DNA from: a virus
Lineage: Duplodnaviria; Heunggongvirae; Uroviricota; Caudoviricetes
Length of the DNA: 64,000 nucleotides
Virus record (IMG/VR): IMGVR_UViG_3300038435_000048
Span: 12,277 to 76,276 of that record
Reading direction: 5' to 3' (one strand)
Below, piece by piece: positions 1 through 64,000 of the stretch. The position numbers and the translations under genes were made by a program. The notes under the pieces are model-generated. The model was not told the DNA's origin, made no database searches, and worked only from the letters and a program-made list of their open reading frames with translations. Numbering within the stretch: the first letter of the stretch is position 1; each line of letters begins with the position of its first letter.

Positions 1-90
1 CTTTTGGAAACTGGCAATGTTATTCGCATTAGAGGCAAAGTAGACGAACGAGGATCTCTCATTGCCGATACAATAGAAAGACCCAAATGA
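1..90 (+). CDS. 3' end of an upstream gene, partial (C-terminus ...TGNVIRIRGKVDERGSLIADTIERPK)
   Basis: An open frame runs in from the window edge and ends at TGA 88-90, overlapping the next ATG in an ATGA junction. Confidence 0.4.
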   Translation, partial: LLETGNVIRIRGKVDERGSLIADTIERPK

Positions 91-302
91 AGTACGAATA
101 CGACTTTCAAGACATTGGTCTAAATGATGATCAGCGTAAACTGGTTGAGCTTGGACTAGTCAAGGTAGAAGACATTAGTGCTCGCATCAAGGAAATCCTG
201 AATGCTAGAGCTAAGGATGGTTGGGAGCCACTCTACCCGTTCTCTGTACCCCTGCTGTGGTTCAAGCGAATTGCAGTTACACAAAAGCCAAAAAAGAAGT
301 GA
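87..302 (+). CDS. hypothetical protein (71 aa)
   Basis: ORF is translationally coupled to the upstream gene; no recognisable motifs. Confidence 0.45.
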   Translation: MKYEYDFQDIGLNDDQRKLVELGLVKVEDISARIKEILNARAKDGWEPLYPFSVPLLWFKRIAVTQKPKKK

Positions 303-327
303 CATTTTAGTCGGTTGGTGACATAAT

Positions 328-693
328 ATGTTTGACTATGCAATGGTCAACCTGCTTGGACGGGCCACAAGCGACGCGACCTTTTCGAGATCAGAGGATG
401 GGAGAATCGTTAAGGCTGTATTCACGATAGCCTGTAACATTCCAATACAGCGTAACGAAGAGAAGATCACTAAAACGATATATCGTATAGTGATGGTGAT
501 AGGGGCATATGCAAACTACGTGAGTAAGTGTCAGGATGAGGACGGCCTCAAGGGTCGCTTAATCAACGTGGTTGGAATCATGGATGACGAAAAATATGTC
601 GAAAATGGTAGCGATAAATACCGAGAGGTTACTCGCGTCTCACCAAGTGGATTCATCAAGATCATGGACCGGAGAGCGAGACATGATGGTTGA
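328..693 (+). CDS. divergent SSB-like OB-fold protein
   Basis: Its residue pattern (NLLGR..D......DG..VA.F..A... W..V..G..A......L.KG..V...G) follows the bacterial SSB OB-fold. A canonical SSB is encoded separately at 56432-56818. Confidence 0.5.
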   Translation: MFDYAMVNLLGRATSDATFSRSEDGRIVKAVFTIACNIPIQRNEEKITKTIYRIVMVIGAYANYVSKCQDEDGLKGRLINVVGIMDDEKYVENGSDKYREVTRVSPSGFIKIMDRRARHDG

Positions 694-1342
694 TATTCCA
701 GACGATGCCGTTGCTCAAGTACTCGATCAGTACCACCCTCTTGTGCGTTACATAGCCAAGCGGGCCTTTCACTCATCGTCTACACTAGATATCAATGATC
801 TATATCAAGTGGGTGATATGGCGGTGTTGAGAGCGGTGAAAGCATACGATCCCTCTTCTGGTCGCAACATCAAATCGTTCGTGGCAAACTCGATTCGAAA
901 TGCCATCTTCAATGAGGCTGCTCGTTTCCTCGGTGTGTTCACAGTAGATGTTAGAACCACCACTCAAGCCTCCTTCGCTGCCAAGATGCATGAAAAGGGA
1001 AAAAGTGACGAGGAGATTGGGGCGGCATTGACCGAAAAGTATGGTCGTAACTTTGATGCCGAGCACGCACGCGACTTGCGTCTTACCTACAATCGCAGAC
1101 TGTATACGCCGGTTCCGGAACACTTGACTGTTGAAGGTCTTGAGAACGATATTACTATCAAAGAATTGCTTGATAGTGTTGTCAAGGATGAAGTCGATCG
1201 CGTCATTCTTGATAGACGTATTTTGGGTGGTTGCTCCGTTGAACAAACTGCTGCCATTCTTCACATTTCAAAGAAGGCGGTTTCCAAAAAAGAAATCTGC
1301 CTCAAGACTAGAATTAAGCGAGCCCTTGAGGACGCAGCATGA
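683..1342 (+). CDS. RNA polymerase sigma-70 family factor
   Basis: Region 2-like DLYQVGDMAVLRAVKAYDPSSGRNIKSFVANSIRNAI and region 4 HTH ILGGCSVEQTAAILHISKKAVSKKEICLKTRIKRAL. Start chosen at the internal MMVDIPDD, overlapping the upstream stop. Confidence 0.8.
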   Translation: MMVDIPDDAVAQVLDQYHPLVRYIAKRAFHSSSTLDINDLYQVGDMAVLRAVKAYDPSSGRNIKSFVANSIRNAIFNEAARFLGVFTVDVRTTTQASFAAKMHEKGKSDEEIGAALTEKYGRNFDAEHARDLRLTYNRRLYTPVPEHLTVEGLENDITIKELLDSVVKDEVDRVILDRRILGGCSVEQTAAILHISKKAVSKKEICLKTRIKRALEDAA

Positions 1343-3147
1343 GTTACAAAAAGAAAGTTCTGTTTGTCGGTGAAGCCAGTTTTTTGAACACTGGTTTCGC
1401 GACTTACTATCGAGAGTTGTTGCCGCGTTTGGCGGCTACCGGCAAATATGAAATTGCTGAACTTGGCTCATACGCCGCACAGAATGATCCGCGAGTGCAG
1501 GAGTTCATTGCTGGTCGTTGGCGATTCTATGGCGTGATGCCAACCAACGAGGAAGAGCAGCGTGCTTTCCAACAACCTAATCCTCATCCTCGTACACGCG
1601 GACAGAACACGAATCAGTTTGGTGAATACAAGTTTGCTCACGCTTGTGCCGATTTCAAGCCTGATATTGTGATTGACATTCGTGACTGGTGGATGCTTGA
1701 GTTCCAAGAACGCAATATCTTCCGTCAATGGTACAAGTGGATTGTGATGCCCACTGTAGATGCCGAGCCACAGCAAGAAGAGTGGATGCAGACGTACGAG
1801 AACGCTAATATGGTTCTTGCATATTCTGACTATGGCATTGCTACGCTCCGTCGTCAATCGGGTATTTCTCCCAATGGCAAGCGAAGCGTGCGTATCTTCC
1901 CCAAGGCCATGAGACCCGGTGTGGATATCGAGGCTTTCAAGCCCACCGACAAGAAGCTAGCTCGTGAACACTGGAATTTGTCTGCCGACATCCCGATTAT
2001 CGGGACGGTTATGCGTAACCAGAGTCGCAAGCTATATCCCGATTTGATTGACGCTTTTGCGTTCATGAAGAACAAGTACAAGGGCGAACCGCAAGTCGAT
2101 AAGGCCGCTCTGCTCATCCATTCGTGTTGGCCGGATAACGTTTATTCATACGACTATCCTCGCCACATCTTCCGTCTTGAACGCTATGACTGGATGTCGA
2201 ATCACAAAAAGGGTATTCGCGGCGACGTTCTACAATCGCTGTTCTGTCATGCGTGCCAGCAAACGTCGGTAACGTTTGCGGCTAATCTTTGGGGCCGTCC
2301 CGTTCAAGACGGTCGCATCAAGATGCCGTGCAACTATTGTGGCAAAACGGAAGCTTCGCCGCCGAACACAAGTGTTGGATTCGGGCGTACTGACTTGGCC
2401 AAGTTGTACAACCTAATGGACGTATATGTGCAATGCTCCATCTGTGAAGGCGACGGCATGCCGATACAGGAAGCCAAGGCGTGCGGTGTCCCGTCGCTCG
2501 TTGTAGACTATACGGCAATGCGTGAGAAGGGTAGATACCCCAACTATTCCCATTTCGAGGAATCTGGAATTAATGAAGGTAACTACACTTGCCATAAGGG
2601 CGGCGAAGTAATCGAAGTAGATCGTTATTACTATGAGCCTGAAACTTCTTGCAAGAGAGCGTTGCCGAGCATCGCTGATCTAGCTCTCAAGATGCGTAAC
2701 ATGATTAATGATCCTGAGAAGCTAGCCAGAATGGGCAAGGAAGCTCGCGAGTGTGTTGAAGAGAATTATGACTGGGAAAAGCTTTGGCATCAATGGGAGT
2801 ATGTCCTAGATAACGTCAAGATTCTAGACCGTTCCGAAACTTGGGATAGTCCTATTGCTCCGCTTGACGAGATTACTTCTATGCCAGTGCCAGCCAATTT
2901 GACTGACGAACTATACGTTCACTGGCTATACTTGAATGTGCTTAAATATCCTGCGGTTGATACTGATGGTGCCAAGATGTGGATTTCGCATCTACAACAG
3001 GGTGTCACTCGCGATCAATTGATGCAGCAGTTTGTTGCTATTGGTAATCAACAGTCAAGTGTTAGCAAGCTACGTGATCAGGTGCGTTTGGAAATGGGTG
3101 GCAAGGTGAATATGCGTGCCGCTAAGAAGACTCAGGAGTTTGTATGA
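1339..3147 (+). CDS. glycosyltransferase (GT-B/GT4-like) with a C-terminal DUF4214-like domain
   Basis: N-terminal Rossmann half (KVLFVGEASFLNTGFATYYREL) and a GT4 C-half (EGDGMPIQEAKACGVPSLVVDYTAM). C-terminus DELYVHWLYLNVLKYPAVDTDGAKMWISHLQQGVTRDQL resembles DUF4214. Confidence 0.7.
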   Translation: MSYKKKVLFVGEASFLNTGFATYYRELLPRLAATGKYEIAELGSYAAQNDPRVQEFIAGRWRFYGVMPTNEEEQRAFQQPNPHPRTRGQNTNQFGEYKFAHACADFKPDIVIDIRDWWMLEFQERNIFRQWYKWIVMPTVDAEPQQEEWMQTYENANMVLAYSDYGIATLRRQSGISPNGKRSVRIFPKAMRPGVDIEAFKPTDKKLAREHWNLSADIPIIGTVMRNQSRKLYPDLIDAFAFMKNKYKGEPQVDKAALLIHSCWPDNVYSYDYPRHIFRLERYDWMSNHKKGIRGDVLQSLFCHACQQTSVTFAANLWGRPVQDGRIKMPCNYCGKTEASPPNTSVGFGRTDLAKLYNLMDVYVQCSICEGDGMPIQEAKACGVPSLVVDYTAMREKGRYPNYSHFEESGINEGNYTCHKGGEVIEVDRYYYEPETSCKRALPSIADLALKMRNMINDPEKLARMGKEARECVEENYDWEKLWHQWEYVLDNVKILDRSETWDSPIAPLDEITSMPVPANLTDELYVHWLYLNVLKYPAVDTDGAKMWISHLQQGVTRDQLMQQFVAIGNQQSSVSKLRDQVRLEMGGKVNMRAAKKTQEFV

Positions 3148-4403
3148 AATTGCTATTCACGGGACCGCTGCTAGATTTCAGTGGGTTCGCTCACGCTTCT
3201 CGTATCGTCTTGCGTACTCTATTGCAAGATCAGAATATTGAAGTGACTGCTCGTGCTTTGAAGTATGATCAGCTAGACGCTGGTCAGAATTTTGTGCCTG
3301 AGCAATGGTTGTCCGAGGCATTGCAGCGTGATCTGCAAGGCGTCGATATGGCTATCCAAATGACAACGTGCAACGTTGAGGCCGTACCTATTCCTGGTAT
3401 ACTCAATGGCTTGTATACTTTTCTAGAAAGCGGTCACATGCAGGTTTCGTGGGTCGCCAAGGCCAATGAATTTGACTTTTTGATGGTGCCATCGAAGTCT
3501 AATGCTGAGGCGATGCTGAATTCAGGAGTTGTGAAACCTATCATTGTCTGTGGCCTGCCGTGCGATCAAGACATTTATGATAGAGATTACGAGCCATACA
3601 AGCTTGAACATGCAGGTAGTCGTACGGTCTTTTACAACATCTGTCAGTTGAGTAACAAGAAGGGCATTGATGCTTTACTAAGAGCATATCATGCAGGCTT
3701 CTGGGATCGTCCTGATGAAGTCTTGCTCGTCCTTAAAACGTACATTCAAATGTCCAACCGTACTAATGAGTTGGATCAGGTGAAGCAGTATATTCAGAAC
3801 ATCCGTCAGCGTTGTCGCATTCCGGCAGATAGATTTCCGCCGGTCTTGCCTCTTGTCTTTACCATGACGGATGATGAGATTAATGGTCTTCATGCTCGCG
3901 GTGATGCTTATGTATGTTCTTCGCGTGCAGAGGGCTGGGGCATTCCCGTGTTCGATGCACTAGGACACGGCAAAACTGTTATCACTAACTCTGCTGGCGG
4001 TATGGCAGATTTTGTGACTCGTGATAATGCATTGATCTATGGTGGTATGGCAACATACTTCTTTGATACGCCTCACAGTGATCCTGGACTCTACACTGGT
4101 GTTGAACAGTGTTTCGAGCCATGCGTTCCTGAAATGGCTCTTGTGATGAGAAACTTCCACTTGCTTCGTAAGGGTAATGCGGAGGGAGTTCTGGATGATC
4201 AACACAAAGAACAGTGGGAATCAGTATTGATCCGCCGTCAGAATGCTAGGATCGTTGGACAGAAGCATGACTATAGACGTATCTCACCAATCATTACAGG
4301 CCAACTTCATGCCATGCTCAAAGTATGGAAACAAACAGGGACAATAGTCTTCGATGAAACCTTCAAAGAGAATAGCGAAGTACAACCTCAAGCCGCGTCT
4401 TGA
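3144..4403 (+). CDS. glycosyltransferase group 1 (GT4-like)
   Basis: GT4 C-terminal signature VCSSRAEGWGIPVFDALGHGKTVITNSAGGMADFV; ATGA coupling to the upstream gene. Confidence 0.7.
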   Translation: MKLLFTGPLLDFSGFAHASRIVLRTLLQDQNIEVTARALKYDQLDAGQNFVPEQWLSEALQRDLQGVDMAIQMTTCNVEAVPIPGILNGLYTFLESGHMQVSWVAKANEFDFLMVPSKSNAEAMLNSGVVKPIIVCGLPCDQDIYDRDYEPYKLEHAGSRTVFYNICQLSNKKGIDALLRAYHAGFWDRPDEVLLVLKTYIQMSNRTNELDQVKQYIQNIRQRCRIPADRFPPVLPLVFTMTDDEINGLHARGDAYVCSSRAEGWGIPVFDALGHGKTVITNSAGGMADFVTRDNALIYGGMATYFFDTPHSDPGLYTGVEQCFEPCVPEMALVMRNFHLLRKGNAEGVLDDQHKEQWESVLIRRQNARIVGQKHDYRRISPIITGQLHAMLKVWKQTGTIVFDETFKENSEVQPQAAS

Positions 4404-4410
4404 GAACGAG

Positions 4411-4698
4411 ATGCGGGTTTCACGCCCGCAACTTGGCAAAAAGGCCGACTATGCTGGTAGCCGCACTGCGGCCATTCAGTTGTTTTGTCTTTCTTGTATG
4501 GGTGGTTGCCGTGCGGATGTAGTAGCGTGTGCTTCTTATTCGTGTCCATTATGGCAATTTCGACCGGGCGGCAAGAAGGGTGTTAGACCTGCTGGCATTC
4601 CTACTGCTGAACAATACGATGAAATGATTGATGATAGTGTCAGTGCCAAACAACGTGCTGCTGGCAGAAAGTTACGGGAGAAGAATGATGGAGAGTGA
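4411..4698 (+). CDS. small Cys-rich (putative zinc-binding) protein
   Basis: Motif FCLSCMGGCRADVVACASYSCPLWQFRPG. Start inferred at the internal Met just after the upstream stop. Confidence 0.4.
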   Translation: MRVSRPQLGKKADYAGSRTAAIQLFCLSCMGGCRADVVACASYSCPLWQFRPGGKKGVRPAGIPTAEQYDEMIDDSVSAKQRAAGRKLREKNDGE

Positions 4699-4885
4699 TA
4701 GAAGATTTGCTTACGTGAAACGTTCAAGTAAGTATGAGAAGATTGACTTCTCGCAGATTGCAGTCAACGAATCCTTCATTCTCTGTGAGCCGGATGGCAC
4801 TCCTGTTGGGCATTATGTTGCGGCATCATGGCCATACGAGCAGCGTGGCATTGAGACTATTCAGGTTGTGGAGTGTAAGAAATGA
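4685..4885 (+). CDS. hypothetical protein
   Basis: ORF with ATGATG start overlapping the upstream stop. Confidence 0.35.
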   Translation: MMESDRRFAYVKRSSKYEKIDFSQIAVNESFILCEPDGTPVGHYVAASWPYEQRGIETIQVVECKK

Positions 4886-5988
4886 ATCAGATGTACTATG
4901 AGCCTCAGATGAAATCGATCTCGGAGCGTGTGAATCGCAAGCCGCGATTGGTGCAGTGCATTCAGATGTTGAATGAAGAATACTTTGCCCCCCTGGTTCT
5001 TAGTTCGATCTATGATCAGGTAGATCGTATCATTGTTATCGAAGGGGCGGTCGCGAACAATCCACGTTCAACTCCAGATGGACATTCTATTGACAAGACA
5101 CGCGAAGTGCTGGCGGATTTCAAGGCCAATCACGATCCCAAGAAGAAGGTTGTTGTAATTTCAATCAACAAACACTGGAAGAACTTGGAAGAGATGAAGC
5201 AGACATTCCTGGACATGTCTATTCCAGGCGATTGGATGCTCATTAACGACGCGGATGAATTTTATCGTCCACAGGATATAGTCCGTCTTCGTCAGGCTAT
5301 TGAACTGAATCCTCATGCCTGCGAATTTGTGCCGAACTTCTTACACTTCTATGGCGACTACTTGCACGTTGCCAAACCTGGGCCGGAATGGCAGCCACAA
5401 CACCAACGTATTTTCAAGTACGTTCGTGGCATGAAGTACAACAGTCACCCGGTTGTTACTGACCCTGTGGGGCATTGCACCTACTTCTCGCCACACTATC
5501 AGCATCGTAGGGTCATGCTGAATGACTTCTTTATCTTCCACTATGGCTATGCTCGTGGTAATATGGACGAGATTATGAAGGCCAAGCAGGAATACTACGA
5601 GAAGGAACTCGCGGCACACGGTGCCGCTAATAAGAAGTTTGACCAAAAGGTCAAGGATTGGTTTGCTGATACGGAACCTGTGCTGGAATTTGATGGTCAG
5701 CATCCGGCCGTACTTCAAAACATAACGGCTGCCTTGCCGCCTCATGGTAAGGTTATTGGTAATTGGCGTGACGATCCTTTTTACGCCAAGGTACTTGCTG
5801 GCGAAGAGTATGGTAATATTTGGCTGTGTATGACTCGTCAGTCTCAGCCACATATGAATCATTACCACAATGGTATGACTCTGGATATTCCTATCGCCAT
5901 GTTAGCCGTTCAAGATTCAATGAGGCAACAACAAAGTGCTGGACTGACTGGTCTTGGTGAATCCTGGGCTCATGTTGGCTCTTGCTGA
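4882..5988 (+). CDS. putative GT-A fold glycosyltransferase (DxD motif)
   Basis: IVIEGAVANNP ... WMLINDADEFY DxD-like motif; ATGA coupling. Confidence 0.5.
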   Translation: MNQMYYEPQMKSISERVNRKPRLVQCIQMLNEEYFAPLVLSSIYDQVDRIIVIEGAVANNPRSTPDGHSIDKTREVLADFKANHDPKKKVVVISINKHWKNLEEMKQTFLDMSIPGDWMLINDADEFYRPQDIVRLRQAIELNPHACEFVPNFLHFYGDYLHVAKPGPEWQPQHQRIFKYVRGMKYNSHPVVTDPVGHCTYFSPHYQHRRVMLNDFFIFHYGYARGNMDEIMKAKQEYYEKELAAHGAANKKFDQKVKDWFADTEPVLEFDGQHPAVLQNITAALPPHGKVIGNWRDDPFYAKVLAGEEYGNIWLCMTRQSQPHMNHYHNGMTLDIPIAMLAVQDSMRQQQSAGLTGLGESWAHVGSC

Positions 5989-6000
5989 AATGGTATTATC

Positions 6001-6336
6001 ATGAAAATTCGCAATTGGTTAGGTAGATCCTTTGTTCAATTTGGTGTCAAGCTTCTTGATACATCGAATGGTGCTCTAGTTAAACATGAATTGCTACCCG
6101 CTGAAAGTCCTTTTTTGCAGGTAAGTAGTATTCTATGTAGTGATACTGAAGATGAAATACGAGCACGAGCACTTGTTCGGGCTCGCACCGGAGATGAAAA
6201 ATTGGCGAGGGCGTATATGGCATACGTTCGCGATGTTCCAAAAGGCAGCATTAATGACTTCAATCAATTGAGTGCCGAAGATCGTAGACGTTACTTTGAG
6301 ACTTCTGTTCCTCTCCTGAGTAAGATTGATGCCTAA
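6001..6336 (+). CDS. hypothetical protein
   Basis: ORF in the operon context. Confidence 0.4.
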   Translation: MKIRNWLGRSFVQFGVKLLDTSNGALVKHELLPAESPFLQVSSILCSDTEDEIRARALVRARTGDEKLARAYMAYVRDVPKGSINDFNQLSAEDRRRYFETSVPLLSKIDA

Positions 6337-7168
6337 GCTATCGTATCTTGTTTCGACTTATGATGCTGGTCATTATCTTGACCGACACATTGCCGACTTA
6401 CTTGAAAAGCAAACGGATCAAGACTTCGAAATCGTTGTGATGAATCCCGATTCGCCGGGCACAGACGATATGATTGGTCGTAAGTGGGCTGATATTGATT
6501 CTCGTGTCAAGTATCTATATTGGCCAAAACGAGAGTGGTATGGTACTTCGTGGTTACGTGCTTGGCAATGTGCTACTGGTGACTTTGTTATCAATAGTAA
6601 CACTGACGACTATCATGCCCCCACTACCACAGCAGCATTTCACAAGAATATGACCTATGCGACTAGTGGTATGCATGCTGGTCGCAAGATTGGATTTTGT
6701 TACGCTGGCATTCAAGTCATTGACGAGAATGGCAAGATGCTTGGTGGCGGAATCAAACCTCCATTTGATTTCGAGCTTATGAGTAGGGAATGCTGGGCGG
6801 GTCCTCAAGTTTGTTGGCGTAATGATGCAGCCTTCAAGAAGACGCTAGATTGGGATCTGATGTTCAAGAGGTCTGAACAATACCGATCGGCGTTTGATTA
6901 CTGGCTGTGGCTGTACTTCATGTCCTTGGGATACCACGGATATGTGATACCTCAAGTGCTGACGATTTATACTCAAAGGCCGGGCTCGATCGAGAATAGC
7001 AACAAATCGGCCAACAATTACGAAACTTACTCGGCCATTTCAGAGTTCTTCGGTCACAATTTCAATGGGCACTTGAAGCATGCGATAGAGTTTGTTGACT
7101 TTGGCAGGCGTCCACCACGCGATGAATGGATTGCTACTATGCAGGCTGGTAAGAAATGGAAAGACTAA
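6326..7168 (+). CDS. glycosyltransferase family 2
   Basis: LSYLVSTYDAGHYLDRHIADLLEKQTDQDFEIVVMNPDSPGTDD matches the GT2 N-terminal signature. Confidence 0.7.
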   Translation: MMPKLSYLVSTYDAGHYLDRHIADLLEKQTDQDFEIVVMNPDSPGTDDMIGRKWADIDSRVKYLYWPKREWYGTSWLRAWQCATGDFVINSNTDDYHAPTTTAAFHKNMTYATSGMHAGRKIGFCYAGIQVIDENGKMLGGGIKPPFDFELMSRECWAGPQVCWRNDAAFKKTLDWDLMFKRSEQYRSAFDYWLWLYFMSLGYHGYVIPQVLTIYTQRPGSIENSNKSANNYETYSAISEFFGHNFNGHLKHAIEFVDFGRRPPRDEWIATMQAGKKWKD

Positions 7169-7359
7169 AGTCTTGTAAGCATGATTACACCACGCTGATG
7201 GGTAAGGATTACAGTACCCTTGTACAGATGGATTGTGAGCGTGTGTGTAAGTTGTGTGGCTTGATTGGTCTATACAGCGTGCTAGACAAGAAGTGGGTTG
7301 ATGTTGGTTACATACAAGACGATTTTCCAGAAGAGACGCCGAACTATGTCATTCGCTAA
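7156..7359 (+). CDS. hypothetical small protein
   Basis: ORF only. Confidence 0.3.
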   Translation: MERLKSCKHDYTTLMGKDYSTLVQMDCERVCKLCGLIGLYSVLDKKWVDVGYIQDDFPEETPNYVIR

Positions 7360-7771
7360 TTTGTGGTATAAGCTAGTCGCCAGACGCCTGCAAGCCGATC
7401 ATACTCGTTTGGTGTCTGAGAGTATTGATCTGAATGTCACAATCAAAGGATTAGAACGCACAATCATTAGGCTTGAAGTTGATCTTAAAAACGTCAAAGC
7501 GACTAATGATAAACTGCGTACTGACATTAACACTCTTGAACATCCTACTTTTGTGGGTTCATGGGTGGGAGCACAGGCTCATGCTGCTAAGCAACGCAAT
7601 ACAGAACTTGAACGTCAACTCGGAAAGATGGATTTAGTACGTCAAGCACTCAAGAACGAAAAGGCGTATACTTTATTCCTTGAAGATTGTTTGCTGTGTA
7701 ATAATCCCTCCGACATTTTCAATGCTCTGCCGCTTGAAAAGCGTAAAGAGTATTTTGACAAAGTACAATGA
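7346..7771 (+). CDS. hypothetical coiled-coil protein
   Basis: Heptad-rich sequence (LERTIIRLEVDLKNVKATNDKLRTDINTLE). Confidence 0.4.
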   Translation: MSFANLWYKLVARRLQADHTRLVSESIDLNVTIKGLERTIIRLEVDLKNVKATNDKLRTDINTLEHPTFVGSWVGAQAHAAKQRNTELERQLGKMDLVRQALKNEKAYTLFLEDCLLCNNPSDIFNALPLEKRKEYFDKVQ

Positions 7772-8865
7772 TCAAGGTTTTACACTACCTCCGTCACCTT
7801 GGCTTGGGTGGCACCGAGAAGACTTGTCAGCTATTCTTCGAACATGCTAGTAAGGACTTTGAAGTGGCAGTTGTGTTTGAAGAAACTGGCTGTCATCCTC
7901 GCTTAGACGAATTCTGGAAATCAAGTCAGGTTTGTGGCGGACGGCTTTTCAAGATTAATTCATATCTTGATGGCCCACAGGGGAAGCCGTATTCACATGA
8001 CTTGCAGCACGTCGTTGACAACATCAAGCCTGATATTGTACACGTTTACAGAAGTGGCTACCATGAGTTCCCAAGTCCTGGGTTCCATGTGAAGGTGCCG
8101 CACTTCGTAGAGACTAATGTGTTTGGCTTCTACGACGCCAACCCCAAGATTAGCAAGTCATTGTTCATGAGTAATTGGCTTATGAACAGTACCGTTAAGA
8201 AGCTAGGTTTTAAGCCCGATCGCTTTGATTTCGTTAACAATCCCGTTGAGATGCCGTGTACGAATGATGAGCTTGAAATCGCAAAAAGATGGAAGGCTGA
8301 TGGAGCGATTGTTGTGGGGCGTTGCGGTCGTCCCGATAATGGTATCTATAATGCAGTGAGTGTAGACGCGGTGCGACTGCTACGCATGCAGGGATATGAC
8401 ATCCGATTCTTGGTAGTGGCTCCTCCCTCCAACATGATCGATGATCTGGCACGTCATGACATTCCGTTTTATGTTATCGAACCAACGACAAGCCCACTTG
8501 TTTTGAGTACGTTCTATAATAGCGTTGACATCTATACGCATGCACGAGCGGATGGCGAAACGTTTGGCGTTAACATTGCCGAAGCTATGATTCATGGTAA
8601 GCCTGTGATTACTCATATCGCTACACCAAGCGTTCCTGGCATGGGTGTGTTTCAATCACAGACGGAACTTGTTGATAGTGACAAAACAGGATTTGTTGTT
8701 GAAAATAACCCGGCTGTATATGCAATGGAATTAAAAACTTTGATCGATTGTGAACCATTGAGATTGAAGATGGGCGAGAATGGTAGACGTAAGGCGGAAG
8801 CAGAGTACGAAGTGGGCGTTTGTATGCAGAAGCTAGAACGTATCTATAGAGAAATTGTATCATGA
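7768..8865 (+). CDS. glycosyltransferase group 1 (GT4)
   Basis: VVGRCGRPDNGIYNAVSVDAVRLL ... YTHARADGETFGVNIAEAMIHGKPVITH. Confidence 0.75.
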   Translation: MIKVLHYLRHLGLGGTEKTCQLFFEHASKDFEVAVVFEETGCHPRLDEFWKSSQVCGGRLFKINSYLDGPQGKPYSHDLQHVVDNIKPDIVHVYRSGYHEFPSPGFHVKVPHFVETNVFGFYDANPKISKSLFMSNWLMNSTVKKLGFKPDRFDFVNNPVEMPCTNDELEIAKRWKADGAIVVGRCGRPDNGIYNAVSVDAVRLLRMQGYDIRFLVVAPPSNMIDDLARHDIPFYVIEPTTSPLVLSTFYNSVDIYTHARADGETFGVNIAEAMIHGKPVITHIATPSVPGMGVFQSQTELVDSDKTGFVVENNPAVYAMELKTLIDCEPLRLKMGENGRRKAEAEYEVGVCMQKLERIYREIVS

Positions 8866-10016
8866 GTAAGATCCGCGTAGTTCACCATTCCAAGACTGTT
8901 GGCTTTAGCGGCACAGATCGCACAGCCCAACTCTTTTGTAAGCATCTGGCACAGAGCGAAAAGTACGAGCCCTTTATAGTTTATCGTGAGGGCGACCTTG
9001 CTAACAACCGCCTAGATATCGTCAAGTCTTGGCTTGGCGAAGACCACGTAATTCCCTATCAGTGGACGCCTGGAAAGAAGGGACAGCAGCCTCCCTTCCT
9101 GCCGGAGTCAGACAACCTCTACGACGTTTTAAAGCAGATCGATCCACAGATTATGCACGTCCACAGAAGCGGCTATACCGAATGGCCGTGTTTTCGTTGG
9201 ATGGCACCCAAGGCCAAATGGATTGAGACTAACATCTTCGGCTTTAAGGATAACGCACCTGAGCCGCAGATCGACCTTAACGTCTATATTTCGCAGTACA
9301 TCCTGAATACCGCCCTGCGAGCGGGAGGTCCCAAGGGGCCAGTGCTGTACAACCCTATTGAAGTGCCCGTCCTGGAAATGACGCCAGAAAACAAAGAGGC
9401 GTGCCGTGAACACCTTCTTTCTACTTTCAAGCTACCTCCGAACGCGGTTTTACTTGGACGTGTAGGTAGAGCGGACAACTTCGATCCTATCTCTCTGAGA
9501 GCATTCAAGGAAGTAGAAGACGCCTATCCTAATGCTTACTATCTCGTAGTTAACCCATGTCAGGGATGGCACGACACGGTTCGCAAATTAGGGATTCAGA
9601 ACGTTCGCTTTTCAGGTCCGATCGTTAACGATAGCGAGCTATCAAAATTCTACATGGGACTTGACATTTATGCCCATGCTCGTCATGATGGTGAATGCTG
9701 CCCATGCAACATTCAGGAAGCCATGATGCATGGCCTACCTGTTGTCTCACATGAAAGCATGATCTTCAATGGACAATCTGAGATTCTTGCGGAGAGTGGA
9801 TTCGTTGTGCCAGTAGGACACCACGAAGCATATCGTGACATCCTCATGCAGCTTATTGAGAATCCTGAAATGATGAATGAAGATGAGACCGCTCGCGTGC
9901 GTCTTCGAGCACATTTTAGTCGAGAGGCTAGACGACGTGCTATGCGATACTTTGAGGCTAGTACGGTTACGAGCCAGCTTGTTCAGATCTATGATTGGAC
10001 ACTTGCCAACAAATGA
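8862..10016 (+). CDS. glycosyltransferase group 1 (GT4), tandem paralog of 7768-8865
   Basis: LLGRVGRADNFDPISLRAF ... YAHARHDGECCPCNIQEAMMHGLPVVSHE; same architecture as the upstream gene. Confidence 0.75.
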   Translation: MSKIRVVHHSKTVGFSGTDRTAQLFCKHLAQSEKYEPFIVYREGDLANNRLDIVKSWLGEDHVIPYQWTPGKKGQQPPFLPESDNLYDVLKQIDPQIMHVHRSGYTEWPCFRWMAPKAKWIETNIFGFKDNAPEPQIDLNVYISQYILNTALRAGGPKGPVLYNPIEVPVLEMTPENKEACREHLLSTFKLPPNAVLLGRVGRADNFDPISLRAFKEVEDAYPNAYYLVVNPCQGWHDTVRKLGIQNVRFSGPIVNDSELSKFYMGLDIYAHARHDGECCPCNIQEAMMHGLPVVSHESMIFNGQSEILAESGFVVPVGHHEAYRDILMQLIENPEMMNEDETARVRLRAHFSREARRRAMRYFEASTVTSQLVQIYDWTLANK

Positions 10017-10804
10017 AGATCATCAGCTTTTGTCTATGGGGCGATAATCCCAAATACAATATTGGTGCCATCAAGAACGCTCAGATCGCACGCGATTTGT
10101 ATCCTGATTGGACTTGTCGGTTTTATTGTTCCGCACTGACTACTCCGATTGACGTGTTGAGGACGTTGTATAGTGTTGATGGTGACGATACATCAACTAC
10201 TACAGCCTCATCATACGATCTTGGATTCCCTGCAATCATGCATACGACTCCCAGTCGTAGAATTCAATTGGTAATAGCACCAATGCGTGATGGTTGGAAA
10301 ATGATGTTCGATCGTTTTCAAGCCGCTTCCGATCCTGACTGCGAAGTAATGATTTCACGAGACTGCGACTCTCGTCTCTCGAAGAGAGAGAAAGCGGCAG
10401 TTGACGAGTGGTTAGCTTCGTCAAAGGCGTGGCACATTATGCGGGATCACCCGTGGCATGGTGCCCTGATGTTAGGTGGCATGTGGGGGGTCAAAGGCTG
10501 CCCCGCAATGACGGATTGGATTTCAGCATGGAATGCCGAAGACCGTTATCAGACTGACCAGGACTTTTTACGTACCAGTGTTTATCCAATTGCTCGTCAC
10601 AACGCAATGATTCATGCACAGTTCTGTGCAGTAGAGCCAGATACAATGCCCTTCCCTAGTATGCGTAGCGGGCTAGAGTTTGTTGGACAAGTATTTGACG
10701 AGAATGATATTACTATTGCCGAACATCAGACAATGCTTATGAAGGCCCTTAAGGGACGCGGGGAACCTATGCGTCTTGAACATCTACCAGAAGGATTACT
10801 ATGA
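10013..10804 (+). CDS. putative GT-A glycosyltransferase (DxD)
   Basis: MKIISFCLWGDNPKYNIG start and a VMISRDCDSRL DxD motif. ATGA overlap with the upstream gene. Confidence 0.45.
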   Translation: MKIISFCLWGDNPKYNIGAIKNAQIARDLYPDWTCRFYCSALTTPIDVLRTLYSVDGDDTSTTTASSYDLGFPAIMHTTPSRRIQLVIAPMRDGWKMMFDRFQAASDPDCEVMISRDCDSRLSKREKAAVDEWLASSKAWHIMRDHPWHGALMLGGMWGVKGCPAMTDWISAWNAEDRYQTDQDFLRTSVYPIARHNAMIHAQFCAVEPDTMPFPSMRSGLEFVGQVFDENDITIAEHQTMLMKALKGRGEPMRLEHLPEGLL

Positions 10805-11262
10805 AGATTATCGCACTGTTTATTTTGTCTTTGTTTGCCGCTCCTCAGAGTAGCAATCCATATTGTGGAACTAGTCCTGACGACTTCTATCCTATCCCTC
10901 AACCTAACTGCCCTAGCACAAGCACGATCGATATCAATTGTGCGGCGGCATGTGCTGATCTGTGGCAGACGGAAATGATGTTGGCATATGATGCGGCGTG
11001 TGCGTCATACGCCGCCGCAGAGGCGGAATGGAATTCTTGGGAAGCTGCCATTCAAGCTGGATATGAAGCCTGTATGGCTGTAGCACAAACGCCTCAAGAT
11101 GGTGTCAATTGTTATAGAACGATGCTACAACAACAAGACGCTAATCAAGATCTATTCGATTTGCGAAAGGGGTATATCGAAGAGGATTTGGCTGATGATG
11201 TGCAGGACGCTATGGACTCGTACAACGACTGTACTGACGACTGCTGCATCAATGGACACTGA
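10801..11262 (+). CDS. secreted Cys-rich acidic protein (signal peptide)
   Basis: N-terminal MKIIALFILSLFAAPQS signal-like segment and many Cys. Confidence 0.45.
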   Translation: MKIIALFILSLFAAPQSSNPYCGTSPDDFYPIPQPNCPSTSTIDINCAAACADLWQTEMMLAYDAACASYAAAEAEWNSWEAAIQAGYEACMAVAQTPQDGVNCYRTMLQQQDANQDLFDLRKGYIEEDLADDVQDAMDSYNDCTDDCCINGH

Positions 11263-11560
11263 TGTTTTAGCTGGCTATGGACAGGACGCTGTGACTAAAG
11301 AGCAGCGTCCGGTCATTGCAGGCGAACACATTTTTAAGTTGATCGATTCTAAAGGTATGCCATTAGATCTCGTTCAAGAGCTACTACAAGAACACAAGCT
11401 GGCCTTTGATGTATATGGTTTTATCAAGGCGGCACGTAAAAGCAAAAACTATTCACGAGAGCGACTGATCAATCTATTGATCCCGATAGACAATAAGATG
11501 TCAGATCAACATCAAGCACTGACACGATTTTGCATAGACAAGGTATACAATGATTCGTAA
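11252..11560 (+). CDS. hypothetical protein
   Basis: Internal Met start (MDTDVLAGYG) immediately after the upstream stop. Confidence 0.35.
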   Translation: MDTDVLAGYGQDAVTKEQRPVIAGEHIFKLIDSKGMPLDLVQELLQEHKLAFDVYGFIKAARKSKNYSRERLINLLIPIDNKMSDQHQALTRFCIDKVYNDS

Positions 11561-12611
11561 GGGTTATTCATTTGACGACGTTCTGCTCGTCCCACGTTAC
11601 AACGACATACCATCGCGTCGTGACGTAGATACCTCCATGAAGTTTGGCGGACTCAATCTAAGAGTGCCTGTGCTCTCGTCAAACATGGACACGATCACTG
11701 GTCTCCAAATGGCAGGCAAGATGTGCTACTTGGGTGGACTGGGGGTACTGCATAGATTCTGTACCATTGACGAGAACGTTCAAATCTTCCGCCAGCTTGG
11801 TACGGGCAACGGTGGCGGAGCGGCTGTCAATTCACTTGGCGTCAATGAAGAGTTCACACGCTTTGAAGCCCTGTATGATGCTGGTGCTCGTTACTTCTGT
11901 GTAGACGTAGCTCATGGTCACACAAAAGCCATTGGCAAGTTCATCAAGTCACTCAAGCGGATCCACAATGATATCTTCGTGATTGGTGGCAATGTTGCGA
12001 CACACGCTGGGGCTGATTATCTTGCGTCGTGCGGAGCGGATGCTATCAAGGTGGGTATTGGACCAGGATCAGTTTGCACGACGCGAATCAAGACTGGTTG
12101 TGGCGTACCGCAGTTGACAGCGATCATGGACTGTGCCAAGGTTGATCGCCTCATCATTGCCGATGGCGGTATTCGTACTCCAGGTGATGCGGTCAAGGCA
12201 TTGGCCGCTGGTGCCCATGTCGTTATGCTTGGTGGCATGCTCGCTGGAACGGACGAGACCCCTGGCAAGATAATCGAACGTTCGTACACAACTGGACCAG
12301 CGGACGGTACACTTGTGCTAATTCAAGAAGTACATCGTTTCAAGACGTTCCGTGGCATGGCCTCTAAGGAAGCTCAAGAAGACTTCATGGGAGCCATGGC
12401 AGATTGGAAGGCAGCCGAAGGCGTACAGATTGAAGTCAAGTGCCGTGGACCTGTAGCCAATGTGATCAACGATCTCGTTGGCGGTATTCGTTCTGGCATG
12501 ACGTACTGTGGAGCAAAGGACATCGCGGCGTTGCAACGCAATGCCGAGTTCATTGAAGTTACACCTAATGGTGTAAAGGAAAACTCACCCCATGGAGAAG
12601 GAAGACTATGA
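11550..12611 (+). CDS. IMPDH/GMP reductase family protein (GMP-reductase-like; ~350 aa with no CBS insert)
   Basis: [29 protein letters not shown] catalytic Cys loop and [10 protein letters not shown]. Length fits GuaC rather than IMPDH. Confidence 0.7.
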
Positions 12612-12973
12612 CAATTATCGAGAAGTGTGAACGTGGCTTGGCACTTGCCAAGGAACTGGGATTGAATGACAATCAGACCAAGGAACTGATGGCACTCATT
12701 TTAGAGTTGCCATACTTCAAGTTCAATTTGAATCCACCCGTCACAGTACCGGCTACGCCGATTGTGCCGTGGATCCCCAACACGCCAACGTGGCCGGGTA
12801 TTGGCGGACCAGTGTATCCTGGCGACACCATCATCACATATGGCGTTGCACCAGGGAGCACAGATTTTGGTGGCATCACATTGTGTGCCTGCTCTCCCGT
12901 TGGACAGCCACACAGCGATAGCTGCAAGTCGGGCGACTCTATCTTTGAAGCTCACAAGGCACACGATCACTGA
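12608..12973 (+). CDS. Pro/Thr/Cys-rich small protein (possible glycosylation acceptor or modified peptide)
   Basis: Helical N-terminus LALAKELGLNDNQTKELMALILEL followed by PPVTVPATPIVPWIPNTPTWPG ... ITLCACSPVGQPHSDSCKSGDS. ATGA-coupled on both sides. Confidence 0.45.
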   Translation: MTIIEKCERGLALAKELGLNDNQTKELMALILELPYFKFNLNPPVTVPATPIVPWIPNTPTWPGIGGPVYPGDTIITYGVAPGSTDFGGITLCACSPVGQPHSDSCKSGDSIFEAHKAHDH

Positions 12974-13566
12974 TGCAAAACTATCGAGTGACTTTTGGCG
13001 GCGAGCAGATCGACTATCACAGCAACTTTGCTGCGTGTCGTGGCTATTGGCCGATCATCAAAGCTGTTCTTGACATTCTACGTACACACGGCATTGAAGA
13101 GGCGTGGTGGTTTTTCGAGCCATACGTAGAGATCACATGGCTCTGCGATGACAAAGAACGTGCTGAGAAGGCGATGGTAGCTGTATCTGGATTGCTTGAA
13201 AGCGAGCAATACAAGTATCAGAAGTTCACGCCGGACGATGGTATCTTCGGCGACTGGCATGGCCTCACTCCAGAGGAGCGTGAATTCGGTGCAAAGCGTT
13301 ACGCAGCCCTTGCCAAGACCTCGACGCACTACTATGAGAACCTTGGGATCATTGAAGGTGGCATGGGCGTCGAGAAGCACTTTGCGAGGGCAACGCACGT
13401 TCTAGCCAATCAGCTAGGCTTGAACTACGAAGCCGAAGGCATCGCACTCCTAAAGCGTGGCTTCTTGTGCATCCTGTTCTATCACCTTGGCCACCAGAAG
13501 GCCGTGGACACATACGAGAAGCTGTTCAAGGAAAAGTACCTGGGCCGCGATGAAGATCTTAGTTAG
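12973..13566 (+). CDS. hypothetical protein (197 aa)
   Basis: Coupled to the 12608 ORF; no clear motif. Confidence 0.45.
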   Translation: MQNYRVTFGGEQIDYHSNFAACRGYWPIIKAVLDILRTHGIEEAWWFFEPYVEITWLCDDKERAEKAMVAVSGLLESEQYKYQKFTPDDGIFGDWHGLTPEEREFGAKRYAALAKTSTHYYENLGIIEGGMGVEKHFARATHVLANQLGLNYEAEGIALLKRGFLCILFYHLGHQKAVDTYEKLFKEKYLGRDEDLS

Positions 13567-14401
13567 TTACCGTGGCATTCCACAGTCGCCCGGCTGGGCG
13601 ACCGGCGATTGCGTCGTGCGTGCGTTTCGAGAACTCGGGCACGACGTGACTCCGTACGGCAACTACTATCAAACACCAAAACGTTTGGAAGATCGTAGCG
13701 TGCTGGCAGAAGATTGGGATCTATTTCTTTTTATGGAATGCGGAGACGGCGATCCAGTCTATACTGAGCTAGCTAATCTACGATCCCGCAAGCGAGCAAG
13801 CTGGTTCTTTGACGCCGCCCTGTATCCTCAGAACTGGCTGGCCATCCTTCGCCTGTTTGAGTTTGATGTCAACTTCATGGCCAACAGCGTCATGCTGTAC
13901 GACAACCTCAACACGGTGTATCTGCCGTATGCCGCAGATCCATTGCATGTACGTCCAGCCGACCACAACAAGTATAGGGCCTTTGGCTTTGTCGGCTCCG
14001 ATAGACCCGATCGTCAAGCACTAGCGGCTCGACTGTCGTTCGCCAATGTAGAGCTAAAGAGCGGCATTTTTCGCGAGGAGTTCATCAGCTATCTCGCCGG
14101 TTCGCGTTACACCATCAACGACATCGCGGGCGGTGGTGCCGGTCTAATCCCCATGAGACCTTTTGAAGCTCTTGCTGCTGGATCATGTCTCATTACCCCC
14201 AAAGACGATGGAGTCAAGTCGCTTGGATTACCGTGTATTGAGTATGGCTCGCAGGACGAGCTAGTCTCTATTTGTCGTCATTTATACGACGACAACATTC
14301 TTCCAGATAGTGCTGGACAAGACGCAGTTTTGCGTGATCATATGTATAGGCACCGTTGTGCTACCATTCTAGAAAAGCTGTTTCCACATGAAAGAGTCTG
14401 A
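13550..14401 (+). CDS. CgeB-like glycosyltransferase (Glyco_trans_1_2-like)
   Basis: MKILVSYRG start; FVGSDRPDRQALAARLS...YTIND resembles the CgeB/YkvP family. Confidence 0.55.
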   Translation: MKILVSYRGIPQSPGWATGDCVVRAFRELGHDVTPYGNYYQTPKRLEDRSVLAEDWDLFLFMECGDGDPVYTELANLRSRKRASWFFDAALYPQNWLAILRLFEFDVNFMANSVMLYDNLNTVYLPYAADPLHVRPADHNKYRAFGFVGSDRPDRQALAARLSFANVELKSGIFREEFISYLAGSRYTINDIAGGGAGLIPMRPFEALAAGSCLITPKDDGVKSLGLPCIEYGSQDELVSICRHLYDDNILPDSAGQDAVLRDHMYRHRCATILEKLFPHERV

Positions 14402-15062
14402 TTCGGTCAGTGTTTTGATCTGCTGTCACAGCGTCGATCACGAGCATGATGTGCTCCTGCAAGAAGCTCTTGAGTCTTTGACTCGACAGACGTATCCGAA
14501 CTTTGAGACTGTTCTAGTTCTTGACCAATGCCACGAAGGCACGAAATGGACAGCAGAGCCGTACAAGGACATCTTGAATCTCAAAATTCACGAACGTCCA
14601 CACAAGCAGGGCTTGGCAATGGCCAAGAACTTTGGACTAGCTCACTGCTCTGGCGATTGGATCGCCTATCTTGACGCCGACGATCAGTGGATGGACTGCA
14701 AGCTTGAATGGCAACGCAACTTTCTACTAGAGAATCCAGGTGTGGATTTCTGCTTTACGGAAGCATGGGACAGAACTGGGGGCGTGCTATTGCCTAACTG
14801 TTTCAAGGTTGGTCAATATGAAACGCACGCCCAGATTGCAGCGGCTATTGGACGCGAGAATGTAGTGTGTCACGGCTCAGCGTTGATCAGGAAGCTCGCA
14901 ATCAATTCGCTAGGTGGCTACCGCACTGATCGTTCGCTCCTGGGTCGAGAAGACTGGGATCTTTGGAAGCGTGCCATTGAAGGTGGCTTCACCTTCCATA
15001 AGATTCGTGAACGTCTTTACATTTACTCGATGGGGACAAGCGTAACACGCGGCGAAGTATGA
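14388..15062 (+). CDS. glycosyltransferase family 2
   Basis: VSVLICCHSVDHEHDVLLQEALESLTRQTYPNFETVLVLDQ and DWIAYLDADDQW. Confidence 0.7.
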   Translation: MKESDSVSVLICCHSVDHEHDVLLQEALESLTRQTYPNFETVLVLDQCHEGTKWTAEPYKDILNLKIHERPHKQGLAMAKNFGLAHCSGDWIAYLDADDQWMDCKLEWQRNFLLENPGVDFCFTEAWDRTGGVLLPNCFKVGQYETHAQIAAAIGRENVVCHGSALIRKLAINSLGGYRTDRSLLGREDWDLWKRAIEGGFTFHKIRERLYIYSMGTSVTRGEV

Positions 15063-16060
15063 AGGTTCTGTACGTAGGCTTGAAGTTCAATTATGGGAAG
15101 CGTGAAGAGGGCTTCTCATATGAACACATGAATATCGAAGCCGGTATTCGTGACTGCATGAAGCGTGGCACGTTGCAGGCTGATTTTTATTGGCCAGACA
15201 TGCCTGATCGTTGCGAGATCAATGGCGAAGAGAGCGTGCTACATCCCAACGATAAGTTGGGCCTACTCAACAATCACATTGATGCCGTATTCCATGTTGC
15301 ATTCAACGAGTCGTTGGATCTACCAGAAGACGTTGCCAAGCTTGCGATCAAGCGAGACATTCCGGTCATTCAATGGGACTGCGACTCTAGCTGGCGATTC
15401 AAGAATTGGGTCTTCCCTCGCAGAGATCGTGTCACGCATTTTGTGACAACTCACTCGGCAACCATTCCAGAGTATCAACGGAATGGCATGAAAGTGATCA
15501 AGTCGCAGTGGGCTGGTTCTCCCGCCTATAAGGCGTACGAAGCTTTGTACGAGTACGATACCACGTTCGTTGGACAGAAGCATGGTCAGATGCCGAATGG
15601 CAAGTTCCTTCGCAGCGAGATCGTGGACGCGATGATGGCTGCGGGCATCAAGCTTGATCTGTTTGGCAACTACTGGGACGGCTATGCTAATTGGCACGGC
15701 TATCGTCAGAACTTCGAAGACATTATTCGTGTATTCAATTGCTCGCGTGTCAATCTGAACCTTTCGAATCCATGGCACCATGGCACAATGCCTCAGATCA
15801 AGGGCAGACACTTCGAGATCCCTCAGTGCGGCGGCTTTCAGATCAGCACGCCAGCCGACGATCTTGAAACGTATTTCGTGCCCGGCAAAGAGATCGTCAT
15901 TGTCAACAGCGTTCAAGACTTGATCGAAAAGACCAAGTATTATTTGGAGCACGCCGACGAGCGTGAGGCTATTGCTAACGCTGGACACGAACGCATGTTG
16001 GCGGAGCACCAGTGGCATCACCGTTTTCAGCACATCTTCCAGGAAGTGGGCCTGCTATGA
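15059..16060 (+). CDS. CgeB-like glycosyltransferase (DUF3880 + Glyco_trans_1_2)
   Basis: TTFVGQKHGQMPNGKFLRSEIVDAMMAAGIKLDLFG...HFEIPQCGGFQIS...EHADEREAIANAGHERMLAEH matches the CgeB family. Confidence 0.65.
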   Translation: MKVLYVGLKFNYGKREEGFSYEHMNIEAGIRDCMKRGTLQADFYWPDMPDRCEINGEESVLHPNDKLGLLNNHIDAVFHVAFNESLDLPEDVAKLAIKRDIPVIQWDCDSSWRFKNWVFPRRDRVTHFVTTHSATIPEYQRNGMKVIKSQWAGSPAYKAYEALYEYDTTFVGQKHGQMPNGKFLRSEIVDAMMAAGIKLDLFGNYWDGYANWHGYRQNFEDIIRVFNCSRVNLNLSNPWHHGTMPQIKGRHFEIPQCGGFQISTPADDLETYFVPGKEIVIVNSVQDLIEKTKYYLEHADEREAIANAGHERMLAEHQWHHRFQHIFQEVGLL

Positions 16061-16593
16061 TCAAGTTGAATCTGGCGTCCCACGGTGACAACCTTGAGGG
16101 CTTCATCAACGTAGACTTTGATCATCCGTCTGCCGACCTCAAGGCTGACGTATCGGCATTGCCATTTCAAGATGATTCCGTCGATGTCATTCTGGCGTTT
16201 CACATCCTCGAACACTTTCGTGCGGGCGAATACGAACCACACCTATCCAATCCGCTCAATCCAAAAACTGCTATGGCGGCACTTGGCGAATGGCGACGCA
16301 TCCTGCGTCCGGGCGGCAAGCTAGAGATCAAGGTGCCAGACTTTGAGAAGATCGTTTGGCTCTACTACCACTTTCCTCAGTGGGCAAGAGCAGAATCCTC
16401 GGTCAATACTCCCTTCGCCAGCTATTCGGACTGGGTTGTTTCCAATGGGCAGCATCAATGCCTATTCGATAAGAAGACCATGCACAGACTCTTGACGCTC
16501 TGTGGCTTCACCAACATCACCTTCTTGGATGGCCCGCCGGTCGCCGTCGTTGACAGAGCCAATTTGGAAATGTACGTTGTGTGCTCAAAATGA
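16057..16593 (+). CDS. class I SAM-dependent methyltransferase
   Basis: FINVDFDHPSADLKADVSALPFQDDSVDVILAFHILEHF ... LRPGGKLEI (Methyltransf_11-like). Confidence 0.65.
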   Translation: MIKLNLASHGDNLEGFINVDFDHPSADLKADVSALPFQDDSVDVILAFHILEHFRAGEYEPHLSNPLNPKTAMAALGEWRRILRPGGKLEIKVPDFEKIVWLYYHFPQWARAESSVNTPFASYSDWVVSNGQHQCLFDKKTMHRLLTLCGFTNITFLDGPPVAVVDRANLEMYVVCSK

Positions 16594-17225
16594 ACTACGC
16601 TACACGCAAAGACAATCACGACTTCTTTACGCCAGACCATGTGGCGTCCTTTCTCCGTAATCACAATACGGGTACGAACAATCACGGTCGTCATCGCCTA
16701 GCCTCTCTTTTGTTCGAGCACGTCAAGCCCACCGTTCTTGACGTAGCCTGCGGCACATGTGTCAACTGGGAAGTATTCAAGGGGCGTGGTCTAGATTGTC
16801 AGTACACCGGAGTGGATCGCACCAAGAAGATGTTGTCTCACGCCAAGGCTTTGTACGGCGACGAGATCAAGCTCGAAGAAGGATACATCCAATCTCTTCC
16901 ATTTCAAGACGCCTCATTTGATGTTGTGATTGCACGTCACATCCTTGAGCATTTAGGGGAAGGGTATGAAGCGGCGATCAAAGAAGTCTATCGTGTAGCC
17001 TCGAAGGAAGCGATCATCGTACTCTTTGTTGATCTTGCTGATATGCCGCATGACGTGATCAAAGAGTCTGAGCCTGACGAGAACGGCTGCACCTACTTTT
17101 GGAACACATACGCTCACGATAAATTCATGGCCTTCCTCGGCACATTAGGTTGTCGCGTGAGCGTAGAATACGTTCAAACCCCAGGTGCGGCTGCGGCGGA
17201 CACCATCATCAGGCTGATCAAATGA
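16590..17225 (+). CDS. class I SAM-dependent methyltransferase
   Basis: VLDVACGTCVNW motif I; SLPFQDASFDVVIARHILEHL. Confidence 0.75.
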   Translation: MNYATRKDNHDFFTPDHVASFLRNHNTGTNNHGRHRLASLLFEHVKPTVLDVACGTCVNWEVFKGRGLDCQYTGVDRTKKMLSHAKALYGDEIKLEEGYIQSLPFQDASFDVVIARHILEHLGEGYEAAIKEVYRVASKEAIIVLFVDLADMPHDVIKESEPDENGCTYFWNTYAHDKFMAFLGTLGCRVSVEYVQTPGAAAADTIIRLIK

Positions 17226-18067
17226 TTGACGTGACGTACGGTGTACTCAACTACAACCCCGACAACAACGAGGTTGCTACCGCTGCGTACATTGCGGCAG
17301 TTGAATCACTTGCTACCAATCGTAGCAAGAATCTGACGAGCGAAGTGTATTTGTTCGATCAGGCTAGTCAGCCCGATCTCACGGGGTCTTTGGCTCGTAA
17401 ACATGGCTTCAATGCCGTCACGTTGCAAAGCAATGTGGGTATTAGTCGTGGTATCAACCTGCTCGCCAATATGGCTCGCGGGCAATACGTGTCTCTCGTG
17501 ACCTCTGATGTGACGTTCACGCCTGGGCTGGACGACACGTTGATTGCCGCATTGCGTGCTGACCCCAAGATCTATCAGATCTGTCCTGTGTCTGACAACT
17601 CATCGCTCGATCACCAGCGTGCTCCATGTGCTCGTGAAGACGGCATCTTGTTGCAGAACCTAGTGCAAGAGTTGACGATTCAATTCTGGCCTCGCACCGT
17701 TTTCGAGAAGATCGGCTACTTCGACGAACGCTGGAAGGCGTGCTACGAGAACATGGACTTCGCCCTCAGGGCGTTCCTTGAGGGTGGCTCTGTCGTGATT
17801 CACCAGGGTGCCTTTTGCCATCACGAACACAATGGCACTACCAAGAGCGGTGCAATTCACAAGGCGTATGATGGCTATCTACCTATGCCGAATGGGTTGA
17901 CGCACGATTTATTGATGCCGATGTGGCGTGCCAAGTGGCCTAACCTCGAAAGGTACATGAACCACTATGAGACGTTTACTAAGGACATGGATCCGCTCCG
18001 GGCGGCGATGTTTCATGCGTACAGCAAGAACGTGTATCTACCGTATGTACAAGAGGTCGCTTACTAG
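17222..18067 (+). CDS. putative glycosyltransferase family 2-like
   Basis: YGVLNYNPDNNE start, typical of GT2; ATGA-coupled. Confidence 0.5.
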   Translation: MIDVTYGVLNYNPDNNEVATAAYIAAVESLATNRSKNLTSEVYLFDQASQPDLTGSLARKHGFNAVTLQSNVGISRGINLLANMARGQYVSLVTSDVTFTPGLDDTLIAALRADPKIYQICPVSDNSSLDHQRAPCAREDGILLQNLVQELTIQFWPRTVFEKIGYFDERWKACYENMDFALRAFLEGGSVVIHQGAFCHHEHNGTTKSGAIHKAYDGYLPMPNGLTHDLLMPMWRAKWPNLERYMNHYETFTKDMDPLRAAMFHAYSKNVYLPYVQEVAY

Positions 18068-18068
18068 C

Positions 18069-18656
18069 ATGAAGCGTTACGACATCATTCGCCACCTGAT
18101 CGAGCAACGTGGCTACAAGTCCTATCTGGAGATCGGCGTACTTGGAAACGAGACGTACAATAGTCTGCCGACGTTGGACGTGAAACACAGCGTAGATCCT
18201 AACGGACAGGCCGTGTTCAACGTCACGTCAGATGAGTTTTTTGAGCGTCACTGCAATCAGAGTTACGACATAATCTTCATTGACGGTCTGCACCTTGCGG
18301 AACAAGTTCAAAGAGATATCGAAAACTCATTGACACACCTAAACGATGGTGGTATAATAGTGGTGCATGACTGCTTGCCTTCGGCAGAGTACGAGCAGTT
18401 GAGAGAAGGGGTTAGCGGCAAACCATGGACTGGGGACGTGTGGAAGGCATTCGCGGCCTTGCGAGCCGATCGTCGTGACCTGATCATGCGTGTCGTGGAT
18501 ACAGACTATGGATGCGGACTCATTGAGCGTGGCGTTGATCCCTGCGTGCTTGTTGAGCTTCGTCCAATTGACGGCTACACCTGGGACTTCTTTTGTAAGC
18601 ATCGTAACAAGATCATGGGTGTAATCACCGTGGAGCAGTTCATTGGATGTGCATAA
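18069..18656 (+). CDS. class I SAM-dependent methyltransferase (CmcI/Methyltransf_24-like)
   Basis: SYLEIGVLGNETY ... YDIIFIDGLHLAEQVQRDIE ... GGIIVVHDC. Confidence 0.6.
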   Translation: MKRYDIIRHLIEQRGYKSYLEIGVLGNETYNSLPTLDVKHSVDPNGQAVFNVTSDEFFERHCNQSYDIIFIDGLHLAEQVQRDIENSLTHLNDGGIIVVHDCLPSAEYEQLREGVSGKPWTGDVWKAFAALRADRRDLIMRVVDTDYGCGLIERGVDPCVLVELRPIDGYTWDFFCKHRNKIMGVITVEQFIGCA

Positions 18657-19170
18657 TCGTGACTGGGTTGTAGCCCGTAACAATCTCTTGCAGGGTAAGC
18701 TGCTTGAGATTGGCAGCTTTGTTGTGCCGGGACAAGAGCATATCGCACTTCGTCCAGCGGTTGAGAAGTTCGTCGATAGCTATCTTGGCATCGATATGCG
18801 TGCAGGACCGGGCGTTGATCTCGTCACAAGCGAAGACAACGCCTTTCCTTTTGAACCGAACACGTTTGACGTGGTTGTGTCGCTCGATACCCTAGAGCAT
18901 GTTCGCAACCCCTGGACGTTCATTGAGAATGCTGCGAGAGTTTTGAAGCCCGGTGGCCACTTCTTTTTGGCTACCGTGTTTTCATTTCCGATTCATGGTT
19001 ACCCAGACGACTACTGGCGTTTCACTCCGAACTGCTTGAAGATGCTCATCGAGACCTACGGTCTCGAAGTCGCAGGAGATTTGACGCCATCCCAGTGTTG
19101 CACAACCAATCCTGCTCATCACTTAGCGAACCCCACAATCGTTCGCTTGATTGCGAGAAAGCCACTATGA
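18643..19170 (+). CDS. class I SAM-dependent methyltransferase
   Basis: LLEIGSFVVPG ... FDVVVSLDTLEHVRNPWTFIENAARVLKPGGHFF. Confidence 0.65.
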   Translation: MDVHNRDWVVARNNLLQGKLLEIGSFVVPGQEHIALRPAVEKFVDSYLGIDMRAGPGVDLVTSEDNAFPFEPNTFDVVVSLDTLEHVRNPWTFIENAARVLKPGGHFFLATVFSFPIHGYPDDYWRFTPNCLKMLIETYGLEVAGDLTPSQCCTTNPAHHLANPTIVRLIARKPL

Positions 19171-20159
19171 AGGTACTTGTAACTGGTGGCAATGGATTCG
19201 TTGGAAAGCACGTCGTTGCGGCACTGAATGCCGCAGGGCACGAAGTCGTCGCACCTACAAGCAAGGAATGGAATTGGCTTGTGTGCGGTGACATGCTTAG
19301 TGCAGATGTCCTACCGTCTGTGCTTGATACGCACATCACTCAACTGCGTAGAGGCAGATTTGATGCCGTCATTCACCTTGCTACCATCTGTGGTGGTATT
19401 GGCATCAACAAGGACAATCCAGGCAAGTTCATGTATGAGAACTTGCAGATGGGCTTGAATGTTGTCGAAGCGTGTCGCCTCGCTCACATCAAGAAGCTTG
19501 TAAACCTCAGCACTGTTTGCTCATATCCCAAGCACACACCAGTGCCATTCAAAGAGAGCGACATCTGGAACGGCTATCCAGAAGAGACCAATGCTCCATA
19601 TGGCATCGCCAAGAAGGCGATCGTCGAACTTGGCATTGCATACGCCCGCCAGTACGGACTGAATGTCACTAACTTAGTTCCAGTGAATATGGCGGGTGAG
19701 TTCGATCACTTCGACCTTTACAGCAGTCACGTCATTCCTGCTATCATCAAGAAGTTCGAGAGTCCACTTGTGGATACCACTGGTCAGTTTGGTATCTCAC
19801 CCCATAACTACCCAAAGAAGTATGTTGAGCTATGGGGAAGCGGGCGTGCATCACGCGAGTTCTTGTATGCTGGCGACTGTGCGAAAGCTATCGTTTCAAG
19901 CCTTGATAAGAACACCGGACCAGATCCGATCAATCTAGGTACTGGCCGCGAAATCACTATTCAAGATCTAGCTACGTTGATCAAGAAGATCGGTGGCTAC
20001 GACGCCGATATCGTGTGGGTTCTCAGTAAGCCAGACGGCCAACCACGCAGAAGCCTAGACACTTCACGAGCCAAACAGGTTCTTGGTTGGGAAGCTACTA
20101 CACCCATTGAAGAGACTGTGCGTCGCACAATTGAATGGTATAGAGCGAATCATGGGTAG
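19167..20159 (+). CDS. fcl: GDP-L-fucose synthase (GDP-4-keto-6-deoxy-D-mannose 3,5-epimerase/4-reductase)
   Basis: MKVLVTGGNGFVGKHV Rossmann start and STVCSYPK, ETNAPYGIAKK, LVPVNMAGEFDHFDLYSSHVIPA, LWGSGRASREFLYAGDCA, KPDGQPRRSLD. These track E. coli Fcl motifs. Confidence 0.8.
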   Translation: MKVLVTGGNGFVGKHVVAALNAAGHEVVAPTSKEWNWLVCGDMLSADVLPSVLDTHITQLRRGRFDAVIHLATICGGIGINKDNPGKFMYENLQMGLNVVEACRLAHIKKLVNLSTVCSYPKHTPVPFKESDIWNGYPEETNAPYGIAKKAIVELGIAYARQYGLNVTNLVPVNMAGEFDHFDLYSSHVIPAIIKKFESPLVDTTGQFGISPHNYPKKYVELWGSGRASREFLYAGDCAKAIVSSLDKNTGPDPINLGTGREITIQDLATLIKKIGGYDADIVWVLSKPDGQPRRSLDTSRAKQVLGWEATTPIEETVRRTIEWYRANHG

Positions 20160-20691
20160 ACTAGCATTAGATCTAAATGGTAAACGCTTTGGCAGACTTG
20201 TCGTTAGCGATCAGGTGCGTAAGGTTGGACGTGCCGTACAACGCCTATGTCATTGTGAATGTGGTCATGAGACTTGGCAGATAGCAAATCATCTAACTTC
20301 TGGACACACCAAGAGTTGTGGGTGTTTATTGCGTGAATTCAAAAAGCTTAGTCCTGGAATGGCAGCCAGAAATGAAGTGCTAGATGACTATAGGCGTGGT
20401 GCTGCAAGTCGTGGACTTGAATGGAAACTAACAGACGACGAGTTTGACGCACTCATGTCTTCTGAATGCTTTTACTGTCACAGACAGCCAAATACCAGTC
20501 GAAAGTCAAGAAGATCTAATGGAGATTTTACCTATAATGGTATTGATAGGCTTGACAATAACAGAGGGTATAGACCGGCTAATGTTGTCGCATGTTGCAA
20601 GATCTGTAATCGAGCCAAGAGCGATATGACATATGATGAATTTACCGACTGGTTGCACGACGTGAGCGAGGCTATTCATGGAATCAAATAG
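20155..20691 (+). CDS. HNH homing endonuclease
   Basis: CxCxCG...KSCGC N-terminal module; CFYCHRQP...NGIDRLDNNRGYRPANVVACCKICNRAK HNH motif. Inserted between fcl and gmd. Confidence 0.75.
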   Translation, partial: GRLALDLNGKRFGRLVVSDQVRKVGRAVQRLCHCECGHETWQIANHLTSGHTKSCGCLLREFKKLSPGMAARNEVLDDYRRGAASRGLEWKLTDDEFDALMSSECFYCHRQPNTSRKSRRSNGDFTYNGIDRLDNNRGYRPANVVACCKICNRAKSDMTYDEFTDWLHDVSEAIHGIK

Positions 20692-21709
20692 AAAGCGTGT
20701 CGCCATGATCACTGGCGTCACTGGCCAGGACGGTTTCTATCTTGCTCACCATCTGCTGCAAGCGGGCTACTACGTTGTTGGTATTCGCCGCCGCACGTCA
20801 ATGCCCACGGATGGACGCCTCCGCACATTGCGTGGCAGCCCGAATTTCGTGTTAGTCGATGGTGACATTTCTGACCTTTCAAGCCTACAGGACATAGTGC
20901 GAAAGTTCCAACCAGATGAATTTTATCATTTGGCCGCACAAAGTCATGTCGCTATGTCCTGGAAATACCCGATCACTACTTGTGAACTGACAGGTCTTGG
21001 CGTCCTCAATTGTCTTGAAGCTATTCGTCAAGAGAAGATTGATTGTCGCTTCTACTTTGCTGGCTCAAGTGAACAGTTTGGCAACCCCATCCATAATGGC
21101 AAGGTAGCGAGCTTGAATGAAGATACGCCGATGGAGCCTGAGTCACCATATGCGGCGGCTAAGGTCTTTGGCTACAATATTTCTCAGGTGTATCGTCGTT
21201 CATTCGGCATGTACACAGCCTGTGGCATCTTGTTCAACCATGAGTCACCACTGCGAGGCGAAGAGTTCGTAACCCGCAAAATTACGAGCAACCTTGCTCG
21301 TGTCAAGTGGGGACTTCAAGAGTATGTCGAGCTTGGTAATATGGATGCTTGCCGCGACTGGGGCTTTGCTGGTGATTACGTGCGTGCGATGCACGCAATG
21401 CTACAGCTAGACGCTCCAGACGATTTCGTAATTGCAACGGGCTCTACTCATTCTGTACATGAGTTCTTTAATGCTTGTTGTAAGTGGTTTGGTCTGTCTC
21501 CTGAAAAGGTTTATCGGATCAATCCTGAATTCAAACGCCCTAAGGATGTTGAAGTATTGTTGGGCGATTCTTCCAAGGCTAGAGAGTTGTTAAACTGGTA
21601 TCCTCAGTGTGACTTCAATCAGCTAGTCGAGAAGATGTGTCGTTATGATCATCATCTTCAATCTCCCAATTCTGACTATGCCCGCAGGGCAGACGAATTC
21701 CTTTTCTAG
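20678..21709 (+). CDS. gmd: GDP-mannose 4,6-dehydratase
   Basis: MITGVTGQDGFYLAHHLLQAGYYVVGIRRRTS ... SPYAAAKVFGYNISQVYRRSFGMYTACGILFNHESPLRG. Confidence 0.85.
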   Translation: MESNRKRVAMITGVTGQDGFYLAHHLLQAGYYVVGIRRRTSMPTDGRLRTLRGSPNFVLVDGDISDLSSLQDIVRKFQPDEFYHLAAQSHVAMSWKYPITTCELTGLGVLNCLEAIRQEKIDCRFYFAGSSEQFGNPIHNGKVASLNEDTPMEPESPYAAAKVFGYNISQVYRRSFGMYTACGILFNHESPLRGEEFVTRKITSNLARVKWGLQEYVELGNMDACRDWGFAGDYVRAMHAMLQLDAPDDFVIATGSTHSVHEFFNACCKWFGLSPEKVYRINPEFKRPKDVEVLLGDSSKARELLNWYPQCDFNQLVEKMCRYDHHLQSPNSDYARRADEFLF

Positions 21710-21717
21710 GAGTCAAT

Positions 21718-22404
21718 ATGAATAAAAATGAAAAGCCGCACGAAGTCACTGAACGTGAAAAGCGTGCATGGAAAGATGGGGCCAAGCCCCGTAAGCGTGA
21801 ACGTCCCAAGCTATCAATGCCACAGCGTATTGAATTCTTGAAGATGGTTGCACAGTTAGCCAGCAACACAACCTTTGAGCGTAAATTCGGGCTAGAGCCT
21901 GCTGACGTTGAATTCTACAAGAAGCAGTTTGACGTTGAGTCTCAGGACGACGCCAGACGTTTGTATAAGCGTCTAGAAGTCGATATGATCGAAGGCAATG
22001 AAGAGCGTATCATCAGCGAAACAAGCAAAGCTCGTTCCGCTGAGGAGATTGCCAACATGCGTTTGAGAGAATTAGAACTGCGTCGTAACATTGAACGACG
22101 TGAAAAGGAAGTTGCCAAGCCGGATGGTAACAAGGTACGTGCAGAAGACGCCGAACGCCAACAACGTTTCCAGCAAGAACAAAAAAATCAAGTCGCAGAA
22201 GCTCTTAGCAAGAGCGAACCTTGGTGTCTACCACTTGAAGGAACTGCTGACGATCAGCGTGGCATGACAGAACGATTTCGTAGAGACATTGAACACTGTG
22301 GTATGCAGTTCTGCGTCAACAAGTATCAGGCATCTCCGCTTCAAATCAAATCAGAAGCAGCCAGACTCAAGCTACGCATCAATTGGGATCGTGTGAAGCG
22401 TTAA
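21718..22404 (+). CDS. hypothetical charged/coiled-coil protein
   Basis: ORF rich in Lys/Glu/Arg. Confidence 0.4.
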   Translation: MNKNEKPHEVTEREKRAWKDGAKPRKRERPKLSMPQRIEFLKMVAQLASNTTFERKFGLEPADVEFYKKQFDVESQDDARRLYKRLEVDMIEGNEERIISETSKARSAEEIANMRLRELELRRNIERREKEVAKPDGNKVRAEDAERQQRFQQEQKNQVAEALSKSEPWCLPLEGTADDQRGMTERFRRDIEHCGMQFCVNKYQASPLQIKSEAARLKLRINWDRVKR

Positions 22405-23123
22405 TGAAGTTGACGAAGCAAAGTCTGCAAGATCTATATGACACTATGTCTATAGATGCAATGGCTGCTCATTTGGGCATGTCAAAGTCCACTCTTTATT
22501 ATCATATGAAGAAGCTTGGCGTTGCTCGTAGAAGTAAGAGTGATGCCCAGCGTATGCATATCGATGCCTCTGGACATCAACGCACGGGCAGTCACCATAC
22601 GAACGAGACACGCGAAAAGATTTCCACCGGCACGAAAGAGTTCTGGGAATCGGATCGTGGCAAGGCACAGAAAGCTGCATTGCGTAAATTACGTCGCCAA
22701 GAGTGGGCGAATAGCACAAGTAAGAAGCGTGGAGCCGTATTAGCACGGTTGCAGGAAGCTCACCGGCCAGAACCCGGCGAGCTTTCGAATTTTGGTAAGA
22801 AGCTAACAGCATTCCTTTCGTCACGCGAGCGTGTTTCTACAGGAATCAAGCTGACGAACGACCACGTTTCTGACATAATCTTGGAAGACAGGAAGGTGGT
22901 TGTTGAGCTTATCTTCCCCATTAGCATTTATGGCGAACAACAGAAGCATCGTCTCGAAGAACGATACGATCGGCTATGTCAGCATCTAAACGCTGCCGGT
23001 TATCGTGTAATGATCATCGAAGACAAATCTAACTCAGTCTCTCAGGCCCGTTGTCAGCGGGCCTATGACCAACTATGTCTCTTCTTTCAAGAGACGCAAC
23101 CTGTAAAGACAATCGTTTCATGA
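22404..23123 (+). CDS. HTH + NUMOD3-like DNA-binding protein (possible degenerate homing endonuclease)
   Basis: MSKSTLYYHMKKLG helix-turn-helix and HHTNETREKISTGTKEFW NUMOD3-like motif. C-terminal D..E.QK pattern might be PD-(D/E)xK. Confidence 0.45.
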   Translation: MKLTKQSLQDLYDTMSIDAMAAHLGMSKSTLYYHMKKLGVARRSKSDAQRMHIDASGHQRTGSHHTNETREKISTGTKEFWESDRGKAQKAALRKLRRQEWANSTSKKRGAVLARLQEAHRPEPGELSNFGKKLTAFLSSRERVSTGIKLTNDHVSDIILEDRKVVVELIFPISIYGEQQKHRLEERYDRLCQHLNAAGYRVMIIEDKSNSVSQARCQRAYDQLCLFFQETQPVKTIVS

Positions 23124-23818
23124 TTACACCCAAGCTAGTACGTTACGGCACGAATTGGGAAGAGCAATTCCAGTCGTCAGAAGTTGGCACTCGAAAAGAA
23201 GATAATAGGGAGATGAAGGTTGTGTACCTTCGTGGTCTACAGCGTCTTGCTCAAGAGGCTGGCATTGTTCGTAGTGAGTGCTCTTTCAAGTTCATCTCTC
23301 AGAACGACACTGGCACTATTGGTATCATGCAAGCTGTGTATGTTGCCGAGTTCTCCGATGGCACGTCATGGACTGGAGCCGCTGATTGCAATTCTTTCAA
23401 TACGTCTGACAAGTTCATGCGTTACCCGACCGCCGTTGCTGAGTCGCGTGCAGAAGCTCGTTGCCTTCGCAAGGCTCTGAACATAGGTATTCTATCTTCG
23501 GAAGAGATTGGCTTTGTTGACGGCGGGGCAATCGAACAGATCGCCGCCTCCTCTAACAAGCAGATTGATTCGCAGGTTGTCAAGGCAATTGAAAAGCTGT
23601 GCGAAACTCGCAGCGTGACCACTGCCGAAGTGTTAGAGTCGGTTCTTAGCAAGGAACGCAATAGCTCTATTTTCGAGCTTAGCGAACTGACCGTGGAAGA
23701 AGGTCAGAAGGCAATGAGTTGGCTGAATGAGCAGAAGGCCAAGACTGTAAAGCTAACCGCCGCACAGGAACGTGATGCTCGCAAGAAAGAGTTGCTATCG
23801 CAACAAGAGAAAAACTAA
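23120..23818 (+). CDS. hypothetical protein
   Basis: ATGA-coupled ORF. Confidence 0.4.
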   Translation: MITPKLVRYGTNWEEQFQSSEVGTRKEDNREMKVVYLRGLQRLAQEAGIVRSECSFKFISQNDTGTIGIMQAVYVAEFSDGTSWTGAADCNSFNTSDKFMRYPTAVAESRAEARCLRKALNIGILSSEEIGFVDGGAIEQIAASSNKQIDSQVVKAIEKLCETRSVTTAEVLESVLSKERNSSIFELSELTVEEGQKAMSWLNEQKAKTVKLTAAQERDARKKELLSQQEKN

Positions 23819-24156
23819 TGAAGATTACCTATCGTGCTCGTAATGGCCTGTCGGCCGAGATGCAGGGTGAAAACCAGAAAGACCTCTTTCAACAGATTGC
23901 TTCTTTTCAAGAAGTGTTCGAAGAGACTGTCTGTGGAGCGTGTAGCGGAGAGGATCTACGCTTTGTTGTGCGTAATGTAGACGATAATGATTTCTACGAA
24001 CTGCACTGTCAAACTGTGTCCTGCCGTAGTCGTCTAGCATTTGGTCAACATAAGAAGGGTGGCAGTCTATTCCCAAGCCGCAAGGACAAGGATGGCAAGT
24101 GGCTACCTAAGAATGGTTGGACAAAGTGGAATCCTGAAACGAAGAAGGAAGAGTAA
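23818..24156 (+). CDS. Zn-ribbon hypothetical protein
   Basis: CGACSGED ... CQTVSCRS. Confidence 0.4.
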   Translation: MKITYRARNGLSAEMQGENQKDLFQQIASFQEVFEETVCGACSGEDLRFVVRNVDDNDFYELHCQTVSCRSRLAFGQHKKGGSLFPSRKDKDGKWLPKNGWTKWNPETKKEE

Positions 24157-24157
24157 T

Positions 24158-24406
24158 ATGGATGCACCTAGTTGGGGACCGGGAGGTCCGCCCGAAAAGA
24201 TTAACGTCTTCCGCAAGACGTATCGTAAACTTAATCAGGTTGAACTGGACTATCTTGACGCTTTGAAAGATAAGGCTCAGGAGTTGTACGATTTGATTGA
24301 TACTGGTGGCCCGACACATCAGGCTCCACAGTCTCGTGAGAAGTCTCTCGCAAAGACTAATCTGGAACAGGCTATCATGTGGGCGGTTAAAGACGTTACG
24401 CGATGA
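24158..24406 (+). CDS. hypothetical protein
   Basis: Internal Met immediately after the upstream stop. Confidence 0.35.
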   Translation: MDAPSWGPGGPPEKINVFRKTYRKLNQVELDYLDALKDKAQELYDLIDTGGPTHQAPQSREKSLAKTNLEQAIMWAVKDVTR

Positions 24407-24870
24407 CATTTTGTCGTTGCCATTGCCATACTATTCCTGGCGTTAAGCACGTTATACCGTGCTGTCATTGGTCTGGTGAGCAGTTTACATTTACGGAGTT
24501 ATACATGGGACTGACGTTTGAAGAATATCAGCGGCACTCTGCTGCTACTGCTAAGTATCCTAAGGTATTTGTTCAGCAGGAGGATGGTAGTATGCTTGAA
24601 GCTACCTACATCTATCCAGCCTTTGGTCTTGGTGGTGAATCTGGTGAAGCTCTTGAAAAAGTCAAGAAGCTTATTCGCGATCAGCGTGGTGTAGTAGATG
24701 AAGCTGCACGAGCGGCTATTGCCAAAGAGCTTGGCGATGTACTTTGGTATGTTTCTGCAATCTGCAAAGAGTTTCAGCTTGATATGGGCGATGTCGCTCA
24801 GGGCAATTTGGATAAGTTAGCGTCGCGTTCCGCACGCGGTGTGCTCGGTGGTAGTGGAGACAACAGATGA
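24403..24870 (+). CDS. mazG: MazG-like nucleotide pyrophosphohydrolase
   Basis: LTFEEYQRHSAATAKYP ... GLGGESGEALEKVKKLIRD ... ELGDVLWYVSAICKEFQLDMGDV. Start may instead be the internal Met at 24505. Confidence 0.6.
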   Translation: MTFCRCHCHTIPGVKHVIPCCHWSGEQFTFTELYMGLTFEEYQRHSAATAKYPKVFVQQEDGSMLEATYIYPAFGLGGESGEALEKVKKLIRDQRGVVDEAARAAIAKELGDVLWYVSAICKEFQLDMGDVAQGNLDKLASRSARGVLGGSGDNR

Positions 24871-26606
24871 AAATTTTGATTAAAGCTTTAGCAATTCTCG
24901 CTCTCTGTTCTGTAGGGGTCGCTCAAGTCAGTTCGTCTGCAAGAACTGCTATGAAGACGGCGAACATCGTCAGTGGTCCCGCACCGCTGTCTGTTGTGTT
25001 TGATGCCGTTGGTATTGATACTAAGGTTGTTCAACCAAAGAACTTCAATGATGCTAGCTATAAGTGGGGCTTTGGTGACTCCAATGCTGGTACGTTCGCT
25101 GTCAATGGCAAGAGTAAGAATAGTGCCTTTGGTTATGTAGCTGCTCACGTTTATGAAGTGCCCGGCACGTATACAGCTTCGCTACAGCTTGTGACATCAG
25201 ACGGTGCTCTTCGTAATTACACACAGATAATTACTGTTACAGATCCAGATGTGGTATATGCTGGACAGACATATTACATTGCTGATAGTGGAAATGATGC
25301 TACTGGTAATGGTAGTCTAGCTAACCCATGGAAGACGCCCAGTAGAGGATTCAGTGTTCTATGGAACGACTCTGTTCCACGTCGCATTCTCTTTAAGCGA
25401 GGCGATGTATTTGCAACGTCTCCATTACAGGCTCCTATGGGTGGACGAGTTGGTCCGTTCCATGTAGGTGCATATGGTACTGGTAGCAAGCCCATCATTC
25501 GTCTCACGACTACATCTGGTAGCGGCGACTATAGTATCTTGAACTTGTCGTATTGGCATCAATCGACTGGCCTAGCGGTTATTGATGGTTTGAGAATTGT
25601 CGATGTTGACTTTGACCGTGTTGACGATCGTGGTCAAGGCATCATCATTGGCAAAAATACTCTGTTGCTCAATTCATTGGTAACGAATTGTGGTACGGGC
25701 TTGACATGCTCTGACCCTATCTGTAAGAACAATGTTGTTGCCAAGTGTGAATTCTTATCTCAGGGCGTATATGCCATCTATTATTCTGTTGGCTATGGTA
25801 ACATTGGTTCTCCAGACCACTTCGCATTGCTAGACACGAAGGTTAATCCTCCCACGAACAACTCTCTAGTGAGAACATACGCTGGACGTATGGTGTGGCA
25901 GGGGAATAACTTCATTGGCTTTGCTAACCAAAGTCCTACACGTATTATGGGTATGTCAGATGAGCACCCTACCAAGTATGTTTGTGTAACGGACAACGTG
26001 TTTCAAGTTCAAGCAGCTTGGGTGCTAGAAATTGGTCCTGAAAACAATCAGAACGGTGATGGTGTTCACCCTCAAATTGTAGACACGCTTCTACTTGAAG
26101 GCAATATCTTTAGACGTGCCCCTGGTGGTGATTACTTCCAGACTTTTGCTATGCTCTGGGGCCACAATATTGAGGTACGCAATAACATCTTTGATTGTTC
26201 AAACACTATTGGTGGCAATGTTATCGAAGTAAATACTCGTGGCATTGGTCCTAATCCTCGTGGAGTTCGTGTTAGGAACAATACTGGATTCAGATCCACT
26301 TCTACTACAGAGGCGTGGAACTTTGTTGGCGTTGGTGTCGTTGGTGAGCCGGTGATTGTGGGGAACAACTTGGTGTACGCTCCAGCATCGACTGTGCGTA
26401 TTGCTACTGGCAATGCAACGACGTTCAATAACCTGACTGGTTATGACGCCTTTGTTGATGAAGCTAATGGCGACTTTCACTTGTTCTCTGGTACTAACTC
26501 AGCAGTGAACACTGGAGCAAACGCTCCTATCAGATACGATTTCGATCGTAACCCTCGTCCCTTCACCCCACTATGGGATATTGGGGCTTTCGAAAGGCAG
26601 CAATGA
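24867..26606 (+). CDS. secreted PKD-domain / right-handed beta-helix protein (putative polysaccharide depolymerase)
   Basis: Sec signal MKILIKALAILALCSVGVAQV; PKD-like VSGPAPLSVVFDAVG...GYVAAHVYEVPGTYTASLQLVTSDGA; long Asn/Gly-rich parallel beta-helix-like repeats. Confidence 0.55.
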   Translation: MKILIKALAILALCSVGVAQVSSSARTAMKTANIVSGPAPLSVVFDAVGIDTKVVQPKNFNDASYKWGFGDSNAGTFAVNGKSKNSAFGYVAAHVYEVPGTYTASLQLVTSDGALRNYTQIITVTDPDVVYAGQTYYIADSGNDATGNGSLANPWKTPSRGFSVLWNDSVPRRILFKRGDVFATSPLQAPMGGRVGPFHVGAYGTGSKPIIRLTTTSGSGDYSILNLSYWHQSTGLAVIDGLRIVDVDFDRVDDRGQGIIIGKNTLLLNSLVTNCGTGLTCSDPICKNNVVAKCEFLSQGVYAIYYSVGYGNIGSPDHFALLDTKVNPPTNNSLVRTYAGRMVWQGNNFIGFANQSPTRIMGMSDEHPTKYVCVTDNVFQVQAAWVLEIGPENNQNGDGVHPQIVDTLLLEGNIFRRAPGGDYFQTFAMLWGHNIEVRNNIFDCSNTIGGNVIEVNTRGIGPNPRGVRVRNNTGFRSTSTTEAWNFVGVGVVGEPVIVGNNLVYAPASTVRIATGNATTFNNLTGYDAFVDEANGDFHLFSGTNSAVNTGANAPIRYDFDRNPRPFTPLWDIGAFERQQ

Positions 26607-26893
26607 GACGACTGAGCCAGAAGCCCGTTGACAAGCGAATTTTTACGTGCCCTCAATGCAACAAGATGCGTATGACTCGCCCCTTGGCTCACGTAGTGAG
26701 CCAAGAGAAGCAGGAGTTCAAGACGCGAGACGGTAAGACGGTTTCACTCTTCACGGACACTTGTGATAATTGTGTTGGCAAGAATTATAGACTGTATTTC
26801 GAGCCAACTAAATCTGATATTCGCAAAGTGCTCAAGGCAATGAACGATGAGGCTCAGGCTTCGCCTGATGTGTCGCTAGAAGAACTTCTGTAA
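26603..26893 (+). CDS. Zn-ribbon hypothetical protein
   Basis: CPQCNKM ... CDNCVGK. Confidence 0.4.
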   Translation: MRRLSQKPVDKRIFTCPQCNKMRMTRPLAHVVSQEKQEFKTRDGKTVSLFTDTCDNCVGKNYRLYFEPTKSDIRKVLKAMNDEAQASPDVSLEELL

Positions 26894-26894
26894 T

Positions 26895-28118
26895 ATGGTC
26901 CGACACGCAAATCTGTGGTTTGAATCTTGCCCAACCAAGCGTGAAATCACGTCTGGTTTGATTAAGAACGTGGATACACTTATCATCGGCGGTGGGCTCG
27001 CCGGGATAAGCCTGCTGTACTACCTCGTCCAAGGGGGTATGATTAATACCTATCTTGTGGAGGAAACATCAGTAGGATTCCATGCGTCTGGACGAGGGAT
27101 GGGACAGCTTCTATTGCGGGGCAATAAACTGTTTCATGAAATGTCAGACGGCGAAGAGTACCTTGAGTTTGTTGGTGAGAACAATAGACGCTTTTTGAAT
27201 GGTATGCGGGTTCTAACCTTTGATCACGACATGCGTGAGACTGGTGGGTTAAGGCTTGCAATCGATGATGAAGAAATGTCTAAGTTGGAGAAGGAAGCCG
27301 CCTTCATTCAGCGTGTCCGTGGCATTGACTGCCCTGTTCTTTCCAGACGCCAATTGGACCTCATGGTTCCACAGAAAAACTTCGTTGGCGGAATCTTTGT
27401 TCCTAATGAAGCCACTTACAATCCATACAAGGTAGTCAATGGACTACGCGATGCTGTTGAGAAGGGTGGTACTCGTGTATTCACAAACACACAAGTGGAA
27501 TCGGTGGTTCCAAATGACGATGGTAGTTTGACTGTTTCAATTCGACATCGCGGAACGATTCGAGCCAAGCAAGTAGTGTACTGTACTGGAGCATACACAA
27601 ATAGACTGTTGCCAGAGTTTGCAGATATCCTCGTTCCGTTTCGTGAACAGATGATAGCTACCGACTATCTTGAAAACGACATTGTACAGTCTCTACCTAC
27701 CATGAGCATTTCGTGCAACAATGGTAATGAAAGATTCCGCCAGTACAATGCACGTTTGATCATGGGAGGAATGCGTCAGGCCGTTCGCGGACAGCAAGAG
27801 GGTATCGTATACGATGGAGAGATTAGCTCTGCTGTGTATGAAAAACTTCGTCTATACGCAATCGAGTCTTTTCCAGTCTTGAAATCTGCTAAATTCAGTC
27901 ACGTTTGGTCAAGTGTTTTCTGCTCCACCCCGGACGGGAAGCCACTTGTTGGACCCGTGCCCGACAAGCCCAACCAATACATACTGACTGGATTCGGTTG
28001 CTATGATTCTAGCAACGCGATTCTAGGTAGCATGATGATTAAAGACTACATCAAGCATAAGGACTCGACTGTACCCGGTCACAAGATTTTGAATCCAGGA
28101 CGCTTCTTAAATGTTTGA
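26895..28118 (+). CDS. FAD-dependent oxidoreductase (DAO family)
   Basis: DTLIIGGGLAGISLLYYL dinucleotide-binding motif. Confidence 0.6.
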   Translation: MVRHANLWFESCPTKREITSGLIKNVDTLIIGGGLAGISLLYYLVQGGMINTYLVEETSVGFHASGRGMGQLLLRGNKLFHEMSDGEEYLEFVGENNRRFLNGMRVLTFDHDMRETGGLRLAIDDEEMSKLEKEAAFIQRVRGIDCPVLSRRQLDLMVPQKNFVGGIFVPNEATYNPYKVVNGLRDAVEKGGTRVFTNTQVESVVPNDDGSLTVSIRHRGTIRAKQVVYCTGAYTNRLLPEFADILVPFREQMIATDYLENDIVQSLPTMSISCNNGNERFRQYNARLIMGGMRQAVRGQQEGIVYDGEISSAVYEKLRLYAIESFPVLKSAKFSHVWSSVFCSTPDGKPLVGPVPDKPNQYILTGFGCYDSSNAILGSMMIKDYIKHKDSTVPGHKILNPGRFLNV

Positions 28119-30072
28119 TATCGCCGCACCGTCATTCACCTTACCTGATTCGTTCCTCACAAAATACCGTGGCAAACAACCCGAGTGGGGACCGCTTGGC
28201 TATTTCACTTACAAGCGAACATACTCGCGTGCTATTGAAGGTGAAAGCCGCTCAGAAGAGTATTGGGAAACTTGTCGGCGTGTAGTCGAAGGCACGTTCA
28301 GTATTCAGCGTAACCATTGTAAGCGTAATCACTTACCATGGGACGAACGTAAGGCTCAACGCACAGCCAAACGTATGTTTGAGCTAATGTGGGCGTTCAA
28401 ATTCCTACCGCCTGGACGTGGCTTGTGGGCTATGGGCACGAAATACGTGCAAGAGCGTGGTGGTGCCGCACTTAACAACTGTGCATTCGTTAGCACAAAA
28501 GATTTGGCTACCGATCCAGTTAAGCCGTTCCTGTTCATAATGGATATGAGTATGGTTGGCGTGGGTGTAGGCTTTGACACCATGGGTGCTGGTAAGCTTA
28601 CGATCAAAGAGATCACGGTCAATAGGGCCGAACCATTTGTCGTTCCAGATACCCGCGAAGGTTGGGTTGAAGCGTTGCGACTTCTGCTAGAAGCGTACGT
28701 CAATGGCACTCCAGGCCCATGGTATGACTTTAGTTTGGTGCGACCAGAAGGTGCTCCCATCAAAGGCTTCGGTGGTACTGCCAGCGGACCTCAGCCTCTC
28801 ATTGAGATGTTGCAGGACATTCGCGGTATCCTCGACGGCAAGGTCGGGCAAACATTATCTTCGGCCGATATTGTTGACATCGGCAATCTCATTGGTAGGT
28901 GCGTCGTCGCGGGCAACGTTCGGCGTTCAGCCGAGATTGTATTTGGCGATCCTACTGACGAGACTTTTGCTCTTTTAAAGCAGGATAAAGCCAAGCTTAC
29001 GCATCATCGCTGGGCTTCCAACAATTCCATATTTGCAACTGTAGGTATGGACTATGCATGGCATGCTCGTCAGACAGCACTCAATGGTGAGCCTGGATAT
29101 ATGTGGCTTGACAACGCCCGTGCGTATGGACGCATGAAAGACCCTGCTGATTGGGCAGACCGCGAAGCCGTTGGTGGCAATCCCTGTCTAGAGCAGACAT
29201 TGCACCAATATGAACTTTGCACGCTCGTTGAGACCTTCCCTTCGAGACATGAAAGTCTCGAAGAGTATTTCGAGACTCTCAAGATTGCGTACTTGTACGC
29301 GAAGACTGTCACGCTTATTCCTACGCACTGGGCAGAGACTAACTCTGTCATGGCTAAGAATCGTCGCATTGGTCTGAGTCAGAGCGGTATTATCAAAGCA
29401 TTCGGTCGTCACGGCAGACGCGAGATGCTGCGTTGGTGCGACAAGGGATACGAATTCATCTCTGGGCTTGACGTACAGTATTCCAATTGGCTGGGTGTGC
29501 CCAAGTCGATTAAGAAGACTTCGGTCAAGCCCAGTGGGACTATTAGCTTACTGGCCGGTGAGCCACCGGGTATTCATTACCCGCATTCGGAATACTACAT
29601 CAGGCGAATCCGTGTGGGCACGACTTCGCCTTTGGTCGAATCAGCACGCCAAGCTGGCTACAAGATTGAGCCTGCCGTTGGCCAAGAGGCTAACACGGTT
29701 TGCATCGAGTTCCCGATCAAGGAAGAATTCTTCGTACGTTCGAAGGACGACGTATCGATCTGGGAGCAGGTTGCTAATGCAGTTGCGTACCAACGTTACT
29801 GGGCTGACAATCAAGTGTCTGTTACTGTGACTTTTAAGCCAGTTGAGAAGGAAGACATTCAACACATCCTTGAGCTATACGAGGATTCATTGAAGGGTAT
29901 TTCGTTCTTGCCGATTGAGGAGCACGGTTACGTTCAGGCACCGTACGAGACGATCACCAAAGAACAGTACCTTGAAATGTCGAAAGACTTGAAGCCTATC
30001 GTTTTCGACGACGCCTCGGAGGGCGACGCGGTAGCTCCTAAGTATTGCGATTCGGACTCTTGTGAACTATGA
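28111..30072 (+). CDS. nrdJ: ribonucleotide reductase class II, monomeric adenosylcobalamin-dependent (RTPR-like)
   Basis: N-terminus FTLPDSFLTKYRGKQPEWGPLGYFTYKRTYSR, NCAF, GGNPCLEQTL catalytic Cys region, ~650 aa. Confidence 0.8.
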   Translation: MFDIAAPSFTLPDSFLTKYRGKQPEWGPLGYFTYKRTYSRAIEGESRSEEYWETCRRVVEGTFSIQRNHCKRNHLPWDERKAQRTAKRMFELMWAFKFLPPGRGLWAMGTKYVQERGGAALNNCAFVSTKDLATDPVKPFLFIMDMSMVGVGVGFDTMGAGKLTIKEITVNRAEPFVVPDTREGWVEALRLLLEAYVNGTPGPWYDFSLVRPEGAPIKGFGGTASGPQPLIEMLQDIRGILDGKVGQTLSSADIVDIGNLIGRCVVAGNVRRSAEIVFGDPTDETFALLKQDKAKLTHHRWASNNSIFATVGMDYAWHARQTALNGEPGYMWLDNARAYGRMKDPADWADREAVGGNPCLEQTLHQYELCTLVETFPSRHESLEEYFETLKIAYLYAKTVTLIPTHWAETNSVMAKNRRIGLSQSGIIKAFGRHGRREMLRWCDKGYEFISGLDVQYSNWLGVPKSIKKTSVKPSGTISLLAGEPPGIHYPHSEYYIRRIRVGTTSPLVESARQAGYKIEPAVGQEANTVCIEFPIKEEFFVRSKDDVSIWEQVANAVAYQRYWADNQVSVTVTFKPVEKEDIQHILELYEDSLKGISFLPIEEHGYVQAPYETITKEQYLEMSKDLKPIVFDDASEGDAVAPKYCDSDSCEL

Positions 30073-30608
30073 AATCTGGTGATGTTATCGGGTCTTGGAC
30101 CGTCATTGAAGACGTGTCATTCTATCAACGTAACAACAAACGCGGAATGCTATTGTGTCGATGCGTCTGTGGCGTTGAGAAGAAGGTATGGAAATCTCAC
30201 TTAGAGGCTGGTGACAGCAAGTCTTGTGGATGTAAACGTCCAGGTGGAAAATCTCACTACAAGTGGACTGGCTGTGGTGAACTAGATGGCAATCACTGGA
30301 ATCAGATTGTACGCAATGCGACCGGCAAGAAGGGTCGTGCAGCATTCGCAATGACAATCACAATTGAAGACGCTTGGAATCTTTTTCTTACTCAAGACCG
30401 CAAATGTGCCCTCACTGGATTACAAATTCAACTAGGTAATGAGCGTACAGCGTCGTTAGATCGTATTGATAGCAGCCTTGGTTATGTATACGGTAACGTA
30501 CAGTGGGTACATAAAGACATCAACAGGATGAAGAACACGTTACCGCAGGGAAAGTTCGTAGCACTTTGCCATCTTGTATCAGAAAACTCTAGACAGACGA
30601 CCACATAG
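30069..30608 (+). CDS. HNH homing endonuclease (paralog of 20155-20691)
   Basis: LCRCVCGVEKKVW...KSCGC module shared with the 20155 ORF; C-terminal DRIDSSLGYVYGNVQWVHKDINRMK HNH-like. Confidence 0.7.
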   Translation: MKSGDVIGSWTVIEDVSFYQRNNKRGMLLCRCVCGVEKKVWKSHLEAGDSKSCGCKRPGGKSHYKWTGCGELDGNHWNQIVRNATGKKGRAAFAMTITIEDAWNLFLTQDRKCALTGLQIQLGNERTASLDRIDSSLGYVYGNVQWVHKDINRMKNTLPQGKFVALCHLVSENSRQTTT

Positions 30609-30624
30609 TCGTCATCATATCAAC

Positions 30625-30915
30625 ATGAAGAACACTCAGAAGTACGTCATCATCTTCGCCAAGGACGAAAAGGGCGAAGACATACACTACCGTTTCATGC
30701 TCTCGATCGGCAAGTCGATCAAATCGGTCGAGAAGTCATTGCTCGAAGCCCTGATGGGAACTGACGGCGTGGATCGCATGGAAATCCATGGTCGCTACAC
30801 AGCCGAGGTTGTCATTGCACGCTCGTTCGACGCCGAGGAAGTGCTGGCTGAATTGAGGCCAAAACTGGATGCGGCACTGAGCGACATCGTTGTACCAAAA
30901 TTGGTCATGCCATGA
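30625..30915 (+). CDS. hypothetical protein
   Basis: ORF. Confidence 0.35.
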   Translation: MKNTQKYVIIFAKDEKGEDIHYRFMLSIGKSIKSVEKSLLEALMGTDGVDRMEIHGRYTAEVVIARSFDAEEVLAELRPKLDAALSDIVVPKLVMP

Positions 30916-31112
30916 GAATTCATACCCTCAAACACTCCCATCTTGAAACGCATGGCACGGCACCGTACTCTGGTGTTGAAGTCAGTGCTGACAAGAAGTC
31001 ATTTGGCTTGACGTTCATGATCAATGAACACAATGGCGTTTATGTTTCTGACATGACTCGCAAGCAGTTGCAAGATTTGTACGACACTATTGAGCGAATG
31101 CTGGATCGCTGA
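30912..31112 (+). CDS. hypothetical small protein
   Basis: ORF. Confidence 0.3.
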   Translation: MRIHTLKHSHLETHGTAPYSGVEVSADKKSFGLTFMINEHNGVYVSDMTRKQLQDLYDTIERMLDR

Positions 31113-31113
31113 T

Positions 31114-31794
31114 ATGGAAAAAGGCTACACCATCCCCGTCCTCGGACAGGGGTACGTTCGTTACATCGACCACCTAGGCGACGACCTTCGTATTGTCGAG
31201 ACCGCACGGATCAGCTACAAGTCGCCTAGTAAAGGCGAAGAAGCTGACAAGAAGCTCTTGATGTACCTGCACAAGAATCGGCACACGAGTCCGTTCGAGT
31301 CGTGCAACATCACGTTCAATATCAAGATGCCTATCTTCTGTATGAGACAGTTCGTGCGTCACCGTACTTTCCGTCTCAATGAATGGAGTGGACGTTACTC
31401 AGAACTAGCCGATGAGTTCTACATGCCTGATGTCTGGAGAGTTCAAGACGACAAGAACAAACAAGGCAGTCTTGAAACAGATAAAGAACAGACATGGCAT
31501 GTGATTAACACTGGCCTCGCTCAAGAGGCTTTCAAGAATTGCTACAATACCTATCAGACTCTTTTGAGTCGTGGCGTGGCAAAGGAACTGGCCCGCGTTG
31601 TGCTGCCGGTGTCAATGTTCACGGAAGTGTATGTCAATGTGGATGTGCATAATCTCATGCACTTTTTGAGGTTGAGACAGGATGCCCACGCACAAAAAGA
31701 GATGCGTGATGTCGCTGATGCGATGGCTGAGATTTTCAAGGAACTGTATCCTTGGTCTTATGAGGCATATCAAAATAGTCGTTCGGGGAATTGA
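31114..31794 (+). CDS. thyX: FAD-dependent thymidylate synthase ThyX
   Basis: ThyX motif RHRTFRLNEWSGRYS. Confidence 0.85.
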   Translation: MEKGYTIPVLGQGYVRYIDHLGDDLRIVETARISYKSPSKGEEADKKLLMYLHKNRHTSPFESCNITFNIKMPIFCMRQFVRHRTFRLNEWSGRYSELADEFYMPDVWRVQDDKNKQGSLETDKEQTWHVINTGLAQEAFKNCYNTYQTLLSRGVAKELARVVLPVSMFTEVYVNVDVHNLMHFLRLRQDAHAQKEMRDVADAMAEIFKELYPWSYEAYQNSRSGN

Positions 31795-32492
31795 ATATGA
31801 AGTTTAGTTTGTCTTCCGCAGTTATGGGTGCGTGTATTGCGTTTGGTCTACTTGGTTTGAATTCGTTTCGATCACCGCGAGTAGATTGTTTGACACAGGA
31901 GCAGGAAGAAGTACTTGCTCTATTGAGCGTCACTACGATTCCTGATTGTGTAGAAGGACCAGGATACAACACATTGGTTTTAACTGGTGCTAACCTACAG
32001 ATTGTTAATGGTACAGGCTATACCGATACCACCAATGGTCTTGGCAACTTGATTGTTGGTTATGGTGGCACTGGTGGTACTATCTGCGACAACAGCGGAT
32101 CGCATAATGTGATTGTTGGTCAGAACAATGCCTATGCTTCATACGCTGGTCTTGCCACAGGACTGAATAATCAGATGCTAGCACCATTCAATGTAGTACA
32201 TGGTGGTGCAAACATCGCGTCTGATCAATTCAGTGAAGTCCTGGGAGGTCTCAACGGTCTTTCCGATCATGACTTTTCTGTGCTTGTTGGTGGATCATAC
32301 AATATTGCCGAGGGCGATTACTCAGTTGGTGTAGGTGGCGAATTTAACTCTGTCTCCAATAACTATGGAGTGACAGTAGGTGGATATTCTAATACCAATA
32401 CGGCTGACCATGGTGTGATGGATGGTGGTAGTACTCGTTCTATTTCTGGTCAATATGATTGGCGTGCAGGTAGTCTATTTGAGGACAACTGA
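31791..32492 (+). CDS. signal-peptide YadA-head-like beta-repeat protein (fiber/adhesin-like); paralog of 61692-62606
   Basis: N-terminal MNMKFSLSSAVMGACIAFGLLG hydrophobic segment; repeated xVxVGGxxNxAxG motifs; C-terminus DWRAGSLFEDN shared with the minus-strand paralog. Confidence 0.55.
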   Translation: MNMKFSLSSAVMGACIAFGLLGLNSFRSPRVDCLTQEQEEVLALLSVTTIPDCVEGPGYNTLVLTGANLQIVNGTGYTDTTNGLGNLIVGYGGTGGTICDNSGSHNVIVGQNNAYASYAGLATGLNNQMLAPFNVVHGGANIASDQFSEVLGGLNGLSDHDFSVLVGGSYNIAEGDYSVGVGGEFNSVSNNYGVTVGGYSNTNTADHGVMDGGSTRSISGQYDWRAGSLFEDN

Positions 32493-33157
32493 TGGCTAAT
32501 ATTGCGAAATTTATTAATGTCGTAGGACATAAGTATTTTCGTAATAAGGATCAATTCCTTCTTGAGGCTGAAATACGCTTCAAGAAGGAATGTTCTATTG
32601 ACGGTTGGGCTTCTGCTGGATTGATGAGTCTTATGAACCAAGCGGTTGGGGAATGTATATCTCCCGATGAATATTATCTTGAAATAGGTACTTACGCTGG
32701 TAGAAGTTTAGCTGGTGCCTTACAAGGCAATCATGCACTTGCTTACGTTATAGATAATTTCTGGGATAGTCAATCTCTGTTACCAACTTTCAAACATAAC
32801 ATTAAGACTTTTGCTATTGATGATCGTGTGGCTTATTATGAAGGTAATGCCGAAACGTTTACTGAGTCATTACCCAAGATCGGTGTCATGTTTTACGATG
32901 CCAATCACGATCGTGGATACACGCACTTCAATCTGAATAAGTTTGAATCGTTTTTGAGTGACGAAGCTATCATTATCATTGATGATCTTGAAATAGAAGC
33001 AGGGTTGGGGCACACTACTTATCCAGGCTATGAGATGAAGTCCATGACTCCTGTATTAGATGATACAATTCAGTGGCTTAGAGAACACCCCAAGAGCGAT
33101 CTTATGATGTTAACTCCATGGACCTTTAAGCAGGCGTGGATTCATTATAGACGCTGA
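32492..33157 (+). CDS. class I SAM-dependent (O-)methyltransferase, CmcI-like
   Basis: YYLEIGTYAGRSLAGAL ... VMFYDANHD ... IIIIDD. Confidence 0.55.
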   Translation: MANIAKFINVVGHKYFRNKDQFLLEAEIRFKKECSIDGWASAGLMSLMNQAVGECISPDEYYLEIGTYAGRSLAGALQGNHALAYVIDNFWDSQSLLPTFKHNIKTFAIDDRVAYYEGNAETFTESLPKIGVMFYDANHDRGYTHFNLNKFESFLSDEAIIIIDDLEIEAGLGHTTYPGYEMKSMTPVLDDTIQWLREHPKSDLMMLTPWTFKQAWIHYRR

Positions 33158-33183
33158 TATAGACTCTAATGATACCGATCCAA

Positions 33184-33211
33184 TGGGCCGCGTGAGTGGC
33201 CCATTAGTGTA
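33184..33211. terminator. intergenic hairpin (8-bp stem AATGGGCC/GGCCCATT, 8-nt loop); putative terminator or regulatory stem-loop ahead of the structural block
   Basis: Inverted repeat in the 104-bp gap 33158-33261, the largest + strand intergenic region. Confidence 0.4.
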
Positions 33212-33261
33212 TTACCTAATGGTCCCGTGTCGGTTCAGTGCCCTTTTAAGGGGAGTCTAGT

Positions 33262-33708
33262 ATGTCTTCAACGGTAGCATCAATTATTGGCAGCGGAACG
33301 CTGGTCCAAACTCGTGGTATTCTTCCGCCCTCTCAGCGTGGCACCCAGTCTAATGGCGAGGGCGTGCGTCTTGGCATGCAAGTCATGGTTGGCAATCCCG
33401 AGGACTTGAACTCGGTCGATGCATTTGCCGTGTCTGGTGTATCGCTCGCGGCAACTCCAGTTCGTATCTGGGGACCGGGCATTAACTCATTGCCAAGACA
33501 ACGCGAAGTGAAGATTAAGAATCAGGGTCCTGGCTCTGTGTACATTGGTCCGAACTCGACTTCGGTCATTGCACCTAGCGGTTTCCAGATTGCTCCACCA
33601 ACAGCGAACAACACGTTCAATGAAATCACGTTGCCAGTTCTATGGAACGTTGACATTTGGGCTAGAGCAGATGGCGGCGGTGCATCCGTAACGATCCTCG
33701 CGTACTAA
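33262..33708 (+). CDS. small putative virion protein, tandem paralog A
   Basis: Similar to the 33739 ORF (GEGV...NPE...; NxGPG..YIG); sits at the head of the fiber module. Confidence 0.45.
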   Translation: MSSTVASIIGSGTLVQTRGILPPSQRGTQSNGEGVRLGMQVMVGNPEDLNSVDAFAVSGVSLAATPVRIWGPGINSLPRQREVKIKNQGPGSVYIGPNSTSVIAPSGFQIAPPTANNTFNEITLPVLWNVDIWARADGGGASVTILAY

Positions 33709-33738
33709 GGGGACTCCCTTTGATGGAGAATACCCCTT

Positions 33739-34179
33739 ATGCCACGAGACTATAACTCTGTACTCGGGTCAGGTACGACACCGAACGTAGCTCAGTCGCC
33801 GCCTTACAGTATTGCGGACGGCACATTTCCCGTACCCGATCAACGCAACCACCTTCGCAACCGTCAAGGTGAAGGCGTTGTGGTCGTTAACCCCGAGAAT
33901 TTCTCGGTGTCAATTGGCCTGCGACAACAGGCCATTTCTGTGCCGGGCGGTACTGGTGTAGCATTGCCAGTGACGCCCCTCGAATACAGGCGAGCACTTG
34001 TATTACACAACTCTGGTCCTGGAATACTGTATATTGGACTTGTTGGTGTAACTACTGGTGACGGATTTCCTATCGCTGTGGGCGAGAAGATTTCAATCGA
34101 CTGTCAAGGCACTCCCAACGTAACCCTTTACGGCGTCTCTGACTCTACATCTGATGTCAGAGTGCTTGAGTTCGCGTAA
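33739..34179 (+). CDS. small putative virion protein, tandem paralog B
   Basis: Paralog of 33262-33708. Confidence 0.45.
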   Translation: MPRDYNSVLGSGTTPNVAQSPPYSIADGTFPVPDQRNHLRNRQGEGVVVVNPENFSVSIGLRQQAISVPGGTGVALPVTPLEYRRALVLHNSGPGILYIGLVGVTTGDGFPIAVGEKISIDCQGTPNVTLYGVSDSTSDVRVLEFA

Positions 34180-34577
34180 TGGTAAACGTTGGCGGCATTG
34201 TATCTGTCGGTGGTAGCTCCGGCGGCAGCGGTGGATCTACTTCTGGCATCACGTCAATCAACGGCCAGACTGGCCCTGCGATTGTTATTGTTGGCGTTAA
34301 TGGTATAACAGTCACAGCTGGCGGCAACCAAATTCTCATCGATGGTGCCGGTGCCTCGGGCACAACGAGCGGAGCGAGTAAGTTTGCCGCATCCTTTTCT
34401 TCTATTTCAAGTGGACTGTTCACACACAACTTAGGTACGCTTGATGTAATAGTTCAGGTGTACGATAATGGCGGTCCACGTCGTGCAATCATGCCTGACG
34501 ACATTATCATTGAAAATACTAATGAGATATCCATAATCTTCAACTCCCCACAATCGGGGAGAGTGGTCATTATTTAG
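34179..34577 (+). CDS. Gly/Ser-rich fiber-associated protein with a shared C-terminal domain
   Basis: GGSSGGSGGSTSG tract; C-terminal FTHNLGTLDVIVQVYDNGGPRRAIMPDDIIIENTNEISIIFNSPQSGRVVII is homologous to the C-terminus of 34602-35372. Confidence 0.5.
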   Translation: MVNVGGIVSVGGSSGGSGGSTSGITSINGQTGPAIVIVGVNGITVTAGGNQILIDGAGASGTTSGASKFAASFSSISSGLFTHNLGTLDVIVQVYDNGGPRRAIMPDDIIIENTNEISIIFNSPQSGRVVII

Positions 34578-34601
34578 TGTAATGATAGCTGGAGGAATAC
34601 C

Positions 34602-35372
34602 ATGGTAAGACTAAACGGCGATCTCATACCCGGCAGTAGCGGCCAAGCACACTTGGGTGTGAATGGTGGCGTAGGCGATGCATTTGATATAACCACGCTA
34701 ACACCGTTCGGTCATATCCATATGAACTCTGGCGTCTGGCACGACCCCATGACGGGGCAGTCAGGCGTCCTTAGATTTAGCCAAGCTGCTGGTGCAATGC
34801 AAGTCTCGGTTGACGGCGGTAGAACGTTCACGAATCTCGTGACGAGTGCCGGTACCGTTACATCTGTTGGCGTGCTTGGTGGGGCTAACCTTACTGGCGA
34901 CGTTGATGTTGCAACTCGTGCTAGTGGCTTCTTGGCCATTACTGATTCTACGGGTGCTTCACCACTATTTTTCGCAGTTGACAACCTTGGTTTGTCTGGT
35001 CTGTGGAGATTCCCAACACAAGGCTTCAACGGATCCGTTGTTAACGAATTGACGGACTTCAATGGTACAAAAGTACAAGGATCCGTTGCTGTTGTTGGTG
35101 CCTCTGGTGTTGTTGTTGACATCGTTGGACAAACAATGACGATCACTATGGGCAACGGAGTGGTCAGAGCATTCGCTCAGACGTTCGGTGCTGCTGTGAC
35201 GTGGACTGTCACACATAACCTTGGCACTTCCGATGTAATGGTTGATGTGTACGATGCTAATTCCCCACGCAACGCTATCATTCCTGACTCTGTTGCAATC
35301 ACAGATTCAAACACGGTAACAATTGGTTTCAACGTTGCACAGGCCGGTCGAGTGATGATCACAGGATTCTGA
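34602..35372 (+). CDS. tail fiber protein (short)
   Basis: N-terminus MVRLNGDLIPGSSGQAHLG is shared with the 1002-aa fiber; contains a HIHMNSGVWHDP repeat unit and the FAVDNLGLSGLWRFPTQGFNGSVVNELTDFNGT block. Confidence 0.6.
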   Translation: MVRLNGDLIPGSSGQAHLGVNGGVGDAFDITTLTPFGHIHMNSGVWHDPMTGQSGVLRFSQAAGAMQVSVDGGRTFTNLVTSAGTVTSVGVLGGANLTGDVDVATRASGFLAITDSTGASPLFFAVDNLGLSGLWRFPTQGFNGSVVNELTDFNGTKVQGSVAVVGASGVVVDIVGQTMTITMGNGVVRAFAQTFGAAVTWTVTHNLGTSDVMVDVYDANSPRNAIIPDSVAITDSNTVTIGFNVAQAGRVMITGF

Positions 35373-35373
35373 T

Positions 35374-38300
35374 ATGGCTAGAGTAACCGGAGATCTGTGG
35401 CCGCAGTCTAGCGGTACAGCTTCGTTGGGAGCGGAGATGACAAATGGTGGTCTTGGCCGCGAGATCCGTCCATTCGCAAGTATCCACCAGAACAGTGGTG
35501 TGTTCCATGATCCCAAGCATGGGACTTCGGGTGTCCTTAGATACACTCGTGTGCCACAAAATTTCGAACAGGGCTTTTTCGAAATGTCTGTGGACGGTGG
35601 TGCTAACTTCGCCAGAGTCGTGACTGGCTCCGTCGTTACTCAAGCGGACCTGCCTAATAGCAATAACGACATCGTCGGTCAGGTTGAATTTGGTAGTCAT
35701 GGTAGCGGTTTTGTGGCCGTTACGCTTGGTGGCTTCGGGGCAACATTCCTCTTTGCCGTTGATAACCTTGGACTATCTGGTTTGTGGGGATTTCCTACAC
35801 AGGGATTCAACGGCAAAGTTGTCAATGAACTCACCGACTTCAATGGCACGCGAGCACAGGGTGCTATCAGTGTTGTTGGTGCCTCCGGTATTGTTGTAGA
35901 CATCATCGGTAACACGATGACGATTGTGCAAGGAGCGGGCACGGCCCTACCTCCGACTGGCAACATTGTCCCTGACGCTAGCGGCACTCGCCACATTGGC
36001 TTTGAACCTGTTGGCGATATCCTAAGACCATACGCTTCCATTCACCAGAACAGTGGCGTGTTTCACGGTACATTTGGTGGCTCTGGCATCATTAGTTTTG
36101 TCGATCCAATTGATGACTTCCGTAGCTTCCCTGGTGGTCAAAATCGTGTTGACTATGGACACTTCGCCTTCTCAGCGGATGGTGGAATTACAAATCCGCT
36201 TTTGATTGGTGCTCGTCGTGACCCACTTGGATGGCCAACGTTACCAGATGGAGCCACGCTTCGTAATATCAACGGCCCCATTCATATCCTTTCTAGCGGC
36301 CTGAATATCAATACCGCTGGACAAGGCATGACTATTAACGCCTTTGATGGTGGCATTAACTTTGGTGCTAACTTTGGCATCACAATTCAGTCTGATCTGT
36401 TGCTGACATTGATGGCTAGTAGAAATGGCAATATCATTGCTACTGCCGGTACATCTGCTCTTGATGGTGGCCAGATCTCACTTTCTCCATTTGGTGGCAG
36501 TGGCACCTTATCGTACCAATTTGGCCCTCACCAGGGCTGGTACATCAAGACAAGTCATAGTAGCACTGGCGGACCATTCAATGATGGTAGTTGGCCAATT
36601 GCTCACTCTGGTAATGTAAACCAGTTGTTGAATGCTGCTGTTGCTACACTGAATACCTCTATTAATGCCTTGGGTGCAGACCTACAGAGCAACCTTGTTC
36701 CTGATTTTAGTGGTGTTCGTTATATTGGTTGGGTAGGCTATTCCACAAAAGCAATTAGACCCTACGCCCACGTTCACCAGAATAGTGGCGTGTTCCACAA
36801 CCCAACTCGTGGATCATCTGGTGTAATTCGTTTCCAGAATAGTGCATTGACATCGCCATCAAATGGTGACTACTTTGGATTCTCTTTCGATGGTGGCAAG
36901 TGGTATCCATTTGAGCTTGGTATCAACAAGACTCTTGAGGGTATTGGTGCTGATCTTCTTGCTCCGCATGGCGGCATGCGTGTTCTTGCTAGTGGTGCTC
37001 TTAGTCTGCACTCTGTGAATGATAATGTGGAGCTAACTACTGCTGCCGGTGACATTGTCATTGCTCCGGTCGGTAATGAAATCCACAACGTAACTGGACT
37101 CTATTCAGAAAACGTGGCTGGTAATCGATCTTCATCTGCTCAGGATGAATCGCATACCGTTGATGACAACTTTAGTGTTGTTGCTACAAACGGTGTGATT
37201 AACTTTGAAACATTGTCTGATGTTGGTGACATTACACTGAATAGTGTTGCCGATGTGATGCTAGAAGCGTTCAATCACAGTGGCGTTCTGTCATATAGAT
37301 TTGGTCGGCACCAGTCTTGGTACATTAAGACCACTCACAGCAACACGGGTGGACCGTACAATGATGGCTTCTGGCCGATTGCTCACTCTGGCAACGTTGC
37401 CCAGATGATTGCACAGGCTGGTGGAGGTTCCATTCCTGGTAACACAGGCGATGTGTTCTTCAATAATGCTGGAGCGTTGGCTACTGATAGTCTTGGACTA
37501 ACCTTCAACGACTCAATCAATGCCCTTGGCGTGAGTGGCCAGATTCAATTCGGTCGCAACAATAGCTTGTCTATTGATGCTACAGCCAAGGGGCCACGCT
37601 CTGGTTCTGGCGTCGCACAATTCTCTGCTATCAATCTGGCTGAGCGTCCGATGTTCGGGGCTTCGAACTCTGGCATGAACTTGCCATACTTTTTCCAGCC
37701 AGCACTATTCACCAAGCATATTTTTATGGTGATGCCATCTGTTTCGACATTAGTTTCGACATATGGTAACACATCAACAAACGCTGGTACAATTTCTCAT
37801 CCCGCAGCAGGTGTTGGCTCTGGTTTCATGGCCAACTTTGTGACGGGTGCATCTGCCAACTCTGCCGCTGGTACTGGTAGCAATAATACGCTTTACTATC
37901 GTGGTGCGATGTCTGGTGTGAACACTGGATTCTTCTACGCAACTCGTATTACATTGCCGGATGCAAACCTTGATGGTGGTAGAGTCTTCGCTGGATTGAC
38001 TGCTGGTTTGATGGCTAACATGGTAACAGCCGACGATCCTGCTGGGGACTATTGTGGATTCCAGTTCACAACTACACAAGCCAATCCAAAGAACTGGCAC
38101 TTCATTACTAAGGATGGTACTGCTCAGAATAGACAAGACACTGGTATCTCTTGCTCCGGCAATAGAATCTGGGATATGTACATCTATTCACCGCCATTCC
38201 CGAACAACAACGTTCTCTATTGGACGTTGCACGATGTGTCATGGAACAGAATCTCTAACGGCTATGCCATTAATCGTTTGCCGCGTGTCAACACTATCAT

Positions 38301-38382
38301 GCGTCCTGGTTTCCAGCTTAACAACCTGACTGCCAGTGCTCGCAATATTCGTATGCAACACCTTTACTGTGAAGGATTGTAA
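35374..38382 (+). CDS. large tail fiber protein (1002 aa) with internal repeats
   Basis: Three copies of the (I/L)RP(F/Y)A(S/H)(I/V)HQNSGVFH unit; duplicated SG(T/V)LSY(Q/R)FG.HQ.WYIKT.HS.TGGP(F/Y)NDG.WPIAHSGNV block; N-terminal anchor shared with 34602. Confidence 0.65.
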   Translation: MARVTGDLWPQSSGTASLGAEMTNGGLGREIRPFASIHQNSGVFHDPKHGTSGVLRYTRVPQNFEQGFFEMSVDGGANFARVVTGSVVTQADLPNSNNDIVGQVEFGSHGSGFVAVTLGGFGATFLFAVDNLGLSGLWGFPTQGFNGKVVNELTDFNGTRAQGAISVVGASGIVVDIIGNTMTIVQGAGTALPPTGNIVPDASGTRHIGFEPVGDILRPYASIHQNSGVFHGTFGGSGIISFVDPIDDFRSFPGGQNRVDYGHFAFSADGGITNPLLIGARRDPLGWPTLPDGATLRNINGPIHILSSGLNINTAGQGMTINAFDGGINFGANFGITIQSDLLLTLMASRNGNIIATAGTSALDGGQISLSPFGGSGTLSYQFGPHQGWYIKTSHSSTGGPFNDGSWPIAHSGNVNQLLNAAVATLNTSINALGADLQSNLVPDFSGVRYIGWVGYSTKAIRPYAHVHQNSGVFHNPTRGSSGVIRFQNSALTSPSNGDYFGFSFDGGKWYPFELGINKTLEGIGADLLAPHGGMRVLASGALSLHSVNDNVELTTAAGDIVIAPVGNEIHNVTGLYSENVAGNRSSSAQDESHTVDDNFSVVATNGVINFETLSDVGDITLNSVADVMLEAFNHSGVLSYRFGRHQSWYIKTTHSNTGGPYNDGFWPIAHSGNVAQMIAQAGGGSIPGNTGDVFFNNAGALATDSLGLTFNDSINALGVSGQIQFGRNNSLSIDATAKGPRSGSGVAQFSAINLAERPMFGASNSGMNLPYFFQPALFTKHIFMVMPSVSTLVSTYGNTSTNAGTISHPAAGVGSGFMANFVTGASANSAAGTGSNNTLYYRGAMSGVNTGFFYATRITLPDANLDGGRVFAGLTAGLMANMVTADDPAGDYCGFQFTTTQANPKNWHFITKDGTAQNRQDTGISCSGNRIWDMYIYSPPFPNNNVLYWTLHDVSWNRISNGYAINRLPRVNTIMRPGFQLNNLTASARNIRMQHLYCEGL

Positions 38383-38702
38383 TGCTGCTAGAAATCACAA
38401 GCTTCGGTGACATCGTTAGTATGCTGATTCAGCAATACGGTATCACTGGATTAGCGTTTGGTGCTCTACTATGGTTGCTATGGAAGAATAAGAAGGATGC
38501 CGATGAACGTATTACAGAGCTTGAAAAAGCAGCAGACGCACACCAAGCACAGCTAGTGGCGAACTATAAAGAAATGATTAGTGAGTACGTTGGACTTGTG
38601 AAAAGCAAAACCGAAGTGCTTGCTAAACTGACCAACTGTCTTGAGTCTATGAACGACACTCTTCTTCGTCTAGAAGACAAGAAGAATGAAGACTTGAACT
38701 AA
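38382..38702 (+). CDS. membrane-anchored coiled-coil protein (possible holin, i-spanin-like or fiber assembly factor)
   Basis: Single TM helix ITGLAFGALLWLLW followed by a coiled coil. Confidence 0.4.
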   Translation: MLLEITSFGDIVSMLIQQYGITGLAFGALLWLLWKNKKDADERITELEKAADAHQAQLVANYKEMISEYVGLVKSKTEVLAKLTNCLESMNDTLLRLEDKKNEDLN

Positions 38703-38705
38703 ACA

Positions 38706-38732
38706 ATCGGGGCCGCGAAAAGCGGCCCCGAG
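38706..38732. terminator. bidirectional rho-independent terminator hairpin
   Basis: GGGGCCGC gaaaa GCGGCCCC perfect 8-bp GC stem, sitting exactly between convergent + and - gene blocks. Confidence 0.7.
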
Positions 38733-38735
38733 CGG

Positions 38736-38981
38736 TTAGATGATTGTTGGCTTAGCACTATTTGGATCGGCTCGTTTTGCGACCCGTTCCTTGTCAGCCG
38801 CCACACTTGCCTCTGGCGTCATGACACAAGCTCCGAATGGCTTGCGTTCTGGACGGCCGAAGAAGGCCATCACTTCTTTGCGAAGTTCTGCACGTACCTC
38901 TTGCGGCACGTTGTATTGATCTAGACGCTCACGTAGAATTCTATCTAGCGTGAGGCTGTTGTCATTACTATTAGCATTCAT
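38736..38981 (-). CDS. hypothetical protein
   Basis: ORF. Confidence 0.35.
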   Translation of the reverse strand: MNANSNDNSLTLDRILRERLDQYNVPQEVRAELRKEVMAFFGRPERKPFGACVMTPEASVAADKERVAKRADPNSAKPTII

Positions 38982-39477
38982 TGTTCCACGTCCTTTTAAA
39001 GCGATCTAGCACGCGAGCTTTCAAAGAGCGTGCTTGTTGTGTCTTAACGACCTCTGCCTTATTTGCTATATCTCTTAGCACTACCGGGTCGTTGGTAGAT
39101 AGCATACTAGCACCAATCTCTACCTTAGTCTGCACATAGTCGCCGTGCTTCTTACGGAAGAACACTAGCGATCTAATGGATGGTACAAGCTCGCGGCGAA
39201 TCAACTGCTGCCACTTACGACAGATATCATCGAGCGGCTGAATCTGCCCATTGAGTTCATCTACAATCCGCGAATCATTGTAGACTAATACATCACCCTT
39301 AACGCCTTTGTTTCGAGCCACTTCTCTAAGGGCTAGATACATGACCTTATAGGTATGATGTAGTTCGTGAAAGATAGGATGTCCTCTCTCATCTGTGGCC
39401 GGCGAACACTGTAGAGTTGCCTCTACACCCTCACCGGCCACATAGTATCCTTCTTTAGTTACGAAGACAGTAATCAC
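38971..39477 (-). CDS. RNase H-like protein
   Basis: Pattern VFVTKEGYYVAGEG ... TYKVMYLALREVA ... YNDSRIVDEL parallels RNase HI TDGSC / NNRMEL / STDSQYV; weak. Confidence 0.35.
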   Translation of the reverse strand: MITVFVTKEGYYVAGEGVEATLQCSPATDERGHPIFHELHHTYKVMYLALREVARNKGVKGDVLVYNDSRIVDELNGQIQPLDDICRKWQQLIRRELVPSIRSLVFFRKKHGDYVQTKVEIGASMLSTNDPVVLRDIANKAEVVKTQQARSLKARVLDRFKRTWNNEC

Positions 39478-40007
39478 TGCTGTCTACAGAAGTCAGCACG
39501 CATCTCAGAGGCTTGCGATTGCTCTGTAGGCGTGACAGTGCCAGCAGAACGCAATGCATTCGCGATGATGTCTAGCACTTCCTTGGTACGAGGAGACAGT
39601 TCGAACACATGAGTTTCTGGGTTCAACCATTCTAGAGCACAGCGAGCCAATAGTTCCTGTTCAGCAACAAGTAGAATAAACTCTACTTCATCGTTGTTGA
39701 ATCCAGCATTACGAAGTGCTGGAATGATAAGCGACGTTGCTCCACCAAGAATTGGTTGGTCTTGTAGAGCGTCAATAGCTCCAGCGGCAACCGTCAATTC
39801 GTTTTGAGAGACAAGGTTCTCTTCTAGAAGACGGTTAGCACCAATCTTCACGCCTAGTTGGATGTACAGCTTCCACTTACTGTATTCAAGTTCCGTCATT
39901 TCTTCCAAGGGCTTGACGCCGTTGGTTGATGTGCATCCGGTGCTAGCTACAAAGCCACCAACCAAACACAATGACAACATCAAAATTGCGAGACTGTTCT
40001 TAATCAT
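39474..40007 (-). CDS. lipoprotein
   Basis: Signal plus lipobox LVGGFVASTGC. Confidence 0.5.
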   Translation of the reverse strand: MIKNSLAILMLSLCLVGGFVASTGCTSTNGVKPLEEMTELEYSKWKLYIQLGVKIGANRLLEENLVSQNELTVAAGAIDALQDQPILGGATSLIIPALRNAGFNNDEVEFILLVAEQELLARCALEWLNPETHVFELSPRTKEVLDIIANALRSAGTVTPTEQSQASEMRADFCRQQ

Positions 40008-40576
40008 GATTCATTCTTCTCCTGTGCTACCCTACTAACGCCTTCTCTGCTGTCTGGCGGTGCTTTAGCACCTAGGAAAGCGGCCTTCTCTTCTTTAGTT
40101 CTCTCGGAAACACGCTGACGGCAATCGCGACATGTTCGATAGGCATGTCGTTTACCGTCTTTCATTGTGGTTTGTATACCACTTTTGTTCAAGTGCATAC
40201 AATCAGAACCATTACCTTCTAGTTCTGGTAGTATGCTTGGCTGATTACTGTTTTTTTCACGAGGGCTCGTATCGACTCCCTCTTCTGCCATAGCTCGTCG
40301 CTTCTCTGCCACGAATCTATCATCGCTATCGAGGTCTGCTAAGGTACGCTGACCTTCATTCGCGACATTTTGTCGTGATCCACCACCGAATCCCCATCCA
40401 TCAGGCAACTTGCTGCCCGATACAAGCTGTTGCTCAAGCTTAGCGGCAGCGGCCGCAGATAGTTCGTACGTACGACCAGTCTTTTTACCACTCTTCTTAA
40501 TGACGAGCGTTACTGTATCGGCAGGATCATATTCCTGCTTTGTCAAATCACATTCTTGAACAACACGTTTTGCCAT
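40004..40576 (-). CDS. Lsr2-like N-terminal domain protein with a C-terminal Zn finger
   Basis: DTVTLVIKKSGKKTGRTYELSAAAAAKLEQQLVSG vs the Lsr2 dimerisation domain (TV.F..DG..YEIDLS..NA.KL); CMHL...CRDC. Confidence 0.35.
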   Translation of the reverse strand: MAKRVVQECDLTKQEYDPADTVTLVIKKSGKKTGRTYELSAAAAAKLEQQLVSGSKLPDGWGFGGGSRQNVANEGQRTLADLDSDDRFVAEKRRAMAEEGVDTSPREKNSNQPSILPELEGNGSDCMHLNKSGIQTTMKDGKRHAYRTCRDCRQRVSERTKEEKAAFLGAKAPPDSREGVSRVAQEKNES

Positions 40577-41265
40577 TAGAATACTTCCTGGCTCCTAAAC
40601 TCTTTGTATCTAGTCAGGATGGCCTTGACGATAGAAGAACGCTGGACGGTTTCAATGTCCTTCATTTCAACTATACCAATACCATCTAACCCTTCCAATA
40701 CGTTTAGTGCTTCCGCTAGAGCACTTCTATCTGGGTGAATGTCACACTGATCAATGTCGCCCGCAATAACTAGTTTAGAATGCTTACCAACTCTCGTCAG
40801 TAGCATTTGCATTGCGTCTCCATCCAAGGGAACGTTCTGTGCTTCTTCCACAATCACGAAACAGTTATTGAATGAGCGACCGCGACACAGACTGAGTACC
40901 GTAAACTCAAACTTCTGACGAATGATGTTGTCAATGTCTTGGTCGTTGTTAAACAACTGACGCAGGTTATCCTTGAGGCCCAGGACATATGGTGTGACCT
41001 TCTCATCGACTGTGCCGGGTAGGGCACCTAGCTTCTCTCCAGTGTTGGACTGAATATACGGACGAACGATTACGATGCGTTGAATGCCACCCTTCTTGGG
41101 TGCGTTGAACATCATTTCCAAAGCCTTGTTGACAGCAAGAAATGTCTTTCCTGTACCGGCAATGCCGTTACAAATAGTGATGATGTTTCTATCCAGTGAA
41201 TCTTGATACTCTTCTTGTCCCGGTGCTGGCTTAGCTGGGACAAAACGGACTTCACTCTTTTGCAT
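40576..41265 (-). CDS. phoH: PhoH-like ATPase
   Basis: Walker A GIAGTGKTFLAV and PhoH C-terminal pattern. Confidence 0.85.
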   Translation of the reverse strand: MQKSEVRFVPAKPAPGQEEYQDSLDRNIITICNGIAGTGKTFLAVNKALEMMFNAPKKGGIQRIVIVRPYIQSNTGEKLGALPGTVDEKVTPYVLGLKDNLRQLFNNDQDIDNIIRQKFEFTVLSLCRGRSFNNCFVIVEEAQNVPLDGDAMQMLLTRVGKHSKLVIAGDIDQCDIHPDRSALAEALNVLEGLDGIGIVEMKDIETVQRSSIVKAILTRYKEFRSQEVF

Positions 41266-41268
41266 CTA

Positions 41269-41895
41269 TTAGCCTCTGTTGGCCCTACGCGAAGCCTTCG
41301 CTTGCTTGTTTCGGGCTCTACGATTCTCAACAACCTTGAGACGGTGGGGAGTAAGTTTCATGCCAAACTTAGTTTGGCTAACTTGCTTGGCGACCTCTTG
41401 CTCAAGATGATGAGCAATCAGTACACCATTCAGGTGATCCATCTCGTGGCAAATTGCACGAGCCCAGAATCCACTGAATACTTCTCGCTTGATTTCGCCA
41501 TCAAGCTCGTGATATTGAAGCTCAACTCGCTTGGGTCTCTTAAAGACCGCACCGAATCCCGGCAGCGACAAACAAGCTTCGCCATCGCTCTTCATTTCCT
41601 GACTCAACGACACGATTACCGGATTGATAAACGCACGGTTTACACCGTTCTTGCGTAGTAGGAAGATTCTCTTGGGGTAACCAATTTGCACAGCAGCTAA
41701 GCCAGCCGCCGTATCTCCAAGCATATCTAGCACAGCATCCATCTTACCAATCATGGCAGCGTCAGTGTCATTGATCGGAATACTACATAGCTGTGATGGG
41801 CCTTCGAGTAGCGGCCAACGCTCAGGATCATTAGGCGTGATGATGGGGTTTGCCATCGGTGCGACAGCCGTTGTCTGTGCTTCGGAATCGTTCAT
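41269..41895 (-). CDS. def: peptide deformylase
   Basis: GLAAVQIGYPKRIF, EACLSLPG, HEMDHLNG motifs. Confidence 0.8.
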   Translation of the reverse strand: MNDSEAQTTAVAPMANPIITPNDPERWPLLEGPSQLCSIPINDTDAAMIGKMDAVLDMLGDTAAGLAAVQIGYPKRIFLLRKNGVNRAFINPVIVSLSQEMKSDGEACLSLPGFGAVFKRPKRVELQYHELDGEIKREVFSGFWARAICHEMDHLNGVLIAHHLEQEVAKQVSQTKFGMKLTPHRLKVVENRRARNKQAKASRRANRG

Positions 41896-42698
41896 GATAG
41901 AATTTCGTATCCTGTTTCTGTGACTAGAATGCAACGTTCGGAGTGAGCAACTAGCGAGCCATCAGCGGATCGCACAGTCCAGCCATCTCCATCTACTATT
42001 ATGTCAGTTTTTCCAAAAGTGACTACTGGTTCTAGACAAATTACTTGTCCAGTCTGTAGTTTGTACTTATCGAATTCTCTTTCAGCCTGCCAGCGTTTGA
42101 TCTTTGAAAGCTTTGGGTCAACGCAATTCGGGATGAATGGATCCATGTGTAGCTGCTGACCTATCTGATGTCCACCCCATTGCGGGTAGATGTTAATGCC
42201 TAACTCGGCAGCTTTTGCTTCGGCAATTCTGGCTATTTCAAGCAAAGATCGGCCATTTTGGAGAATTGAGATCTCAGCATCCAGTATACTCTCGACAGCT
42301 TCAACCAGACGTTCTTGAAAAGGAAAAAGTCCAGGAGAAGTGAGGCCAATAACGCGGGTGCGGGCAGAGTCCACACACCAACCTTCGTAGCTACAGCCCA
42401 CGTCAATAGTGAGCACGTCGCCAGCTTTTAGAATGTAGTCGGATGGAACGCCGTGGACGACTACATCATTAGGAGATAAGCAACATGCCGCTGGGAATCC
42501 GCGATAGCCTTTAAAGATAGGCACGCACTTAGAATCTAAGATGTATTCCTCGACAGCCTCATTGATCTTGAGTAGCGAGACACCGGGGCGACGTGCTACA
42601 AAGAAGCCTACTTCAATAGCTTCGCGATTGATGCGGCCAGCGTAGCGTGTGGCTTCAAGCCTATCCATTACTTGGATGTTCTCTGTTGTTCGACCCAC
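41892..42698 (-). CDS. map: methionine aminopeptidase (type I, M24)
   Basis: AGDVLTIDVGCSYEGWCVDSARTRVIG and overall M24 pattern. Confidence 0.75.
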   Translation of the reverse strand: MGRTTENIQVMDRLEATRYAGRINREAIEVGFFVARRPGVSLLKINEAVEEYILDSKCVPIFKGYRGFPAACCLSPNDVVVHGVPSDYILKAGDVLTIDVGCSYEGWCVDSARTRVIGLTSPGLFPFQERLVEAVESILDAEISILQNGRSLLEIARIAEAKAAELGINIYPQWGGHQIGQQLHMDPFIPNCVDPKLSKIKRWQAEREFDKYKLQTGQVICLEPVVTFGKTDIIVDGDGWTVRSADGSLVAHSERCILVTETGYEILS

Positions 42699-43276
42699 GC
42701 CTTAACCTTCTGCCAGTGTGGCAAGGTCTCGCGATATGCCTTCTCAGGGCTGCGTAGATGATAGCTAGGATGATACGTGACGATCAGCTTAGACTCGTGT
42801 CCATCTACAGAGTAACCTAACCAGCCATCCTTATTCGGGATCTTGTCAAAGAAAAACTGGTTGAGTGCTCCCTTGATGGGCTGCCCACGGAACTGTTCCA
42901 GGGCAGTGCGGCCGAGCAGAATGATCATTTTTGGACGCAGCAATTTGACTTGTAGATCTAGTCGCCATTTGCATGCATCCATTTCTTCTTTTCGAGGCGT
43001 TCTGTTATTGGGTGGACGGCACAGAACAGTGTTCGTAATGTAGATATCCTGGCGTGAAACACCAAGGTAGCTTAGAATGGAGTCTAGCTTTTGTCCAGCC
43101 TTCCCAATGAAAGGTACGCCCTCTAGATCCTCTTCTTCTCCTGGAGCTTCGCCAACAATAAGAATGAGAGGCTCGTGTGAGCCACTGCCGAATACCACCT
43201 TGTTGCGGGTCTTGCATAAGTCGCAGGATCCACACACAGACATTTGGTCTTTGAGTGCTTCGAGTTTAGCGTTCAT
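42668..43276 (-). CDS. uracil-DNA glycosylase family 4
   Basis: CGSCDLCKTRNKVVFGSG...LILIVGEAPGEEED...GVPFIGKAGQ motif. Confidence 0.75.
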   Translation of the reverse strand: MNAKLEALKDQMSVCGSCDLCKTRNKVVFGSGSHEPLILIVGEAPGEEEDLEGVPFIGKAGQKLDSILSYLGVSRQDIYITNTVLCRPPNNRTPRKEEMDACKWRLDLQVKLLRPKMIILLGRTALEQFRGQPIKGALNQFFFDKIPNKDGWLGYSVDGHESKLIVTYHPSYHLRSPEKAYRETLPHWQKVKAWVEQQRTSK

Positions 43277-43802
43277 ATTTTTTCTTGTTGCGAATCATGA
43301 GAGCGTCTGAATCGGATAGTTTGGTTTGCACCCACTTATCGTATTGCTCTGTAGTGAGACACAAATATTCTGCTAGCGTCTGATTCGTATCGGTGGTGTG
43401 CCAGATTCTAACTAGTTGTTCTATGCGTTGCTTCGGATCATTTTCGCGATAACACTTAGGACACATAGAGTATACAGCGGTAGGATATTCGTTGCATGTC
43501 CATGAATGTCCGCACTCACATTTGTACTCTGCTAGCACCGTGGTGCGTGTGAGTCTCAGTTGTGATTTGCGACAGTCGTCCATACAGGAAATACCTTCAC
43601 CACAATTAGCCTTGTGCCAGTCGTGTGGCTCCTCAAAGGCATCCAAGATCTCTTTGAGAGCTTGAAAACTGCCGTGGGCCATAGCTGTCGGCCATACATT
43701 CACCGTGCCGTTATCATTAGTGCATACACCATCTCGGTGTGTTTCATAGTACGCGGCAGCTTCACGCACTTTCTTTATGATCGCTTCGTACGTCTTATCC
43801 AT
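43266..43802 (-). CDS. Cys-rich hypothetical protein
   Basis: Multiple CxxC clusters. Confidence 0.35.
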   Translation of the reverse strand: MDKTYEAIIKKVREAAAYYETHRDGVCTNDNGTVNVWPTAMAHGSFQALKEILDAFEEPHDWHKANCGEGISCMDDCRKSQLRLTRTTVLAEYKCECGHSWTCNEYPTAVYSMCPKCYRENDPKQRIEQLVRIWHTTDTNQTLAEYLCLTTEQYDKWVQTKLSDSDALMIRNKKKYER

Positions 43803-44742
43803 TGTTGTGACCCGTAAACAATTCGTTAGTCCAATTGCCATTGGTCTTCCGACGGAGTGCGTCGCCACCAAAGTGCAAGAGGTTCATCATGTCGTCTGCG
43901 GACGCTGCGATACGCCCTTCAATAGTTTTGATCTCGGCCATGACATTACAGGAGTTCTCTAGTGCCTGCTTCTTTGCTTCTGGAACATGGATGTCGAGAT
44001 CGCTTTCGACATGGATCATGAGATGGTCAACATAGCGAGCACTCGCACGATTGATGCCAGTCATATAGTACGCATCTCGTGCTCGCAGGTAGCCATTCGT
44101 GAAGCATGTTGTCGTGTTCCAGCCAATATTCCTCAGGATACAACTAGCTAGAACTAGTGAGATATTAAGGGGCGTTTCCGATTCCTTGGCCTGAGCCGCC
44201 ATCACCTTGGCCAAACGTAGTGAGCCAGCTACGTGTACCAAGAGACCGCCGCGATAGGCCAAGGGACCAGATAGCCCGTACGGGCTTGTCTTGAGAGCGT
44301 GAATGAGATCGAGGCGGTGGATTGCATTACCAATTACGTTGCGGTAGTGCTCATCGCTCATCATTTCAAAGGCTTCTTCTACCGTGGCACCACAAGCAGC
44401 CAATGCTGCATCGCTCATGCCCTTGATGTAATCGTGAACGTTGAGTGGCGTATCTACTTCTGTGTCACCACTTGGAGTATTGATGGATAGATTTAGTTTA
44501 CCCTTATACTCTTTGACTTCAACTGGGAGTCTGTAGTAGCGACCTTCTACAAAGATGCAGTCGTCACAGTTCCAGGCTACACCTTCGATCTCACCAGTGA
44601 TGTCGCGGGCTACTATCTTGGCGAATGGACTACCTGATGAGGTAACCATACCCTCATTAAACGTCACCTTATCAATCAAGAATACCTGTTCGTATCGTCC
44701 GACCTTCAAGTCCTTGATCGGGATATAAGTTTCAGTATTCAT
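43795..44742 (-). CDS. OB-fold + HD-domain nuclease/phosphohydrolase (YhaM-like)
   Basis: N-terminal OB region, then HD region (...LVHVAGSLRLA ... HVESDLDIH). Confidence 0.5.
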   Translation of the reverse strand: MNTETYIPIKDLKVGRYEQVFLIDKVTFNEGMVTSSGSPFAKIVARDITGEIEGVAWNCDDCIFVEGRYYRLPVEVKEYKGKLNLSINTPSGDTEVDTPLNVHDYIKGMSDAALAACGATVEEAFEMMSDEHYRNVIGNAIHRLDLIHALKTSPYGLSGPLAYRGGLLVHVAGSLRLAKVMAAQAKESETPLNISLVLASCILRNIGWNTTTCFTNGYLRARDAYYMTGINRASARYVDHLMIHVESDLDIHVPEAKKQALENSCNVMAEIKTIEGRIAASADDMMNLLHFGGDALRRKTNGNWTNELFTGHNNG

Positions 44743-44944
44743 ACTTCGTTCTTTTGCCGCCCTTGGTGCGATCGTCCCCTGCTTTGCAGGTTGGGCACTT
44801 GGCGACTTTTCGTGTAATGATGTAGATTTCATCGGGCTGTTCTCGTTCTGTCCCTGGGTGCAGCGTCACCTTTAATTGTCCACCGTAATAGCAACCGCGA
44901 CAGTTGCCGCATTCGATGAGCGTGACGGTCTTAGGCGTTTTCAT
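44732..44944 (-). CDS. Zn-ribbon small protein
   Basis: CGNCRGC ... CPTCKAG. Confidence 0.3.
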   Translation of the reverse strand: MKTPKTVTLIECGNCRGCYYGGQLKVTLHPGTEREQPDEIYIITRKVAKCPTCKAGDDRTKGGKRTKYEY

Positions 44945-45452
44945 GATGCAATCTTTTTTCTAGCAACTTGATGAGTCGCTTGACATGCAATGCTACTCCC
45001 TGGTGAGAGAGTCCATTATCCTTGGCAATCTTGCGGAATGATTTGCCTTTAACGTAATACTCAATCAAGAGGTTGGCGTGTGGGTCTTCTGCCACAGCAC
45101 TCAAGATCGTCTTCATCAATTCGTTTTCATCAATCGTCGTATCTAGATAGCCAGATTCGACATCGATAGGATCCGCGTCAGTTCGTCCAGGTGATAGCCT
45201 TGTCTTTTCAAGGATGTACCTGAGGATACGACCACGGATATAGTGATATGCATACGTCGTAAACTTCGCCTTGGTGGAGTCGTAGTTCTTTGAGGCTGTG
45301 AGTAGACCAACCCAGGCTTCTTGTTCTAGATCTTCATACGAGATTAGCGGATCGTTCTTTGCGTATACCAGGAAGGGACGTAGGATGCTGCTAATGAATG
45401 CGTCCCATTCACTTTGCTGTAAACAGTCTAAAGGACTATCTTTCATATGCAT
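44931..45452 (-). CDS. sigma-70 family (ECF-like) sigma factor
   Basis: Region 2 QEAWVGLLTASKNYD...FTTYAYHYIRGRIL and region 4 AKDNGLSHQGVALHVKRLIKLL. Confidence 0.65.
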   Translation of the reverse strand: MHMKDSPLDCLQQSEWDAFISSILRPFLVYAKNDPLISYEDLEQEAWVGLLTASKNYDSTKAKFTTYAYHYIRGRILRYILEKTRLSPGRTDADPIDVESGYLDTTIDENELMKTILSAVAEDPHANLLIEYYVKGKSFRKIAKDNGLSHQGVALHVKRLIKLLEKRLHHENA

Positions 45453-45813
45453 TAATCTGTGCCACCAGAAGGGTGATGTATGTTTGCTTTTCGTCGTCTG
45501 TGAGAGCGGACCAATGAGAGATGATATCCACGTTCCCACCGTTTGGCACTTCTTCGTTACCCACTACTTGGCGATGGCGATACAGGACGCGACCTTCTAC
45601 GTCTTGAACAATGAAGGTTAGAACTTTTAGTGATTCGTCGTCCATTAGATGCCAGCAGAACTTATACAGTTCTTTGAACTGCACTACTGCTTTCTTAGGC
45701 TTGCCACCTTTTTCGATTAAAATAAAGAGTAGCTTGTCATTTTTCTTCCAGCCATCGGCCTCCAGTTCGGCGTTAAGTTGCTTGACTCTATCCCAATTGA
45801 GTTTGATCGCCAT
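45436..45813 (-). CDS. hypothetical protein
   Basis: ORF. Confidence 0.35.
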   Translation of the reverse strand: MAIKLNWDRVKQLNAELEADGWKKNDKLLFILIEKGGKPKKAVVQFKELYKFCWHLMDDESLKVLTFIVQDVEGRVLYRHRQVVGNEEVPNGGNVDIISHWSALTDDEKQTYITLLVAQINAYER

Positions 45814-45849
45814 GAGATGCCGCCCCCTTTATAGGGGATTACACTAATT

Positions 45850-47106
45850 TCAAGCAACCTTTCCGTCTTCGATGTAGACTCCCATTCTATCCTGATCGTT
45901 CTTTGAGCGGTATTCAATCCACACTTGAAAGTCTTTGTCTACTGCCATGTCTCGAATCATTGCCATGGCATCATCGTCTAGCAAAGATCCGTCAGCAATT
46001 CTAATTACGCGGAGCGTAGGATTTGCCGCCATCGCAATAGCTAGCGAAATCTTCAAGCGACGTGCTGCTGACGCTTGACAGAACGGCACGTCTTGTCCGT
46101 CGTCATTAATGATGCGGACGCCATCAGCATTGATTGTGAATCCCTTGACGGGCAGTGGAGCCGCTTCTAGAGCCTCGGCCTTCTCAATCTCGATGAGTTC
46201 CATCTTGGCATTCAGCTTGCCAATATCCTCATCCACCTTATCGAGGGACGTACGCAGCTTCTTGTACTCAATGACTTCACGAGCACGCTTGTTGCGTCCC
46301 TCGATATCTTTGAGTTGACCTTGCAGGAAGGCTACGTCAATCGGTTCCACTCTCTCTAGCTCTGCTGTATTAGCCACAGTGATTGTATTAGCGTCAGCTA
46401 CAATCTTTTGAAGTCTTTCTATTTCACGTTGAGCATCGGCAATAGACTTAGCTGAGCGTTCATTCTCGGCAATCAAGTCCTTGATGCGTTGATTGGCACC
46501 TAGACCATGAGTAATTGCTGCCGTCACATCAGAACTAGCGATCTCTTCTGTTGGTTCTTGATCAGTCGGTGGACGTAGGTTAGCCAACAGACTAGCTAGC
46601 TGTTTCTTTTGACGGTTAGCATCGGTACGAGCATCATAAGCTTCCTGCTTACGAGCATCGAAGTCTGCAAGATTCAGTTTGCCATCGGTAATCTTGAAGA
46701 GAACATCTGACAGGAGTGTACGCTGCTCTTGTTCTGTCTTGCGTGCGAACTCCCATGGGTCAAACGAGAGATCGCCAATCATGCCATCAAGTAGTTTTTG
46801 AGGCGATGGCAGTTTAATTCCGTCTGGTGAACGAATCTCTAGCGTACTATCCTCACCAGTAAATCGTCTCGTGGCAATGTAATCGCCTAAATCTAATGAG
46901 ATTAGGCTCTTTGTTTCACCCTTACGGATTGGTTCAGGATTCTTTTTGGCTGCTGCACGATACTCTAACACAGACCAAATTGCATCCAGTACTGATGTCT
47001 TGCCATTCTCATTTTTGCCTGAGATAATGACACAACTATTGTCTGGAGTAATGTCAACGACCTTAAGTCGCTTGTAATTCTCGGCGTGAAACTGGATGAT
47101 TCTCAT
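45850..47106 (-). CDS. SbcC/Rad50-like (AAA_23) recombination ATPase
   Basis: MRIIQFHAENYKRL...ISGKNENGKTSVLDAI Walker A, coiled-coil middle, C-terminal signature/D-loop region. Confidence 0.65.
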   Translation of the reverse strand: MRIIQFHAENYKRLKVVDITPDNSCVIISGKNENGKTSVLDAIWSVLEYRAAAKKNPEPIRKGETKSLISLDLGDYIATRRFTGEDSTLEIRSPDGIKLPSPQKLLDGMIGDLSFDPWEFARKTEQEQRTLLSDVLFKITDGKLNLADFDARKQEAYDARTDANRQKKQLASLLANLRPPTDQEPTEEIASSDVTAAITHGLGANQRIKDLIAENERSAKSIADAQREIERLQKIVADANTITVANTAELERVEPIDVAFLQGQLKDIEGRNKRAREVIEYKKLRTSLDKVDEDIGKLNAKMELIEIEKAEALEAAPLPVKGFTINADGVRIINDDGQDVPFCQASAARRLKISLAIAMAANPTLRVIRIADGSLLDDDAMAMIRDMAVDKDFQVWIEYRSKNDQDRMGVYIEDGKVA

Positions 47107-47489
47107 TGTAGTCCTTCAAAAGATCTGTCAACCTGATTCATTTCACTCAGAAAGGCATCGAGTTCTGCGTAACATTTGTCACACATATCAGCCTCATTGA
47201 GATGTTTGCCGTGTGGGCAATGAGTACGATAAGGTATACCGCACATATGCTGTTCCGAATCACCTTCGCGTGCCCATGATACGGTGTCTCGTTCTACCTT
47301 ACTGCGACCGTCTGGTTCAATCTTGAAGTAATGGCAGACGCCACAAGTGCAGACGCCATGCAACTTCCAGCGTCCACAATCGCCGTCACAGAAGTACTTG
47401 CCGTTATCTAGCTTACGCCATGTACGAATTGGCTCGCCAGTGAATGCTAGCCAAGCCATACGTGCAGTGAATCTTAGTCTACGTATCAT
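47103..47489 (-). CDS. Cys-rich Zn-binding hypothetical protein
   Basis: CDGDCGRW...CTCGVCH. Confidence 0.35.
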   Translation of the reverse strand: MIRRLRFTARMAWLAFTGEPIRTWRKLDNGKYFCDGDCGRWKLHGVCTCGVCHYFKIEPDGRSKVERDTVSWAREGDSEQHMCGIPYRTHCPHGKHLNEADMCDKCYAELDAFLSEMNQVDRSFEGLQ

Positions 47490-47662
47490 TAGTACAGGAT
47501 ATCAAACCAGAAGCCACGTTCGCATAACAGGCTACACAAGTTTGCTCCGGTTGCTTTGAGCTTCAATATCTTCTTTGTTTCTTCCTTACAATAATCACAC
47601 ACAACTACCTCGTCTAAATGGACCCAGCCTTCCGGCCCACATTGTTTCTTTGTATTAGTCAT
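47489..47662 (-). CDS. micro-ORF (~57 aa) Zn-ribbon peptide, unlisted in the ORF track
   Basis: MTNTKKQCGPEGWVHLDEVVVCDYCKEE...; ATGA-coupled to the GT2 stop. Confidence 0.3.
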   Translation of the reverse strand: MTNTKKQCGPEGWVHLDEVVVCDYCKEETKKILKLKATGANLCSLLCERGFWFDILY

Positions 47663-48240
47663 CTTGCGAACTCAAATGTAATGTTGTCGGTTAAAACTGG
47701 TACCCCGCCCACACCAATCATAGCATTCCACAAAAGCTTGTCATGATTATCGACTGGCATCCACCCTGCTGTGCGTTTAAAAAGCTCGCGAGTGTGAACC
47801 ATACCTACAGTCAAAATATCAGCAGAGTTGACGCCGCTTAGTTTGCGAACCCGCTCTTTAGAGCGAGGAGATTTACGTCTCAGATAGAAAGCCTGTCCTG
47901 CTGTCCTTGCCATTGTAGCACGAGGAGAAGCTTCAAGCAAGCTGGAAATGGTAGAAAGGTGATTGGGAAGCCAGACATCATCGTCGTCTATATAGGCTAT
48001 CCATTGGTGCGACCCTTCTGCTATTCCTTTGTTTCGAGCCCACGCACCAAAGTCTTCGTGTCTGGGACCCTCGGCACCTAGAATGGTGACGCGATCGTCG
48101 TTAATGACTTGCTCCAATCCACCAATGCCGTCACAGACTACCCACAGACGCCAGTGTGGATAGTCTTGATTGAGGACGGATTCGATAGCCTGTAATAGGC
48201 TTAGCCTTCCGACCGATGGAAGGATGATATCAAATTGCAT
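47659..48240 (-). CDS. glycosyltransferase family 2
   Basis: FDIILPSVGRLSLLQAIESVLNQDY ... IAYIDDDDVW. Confidence 0.65.
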   Translation of the reverse strand: MQFDIILPSVGRLSLLQAIESVLNQDYPHWRLWVVCDGIGGLEQVINDDRVTILGAEGPRHEDFGAWARNKGIAEGSHQWIAYIDDDDVWLPNHLSTISSLLEASPRATMARTAGQAFYLRRKSPRSKERVRKLSGVNSADILTVGMVHTRELFKRTAGWMPVDNHDKLLWNAMIGVGGVPVLTDNITFEFAR

Positions 48241-48592
48241 AGAATTCTACCTCGATCATTGGAAGATCCTCGCTCCATTGATACCAAATATTGTCGCTAC
48301 CCTCTCCTCGCATTTCACATTCACCCAGGCAGTAGCGTTCACTGACGATAAAGTTGTTGTAGTGAGCTTCGATGAGTACCTTCTGAATCTTTTTGCGAAT
48401 CTCAGTGGCAGACTCACCATGAAGAAGCCCTACAATAATCGTAGGTTTGTAGAAGTGACCATTCCCTCCACCGCCACATGAGCTTATGGTGCGTATCCCG
48501 TGCTGACGCAACAGAGCTACTTCCTTACGAATACCTTCTTCGATACGATTAATATCGAATCGTTCGTCAATTAGACAGATGGTGTCTTTCAT
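48230..48592 (-). CDS. hypothetical protein
   Basis: ORF. Confidence 0.3.
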   Translation of the reverse strand: MKDTICLIDERFDINRIEEGIRKEVALLRQHGIRTISSCGGGGNGHFYKPTIIVGLLHGESATEIRKKIQKVLIEAHYNNFIVSERYCLGECEMRGEGSDNIWYQWSEDLPMIEVEFYAI

Positions 48593-49074
48593 TTAAGGTC
48601 TCTCCATACAAATTTGCTGACTGGGATTTTGTAGCTTGGCTTGCCGCCGAACCCAGTCCATGGAATGATCTTGCAAGTATCGATAATGTCTTGCAAGGCG
48701 GGTGGCTTAAGCATCGTATATCGAGGCGTAGTTTCACTAGACCCATTGATCATGAGTACGGTGGCACCATCTCGTAGATAAGACTTCACTTGAGATGCTT
48801 TCAAGTGAAAGAACTTGTCGAGCATTGGCTTCGAGAACTTAACCTCAACCTTCCCGTAACCTTCAACCTGGAAGTCGGCATCCATAGATACCTCTTTGTC
48901 GGTCAGCAGTTCACCTGTTTGACCACATCCAGTGTCAGTGTATTGGGGGCGAGTGCCTGATGTTTTCTCGATCAGATCAAGCCATGCTATGAATAACGCT
49001 CGCTCTTCCTGAGTACGGGACTTGATATCTTTTTTGAACTGATCTTCTGAGCGATTGTCGTAACGATAGTTCAT
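48589..49074 (-). CDS. hypothetical protein
   Basis: ORF. Confidence 0.35.
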   Translation of the reverse strand: MNYRYDNRSEDQFKKDIKSRTQEERALFIAWLDLIEKTSGTRPQYTDTGCGQTGELLTDKEVSMDADFQVEGYGKVEVKFSKPMLDKFFHLKASQVKSYLRDGATVLMINGSSETTPRYTMLKPPALQDIIDTCKIIPWTGFGGKPSYKIPVSKFVWRDLK

Positions 49075-49326
49075 TCACCACGGCCTTAGATCATCTTCGT
49101 CGTTTAGCTGAGTGTCTGTGTCGCCAGAAATCCAGCCGTCGTCCCACAATTTATGCTTGTCCGAACTCTTTGGGTACGGATTAGAACTTCTGGAACGGCC
49201 TAGCTTGTAAGCTTCAAAGCCGTTCCAGAATATATCAGCGTGCATTAGATACAATAGACACGGCCTGTTCTCGTGTGTATGCCTTCTTGCGGGTACGATG
49301 AATCCATCGCCACACGAAGGCACCAT
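49075..49326 (-). CDS. hypothetical small protein
   Basis: ORF. Confidence 0.3.
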   Translation of the reverse strand: MVPSCGDGFIVPARRHTHENRPCLLYLMHADIFWNGFEAYKLGRSRSSNPYPKSSDKHKLWDDGWISGDTDTQLNDEDDLRPW

Positions 49327-49410
49327 TACGCTTTAGTGCAGGAACAGCTTTCCATCCAGACTTATGGAGGATGCGTCGTTCCATCTCACGCCGATCTTTG
49401 TTACCATCTC

Positions 49411-50010
49411 TCATTGCGTCAGTCTTTCAATGACATCTGCTTGAGACAAAACCTTGCGGAACTTATGTAGGACTCGGAAGCAAACAATAGAGTCGTACAG
49501 AGCCGCGTGGAACTTTCCCTTGCCTAGATCAGACAGATCGATCTTGAACGCCTTTGATGCTTGTGTTAGACTCGCACCACTCTTCACGTTGTCGTTGCCA
49601 GTGAATAGTCTTACGACTGGTAGACCGTCAATAAAACGATACGTGAAATTGGCTTCGAACTGTTGTGGTTCGACCTTATAGATGCCGTGTGCCATCATGC
49701 GAACATCGAAAGGACAATTCCATCCGCCCATAATTTGGGCACCATGGGCATGCCACAAATCCATGAACTTATTCTGGATCTCTTCGGTAGTCAAACCTTC
49801 CGCAAAAGCTTGTGAAGGTGTGATGCCATGGATCTCTACAGCCTTGGCCGTAAACTTGTAGTCGTCAACGGAGGGTAGCTTGTGTAGAGCTTCAAACTGA
49901 GAAATGATCTCACCAGTTTCGAGGTCTCCAACGAGAGCACCCACAGAGAATACTGAATGAGCCTTTGGATCTAGGCCACCAGTTTCCGTATCGAATACCA
50001 TAATTCTCAT
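49411..50010 (-). CDS. DnaQ-like 3'-5' exonuclease (DEDDh)
   Basis: MRIMVFDTETGGLD exo I motif, WNCPFDVRMM exo II and HAALYD exo III. Confidence 0.75.
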   Translation of the reverse strand: MRIMVFDTETGGLDPKAHSVFSVGALVGDLETGEIISQFEALHKLPSVDDYKFTAKAVEIHGITPSQAFAEGLTTEEIQNKFMDLWHAHGAQIMGGWNCPFDVRMMAHGIYKVEPQQFEANFTYRFIDGLPVVRLFTGNDNVKSGASLTQASKAFKIDLSDLGKGKFHAALYDSIVCFRVLHKFRKVLSQADVIERLTQ

Positions 50011-50465
50011 GAGGTAACCTTCTGAACGCTAGCGGCCTGCACGGCATCCTTGAACATGCCAGTGATCTTACGCCACTGTTCATCGCGAGTCATTTTCTCA
50101 CGCACAATCGTACCCACCGATCCAAATGGATTAGTTAGCTTACGCTCTACCGAGAACGTATTGTCGTTGCACATAGGATCAGGCTTGAAGTTCTTGCGAA
50201 GTTCGCGAATGACGCCACGAGCATCTACCTTATCAGAGAGATGTTCAACAACAGCAACAAACTTGACGTTTGAGTTCTCTTCAATCGTGCTCACAACACG
50301 CTGAGCCAGAATGTTGCGGGCCAGCTTGCGATTGAAGAAGTCACCTTCACGAACGAAGCCAACCGATAGGTAGGCAACGCCAGCGATTACCGCTACGCCA
50401 ACACTGATACCGTCATTGGGACGGTGAGAGAACGCCATCGAGTCGATCAGATCATAGCTCTTCAT
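50007..50465 (-). CDS. hypothetical protein
   Basis: ORF. Confidence 0.35.
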   Translation of the reverse strand: MKSYDLIDSMAFSHRPNDGISVGVAVIAGVAYLSVGFVREGDFFNRKLARNILAQRVVSTIEENSNVKFVAVVEHLSDKVDARGVIRELRKNFKPDPMCNDNTFSVERKLTNPFGSVGTIVREKMTRDEQWRKITGMFKDAVQAASVQKVTS

Positions 50466-50655
50466 TACTTGAAGTTCCTTGGTTCGTTTGAACCCTTGGT
50501 GGTTGCACTTGGCTAATTGCATTCAGTGCGAGATAAAGATTCACAGTGATCCCCATAGGAGCACCGATATTAGAGGTACGGAGAGCGACAATAAGAATAC
50601 GGGCCTCGTCTCCGGTCAATGAGATGTTGGGTTGTTGAGCGTCAGACATTGGCAA
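50452..50655 (-). CDS. hypothetical small protein
   Basis: Small ORF bridging the neighbouring genes, with a short overlap on each side. Confidence 0.3.
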   Translation of the reverse strand: MPMSDAQQPNISLTGDEARILIVALRTSNIGAPMGITVNLYLALNAISQVQPPRVQTNQGTSSNEEL

Positions 50656-51346
50656 TCAGTCCTTTTTGTATCAGAATGCTACGAAGATAGTTTTCGAGGT
50701 CATTGAATGAACCATCATTCCGATACTTGTTTTCAAAGTTGTAACCATCCAGAGCGACTTCACTGGCATGATTGTCATTAAAACCAGTAGACCTACTCAA
50801 CCTAATTATGACACCGCCAGCTTCCTCTGTCACTAACTTTTCATTTGGAAAGCGACAGTCGGTTAAGATTACTACGTCAGCCGCAGACCAGTCACGATTG
50901 AATGGTGCCTTAGCCCAAACGTTGCCGTAGATAGCACGGAACACATCGGTGCCCATTACCTGTAGGACTTCGCGGTTGGTCATTGGTCCACTACGCGGCG
51001 TAGGATCATAGATTCCATCGCCAGCAGTCACACCACTATTTGAGTATTTCAAGCGGATCTCTTCTGAGAATCCGTCCCAATTGATATGACAAAGCGAGTT
51101 CTTTTGTGCGTCTGTACCGTTCACGCCCTCGGGACTGAGCCCCAAGATCTCAACACACATACGCTTAAGAGGTTCCGCAAAGGCCGTTAGGACAACCTTC
51201 TTGCCTTGTGACTCGCACATTCGTACGATCATGCTGGCTGCGGTGTCTTTGCCTACTTGCTTCTTGCCTGAGAGGGCAATAAATATAGTACCGGGGGTCT
51301 TGTTATTCATCTGTTTTAAGCTCTCAATTGACGCACCGCTAGTCAC
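50642..51346 (-). CDS. deoxynucleoside monophosphate kinase (T4 gp1-like)
   Basis: IALSGKKQVGKDT, LQVMGTDVF, LTDCRFPNE, VIIRLSR and DGSFNDL track T4 gp1 blocks GVKRSGKDT / LMQALGTDLI / VPDTRQDHE / VIHVVRP / DGSLEEL. Confidence 0.6.
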   Translation of the reverse strand: MTSGASIESLKQMNNKTPGTIFIALSGKKQVGKDTAASMIVRMCESQGKKVVLTAFAEPLKRMCVEILGLSPEGVNGTDAQKNSLCHINWDGFSEEIRLKYSNSGVTAGDGIYDPTPRSGPMTNREVLQVMGTDVFRAIYGNVWAKAPFNRDWSAADVVILTDCRFPNEKLVTEEAGGVIIRLSRSTGFNDNHASEVALDGYNFENKYRNDGSFNDLENYLRSILIQKGLIANV

Positions 51347-51409
51347 ACCATAGTGTACTTCACCAAACTAGAACGTGAGCCAACTAACTTGAAAAAACTG
51401 TAGGAGTCT

Positions 51410-51892
51410 TTAGTAGTCACCTAAGATAGCTCTAACGATCTTCACTGCGTCAGCTAGGTTGTCCACCCGGTAAGCTACACAATCCCTGATCATTGCGTGA
51501 TCGTGGGGATTTCCCTCTTTCTCCATCACTAGAACCACTGGAATTCTCTCTAGATCTGCCCACGCAACTTCCATACAAGTGCCGATTGACACTCGTTTGG
51601 TGCCGAGCATATTGACTAGGACAACTCCACAATTCGTACAATCAAAACGGTCACGAGACGTGATGCCACGCTCAGTACTCATATTGACAAATGTATTGTC
51701 GTTGAGATCCTTATCTGTATAAGAATCCTTGATGGCACCTGTCTCGCGAAGGTACACCTTCGCTCGCAGCGGAGAAATAGCGGCGATGTTACTGCTGCGG
51801 AGTGCAGCCGTTACTTCGTCACGCCATCCCGTTGATTCCTCATACGATAGACCACTGATTGGCCCCGCTAGATACACTGCTTTTGTTACCAT
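51410..51892 (-). CDS. nucleoside 2-deoxyribosyltransferase-like protein
   Basis: VYLAGPISGLSYEES...W start typical of the family. Confidence 0.6.
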   Translation of the reverse strand: MVTKAVYLAGPISGLSYEESTGWRDEVTAALRSSNIAAISPLRAKVYLRETGAIKDSYTDKDLNDNTFVNMSTERGITSRDRFDCTNCGVVLVNMLGTKRVSIGTCMEVAWADLERIPVVLVMEKEGNPHDHAMIRDCVAYRVDNLADAVKIVRAILGDY

Positions 51893-52407
51893 TTGTATTC
51901 GTTGGCGTCCAGATAGACTTGGACGTGTCTCCTAAGGTGGTTAGCCGCCTTTGGCGGCAGGATGTCTTTATGAGTAGCTCTAATGAATGCTCGCCACGTA
52001 AAGTCTGATGCCGCCGTGCCACGATGTTCGTCGGCTTGATTGAATTTGATCCAGGTTTGTGACTTAATATAACCTGTTCTGAATTGTGTCAGTGGTGCTC
52101 CACTGACCCATAGATACATAGGTAGCGTGAGATTCACTTTATCAAATTGCTGTCGTCCGTCTTCGCGTGGCACATTATCTACGTGCCAATTAGGGATGCA
52201 CGGATACTGCCGTGGCATAAGCATATGCACTTTGACATCCCAGGTAAAGTCATGAACGTTATCTGGAAACGTTGCCATGATTTCTTTCAAGTCTGGCATC
52301 AATTCCATCATGACATTGAACGGTGCTTGGTGAACACCGCAATGCTGCTTGCTCCAATCAATCGGTTTGAGGGAGGGCTGTATCAATTGTTCTGAATTCG
52401 AACCCAT
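51886..52407 (-). CDS. hypothetical protein (possible HxD...H 2OG-Fe(II) oxygenase-like)
   Basis: NWHVDNVPRED ... ADEHRG spacing suggests an HxD...H facial triad. Weak; start uncertain. Confidence 0.3.
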   Translation of the reverse strand: MGSNSEQLIQPSLKPIDWSKQHCGVHQAPFNVMMELMPDLKEIMATFPDNVHDFTWDVKVHMLMPRQYPCIPNWHVDNVPREDGRQQFDKVNLTLPMYLWVSGAPLTQFRTGYIKSQTWIKFNQADEHRGTAASDFTWRAFIRATHKDILPPKAANHLRRHVQVYLDANEYKW

Positions 52408-52594
52408 ACACCTTCTCCAGTTCCTTGACGATGGCAATGAAATGTGGCATGGCAGACTCTTTACCGCCTCTAACCAGATTAGACTCGGCAATAGCTAGGT
52501 TCGACAGCACGACGCAATACTCTTGCTGTAGACGTGCAGCCTTATCGTTGTGCGTGTAGACAATACGCAGTGGTTTGTTCTCAGGATTTTTCAT
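52358..52594 (-). CDS. hypothetical small protein
   Basis: ORF. Confidence 0.3.
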   Translation of the reverse strand: MKNPENKPLRIVYTHNDKAARLQQEYCVVLSNLAIAESNLVRGGKESAMPHFIAIVKELEKVYGFEFRTIDTALPQTD

Positions 52595-52845
52595 TCCACA
52601 CTACTCACTTTTTTCACGGTCCAAGTAATACAATCTGTCAAAATACTCTCTTCGCTGAACCACTCGCCGGCCAGCGTCATGATTCTTCGATTGCAGAAGT
52701 CGTTTGCTAGCTCCTGAGATTCAAACGGTCCCCACACAATCGGCCACTTGCGTGCCGGCGTGTTGATACCTAGCTCCAACACTACCCAGTGCTCAATCGA
52801 CCGCGATTGTTTTGGTTTGCTCATCCTTAACCTTGTCCAGTACAA
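52591..52845 (-). CDS. hypothetical small protein
   Basis: ORF. Confidence 0.3.
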   Translation of the reverse strand: MYWTRLRMSKPKQSRSIEHWVVLELGINTPARKWPIVWGPFESQELANDFCNRRIMTLAGEWFSEESILTDCITWTVKKVSSVE

Positions 52846-53872
52846 TCTTCCAAATCTTATCGTTCATTGGCTTGGCGTCCATGAGACCAAACACAATACC
52901 CGTTAGGACGTTCGGCGTGTTAGCCTGGATCCATAGAGCCTTCGTCTTACGATCCCCTTCTGGGATTCGTGCAACGATATCCTCAGCCTCGATACGAAGC
53001 TTGTCGTGCATGGTCTGCACGTACGCACGGATATCATCGAAGTCTTGCTGGATTCCCTTCGGTAATTCCAGCAAGGTAACACCGAATTCCTTGCCACGGA
53101 TTAGTTCAATGACACCCTTAGGGCTCATGTAGTTTAGCAAGCGGTGGACTCGTAGATATGCAGGCGACTTCACCTTTACGCGGCGACCGCTTGCAAAGCG
53201 AGCGACGTAACCTTCTGCGTTTTCCTCGAAAGGAATTTCGCCACGAAGGTCCACGTTATAGCGGCGAGGGCGACGAAAGCCACACTTCTCCGCGATTTGA
53301 TCTACCCTACGAGGGTGCCACTCCTCGCCGCTAAGCTCGAAAATGGCTAGCAGAGACAAGAAGCTTTCGCCTTGATAGTCTACAACGATACGGTTCGAAG
53401 GATAGATGATCTCGAATACTGGCGTACAATTCTTAGGCAGATGCTCTAGACCGTCGCGATATTGTAGATTCAACATCAACGTACCATGGAATGCTTGATC
53501 AGACTCCATGCTGCCCGGCGTGGACAAACGCCACTCGGGATGTACCTTGTTCAATCCAGGCGTAAAGTAGCCAATGCCGCACGAGCCGTCTACCTTTTCG
53601 TAGATCTCCACTTCCTCATGCCATGGCAGATTTTCTACCATGGATTCTGAAACCTCACCGAGGTTAAAGAACTTGGAAAATGGGCGTGCAACGACAGTGC
53701 CGTCCTCACGCATGATTAGACCGCGAGCCTGACGGTTTACGTCGTTCCAAAGCCCTTGGATATGAGTATCCTGGGTGTACTTGAAGATGGCGAGGTCGCC
53801 CGAGCGTTGAACGCTCACGCGGCCCTCGTCCACTTCCTTCAAGAGCGACTTGTATAGAATGTAGTCCTTCAT
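52793..53872 (-). CDS. RNA ligase, Rnl1-like (tRNA repair ligase)
   Basis: Motif I YEKVDGS (KxDG), motif IV EGYVARF, motif V RVKVKSP. Confidence 0.6.
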   Translation of the reverse strand: MKDYILYKSLLKEVDEGRVSVQRSGDLAIFKYTQDTHIQGLWNDVNRQARGLIMREDGTVVARPFSKFFNLGEVSESMVENLPWHEEVEIYEKVDGSCGIGYFTPGLNKVHPEWRLSTPGSMESDQAFHGTLMLNLQYRDGLEHLPKNCTPVFEIIYPSNRIVVDYQGESFLSLLAIFELSGEEWHPRRVDQIAEKCGFRRPRRYNVDLRGEIPFEENAEGYVARFASGRRVKVKSPAYLRVHRLLNYMSPKGVIELIRGKEFGVTLLELPKGIQQDFDDIRAYVQTMHDKLRIEAEDIVARIPEGDRKTKALWIQANTPNVLTGIVFGLMDAKPMNDKIWKIVLDKVKDEQTKTIAVD

Positions 53873-53962
53873 GTCAATCGTTTCCGACGCCCAATAGACG
53901 TAGGGCGATAGAACAGACTATCACAACAACCGCTATGATGCCAACTATTTCCAGACAACTCA
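53873..53962 (-). CDS. micro-ORF, 28-aa hydrophobic peptide (MSCLEIVGIIAVVVIVCSIALRLLGVGND)
   Basis: ATGA-coupled to the cca stop and ends at the Rnl1 start. Confidence 0.3.
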
Positions 53963-55213
53963 TCACATAACCTTGGATCTTGCTTGTTCCATCTTGGCAC
54001 GAATCTTATCGCCGTCCTTTAGAACAGCGAACTGATCTCCCTTGACACTACGGAATCTAGCAGCGGCGTCAAGCATAGCCTGACGTTGCGGATAGGGTTG
54101 GTCGTGAAACAGAGGACCCCGACCTTGAGCGTCAGCTTGTGCGGCCAACGTCACACGTTCGACCATAGCGTCGCCGTGTGCGGCACCTAGACGTTCAAGT
54201 ATACGAACCTTCGTCGTTGGACGAAGCTCCATAAACTTGTGGACATTCAAGTGTTCGCGTGAAGCGGCAACCCCCACGTCTCGCATCGTGTTTGGTGCCT
54301 TAACCCTATCACAAAACTTGTGAACCAGAGGTACGCCAAGTGCTTCGTGATTGTAGTGGTGCGGCAGGTTGTCGTCGTCCGTTACAGCCTTGCCCAGATC
54401 ATGGACAAGCGAAGCGAACATGGTAGCATCATCGGCTCCCAATTCACGGGCTCTATCCACAACCAGCAACGTATGCACGAATGCATCGCCTTCCGGGTGA
54501 TACTTCTCAGGTTGAACGCGACCCTTTAGAGCAGCGATTTCTGGGAATACAATGTCAAGACACTGGAACGCATCCAGCACTTCGAAGAACTGACTAGGCT
54601 TATCCGAACGGAGGGCCTTCATAAGCTCATCGAAGACACGCTCTTGCGAGAGCGTGGGAAGCTCGAAACTCAAGTATTGACACATGCGAATTAGCTCTTG
54701 CGAAGGCTGAAAGCCAAGCTGGGCTGCGAACCTTGCGGCACGCAGAACGCGAAGCGGATCCTCCACGAAGTGGTCGCTCACTGGACGCAATACCTTTGCG
54801 AGCAAATCCTTTTGCCCACCATACGGGTCAATGATTTCGCCATGAATAGGCTCCATGGCAATCGCATTGATCGTAAGGTCACGACGGAATAGATCTTGTT
54901 CAAGCGTGACGTTTTGCGTCTCGCAAACAAAACCCGTGTGTCCTTGTCCCATCTTGCGTTCGACGCGAGCCAGGGCAATCTCGACACCATCGACAATCAC
55001 AATAGGGAAGTCCTTGCCCACGGCGTCGCCGTTAGGGAAAAGTTCCAGCAATTGTGGCATCGTCATACCGACGACGCACAAGTCGATGTCCTTGGCCGTC
55101 TTACCCATAAGGTAGTCCCGAACGCTGCCACCGACAACGTACGAACGCCCACCGGCCCCGTGAATGCGGGCCAGGATGGCAACCAGATTATCCCATTCAG
55201 GAACCTGTCTCAT
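53963..55213 (-). CDS. cca: CCA tRNA nucleotidyltransferase with HD domain
   Basis: GGSVRDYLMGKTAKDIDLCV, RRDLTINAIAM head motifs; HD domain FASLVHDLGK. Confidence 0.8.
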   Translation of the reverse strand: MRQVPEWDNLVAILARIHGAGGRSYVVGGSVRDYLMGKTAKDIDLCVVGMTMPQLLELFPNGDAVGKDFPIVIVDGVEIALARVERKMGQGHTGFVCETQNVTLEQDLFRRDLTINAIAMEPIHGEIIDPYGGQKDLLAKVLRPVSDHFVEDPLRVLRAARFAAQLGFQPSQELIRMCQYLSFELPTLSQERVFDELMKALRSDKPSQFFEVLDAFQCLDIVFPEIAALKGRVQPEKYHPEGDAFVHTLLVVDRARELGADDATMFASLVHDLGKAVTDDDNLPHHYNHEALGVPLVHKFCDRVKAPNTMRDVGVAASREHLNVHKFMELRPTTKVRILERLGAAHGDAMVERVTLAAQADAQGRGPLFHDQPYPQRQAMLDAAARFRSVKGDQFAVLKDGDKIRAKMEQARSKVM

Positions 55214-55232
55214 AGCAAACTATACCATACGG

Positions 55233-55679
55233 TTACGGCGTCGTCAACTTCTTTCTCAGTTCCATGAGAAGCTTGCCCAGGAAATTGTTTCCCTTCCCAT
55301 TGCACACTCCCCAGTAGGTGTCGCCCCAGGCATTACCTTCAATCAATTCGGCATCGCCTGTCGCAATCAGTGCCTTACGAAGATCGTCATTGTCGAATTT
55401 AGCTTCCAAAATAGAAGCCATCTGAGCGAGCTTAATCTTGTCCCAATTAGGACGAAGCTCTAGAGCTTGTCCAAGGTGCTTGGACATTCCCGCAGTCATA
55501 AAAGGAAACGTAAAGACGTAACGTGCTTTTTGATTCAGAGTTTTGGCTGCTTGGTATGCGTGCTCAGAGGAGGGATAGACATGCCCCTCATAAACCACAG
55601 AGCAAGCATAGAAGTTACTGAGAAACTGATACTCGCCATCAAACTTATCGATCTTCATAGCGACTGCACTCCGTGACAA
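55233..55679 (-). CDS. NADAR (YbiA/DUF1768) domain protein
   Basis: FLSNFY...EHAYQAAK ... GDTYWG motifs. Confidence 0.65.
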   Translation of the reverse strand: MSRSAVAMKIDKFDGEYQFLSNFYACSVVYEGHVYPSSEHAYQAAKTLNQKARYVFTFPFMTAGMSKHLGQALELRPNWDKIKLAQMASILEAKFDNDDLRKALIATGDAELIEGNAWGDTYWGVCNGKGNNFLGKLLMELRKKLTTP

Positions 55680-55926
55680 CGTTGAAGACTAGTGGCGACA
55701 CAATAGGACCAGCCTGAGACCGCCAGAAACAAACTGACCGCACCTTGCTAAGGTCAACGGACATTTGCGTAAACCCCGGCTTGTCCTCCTCGCCGTCAAA
55801 CGGATCGCCCGGCACGATTCCTGGCTGAACGAACGTTTGGAGATCCTGTTCGAACAAGACCATGCCGTGCTTGCAATTCCAGCACTTGCTATCCTGCGGC
55901 TTTGCTACTTCTTCATTCTCCGGCAT
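55645..55926 (-). CDS. hypothetical protein with CxxC
   Basis: ORF with a CWNCKHG motif. Confidence 0.3.
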   Translation of the reverse strand: MPENEEVAKPQDSKCWNCKHGMVLFEQDLQTFVQPGIVPGDPFDGEEDKPGFTQMSVDLSKVRSVCFWRSQAGPIVSPLVFNVVTECSRYEDR

Positions 55927-56428
55927 ATTCTTCTTCACTTTCAAGCGGTTGGTATTTGTTGATTTGCTTTTGCACAACTTCAATGCTAACGCCATGAGCG
56001 TTCCGAGAAGCAAAGAGCTTAGCGTCCCATGGCCCCTTGATACGATAGACCTTTACTTCGTATCCGAATTCCTTGGCGAACGCCAAATAGGGATTGAGTT
56101 CCCAACGGGTCATGCTCGTATTGGACACGACCAAAAGCTCTTCGTCTCGTTCCATAGCGGCTCGCACACGATGCTGACAGTCGCCATGTGCCTGTCCTAG
56201 CTTAGCCGCATCGAACTGATACGTACCATTCTTGTAGAAGAAATGGTCAGCTTCGAACACACGTTCGTCCACGCCACTGTCATACTCACTACCGAGTAGC
56301 TTATGAGCGAGGGTAGACTTGCCAGACCCCGAGGGACCACGAATGATGATAAGCTTCTTCATCCTTCCATAATACCACGAGAGCGACCCTTCGTCAAGGT
56401 CGCTCTCGTTTTTTCTTGAAACAGACAA
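55913..56428 (-). CDS. P-loop polynucleotide-kinase-like kinase (AAA_33)
   Basis: LIIIRGPSGSGKSTLAHKL Walker A; size and pattern like the Pnk kinase domain or zeta toxin. Confidence 0.55.
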   Translation of the reverse strand: MSVSRKNESDLDEGSLSWYYGRMKKLIIIRGPSGSGKSTLAHKLLGSEYDSGVDERVFEADHFFYKNGTYQFDAAKLGQAHGDCQHRVRAAMERDEELLVVSNTSMTRWELNPYLAFAKEFGYEVKVYRIKGPWDAKLFASRNAHGVSIEVVQKQINKYQPLESEEEYAGE

Positions 56429-56431
56429 GAC

Positions 56432-56818
56432 TCAGAAGAGTTTGCCTTCTCCTGTGCCAGCCGTAGCCTCAGCGGGAGCACCTTCCTTGTCAGCGGGCTT
56501 ACCGCTACCGACAAAGCTGAATCCGCCATAGTTTTCGAGCACGACTTCTAGCTTGGAACGCTTCTCGCCTTCCTTCGTCTCCCAACGGTTTTGACGCAGG
56601 GAGCCCTTCACTAGCACTTGCTTGCCCTTCGTGAAGTATTCCTTGATGGCTTCGACTTGCTTGCCGAAAGCCACACAGTCAACGAATGCCGTTTCCTTCT
56701 TTTCGCCAAAGCCATTGTTAACGGCGATGGTAAAGCGGGCCACGTTTTCTTCCTTGCCGACGATCTCAGGATCAGCGACCAAGTTACCTTGCAAAGCTAC
56801 CAAATTCAAACTAGTCAT
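56432..56818 (-). CDS. ssb: single-stranded DNA-binding protein
   Basis: LNLVALQGNLVADPE...RFTIAVN OB fold and an acidic/Gly-rich C-terminal tail. Confidence 0.85.
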   Translation of the reverse strand: MTSLNLVALQGNLVADPEIVGKEENVARFTIAVNNGFGEKKETAFVDCVAFGKQVEAIKEYFTKGKQVLVKGSLRQNRWETKEGEKRSKLEVVLENYGGFSFVGSGKPADKEGAPAEATAGTGEGKLF

Positions 56819-56825
56819 ATCTACC

Positions 56826-57197
56826 TCAGTTAGTTACGGTTTGTGACGCCTTTACTGAGGCGATCACTTCTTGAAGAGCCTGCTCACGAGTGAGCACGCC
56901 ATCCTTGTGTCGTTGGCATTGCTCACGATTCATGCGGAATCTACGGGCTACGCCTGTCTCCGCTTTCACTCGTTCCGAGAAATTCTCTACCGTCAAACCA
57001 TCAGCTAGATAGATCGACAGCGGAATCTCAGGCTTACGGGGCTTGAGGTTAGCGGCTCCACCGCTAGCCAAAAACTCAGCAAATGCCTGCTCTCTAGTCA
57101 GAGTACCATTTGCAATACGTTCGTGCTGTGAATTGTTCACACGAAAACGATATCCAGTCTTCGCATTGAAGTTCTCCAGCGTTAGTTCATCACTCAT
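56826..57197 (-). CDS. hypothetical protein with a tandem ~55-aa internal duplication
   Basis: Repeats NGTLTREQAFAEFLAS / DGVLTREQALQEVIAS. Confidence 0.4.
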   Translation of the reverse strand: MSDELTLENFNAKTGYRFRVNNSQHERIANGTLTREQAFAEFLASGGAANLKPRKPEIPLSIYLADGLTVENFSERVKAETGVARRFRMNREQCQRHKDGVLTREQALQEVIASVKASQTVTN

Positions 57198-57311
57198 TGT
57201 TACCAGCCTCCATACAGCTATTATGACAATCTCAGCGTCTAATGTCTATCCCAAACCAGAATTCGTAGGAAGGGTAGTTAGACTCTAAACTTACTCAAGA
57301 CCTTGAGTGTT

Positions 57312-58193
57312 TCAAGGCTTCATATTCAGCATCGTGGCAAAGTCGCCTCCCATGACCTGGGGCGGCGTACCATTCCACTTCTCGATCGTGCGGTAACGTA
57401 CGAGTTCTGGTGTAAGCGACTTGGTGAGTTCTAGGTTGCCTCGGGCCTCAAGCTGCATCGCTTCAAAACGACCTTGAGCCTCAATAATCACGGACTGGCT
57501 ACGGCCACGGGCGGTTTCAATCGCTTGGTCGGCTTCGGCCTTCGATTGTACGACCTTGTTCTGGGCAGAGATGGCAAACTGCGTCGCTTCAATAGTCGCA
57601 TTGATACTACCCATGACGCTCTTGTCGGCACGCGGAGCACCAACGAAAGACACCATTTCGAACTTGAAGCCAAGATGGCCTAGACGGCTATTGAGATCAT
57701 TCGTGACGTTTTCGAGCAGACCTTGCTTGCCAGAGCCGAAAATATCAATCACTCGTACCATGCTCGCATGACGGTTGAACGCATTGCGAACTTCCGAGCG
57801 TAGATAGACCAAGGTGATATCTTCGATGCCCTTGCGGAATTCCACGAAAACGTGCGGGACCTTTTCCGGATCAATCGCATAGCTGATCGCAACGTCAGCA
57901 TTTACGATGGCACCCTCAGAAGAGTTAAACGTGATGCTTTCGTCAGCATCGCCAGCACTGCTGTCCGGGCCTTCGTTCGGATCCTTCGTCCATACCACGT
58001 TCTGACGGAACGTCGGGAATTTGTAGACATCCTCAGTGAAGATGTTGTACCAAACGCGACCAGTCTGAATCGGGAAGTCGTCTACTCCCTTTTGACTGCC
58101 GTATTGGTTGACCTTGATCCCGACGTAGCCGGGTTCCACCTTGGTGCAGGCAACGGCCAGCAGAGCAAGACACGCAATCAGCATATTCTTCAT
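57312..58193 (-). CDS. SPFH/band-7 domain lipoprotein
   Basis: Lipobox LLAVAC; SPFH core plus a C-terminal Ala/Glu-rich coiled coil (AQNKVVQSKAEADQAIETARGRSQSVIIEAQG). Confidence 0.65.
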   Translation of the reverse strand: MKNMLIACLALLAVACTKVEPGYVGIKVNQYGSQKGVDDFPIQTGRVWYNIFTEDVYKFPTFRQNVVWTKDPNEGPDSSAGDADESITFNSSEGAIVNADVAISYAIDPEKVPHVFVEFRKGIEDITLVYLRSEVRNAFNRHASMVRVIDIFGSGKQGLLENVTNDLNSRLGHLGFKFEMVSFVGAPRADKSVMGSINATIEATQFAISAQNKVVQSKAEADQAIETARGRSQSVIIEAQGRFEAMQLEARGNLELTKSLTPELVRYRTIEKWNGTPPQVMGGDFATMLNMKP

Positions 58194-58194
58194 G

Positions 58195-58386
58195 TCAGAT
58201 GAATTTCTTGATAGAAAACTTGAGAATGTGAAAATCCACAAAGATGATCAGAACGATCAAAAACAAGCCTGCAATGTTAGCGAGCGTATTAGCCGCCGAC
58301 ATTAGGAAGGCTAGCAGGTCCAACCCCAGAAGTGAAACAATCACTAGCAGGACTAGACTTGAAATGAATAGAAAGGGGTGTTTCAT
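58195..58386 (-). CDS. small multi-TM membrane protein (NfeD-like partner?)
   Basis: Hydrophobic FLFISSLVLLVIVSLLG...IAGLFLIVLIIFV; coupled to the SPFH gene. Confidence 0.4.
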   Translation of the reverse strand: MKHPFLFISSLVLLVIVSLLGLDLLAFLMSAANTLANIAGLFLIVLIIFVDFHILKFSIKKFI

Positions 58387-59462
58387 AGGTCTTCGTTCGC
58401 ACGGAACACGATACCAACCGGGAAACGCGGAACGCCGTCGTCGGTGCGATCGAAGAAGCGGACCGTCAGTTTCTTGCCAATGAATTTCTTGTTTTGGGCA
58501 AACATGCGGCGACGTTCGTCCATCGTCACCTTCATGGTGCAATCGAAGGTTTCGTCGTTTGTATCATTCTGGCAAATCCAGATAATACCACCCTCCATCT
58601 TGCCGCGACCCTCTTTGGCTCCAATTACCTTGAATTCGGCATCTTGGAATTCCTTGACCTTGAGCAATTCCGATGAACGATAACCCCAGAGGTAGCGACC
58701 ATGATATAGCCGCAGAATTGCACCTTCATAGCCCTCTTGCATAAATTCGCCATATCGCAGAATCATCTCATCGTGCGACTTGACGTTGTATCCTGGCACA
58801 AGCTCTACATTAATAGAGGTTTTCACACTATGCATCATAAGACGATCGGCATATGTGAGGCCGTCTTCGCCATCTAGCACTGGCACGTCATAGACGTTAT
58901 AGATAATCTTTTCGCTACCGGGCTGCCACTTCTTAACAAGAGAAGTCACTTGTTGACAGGTCATACCGTGTCGATAAAGCTCGCCATCGAGCACCATATC
59001 CTTAGGCAGCCATTTAGCTAATTGCTCTTCTACCGTTGGCATATTCCAAGGTAGGCCAGATCGCGAAGTCAGTAGAATCTTATTGCCTGACCATTCGGCT
59101 AAACAACGTACGCCGTCTAGCTTAGGCTGTACCCAAGCCGGGAATTCTACCTTTTTCTTTTTGTCTTCGTACTTATGAGCTAACATCGGAAGCCGCAGTT
59201 CTTCCTGGGCGTCTTCCTTGGTTTCGCTGTATTTTCTCTTGACCTTGAAACGCCAGAGCGATTCAGCCTCGGCTTGGGCCTGAGACTCAGGTGTGGTCTC
59301 GTTCGACCGTCCTACGTTCTTGGAGACGGCTTTTTTCGAGGACGTTTGAAGCTTTCCACCAACCTGACCGTATTCGGTGTAGATTGTGTCCTTTTCGTGC
59401 CAAACACGCCACTGACGAAGATCGCCGCCTTTGGCTTTATGGTATAAGATGGGAAGTTTCAT
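58383..59462 (-). CDS. ATP-dependent DNA ligase (minimal T7/Chlorella-virus type) with an N-terminal extension
   Basis: KLDGVR motif I; C-terminal KEFQDAEFKVIG and GKKLTVRFFDRTDDGVPRFPVGIVFRANED match ChV ligase motifs. Confidence 0.75.
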   Translation of the reverse strand: MKLPILYHKAKGGDLRQWRVWHEKDTIYTEYGQVGGKLQTSSKKAVSKNVGRSNETTPESQAQAEAESLWRFKVKRKYSETKEDAQEELRLPMLAHKYEDKKKKVEFPAWVQPKLDGVRCLAEWSGNKILLTSRSGLPWNMPTVEEQLAKWLPKDMVLDGELYRHGMTCQQVTSLVKKWQPGSEKIIYNVYDVPVLDGEDGLTYADRLMMHSVKTSINVELVPGYNVKSHDEMILRYGEFMQEGYEGAILRLYHGRYLWGYRSSELLKVKEFQDAEFKVIGAKEGRGKMEGGIIWICQNDTNDETFDCTMKVTMDERRRMFAQNKKFIGKKLTVRFFDRTDDGVPRFPVGIVFRANEDL

Positions 59463-60562
59463 TAGTGGTGCTCCGTGCCACCCTTACGGGTGAGGTAATC
59501 GGGCGAAATCACCTTGAAGATACGACGCTTCGGATTCGGATCAAGTTCACCACGACCCCAGGTTTCTTCACCTAGCGGACGCACGACGATCCCTTCCTTA
59601 ATTTGACCAGGAGACAGTACGCTCTCACCTTCTGCCATTTCACACAATTCCTCGAAAGTGTAAAAAGAAGGATTTAGGTGTGGCACAATTGGGATGCCGT
59701 ATAGCGTGCATACCTCGCGAACATACGTCCACGGCAGATAGTCACCATTAATGGCAATGTCAAAAACACGCCAAGCCTTTTCCGTGCCGTATGTCAAGTC
59801 CTGTACGCCAGGACCAAAGATTTCACCAAAGAAGATTACCGACTTAACCTCGACGGGAGGCTTGTCGCCCATAATCTCTGGAATAATCTTGTCAAACGTG
59901 GCGTTATCAAGGGCTTCGCCATAAAGCTCGAAAGGCAAGCCATACACGCCGCTATCTTCGACTTTGCGTTGCGTGCGGTGTGAGCCGACAACTCTTTCAA
60001 GGTAATCGCTCATCCCACCATTTTCAGGATCGGGAGTTCGCACCCAACCAACACGACTATTTGAGCCGTGTAGCTTTTCGGTCACGATCAAAGGATCGCC
60101 GTAATTCAGAGCACGCGGATAATTTCGCAAGTTCTGAATATCCGTGTACGTATGGAACAGCGGGTGATTGCGGGACATCTGCCCCGCCTGCATGCCGATC
60201 GGCACGGGCTCTTCGTACTTTTCGATACCAAGGGCTTCGGCGAGATTAGTGTCGACTTCTGCATTCGTGTCGTTAGGAGCTAAAAATCCGAAACTTGGTG
60301 CTCCTCTGAGCCGCACGCACTTTACACGTCCTTTGGTGGCGTCTTTTTTCCATGAAAGGTAAGGTGTAACCGCCCATTGATCTGCCAATTCCTTAGGCAC
60401 CATCACATCAGGCGGCACATGTATCGCGGTTTGGCCCGCAATATAGTTTCCCTTGCCAGATACGATTTGCCAGCCGCCAAGCCTGATAATTTCAAGCTTA
60501 TCAGCATTCGGATGCGGCAGTACCTCGTCGATCACGACGACTCTCACTAGAAGATCGCTCAT
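59462..60562 (-). CDS. RNA ligase (Rnl5/Rnl2-like) with an N-terminal tRNA-binding OB domain
   Basis: N-terminus VIDEVLPHPNADKLEI...QIVSG matches the Trbp111/CsaA-type tRNA-binding domain. Motif I VTEKLHGSN, motif IV EGIVVRP, motif V KRRIFKV. Confidence 0.6.
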   Translation of the reverse strand: MSDLLVRVVVIDEVLPHPNADKLEIIRLGGWQIVSGKGNYIAGQTAIHVPPDVMVPKELADQWAVTPYLSWKKDATKGRVKCVRLRGAPSFGFLAPNDTNAEVDTNLAEALGIEKYEEPVPIGMQAGQMSRNHPLFHTYTDIQNLRNYPRALNYGDPLIVTEKLHGSNSRVGWVRTPDPENGGMSDYLERVVGSHRTQRKVEDSGVYGLPFELYGEALDNATFDKIIPEIMGDKPPVEVKSVIFFGEIFGPGVQDLTYGTEKAWRVFDIAINGDYLPWTYVREVCTLYGIPIVPHLNPSFYTFEELCEMAEGESVLSPGQIKEGIVVRPLGEETWGRGELDPNPKRRIFKVISPDYLTRKGGTEHH

Positions 60563-60655
60563 AGTTACATGATATCCTGTAAAGCGTGTTCTGTCAAGCT
60601 CAAAGGTATAACATTTCCAAACTTAGTGTATTTGGAATTAGGATGGAGTTATACA

Positions 60656-61192
60656 ATGGGTAATCCTCGAAAATTGTCGTTGACGTGTAAGAACTGTGGT
60701 ACTGCTTTCTCTGGATCCGTTACGATTGATGGAGTCAGACGAAAGCTTAGCAAATCGCGTTATTGTCTAACCTGTTCACCTTGGCAGGGTCCGGGTGCCA
60801 CGAAACGACAGCTAACCAAGTACAAGACTATTGATAGTGTAGAGCACAGACTTTGTTCTAGGTGCAATCAGTTCAAGCCATTGACAAAAGAGTTCTTTAC
60901 ATTCAGACCAAGTGGCAGAGTTGATTTCTGCAAGCCGTGTATGGCAGACAAAGTACGTATTGCGGCACGCGAAGATAAGTTGCTGTGCATTGAATACAAG
61001 GGCGGTAAGTGCGAGGATTGTGGTGGAGTATTCGCTCCGGGCGTCTATGATTTTCACCATTTAGAGCCACACACGAAAGAATTCGCTATCTCTCGTAAGA
61101 TGCGTAGGTCATGGGAGACGCTCAAAGCTGAACTTGATAAGTGCGTTTTGCTTTGTGCTAATTGTCATAGAATACATCACTCGAATTTGTAG
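60656..61192 (+). CDS. HNH endonuclease
   Basis: YDFHHLEP...CVLLCANCHRIHH; GGAG RBS upstream; opposite strand to all its neighbours. Confidence 0.65.
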   Translation: MGNPRKLSLTCKNCGTAFSGSVTIDGVRRKLSKSRYCLTCSPWQGPGATKRQLTKYKTIDSVEHRLCSRCNQFKPLTKEFFTFRPSGRVDFCKPCMADKVRIAAREDKLLCIEYKGGKCEDCGGVFAPGVYDFHHLEPHTKEFAISRKMRRSWETLKAELDKCVLLCANCHRIHHSNL

Positions 61193-61692
61193 ACGTAACG
61201 CTCTATGAAGGCCGCGTGACTGTCTTCAATGAGTTTGCGAGTCTCGGGCGTGTAGTACGATTGATATGGTCGTCGGATAGAAGCATTGACCACCTGAAAC
61301 TCAGATTCCAATAATGGCCATCCGGCTCGTTCACAGATCAGCGGAACATCGTTTTGCAGCGTTTCATATCGAAACACGTCGTCAACGATAACGCGATCAT
61401 TATCCATGAAGTAACACGCCTGATCAATGTCTGTCTGCATCAACCATTCGTGGAATGGTGTTGTGATCCCGCAGTGATGATAGAACGACACTGCCCTGTC
61501 CCATGGATTGCGGATGATGGTGAACTTGTACACTGCATCCCATAGTGTGCCAAGCCTACGCCTACGCTCTATGGCGTGGCTATGATCTTGAGCATTGATA
61601 TATTCAAGATTGTTGATCTTGTTATTCAATGCCCATTTCAAGGCCACACCACCAGTTCGCGGGATGTGTATGAAAACACTATCCCAATTCAT
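61177..61692 (-). CDS. sulfotransferase-family protein
   Basis: IHIPRTGG (5'-PSB-like) and RNPWDRAVSFY (3'-PB-like) motifs. Confidence 0.55.
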   Translation of the reverse strand: MNWDSVFIHIPRTGGVALKWALNNKINNLEYINAQDHSHAIERRRRLGTLWDAVYKFTIIRNPWDRAVSFYHHCGITTPFHEWLMQTDIDQACYFMDNDRVIVDDVFRYETLQNDVPLICERAGWPLLESEFQVVNASIRRPYQSYYTPETRKLIEDSHAAFIERYVYKFE

Positions 61693-62606
61693 CAGTTGTC
61701 TTCGAACAGACTACCAGCACGCCAGTCAGAAGTACCCGATGACGTTCTGCTGTCGCCACCTGAGACAGTTGCTTGAGCACCAGAAGCAGTGTTGTTGCTG
61801 CCACCAGATACAACACTGTTGTTGTAAGAAGCGGTATTTGTATGACCGCCAGCAACCGATGAGTTGTTGCCACTTGCTACGTTGTTTTGACCACCAGTCG
61901 TAACGGCAAACGCTCCACTAGCGGTGTTGGAGGGGAACGTTGACGAATTACCTCCACCAACCGTTGTGGAACGCATTCCGCTAGCATAGTTCAGGCTACC
62001 ACCAAAACAAGAAGCGGCTTCCACGTCGTCAGTCTGATTGCCTACGCCACCAGCAATAACACCATAGTAACTACGAAGTGTTCCTTCGTCGCCGCCAATC
62101 ATTGCACCGAGAGAGGCGTCAGACGTAATCGTATTCAGATATCCGCCACCCATGAATGCACTATCAGCATTGTTGATGTTGGAATATCCACCAATAATGG
62201 CGTTGTATTGAGCGGTCGAAGTGTGCGTCTGTCCAACAACGATGCTACCGAAGCTCGTATAGTTGTTATCAACACCACAAATGATGTTGTGAGAACCATC
62301 ACGATCGCAGGGATTCAAAACTTCATTGTAGCCAACAATCAGGTTACCAACTCCAGTTGAAGTGGCGGTCGCATTTTCTCCATTGACGATCTGGAAGTTT
62401 GCACCAGTGACGCGAAGCGTCGTAAATCCAGGACCGTCCACACAGTCAGGCGTTGTCGTCACGCTCAACAAGGCTAATACGTCCGCCTGTTCTTGTGTCA
62501 GGCACTCCCGCATTGGAGCACGGAACGAATTCAGGCTAAACAAACCGAACACAAGACATGCACCCATAAGGGCGGACTTGAAATCAAACTTCATACTCTT
62601 CTCCAT
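61692..62606 (-). CDS. signal-peptide YadA-head-like beta-repeat protein; paralog of 31791-32492
   Basis: N-terminus, CLTQEQ..VLALLSVTT.PDCV.GPG core and C-terminal DWRAGSLFEDN all shared with the + strand paralog. Confidence 0.55.
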   Translation of the reverse strand: MEKSMKFDFKSALMGACLVFGLFSLNSFRAPMRECLTQEQADVLALLSVTTTPDCVDGPGFTTLRVTGANFQIVNGENATATSTGVGNLIVGYNEVLNPCDRDGSHNIICGVDNNYTSFGSIVVGQTHTSTAQYNAIIGGYSNINNADSAFMGGGYLNTITSDASLGAMIGGDEGTLRSYYGVIAGGVGNQTDDVEAASCFGGSLNYASGMRSTTVGGGNSSTFPSNTASGAFAVTTGGQNNVASGNNSSVAGGHTNTASYNNSVVSGGSNNTASGAQATVSGGDSRTSSGTSDWRAGSLFEDN

Positions 62607-62609
62607 AAG

Positions 62610-64000
62610 TTACTCTGAAACGCGAGCCCGAATTTGGGCGAGCGTATTTTGGAAGCCTTCGCGACCGTCTTCAAAGACGACGTTGAAGGAACAATTGTTG
62701 ACTTGGTACCAAGATGCCTGTTGCGTCATCTTGATGCCTTCGCCGGGCATATTGTATACAGCAATAAGACCCTTCGCGGACTTCTTGCTGAAAGCACCCT
62801 TGTTCGTCTTCGGATCTTTGAAGATCTCACGGTCTTCGGTATTCACCACGCCGAAGGTGGCCTTCATTGCAAAACCGAAGGTGTCGCGAGTGTTGTACTG
62901 ATACGTGTAGCTGCCGATACCGGCGACCCAGTTCGTGCTGGCGAAGCCCTTGGCCTTGAGAGCCGCGTTGATTCGCTTGGCGAGGTCTCGCGTGATCGAG
63001 TCACCGTAGATGAGGCCGATGTGCGAGTCAAGCTCACGGTAGCCAGCGGCGTTCGTGGTACCTCCGAAGAGTTCCCACAGGACTTCGATCGACCCCTTGA
63101 ATTCCGGCGAGCCGGGCGTTGCGTCAGGATCGCCGCAGATGATCTCCAAGGGCGTCTTGGGCGACGAGTCGGGGCGAATGACAAGCTTGCCGTTTCGAGC
63201 CAGAATCTCGCCCTTGAGTTGCGGCAAAATAGTGGTCAAAACTCCCCAGTAGTCCCAAGTGTCCGACACAACCGACAGGATGCCATTCGGGTAGAGCGAG
63301 AAGAGGCGACGGAAGGTCTCGATTTCGCCTTCCTTGGTCCCCATGCACATGACCGAGTGCTCAGTCGCCGGAACGCTCACTCCGACCAATTCCTTGTCGG
63401 AATCGGCGAAGTAATACTGTTCCAAGAATTCGATCGCAGGAACGGTATCCGTTCCAGCGAACGAGAGAAGGTGACCGGCACCGCTCAGGCAAGCCGACTC
63501 AAGGCTCGACATCCCACGGAACGAGAAGTCGTGGCCCTGGAACATCGTGAAGTCCTGCGAGCCACCAGTTTCACTGGCTGCTCGCAAAAATTCCTTGCGG
63601 TATTCGCGGGCGATCGTGGCCGACGTGCAAGCCTGCCACAGCGTGCAAGACAGGATCGTTTCCAGGTAGTTCGGGAGCCAGAATCCGCTCTCGTGCGTGC
63701 TGTGAATCACGACGGGCGGCGTTCCGATCGGCACTCGCGTGCCTTCCGGCAGGGCCAGAATTCGAATCGGCAGATATCCGAGAGCGTGAAGCTCTCGGAT
63801 GTGATCCATCGGCACGGCATCTTTGCCGAGGGCGTTGTCCACACGACGCTTGTACTTCGCGACCACTTCTTCGACGGGACGCGAGAAGAAATTCTCGTTC
63901 CACTGCTTGACCAAGTATTCCTTGATGAAATACTGGAGGCCGAAGAACACCACGCTGTCCACGCCTTCCAGGCGAGACGAACGAGGCGTGAAGTTCGAGA
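62610..64000 (-). CDS. nadV: nicotinamide phosphoribosyltransferase, 5'-truncated by the window edge
   Basis: VVFFGLQYFIKEYL, GTDTVPAIE, ATEHSVM, IYGDSIT align with the NAMPT family. The N-terminus with the DSYK motif lies beyond the window. Confidence 0.75.
   Translation of the reverse strand, partial: SNFTPRSSRLEGVDSVVFFGLQYFIKEYLVKQWNENFFSRPVEEVVAKYKRRVDNALGKDAVPMDHIRELHALGYLPIRILALPEGTRVPIGTPPVVIHSTHESGFWLPNYLETILSCTLWQACTSATIAREYRKEFLRAASETGGSQDFTMFQGHDFSFRGMSSLESACLSGAGHLLSFAGTDTVPAIEFLEQYYFADSDKELVGVSVPATEHSVMCMGTKEGEIETFRRLFSLYPNGILSVVSDTWDYWGVLTTILPQLKGEILARNGKLVIRPDSSPKTPLEIICGDPDATPGSPEFKGSIEVLWELFGGTTNAAGYRELDSHIGLIYGDSITRDLAKRINAALKAKGFASTNWVAGIGSYTYQYNTRDTFGFAMKATFGVVNTEDREIFKDPKTNKGAFSKKSAKGLIAVYNMPGEGIKMTQQASWYQVNNCSFNVVFEDGREGFQNTLAQIRARVSE

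Follow-up and report, generated by a model that had tools for sequence, protein, structure and literature searches.

Does a cluster of genes in a large uncultivated phage repair damaged tRNA, and which protein would then do the work of the phosphatase that the cluster seems to lack? The question is raised by a 64,000-nucleotide stretch of viral DNA (the window), in which a polynucleotide-kinase-like protein, a NADAR protein, a CCA-adding enzyme with an HD domain and an RNA ligase had been noticed close together. All of the ORFs named in the original prediction are present on the minus strand, and their family assignments were borne out; the four principal genes are real, conserved and endowed with the predicted catalytic residues. 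Orthologues that are 43-79% identical occur in unchanged order in about ten related phage contigs, which argues that the genes are under selection, and this conservation of gene order stems mostly from a single phage lineage. T4 Pnkp and Rnl1 constitute the classic tRNA repair pathway. The reading that we favour, and to which comparison of sequences gives roughly even chances, is that the window encodes a modular tRNA-damage repair kit that follows the T4 Pnkp/Rnl1 logic, with end-healing split between two proteins; most likely it is a variant of the T4 pathway and not a new kind of system. In such a kit, a 149-aa kinase of the Pnk clade would phosphorylate the 5'-OH, the HD domain of the CCA-adding enzyme would remove the cyclic or 3'-phosphate, Rnl1 or a nearby Rnl5-type ligase would seal anticodon-loop nicks, and the CCA enzyme would use its nucleotidyltransferase half to rebuild damaged 3'-CCA tails. 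The damage would most likely be inflicted by host defence nucleases; that the target is a PrrC/RloC/colicin-type nuclease is conjecture. The argument draws on family membership, intact catalytic residues, gene order, gene fusions and patterns of presence and absence.

The predicted sealing enzyme is a 359-aa ATP-dependent RNA ligase of the Rnl1 family (52793..53872, minus strand). It matches PF09511 RNA_lig_T4_1 (E 2e-17) and, over its full length, phrog_562 (E 8e-59; residues 14-356 of the protein against 19-372 of the 377 profile positions), as well as the T4 Rnl1 structures 2c5u and 5tt6 at E about 1e-12 (8e-13 for 2c5u). The ligase motifs noted earlier are real (K93-V-D-G, E220-G-Y-V and K233-V-K235). 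R54, K75, F77, K99, D101, G102, E159, E227, G228, K240 and K242 of T4 Rnl1 correspond to R50, K67, F69, K93, D95, G96, E154, E220, G221, K233 and K235 in the window; these 11 residues, all of them kept, are essential in T4 Rnl1, and T4 K119 is replaced by P119, a proline found throughout the clade. Together with the structure matches, this motif-level alignment identifies the ORF as a true Rnl1-family ligase. Its closest homologues in cultured phages (Streptomyces phage LukeCage) adjoin a 296-aa gene annotated as polynucleotide kinase, which has the length of the bifunctional T4 enzyme. An alternative sealing enzyme may be provided by the Rnl5-type (DRB0094/NgrRnl family) RNA ligase with an N-terminal, putatively tRNA-binding OB domain at 59462..60562 (minus), which matches PF09414 (E 4e-16), PF21189 (E 4e-9), the Naegleria RNA ligase 5cot (E 3e-10) and TIGR02306 (E 9e-40, with 136.6 bits against a cut-off of 151). 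Profiles also confirmed the two other neighbours that had been reported, an SSB (56432-56818) and an ATP-dependent DNA ligase (58383-59462).

The kinase ORF, a P-loop protein of the AAA_33 family, was first called at 55913-56428, and its true start is almost certainly the ATG at 56362 (MKKLIIIRG...), because all homologues and an identical JGI protein (P0001, 149 aa) begin there. The resulting stand-alone kinase (55913..56362, minus; 149 aa) matches AAA_33 (E 5e-11) and the polynucleotide kinase family phrog_505 (E 2e-11), and its family profile aligns with residues 1-143 of T4 Pnk in hhalign (probability 98.2%, E 6e-14). The best Foldseek matches of its AF2 model (pLDDT 93) are the kinase of C. 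thermocellum Pnkp (4jt2, E 8e-8) and T4 Pnk, with the small-molecule kinases PFKFB and gluconate kinase close behind in the fold ranking. The P-loop and D39 (T4 D35) are invariant in the family, and the alignment puts F42 at the position of T4 Pnk R38, the residue that binds the acceptor 3'-phosphate; an R38 equivalent is absent. No T4-type phosphatase domain was found on the protein. The hhalign and Foldseek results place it in the polynucleotide-kinase clade, not among the small-molecule kinases, and this kinase-only protein is a predicted 5'-OH end-healing enzyme. The identical JGI protein is named 'NEDD4-binding protein 2', and the NONU-1 preprint places the N4BP2/NONU-1 kinase domain in the PNK clade.

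The CCA-adding enzyme (53963..55213, minus; 416 aa) combines a class II nucleotidyltransferase with an HD domain (PolyA_pol, PolyA_pol_RNAbd and HD). It matches the NCBIfam 'multifunctional CCA addition/repair protein' NF008137 (E 3e-115, positions 3-398 of 409), scoring 385 bits under an equivalog cut-off of 451, and shares architecture, length and 43% full-length identity with E. coli Cca. Conservation extends to every transferase and HD residue that was checked, including D42/D44 (E. coli D21/D23), E151-D-P-L-R155, H247, H271-D272 (E. coli H255-D256), H286, H289, H321, H325 and D361, and the alignment establishes an enzyme of the E. coli multifunctional type with its HD site intact. Unlike E. 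coli Cca, it is encoded by a phage, between genes for a Pnk-clade kinase and an RNA ligase, and relatives occur as kinase fusions, 2H fusions or HD-only proteins. According to Yakunin 2004, cited in PMC6961547, the HD domain of E. coli Cca removes 2',3'-cyclic phosphate. This activity is known on mononucleotides only, the proposed site of action is the acceptor 3' end, and CCA addition to nicked tRNA is about 1000-fold slower (PMC6961547), which makes HD action at an anticodon-loop break hypothetical.

No T4-type HAD phosphatase was found in the 64-kb window, in any related locus or within 10 kb of the 80 phage CCA loci whose 10-kb neighbourhoods were surveyed; one could be encoded elsewhere in the genome, of which the window covers 64 kb out of perhaps 100-180 kb, judging from the relatives. 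The proposal that the HD domain takes over the role of the absent phosphatase is supported by comparative evidence of three kinds, namely fusions, HD-only forms and kinase/CCA-HD adjacency. Fusion partners of the kinase family include the cyclic phosphodiesterases tRNA_lig_CPD, 2H-SAK and CNPase and, in 13 huge-phage protein clusters (P0191, P0214-P0225), PolyA_pol+HD; P0191 shares 39% identity with the window kinase (E 2e-29) and, over about 450 aa, 26% with the window CCA-HD protein (E 2e-21). The related locus L024 encodes an HD-only protein of 222 aa, with no remnant of the transferase, that shares 55% identity with the window CCA enzyme (residues 194-383); its gene lies downstream of the kinase, from which it is separated by a VWA gene and one for tRNA-Ser, and directly before Rnl1. 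The HD-only form is also found in L050 and L056, and in relatives such genes adjoin Rnl1 or sit one gene away. In unrelated contexts, the kinase ORF overlaps the start of the CCA-HD gene (L038), or a CCA-HD gene is followed by a small Cys-rich ORF, a putative calcineurin-type phosphatase recognized by eye and the kinase (L087). Of the 44 surveyed CCA loci that bear an HD domain, 13 have the kinase within 10 kb, against none of the 36 without a detectable one (Fisher p 1.7e-4 raw, 0.054 with lineages collapsed), and an Rnl1-type ligase is found within 10 kb of the CCA enzyme in 16/80, 8 of them outside the window's lineage. From this we infer that the kinase and the HD domain are probably a tightly coupled pair, with Rnl1 as a frequent, replaceable partner.

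No RNA ligase is encoded within 10 kb of the kinase-CCA-HD fusions, which implies that healing need not feed Rnl1, and the L038 pair likewise lacks one nearby. Both would suit an arrangement in which the kinase and the CCA-HD protein form a ligase-independent unit restoring the two acceptor-stem termini, with Rnl1 as a separate repair arm. The kinase would supply the 5'-phosphate, the HD domain would remove the 3' phosphate, the transferase would rebuild CCA, and in some relatives a Thg1-like polymerase would refill the 5' strand; Thg1-like tRNA 5'-end repair genes do lie beside the kinase or the HD gene in L024 (just upstream of the kinase) and L050. Such a unit would counter cleavage in the tRNA tail or acceptor stem, for example by Cas12a3 (PMC12851939); tRNA-tail cleavage is a real anti-phage strategy, and the acceptor end is where the CCA enzyme is known to act (PMC6961547). 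We nevertheless consider this arrangement doubtful, since the HD-only variants have lost the CCA-adding half and keep an adjoining Rnl1, which fits nick healing better, and since the kinase family is also fused to cyclic phosphodiesterases typical of nick-repair and splicing enzymes. In addition, no defence nuclease is known to us that would create a 5'-OH at the 5' end of a tRNA. A role for the CCA enzyme in routine maturation or turnover of the phage's large tRNA set, with the kinase and ligases serving unrelated RNA or DNA tasks, has been proposed in part for phage RaK2, in the case of its CCA enzyme (PMC3622015), and in relatives 5-13 tRNA genes do lie no more than 8 kb from the block, which includes a conserved DEDD exonuclease. 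However, CCA is encoded in 44/44 tRNA genes of these arrays, as in the cognate tRNA genes of E. coli, so that synthesis from scratch is unneeded and the role indicated is repair, not maturation; the exonuclease resembles DnaQ/PolC proofreading domains and not RNase T specifically, and neither the HD-only derivatives nor the kinase fusions are explained, which makes this role very improbable.

T4 and C. thermocellum Pnk act on DNA too, and the window kinase directly follows the SSB gene at 2 kb from the ATP-dependent DNA ligase, while 1.7 kb separates a distant homologue (P0050) from an NAD-dependent DNA ligase. The kinase might thus heal 5'-OH ends of nicked phage DNA together with SSB and the DNA ligase, but there is little to recommend this, given that the family's fusion partners are RNA-specific (2',3'-cyclic phosphodiesterases, CCA-HD) and that its tight linkage is with CCA-HD, a DNA ligase being undetected near the kinase in most lineage loci. 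A broader challenge comes from the variability of the locus. One relative is a clean deletion of the CCA gene (L005, otherwise L004) and in another Gad2 and Acb5 occupy the Rnl1 position (L017), which indicates that the gene set is modular and does not form an obligate unit; NADAR is present in 3/9 lineage loci, and the small ORFs separating CCA and Rnl1 differ among relatives. This gene-by-gene pattern would be expected if independent counter-defence and nucleic-acid-metabolism genes, acting alone or with host enzymes, shared a variable early region and no common pathway. Gad2 and Acb5 are known anti-defence genes, T4 is similarly loose (DNA ligase, NADAR gp30.3, pseT and rnlA within about 12 kb) with a NADAR that has its own function, and the kinase and the CCA gene are each directly preceded by their own sigma-70-like promoter match on the minus strand (56369..56397, 10/12 matches with TG, 5' of the kinase ATG; 55219..55247, 10/12 matches with an extended -10 TG), as found by a consensus scan that returned 15 sites in the region against 8.2 +/- 2.7 expected. 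Independence is still unlikely in our view: it leaves unexplained the kinase-CCA-HD fusions in an unrelated huge-phage clade, the retention of the HD half alone beside or one gene from Rnl1, the overlap in L038 and the restriction of the kinase to the vicinity of HD-bearing CCA enzymes.

The split-healing kit shares with T4 Pnkp (pseT) and Rnl1 (rnlA), which act against PrrC, a homologous Rnl1 that preserves motifs III, IV and V and the catalytic lysine, a homologous kinase domain (hhalign 98%), a heal-then-seal logic and an early-gene setting in which a DNA ligase and a NADAR gene are also found. Unlike T4, the window has no HAD (DxDxT) phosphatase, its kinase stands alone in the N4BP2-like/AAA_33 branch, the candidate 3' healer is the HD domain of a CCA-adding enzyme, the equivalents of Pnk R38 and Rnl1 K119 are not kept, and a second, Rnl5-type ligase is present. 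According to PMC6097658, which describes the work of Munir and Shuman 2017, Runella slithyformis HD-Pnk joins an HD phosphoesterase to a P-loop 5'-OH kinase, heals both ends and is encoded next to an ATP-dependent ligase. The likeness is one of domain type: Runella has both on a single polypeptide, which lacks a nucleotidyltransferase, and the window has them as separate genes, the ligase families differ, and the huge-phage fusions have the order kinase-transferase-HD. The healing domains of fungal and plant Trl1 and vertebrate CNPase (in each case a Pnk-clade kinase with a 2H cyclic phosphodiesterase) share the kinase clade, as does the N4BP2/NONU-1 kinase domain; unlike Trl1 and CNPase, the window kinase has no 2H domain, and its proposed HD partner would yield a 2'-OH/3'-OH end instead of a 2'-phosphate. 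Iyer et al. 2021 (PMC7824862) and 2022 (PMC9503650) describe, as answers to tRNA-cleaving defences, jumbo-phage Rnl1/Rnl2/RtcB ligases, polynucleotide kinases, CCA-adding enzymes, NADAR and phosphatases of the HAD, 2H, cRec and, occasionally, HD types. The available portions of these papers do not name the HD domain of the CCA enzyme itself as a healing partner and contain no kinase-CCA-HD fusions or HD-only derivatives, of which an earlier description is possible, for instance in Burroughs and Aravind 2016.

The NADAR protein (55233..55679, minus), which had been counted among the members of the repair cluster, is optional and better read as an independent neighbour. It matches PF08719 (76.5 bits, cut-off 35.1), belongs to the YbiA subfamily, with E. 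coli YbiA (2b3w, E 1e-20) a stronger match than 8bau (E 1e-5), the other NADAR for which the PDB has a structure, and contains a SEHAYQAAK motif in which E and K are spaced like the catalytic pair of PMC11543638. NADAR enzymes have been demonstrated to free guanine of ADP-ribose, in DNA as well as RNA (PMC11125620, PMC11833690), and those of phages counteract DarT1 (PMC11825919). Similarly to T4 gp30.3/AdfN (PMC11825919, PMC11125620), the protein is a single-domain NADAR with an E...K motif, encoded in an early region near ligase and RNA-repair genes. Apart from the window, it occurs only in L027-L029 among the lineage loci, and is most likely a separate ADP-ribose-removing counter-defence enzyme.

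Between the kinase and the CCA/NADAR genes lies a conserved ORF that had been overlooked (55645..55926, minus), encoding a 93-aa protein with four invariant cysteines (C15-x2-C18, C66 and C87) and an acidic linker. It has no match in Pfam, PHROG or PADLOC and an AlphaFold pLDDT of 43, and homologues occupy the same position in L002-L007, L016 and L017, and also in 8/9 lineage loci of the survey, which suggests a conserved accessory. By contrast, the 30-aa hydrophobic micro-ORF with a GTG start (53874..53966, minus), also proposed as a cluster member, is a doubtful call without a counterpart in the related loci searched by tblastn, and is probably outside the system; in L002 and L003 the CCA gene directly overlaps Rnl1. 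A terminator-like hairpin (56433-56454, minus) follows the SSB gene.

The row of minus-strand genes originally predicted at 52793-56428 is present, and its family assignments agree with Pfam, PHROGs and NCBIfam. It consists of an Rnl1-family RNA ligase (52793-53872), a class II CCA-adding enzyme with an HD phosphohydrolase domain (53963-55213), a NADAR protein (55233-55679) and a P-loop AAA_33 kinase (ORF 55913-56428). The kinase ORF stands except for its start, which is moved to 56362, as in all homologues. A 30-aa micro-ORF that had been counted as a member of the cluster has no counterpart in any relative and is therefore dropped, and an ORF absent from the original prediction is added (55645-55926, minus strand), which is conserved and encodes 93 aa with four invariant cysteines. 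The product of the latter has the pattern CxxC ... C ... C with an acidic middle, and its gene lies between the kinase and the CCA/NADAR genes across the lineage; it matches no family, and its AlphaFold2 model has a pLDDT of 43. The wider row includes genes for an SSB, an SPFH protein, an ATP-dependent DNA ligase, an Rnl5-type RNA ligase, an HNH endonuclease and a nicotinamide phosphoribosyltransferase (NAMPT). Of the genes in the block, only the HNH gene (60569-61192) is on the plus strand; flanked by the Rnl5-type ligase and a sulfotransferase-like gene, it probably encodes a mobile homing endonuclease. Within 52-61 kb, the four highest-ranking sigma-70-like promoter matches, which like the terminator sites are consensus matches only, are all on the coding minus strand and immediately precede the Rnl5 ligase (60569-60597), orf123 (57220-57248), the kinase (56369-56397) and the CCA gene (55219-55247), an arrangement that suggests early transcription in several short units. 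A Megablast search with 52500-60600 gave no match among 50,697 phage records, so the phage lacks close relatives among cultured phages; a protein identical to the kinase was found on a 76-kb JGI metagenome contig. In a PADLOC scan, which was otherwise uninformative, the kinase weakly resembled the N-terminal part of a CARF-PDDEXK-AAA model.

As proposed, the kinase is related to T4 Pnk, and its family profile aligns with T4 residues 1-143 (hhalign 98.2%, E 6e-14). The P-loop and the catalytic Asp (D39, corresponding to T4 D35) are invariant, and the lid Arg (R120) aligns with T4 R122 by hhalign or R126 by MAFFT. The position of T4 Arg38, which we take to bind the acceptor 3'-phosphate, is occupied by F42 (hhalign) or a gap (MAFFT). 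The structural model has a pLDDT of 93, and seven of the top eight Foldseek matches are chains of the C. thermocellum Pnkp kinase or of T4 Pnk (E 8e-8 to 2e-6); small-molecule kinases come next at E ~4e-6, so the separation from Pnk is modest. Fold and family domain partners place the protein in the polynucleotide-kinase clade (AAA_33/N4BP2-like), and it is predicted to be a 5'-OH RNA/DNA kinase. T4-type bifunctional Pnkp possesses a HAD phosphatase domain, whereas the 149-aa window protein stops after the kinase domain and lacks the C-terminal HAD (DxDxT) 3'-phosphatase. Furthermore, tblastn with T4 Pnkp residues 151-301 found no match in the window, the related loci or 80 phage CCA loci.

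The CCA enzyme likewise fits its assignment, being 43% identical to E. coli Cca end to end with intact motifs. The class II transferase motifs GGxVRD (V27-G-G-S-V-R-D33), DxD (D42/D44), RRDxxxN (RRDLTINA) and the [ED]DxxR template motif (E151-D-P-L-R155) are invariant with E. coli Cca, and the HD residues H247, H271-D272, H286, H289, H321, H325 and D361, counterparts of E. coli H231, H255-D256, H270, H273, H305, H309 and D345, are kept in four phage orthologues. The best NCBIfam match, 'multifunctional CCA addition/repair protein' (NF008137), is aligned over its full length and reaches 385.3 bits against a cut-off of 451, which makes the enzyme a related subfamily and not an equivalog. The HD domain of E. 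coli Cca allows the removal of 2',3'-cyclic phosphate from tRNA 3' ends, and CCA addition is ~1000-fold slower on nicked tRNA (PMC6961547). In the relatives, tRNA arrays adjoin the block and 44 of 44 tRNA genes encode CCA (one after correction of its ARAGORN boundary), on which basis a role of the CCA enzyme in maturing phage tRNAs is rejected in favor of a repair function, as in E. coli. ARAGORN and Rfam detected no tRNA and no known RNA in the window; by synteny, a tRNA array probably lies just past position 64000. The gene at 49411-50010, considered as an RNase T partner of Cca, is unsupported in this role, as its closest structures are PolC/DnaQ exonuclease domains.

Some of the tRNAs of the relatives are unusual, since tRNA-Lys(UUU), tRNA-Lys(CUU) and tRNA-Asn(GUU) measure 89-91 nt and have an extended variable arm resembling that of class II tRNAs (L004 5651-5739 and 1963-2051, L003 975-1065, L007 2364-2453, all loci of the window's lineage). 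In bacteria, a long variable arm is not known as a normal feature outside the Leu, Ser and Tyr tRNAs. PrrC and PARIS attack tRNA-Lys, and colicin E5-type nucleases attack tRNA-Asn; the long-arm Lys and Asn tRNAs could be nuclease-evading tRNA bodies.

The ligase motifs attributed to the 52793 ORF hold in alignment to T4 Rnl1 (PF09511/TIGR02308 family). Motif I with the adenylated lysine (K93-V-D95-G96, T4 K99-E-D101-G102) is invariant in four phage orthologues, and the same is true of motifs III, IV and V (E154, E220-G221-Y222 and K233/K235) and of the Rnl1-specific upstream residues R50, K67 and F69 (T4 R54, K75 and F77). Identity to T4 Rnl1 thus extends to R54, K75, F77, K99, D101, G102, E159, E227, G228, K240 and K242. 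The sole difference among the residues checked is T4 K119, which is proline in all four orthologues and throughout this clade; from T4 mutagenesis work we assume K119 to be essential, and a literature search on Rnl1 Lys119 found nothing. The C-terminal helical domain of Rnl1 confers tRNA specificity. This domain is probably present, because the alignment to phrog_562 (T4 gp63 family) is full length (ligase 14-356, profile 19-372 of 377); the C-terminal third, aligned by MAFFT, has few invariant residues, the Pfam and PDB matches end near residue 250, and the protein scores 55.7 on TIGR02308 against a cut-off of 242. The second RNA ligase is of the Rnl5 type with an OB domain, as predicted, with PF21189 (6-96) and PF09414 (157-352) both above their cut-offs. 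It displays the Rnl5 layout (DraRnl/NgrRnl, DRB0094) of an N-terminal OB and a nucleotidyltransferase domain without a C-terminal OB, matches NgrRnl (5cot) at E 3e-10, and scores 136.6 bits on TIGR02306, slightly below the cut-off of 151.

The NADAR domain (PF08719, 76.5 bits against a threshold of 35.1) is closest to E. coli YbiA (2b3w, E 1e-20), and its S-E-H-A-Y-Q-A-A-K stretch, matched by eye, has the i/i+7 spacing of E88/K95 (PMC11543638). Four NADAR subtypes, three bacterial ones including YbiA and T4 gp30.3, remove ADP-ribose from guanine (PMC11125620), T4 gp30.3 (AdfN) counters the DarTG1 defence (PMC11825919), and ADP-ribosylation of RNA guanosine is also reversed by NADARs (PMC11833690). 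Prior computational work proposed that NADAR might be linked to NAD-dependent RNA repair. Its membership of the repair cluster, as originally claimed, is not borne out: NADAR occurs in three of the nine surveyed lineage loci, and this patchy presence argues for an independent neighbour. T4 is alike in this respect, as its NADAR gene, gp30.3, is an independent neighbour lying some kilobases away from pseT and rnlA.

The gene order of the window recurs, at identities of 43-79%, in about ten contigs (100-180 kb) from related phages. The order is SSB, kinase, four-cysteine ORF, NADAR where present, CCA-HD, small ORFs in some cases and Rnl1, followed by a deoxyribosyltransferase-like gene, a dNMP kinase and a DEDD exonuclease. 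The block is modular; locus L005 equals its relative L004 minus the CCA gene, a clean deletion. In another relative, L017, the Rnl1 position is taken by Gad2 (anti-Gabija) and Acb5 (6454-6834, 10118-11124), so that this slot stands out as a hot spot of anti-defence genes, and a cREC_REC gene lies upstream. NAMPT is intact in the window (62610-63962, 450 aa) and split into 277- and 258-aa ORFs in the two closest relatives (L002 3276-4941, L003 3252-4917), possibly through a frameshift, an insertion or a fault in the assembly. Synteny within a single lineage is weak evidence of common function, and evidence was therefore sought outside it.

A kinase-family profile search over 1.84 billion representative proteins retrieved 17,409 members, mostly stand-alone proteins of 135-160 aa. 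Among 20 of the longer proteins in the 150 best matches that were scanned with Pfam, five have 2',3'-cyclic phosphodiesterase domains (tRNA_lig_CPD, 2H-SAK, CNPase), with which kinases that heal RNA ends are classically paired, and one (P0191) combines the kinase with PolyA_pol and HD domains, with 39% identity to the window kinase and 26% over ~450 residues to the window CCA-HD enzyme. This fusion is common to 13 protein clusters, which sit on huge-phage contigs of up to 507 kb with polyvalent ART proteins, and no RNA ligase was found within 10 kb of the fusions. In the same search, a 2H phosphoesterase was found fused to 13 CCA-HD enzymes. The extra length of ~670-aa CCA-HD proteins (P0239) was tried as a diverged kinase and rejected (hhalign probability 0.1%). 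Further CCA-HD proteins of 700-970 aa (P0307, P0310, P0313, P0314, P0315, P0324 and P0326) contain PF01551, PF05257 or PF13539, presumably the peptidase M23, CHAP and peptidase M15 cell-wall hydrolase domains; with this unusual architecture, they might be virion-delivered tRNA repair enzymes.

The HD half also occurs by itself. Locus L024, which belongs to a more distant relative, has the order Thg1-like tRNA 5'-end polymerase, kinase, VWA protein, tRNA-Ser, HD-only protein and Rnl1, in which the 222-aa HD-only protein shares 55% identity with the HD half of the window CCA-HD enzyme (residues 194-383) and is without a trace of the transferase; the form recurs in L050 and L056. A tRNA-Ser(GCU) gene occupies the exact place of the missing transferase half in L024, and a Thg1-like 3'-5' polymerase belongs to the HD-only clusters at L024 1339-5641 and L050 9911-12388. 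Separate kinase and CCA-HD genes are neighbours in other loci as well. The L038 kinase gene runs into the start of the CCA-HD gene in an unrelated context, and L087 has CCA-HD, a small Cys-rich ORF, a calcineurin-type phosphatase and a transglycosylase-like gene (both read by eye) and the kinase. The Cys-rich ORF of L087, directly 3' of the CCA-HD gene, looks unrelated to the 93-aa four-cysteine protein. Across 80 phage CCA loci, a kinase lies within 10 kb of 13 of the 44 with an HD domain and of none of the 36 without a detectable one (p 1.7e-4 raw, 0.054 after lineages were collapsed); with the BLAST thresholds used, HD or phosphatase domains that have diverged may be overlooked. An Rnl1-type ligase lies within 10 kb of 16 of the 80 loci, eight of which are outside the window lineage.

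Taken as a whole, the evidence best supports the reading that kinase, HD domain, Rnl1/Rnl5 ligases and transferase make up a modular kit for tRNA repair, which has about an even chance of being correct. The kinase would give the 5'-phosphate, the HD domain would clear the 3' end, the nicks would be sealed by Rnl1 or the Rnl5-type ligase, and the transferase would rebuild CCA tails. The best-supported part of it is the putative kinase-HD coupling, for which the fusion, the retention of HD-only forms and the repeated adjacency all speak at the sequence level. It is improbable that the genes are just independent neighbours in a variable early region. The link of the kinase-HD pair to Rnl1 and anticodon breaks is weaker, because the kinase-CCA-HD fusions occur without a nearby ligase. 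The same ligase-free fusions favor a ligase-independent unit for acceptor-stem repair, which we nevertheless consider unlikely. Routine tRNA maintenance is very unlikely, as the CCA already encoded in 44/44 of the relatives' tRNA genes speaks against it, and a role of the kinase in DNA end healing is equally improbable.

Beyond the repair kit, the Cca-type HD domain may be a general RNA 3'-end healing module that phages have repeatedly coupled to a Pnk-clade kinase, a broader reading with a somewhat less than even prospect. The coupling would have arisen in three ways: as adjacency (the window lineage, L038 and L087), as a trifunctional kinase-CCA-HD fusion (the 13 huge-phage clusters), and as HD-only proteins with Rnl1 next to them or one gene off. 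By analogy, Runella HD-Pnk is a biochemical precedent for healing by HD plus kinase (PMC6097658). It joins HD and kinase in one polypeptide, whereas the window has separate genes and the P0191 clade fuses kinase, transferase and HD in that order. The RNA repair sets of large phages have been catalogued and include Rnl1, kinases, occasional HD phosphatases, CCA enzymes and NADAR (PMC7824862, PMC9503650), and a CCA enzyme, Pnk and RNA ligase were reported together in phage RaK2 (PMC3622015). What seems new is a stand-alone N4BP2-like kinase coupled to the HD domain of a CCA enzyme, with fused and HD-only variants, although an earlier description is possible.

tRNA cleavage is increasingly recognized as an anti-phage strategy, employed by PrrC, RloC, PARIS, Schlafen nucleases and, on tRNA tails, Cas12a3. 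To our knowledge, T4 Pnkp with Rnl1 is the sole biochemically worked-out phage repair route, and the in vivo role of the Cca HD domain has only been proposed. Cleavage of tRNA tails by Cas12a3 is a documented anti-phage mechanism (PMC12851939). If kinase and CCA HD are a healing pair, they would represent a second phage way of assembling a tRNA repair pathway and would give the HD domain of bacterial-type CCA enzymes a physiological function, with the fused, split and HD-only forms as natural test cases. The broader reading, if true, would reveal an uncharacterized tRNA repair enzyme family for both anticodon-loop and acceptor-end damage, and likewise a physiological role for the Cca HD domain. 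The idea extends known biology without overturning it, and its practical value is modest, perhaps in novel enzymes that repair RNA ends in sequencing chemistry.

Elsewhere in the window, peptide deformylase and methionine aminopeptidase genes adjoin each other, and a sigma-70-family factor, PhoH and a class II (B12-dependent) ribonucleotide reductase are also encoded; together these genes occupy 41269-42698, 44931-45539 and 40576-41265 on the minus strand and 28111-30072 on the plus strand. A 418-aa ATPase (45850-47106, minus strand; phrog_1499), kept in relatives as AAA_15/AAA_23, has an N-terminus like that of AriA/PtuA/GajA-type defence ATPases. Finally, the plus strand at 1339-10016 holds at least five glycosyltransferase genes within 9 kb, four GT1 and one weak GT2 below the Pfam cut-off; one of the glycosyltransferases has a DUF4214 domain, and they may serve DNA or surface glycan modification.

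Follow-up and report, generated by a model that had tools for sequence, protein, structure and literature searches.

What is the function of a NADAR-family protein whose gene sits among tRNA-repair genes of a phage? The gene in question lies in the window analysed here, a stretch of 64 kb (64,000 nucleotides) of viral DNA. The initial annotation proposed the protein as a candidate anti-DarT factor or, alternatively, as a processor of ADP-ribose products of RNA repair. Both halves of this interpretation are already in the literature. On DNA, NADARs hydrolyse the ADP-ribose attached to guanine N2, and they serve as antitoxins to DarT1 (PMC11543638). YbiA, a sigma-70-linked NADAR and T4 gp30.3 are active on ADP-ribosylated guanine in vitro, but YbiA and T4 gp30.3 did not protect uninfected cells from DarT1 (PMC11125620). 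Phage orphan NADARs, termed AdfN, counter DarTG1 (Johannesman et al. 2025, PMC11825919). In that study, AdfN-Bas32 neutralised DarT1 unaided and allowed three phages to plate again on DarTG1 hosts. The chemistry extends to RNA, since ADP-ribosylation of RNA guanosine is reversed in vitro by NADARs including YbiA and T4 gp30.3 (PMC11833690), and that of cytidine by YbiA-type NADARs (PMC12945103). De Souza & Aravind (2012) and Iyer et al. 2022 (PMC9503650) noted that the gene neighbourhoods of phage NADARs are associated with RNA repair and NAD salvage, and the latter paper gives the share of medium and jumbo phages with a NADAR as 48%.

The gene itself was delimited first by its start codon. 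A minus-strand ORF covers positions 55233-55679 and encodes 148 aa if read from a TTG codon, and this span had been taken as the gene. The ORF is real. Its proposed start did not hold, 55679 being an upstream TTG, and translation almost certainly begins at the ATG of position 55658, giving a protein that opens with MKIDKFDG. Three observations argue for this ATG: a GGAG motif lies upstream of it, an identical JGI gene call of 141 aa exists (P0001, on a contig of 76,276 bp), and the homologues begin at the same residue as the 141-aa version. The GGAG motif falls within the 3' end of the upstream gene, which encodes a small protein with four cysteines (Cys4 protein). The ATG is located 14 nt inside that upstream ORF, and the same 14-nt overlap was found in four related contigs (L098, L099, L101 and L102). 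A scan for promoters and terminators was not informative, since it counted 16 promoter-like sites where 10 +/- 3.5 would be expected. The coordinates of the gene and its neighbours are collected in the table.

Table. Features around the NADAR gene, ordered from high to low window coordinates, which for these minus-strand genes is the order of transcription.
Feature	Position	Strand	Evidence and remarks
NadV (nicotinamide phosphoribosyltransferase)	62610-63962	(-)	phrog_448, E=2e-171; NF006629, 485 bits against a cut-off of 405
Rnl5/DraRnl-type RNA ligase	59462-60562	(-)	
ATP-dependent DNA ligase	58383-59462	(-)	
SPFH protein	57312-58241	(-)	
Repeat protein	56826-57197	(-)	
SSB	56432-56818	(-)	
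PNK-like P-loop kinase, kinase domain only	55913-56362	(-)	AAA_33, E=5e-11; phrog_505 (polynucleotide kinase), E=1.7e-11
Cys4 protein, 93 aa (CxxC...C...C)	55645-55926	(-)	clade-specific; immediately upstream of NADAR
GGAG, Shine-Dalgarno-like	55669-55672	(-)	10 nt 5' of the NADAR ATG; read from sequence
NADAR-family gene	55233-55658	(-)	141 aa + stop; start revised from TTG 55679 to ATG 55658
CCA-adding tRNA nucleotidyltransferase with HD domain	53963-55213	(-)	PolyA_pol, PolyA_pol_RNAbd, HD; 19 nt downstream of NADAR
T4 RnlA-type RNA ligase 1	52793-53872	(-)	PF09511, E=2e-17; T4 Rnl1 structures 2c5u and 5tt6, E ~1e-12

The assignment to the NADAR family proved correct. All three motifs on which it had been based occur in the protein: FLSNFY spans residues 12-17, EHAYQAAK residues 32-39 and GDTYWG residues 112-117. 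With PF08719 (NADAR, DUF1768), whose cut-off is 35.1 bits, the protein scores 76.5 bits (E=3.6e-21), and the alignment runs from profile position 8 to 162 out of 163, so that a chance match is out of the question. It also matches phrog_1017 (E=8.6e-41) and E. coli YbiA (PDB 2b3w, E=1e-20). AlphaFold2, run with 40 homologues, gave a model with a pLDDT of 97 and a pTM of 0.90. When the model was compared with the PDB by Foldseek, YbiA (2b3w) was matched with a TM score of 0.85 and the NADAR-ADPr complex of P. nicotianae (8bau) with one of 0.82. There was no further match at E<1, and the protein thus has a YbiA-like alpha+beta fold. In the model, the 141-aa chain begins directly at the core hairpin and forms a minimal YbiA-like core lacking any N-terminal extension. 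Its calculated pI is near neutral (7.7), compared with 9.0 for AdfN-Bas32, a difference that does not discriminate between NADAR types. Homologues were found in 465 phage records and in 309 stretches of IMG/VR. Apart from the identical JGI call, the closest match in a collection of 5.8 billion proteins has at most 78% identity.

The window is a segment of a phage genome, with mostly small and tightly packed ORFs, several PHROG matches and relatives among IMG/VR viral contigs. A megablast search with 5 kb around the NADAR gene gave no match in 50,697 phage records; the phage has no cultured close relative, and its clade is uncultivated. A 602-aa ORF (1339-3147), picked as a possible terminase, gave a single tblastn match (23% identity), which is annotated as a glycosyltransferase. 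The neighbours of the NADAR gene are all encoded on the minus strand. The tRNA-repair cluster is real, and it is interleaved with genes of DNA replication and repair. Further downstream, at lower coordinates, follow genes for a nucleoside deoxyribosyltransferase-like protein, a dNMP kinase, an exonuclease, UDG, peptide deformylase and PhoH, among others. The P-loop kinase gave a weak full-length match to the kinase domain of T4 PNK (1ly1, E=0.0035). The CCA enzyme aligned to NF008137, the multifunctional CCA addition/repair protein, with E=3e-115 and 385 bits, which is below the cut-off of 451. For the Cys4 protein only 11 homologues were found, the AlphaFold2 model had a pLDDT of 57, too low for its fold to be searched, and searches against family profiles gave no match. 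Together, the PNK-like kinase, the RnlA-type ligase and the HD-domain CCA enzyme resemble the healing and sealing of tRNA by Pnkp and Rnl1 of T4, a pathway which in its canonical form has no NADAR member. No tRNA genes were detected in the 64-kb window. NadV had been placed near the window end, and this call stands, with the NF006629 score above its cut-off and the phrog_448 match. Its proposed union with NADAR in one module was not borne out: NadV lies 7 kb and about ten genes away, with unrelated genes between. NadV and NADAR share a counter-defence theme and do not form a demonstrable module.

For the active site, residue roles were mapped onto 8bau following Schuller et al. 2023 (PMC11543638). 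The P. nicotianae residues E43, K50, W89, E125, D130 and W133 correspond to E32, K39, W72, E107, D113 and W116 of the window protein. Across 44 homologues with 46-78% identity, E32, K39, K60, W72, E107, N109, W111, D113 and W116 are invariant, and this invariance of the catalytic residues argues for selection on catalysis. One pyrophosphate contact of the P. nicotianae enzyme, R79, is replaced by Gln64; this position varies among the homologues (R in 25, Q in 8 and K in 8 of the 44). At the position that defines the subfamilies (P. nicotianae E125) the window protein carries Glu107, as in YbiA, and neither the Asp of the DarT1-linked DarG1/BC4488 type nor the His of the T4 type. The loop signature E-G-N-x-W-G-D-T-Y-W-G-V-C is common to the window protein and AdfN-Bas32 and absent from YbiA. 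The NCBIfam equivalog-domain model TIGR02464, for the N-glycosidase of riboflavin intermediates, scored 63.0 bits, under its cut-off of 73.7. Two models of defence NADARs from PADLOC and NCBIfam gave weak matches at superfamily level, PDC-M42C with E=1e-7 and DS32_2 with 40.7 bits against a cut-off of 240, and membership in either was rejected.

Among characterised NADARs, the closest relative by sequence is AdfN-Bas32 (bas33_0070, QXV80081.1), the anti-DarT factor NADAR of T5-like Markadamsvirinae phages (PMC11825919). The two proteins share 46% identity over their full length (127 bits, E=2e-43). The window protein and E. coli YbiA are 40% identical (84 bits, E=2e-26), as are AdfN-Bas32 and YbiA (70 bits, E=3e-21), and these pairwise scores pair the window protein with AdfN-Bas32. 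Both are of similar size (141 and 149 aa), neither has an N-terminal extension, and the catalytic set of Glu, Lys, Glu, Asp and Trp is identical. Both are also phage orphans without an adjacent toxin, encoded among early genes of nucleotide and DNA metabolism. However, AdfN-Bas32 belongs to an unrelated phage lineage and is surrounded by genes for RNR, thymidylate synthase and RNase H, with no RNA ligase and no CCA enzyme in its neighbourhood, unlike the window. It is also the more basic protein, and has Arg where the window protein has Gln64.

The other characterised members are more distant. YbiA shares the minimal core fold and the Glu at the subfamily-defining position, but differs in the loop motif (window EGNAWGDTYWGVC, YbiA EHTENDAYWGDG). 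The window gene is phage-borne and not part of a LexA-controlled dinG-ybiB operon, and its product falls below the TIGR02464 cut-off. YbiA, unlike AdfN-Bas32, did not protect against DarT1 in vivo (PMC11125620). BLASTP gave no significant alignment between the window protein and T4 gp30.3 (AdfN-T4), and in a multiple alignment the two are 23% identical. AdfN-T4 is likewise a phage orphan NADAR of about 150 aa that is expressed with early genes, and T4 adfN lies three genes from the DNA ligase gene 30, as the window gene shares its block with SSB and DNA ligase. The T4-type protein, however, has His (LKHS in T4 30.3) at the position of Glu107 (alignment; PMC11543638), and AdfN-T4 is fully active only with the help of other T-even factors. 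The antitoxins of the DarG1/BC4488 type (E. coli C7, G. lovleyi; PMC11543638) belong to the same superfamily and have the same predicted chemistry on guanine N2. Judged from the published criteria rather than by sequence alignment (PMC11543638), the window protein differs from them in having no basic N-terminal DNA-binding extension and in the Glu that replaces the catalytic Asp (D171 in C7). Its gene has no adjacent DarT1, being flanked by the Cys4 and CCA genes.

Conservation of the gene order was then examined in related phages. In the relatives that were found through NADAR itself (L098, L099/L100, L101 and L102, contigs of 113-173 kb), the order of kinase, Cys4 protein, NADAR, CCA enzyme and Rnl1 is kept. 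Relatives found through the CCA enzyme served as an unbiased sample, which comprised eight clade members with CCA identities of 57-77%. Only two of them, L090 and L105, carry NADAR. In the other six (L091, L092/L095, L093, L094 and L106) the Cys4 gene directly joins the CCA gene so that a NADAR gene would not fit between them, and none was found within 10 kb. The core of kinase, Cys4 protein, CCA enzyme and Rnl1 is kept whether NADAR is present or not. In at least seven related contigs NADAR occupies the same position, with 62-71% identity, a divergence that tracks that of its neighbours and thus indicates an old, stably placed but dispensable insert. Other junctions of the block hold HNH genes (recognised by sequence inspection only), SPFH and DUF4406 genes and, in L098, genes with the precomputed Pfam labels Acb5 and Gad2. 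These varied genes mark the block as an insertion hot spot. A 201-aa ORF of the window (51886-52491, phrog_1843) was considered as Gad2 and rejected, as it shares no homology with the L098 gene that bears the Gad2 label.

Outside the clade, this NADAR subfamily was found within 10 kb of the CCA gene in 3 of 79 phage CCA loci. Conversely, 83 other phage NADAR loci were searched within 8 kb, and a CCA enzyme was present in three, Rnl1 in three, an Rnl5-like ligase in three and NadV in six. A rough chance estimate is about 6%, from a NADAR prevalence of 48% in medium and jumbo phages and a 20-kb span that covers about 1/7 of such a genome. Co-occurrence of NADAR and the CCA enzyme outside the clade is therefore at about chance level. 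Two unrelated contigs do pair the genes: they are adjacent in L067 and one gene apart in L006, with the RNA-repair gene RlaP near. Across 84 phage NADAR loci, no neighbour family occurred in more than seven. The Cys4 protein was rejected as a conserved NADAR partner, as the upstream ORFs of these 84 loci do not cluster with it. Around 80 bacterial and archaeal homologues, the 144 flanking genes fell into 89 Pfam families, none of which occurred more than twice, and RibA, RibD and DarT were not among them. The described embedding in a tRNA-repair cluster is thus real as to the cluster and the adjacency, whereas a functional link is not supported, given the six of eight relatives that have the core alone and the chance-level co-occurrence. 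NADAR is a free-standing accessory gene, and its place in the repair operon is lineage-specific.

We estimate a probability of roughly 0.5 that the protein is an active ADP-ribosyl N-glycohydrolase of the orphan-antitoxin (AdfN) type, which would act in counter-defence by stripping guanine ADP-ribose from single-stranded phage DNA. The gene is a phage-encoded orphan without an adjacent DarT, and its product is related to the validated AdfN-Bas32. The anti-DarT role suggested by the initial annotation fits this evidence, in that a relative with 46% identity has the role and the catalytic residues are conserved. Presence/absence polymorphism, which is typical of accessory counter-defence genes, further supports it, as does the location among genes for SSB, DNA ligase, UDG and exonuclease. 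For activity, substrate and target system in vivo we infer the following course. NADAR would be made early, together with the replication and repair proteins. A DarT1-like ADP-ribosyltransferase of the host would mark guanines of single-stranded phage DNA. In the active site, K39, W72, K76, D113 and W116 would hold the ADP-ribose pyrophosphate, as judged from the P. nicotianae structure and the mutagenesis of the E. coli C7 NADAR (PMC11543638), and E32 and E107 would hold the distal ribose. The N-glycosidic bond between ribose C1'' and the nucleobase nitrogen (guanine N2) would then be hydrolysed to free ADP-ribose and an unmodified base, so that replication could continue. The near-neutral pI and the missing counterpart of the basic DNA-binding extension of DarG1 count against this role. 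Moreover, YbiA, which is 40% identical and has the same catalytic set, fails against DarT1 in vivo, and so does gp30.3; sequence therefore does not predict specificity in vivo. The tight placement between RNA-repair genes would suit an RNA substrate equally well.

An RNA substrate is assumed by the reading in which a host ART toxin modifies tRNA or other RNA and NADAR clears the ADP-ribose from the guanosine or cytidine bases, adding a 'healing' step to the work of the kinase, Rnl1 and the CCA/HD enzyme encoded in the same operon. The published activities on RNA guanosine and cytidine adducts are consistent with it, and so are the 14-nt overlap with the upstream gene of the repair core, the 19 nt to the CCA gene, the position kept in the clade and the NADAR genes near CCA enzymes in L067 and L006. 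Nevertheless, the direct Cys4-CCA junctions show that the core exists without NADAR, proximity to the CCA gene outside the clade (3/79 and 3/83) is near the chance estimate, and no anti-phage system that ADP-ribosylates RNA guanine or cytidine was found in the publications consulted. We consider this reading unlikely. Somewhat more doubtful is its stronger form, that NADAR was recruited to the tRNA-repair operon and reverses damage done to guanosine or cytidine by an RNA-targeting host ART, and the comparative data do not favour it. If it were true, the cassette of kinase, Cys4 protein, NADAR, CCA/HD enzyme and Rnl1 would mend both cleaved and ADP-ribosylated tRNA, implying an undescribed anti-phage system that ADP-ribosylates RNA bases. 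The anti-DarT reading, by comparison, has a validated relative, and the same relative bears on an explanation taken from YbiA, that of a housekeeping N-glycosidase destroying riboflavin intermediates (5-amino-6-ribosylamino-uracil phosphates). The identity to E. coli YbiA and the YbiA-type catalytic Glu speak for such a function, and homologues in JGI and GenBank bear names such as 'ribA/ribD-fused uncharacterized protein', 'N-glycosidase YbiA' and 'riboflavin biosynthesis protein'. It is improbable, given that the TIGR02464 score stays below the cut-off, that the window contains no riboflavin genes, that RibA/RibD account for 0 of the 144 neighbours of the 80 homologues, that it is not obvious why a lytic phage should require control of riboflavin damage, and that the nearer relative AdfN-Bas32 has a demonstrated role in counter-defence.

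The protein could also hydrolyse a small molecule, a diffusible NAD-derived immune signal or a toxic by-product (a signal of the cADPR type, or ADPr>p from KptA-type RNA repair), and so complement the regeneration of NAD+ by NadV. NadV shares a gene block with NADAR in the window and also in L098, L099, L101 and L105, as it is within 8 kb at the six other NADAR loci counted above, and the associations reported by Iyer et al. were counted in support. Against this, the activities of NADARs tested on ADP-ribose conjugates all concern base-linked adducts of nucleic acids (PMC11543638, PMC11125620, PMC11833690), our literature search found no reported activity on immune signals, and unrelated genes fill the 7 kb to NadV. 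No SLOG partner was detected among the window ORFs scanned. Processing of ADP-ribose products of RNA repair, as put forward by the initial annotation, requires KptA/Tpt1. Pfam domains of KptA/Tpt1, Macro, 2H, Nudix and ART/DarT were absent from the roughly 50 window ORFs scanned, a set that leaves out about 30 plus-strand ORFs. A KptA-linked RNA-repair module would pair KptA with 2H or Macro and conserve NADAR alongside; no such partner was found among these ORFs and NADAR is not co-conserved, and this part of the interpretation is not supported. A small-molecule substrate as a whole we likewise regard as unlikely. The least probable reading, and a very improbable one, is a non-catalytic binder of ADP-ribose that blocks an NAD-dependent defence effector. 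It has a precedent, as Carabias et al. 2024, in the form in which they are cited in PMC11825919, describe a phage NADAR that inhibits Retron-Eco1 without enzymatic activity. All catalytic residues are invariant in the 44 homologues, which speaks against it, though binding of ADPr would use several of the same residues.

In summary, the NADAR gene is intact and is a fresh member of a known counter-defence family, and it does not represent a new system. The anti-DarT role, the chemistry, the distribution in phages and the contextual associations of the family are already published, and the sole route to something new would be the RNA substrate. The locus also calls for caution, as the tight packing of NADAR into an operon of repair genes proved to be no sign of a conserved functional tie. 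NADAR rather has the character of an optional gene at an insertion hot spot, as counter-defence genes usually do. If the AdfN role is true, an uncultivated clade of phages of about 100-170 kb joins the carriers of orphan-antitoxin-like NADARs, and this would suggest that DarT1-like guanine ADP-ribosylation exerts selection well beyond enterobacterial hosts.

All relatives of the clade, with NADAR present or absent, have the PNK-like kinase on one side of the 93-aa Cys4 protein and the CCA enzyme on the other. Among 5.8 billion proteins only 11 homologues were found, and family searches with the protein gave no match. The AlphaFold2 (AF2) model was poor (pLDDT 57). The protein may belong to the tRNA-repair core as a component that is so far uncharacterised. 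The 123-aa repeat protein upstream of SSB is likewise kept across the clade. In the family search it had no significant match, the TA_inhibitor/Gp4.5 hit being weak and not significant (E = 0.048).

Coordinates of the features in the window and in other phage loci
Feature	Position	Strand	Remarks
93-aa protein with four conserved Cys	55645-55926	-	CxxC...C...C, C-terminal ECSRYE
123-aa protein, two internal repeats of ~45 aa each	56826-57197	-	…T[LV]ENF…G.LTREQA…
SPFH/HflK-like membrane protein	57312-58241	-	1.6 kb upstream of NADAR
NadV	62610-63962	-	
418-aa ABC-type ATPase (AAA_15/AAA_23)	45850-47106	-	ORF 47103-47489 upstream
153-aa ORF	11099-11560	+	PF01411 (class II alanyl-tRNA synthetase family), E = 1.3e-7, short match, profile positions 377-432
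Glyco_trans_1_2 ORF	13457-14401	+	domain scan
SPFH/HflK-like gene, Ochrobactrum phage vB_OspM_OC	L001:4594-5445		~600 bp upstream of NADAR gene
6-pyruvoyl-tetrahydropterin synthase (annotated), Xanthomonas phage BUDD	L002:826-1335		5 kb upstream of NADAR gene
Acb5-labelled gene, relative L098	L098:9690-9935		between CCA enzyme and Rnl1; precomputed Pfam label
Gad2-labelled gene, relative L098	L098:11465-12142		within gene block matching the window's; precomputed Pfam label

An SPFH/HflK-like gene lies close to NADAR both in the window and in phage vB_OspM_OC, and the two SPFH proteins are 30% identical. The latter phage has a genome of 228 kb and is unrelated to the window phage. Since SPFH was seen near NADAR in only 1 of the 83 comparison loci, this proximity is probably a coincidence. 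In L012, L013, L070 and related phage loci, ORFs within 5 kb of NADAR resemble QueE and QueD on inspection of the sequence alone; QueE and QueD act in 7-deazaguanine synthesis. A connection of pathways that modify guanine with a hydrolase of guanine-ADPr would be possible. Outside phages, four separate, stand-alone copies of the window's NADAR subfamily were found on one Bryobacterales chromosome (OZ241991.1; loci L225, L235, L246 and L256), with 45-47% identity to the window protein. Planctomycetes MAGs were heavily represented among the genome matches.

The NadV ORF of the window as listed begins ~40 residues into the family profile and encodes 450 aa, compared with 489-497 aa in the relatives L098 and L101. 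In a further relative, L099, the gene is in two pieces. The NARP2 pathway needs an NMNAT partner. None was seen within the window, and the partner may lie beyond the window end.

On the plus strand between ~1300 and 21700, sugar-modifying genes appear unusually abundant for a phage. The domain scan in this region covered one ORF (Glyco_trans_1_2), and ORF 1339-3147 matches a gene annotated as glycosyltransferase. By eye, several other translations resemble glycosyltransferases, methyltransferases and sugar-nucleotide dehydratases or epimerases. The 153-aa ORF is only a possible gene, because it overlaps the adjoining ORF 10801-11262.

The N-terminal part of the 418-aa ATPase matches defence ATPases of the AriA/PtuA/GajA type in PADLOC (AriA, E = 1.7e-9). 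It is a candidate phage-borne ATPase of the OLD/PARIS-like type.

In the 173-kb close relative L098, the gene block holds an Acb5-labelled and a Gad2-labelled gene, and neither family occurs at the corresponding positions in the window. Both labels are named after anti-defence proteins. Other junctions of the block are filled by HNH-like genes in the relatives L090, L091 and L102, judged by sequence, with an HNH Pfam label (HNH_3) in L102 only. The gene block thus has the look of a hot spot at which accessory and counter-defence genes insert.
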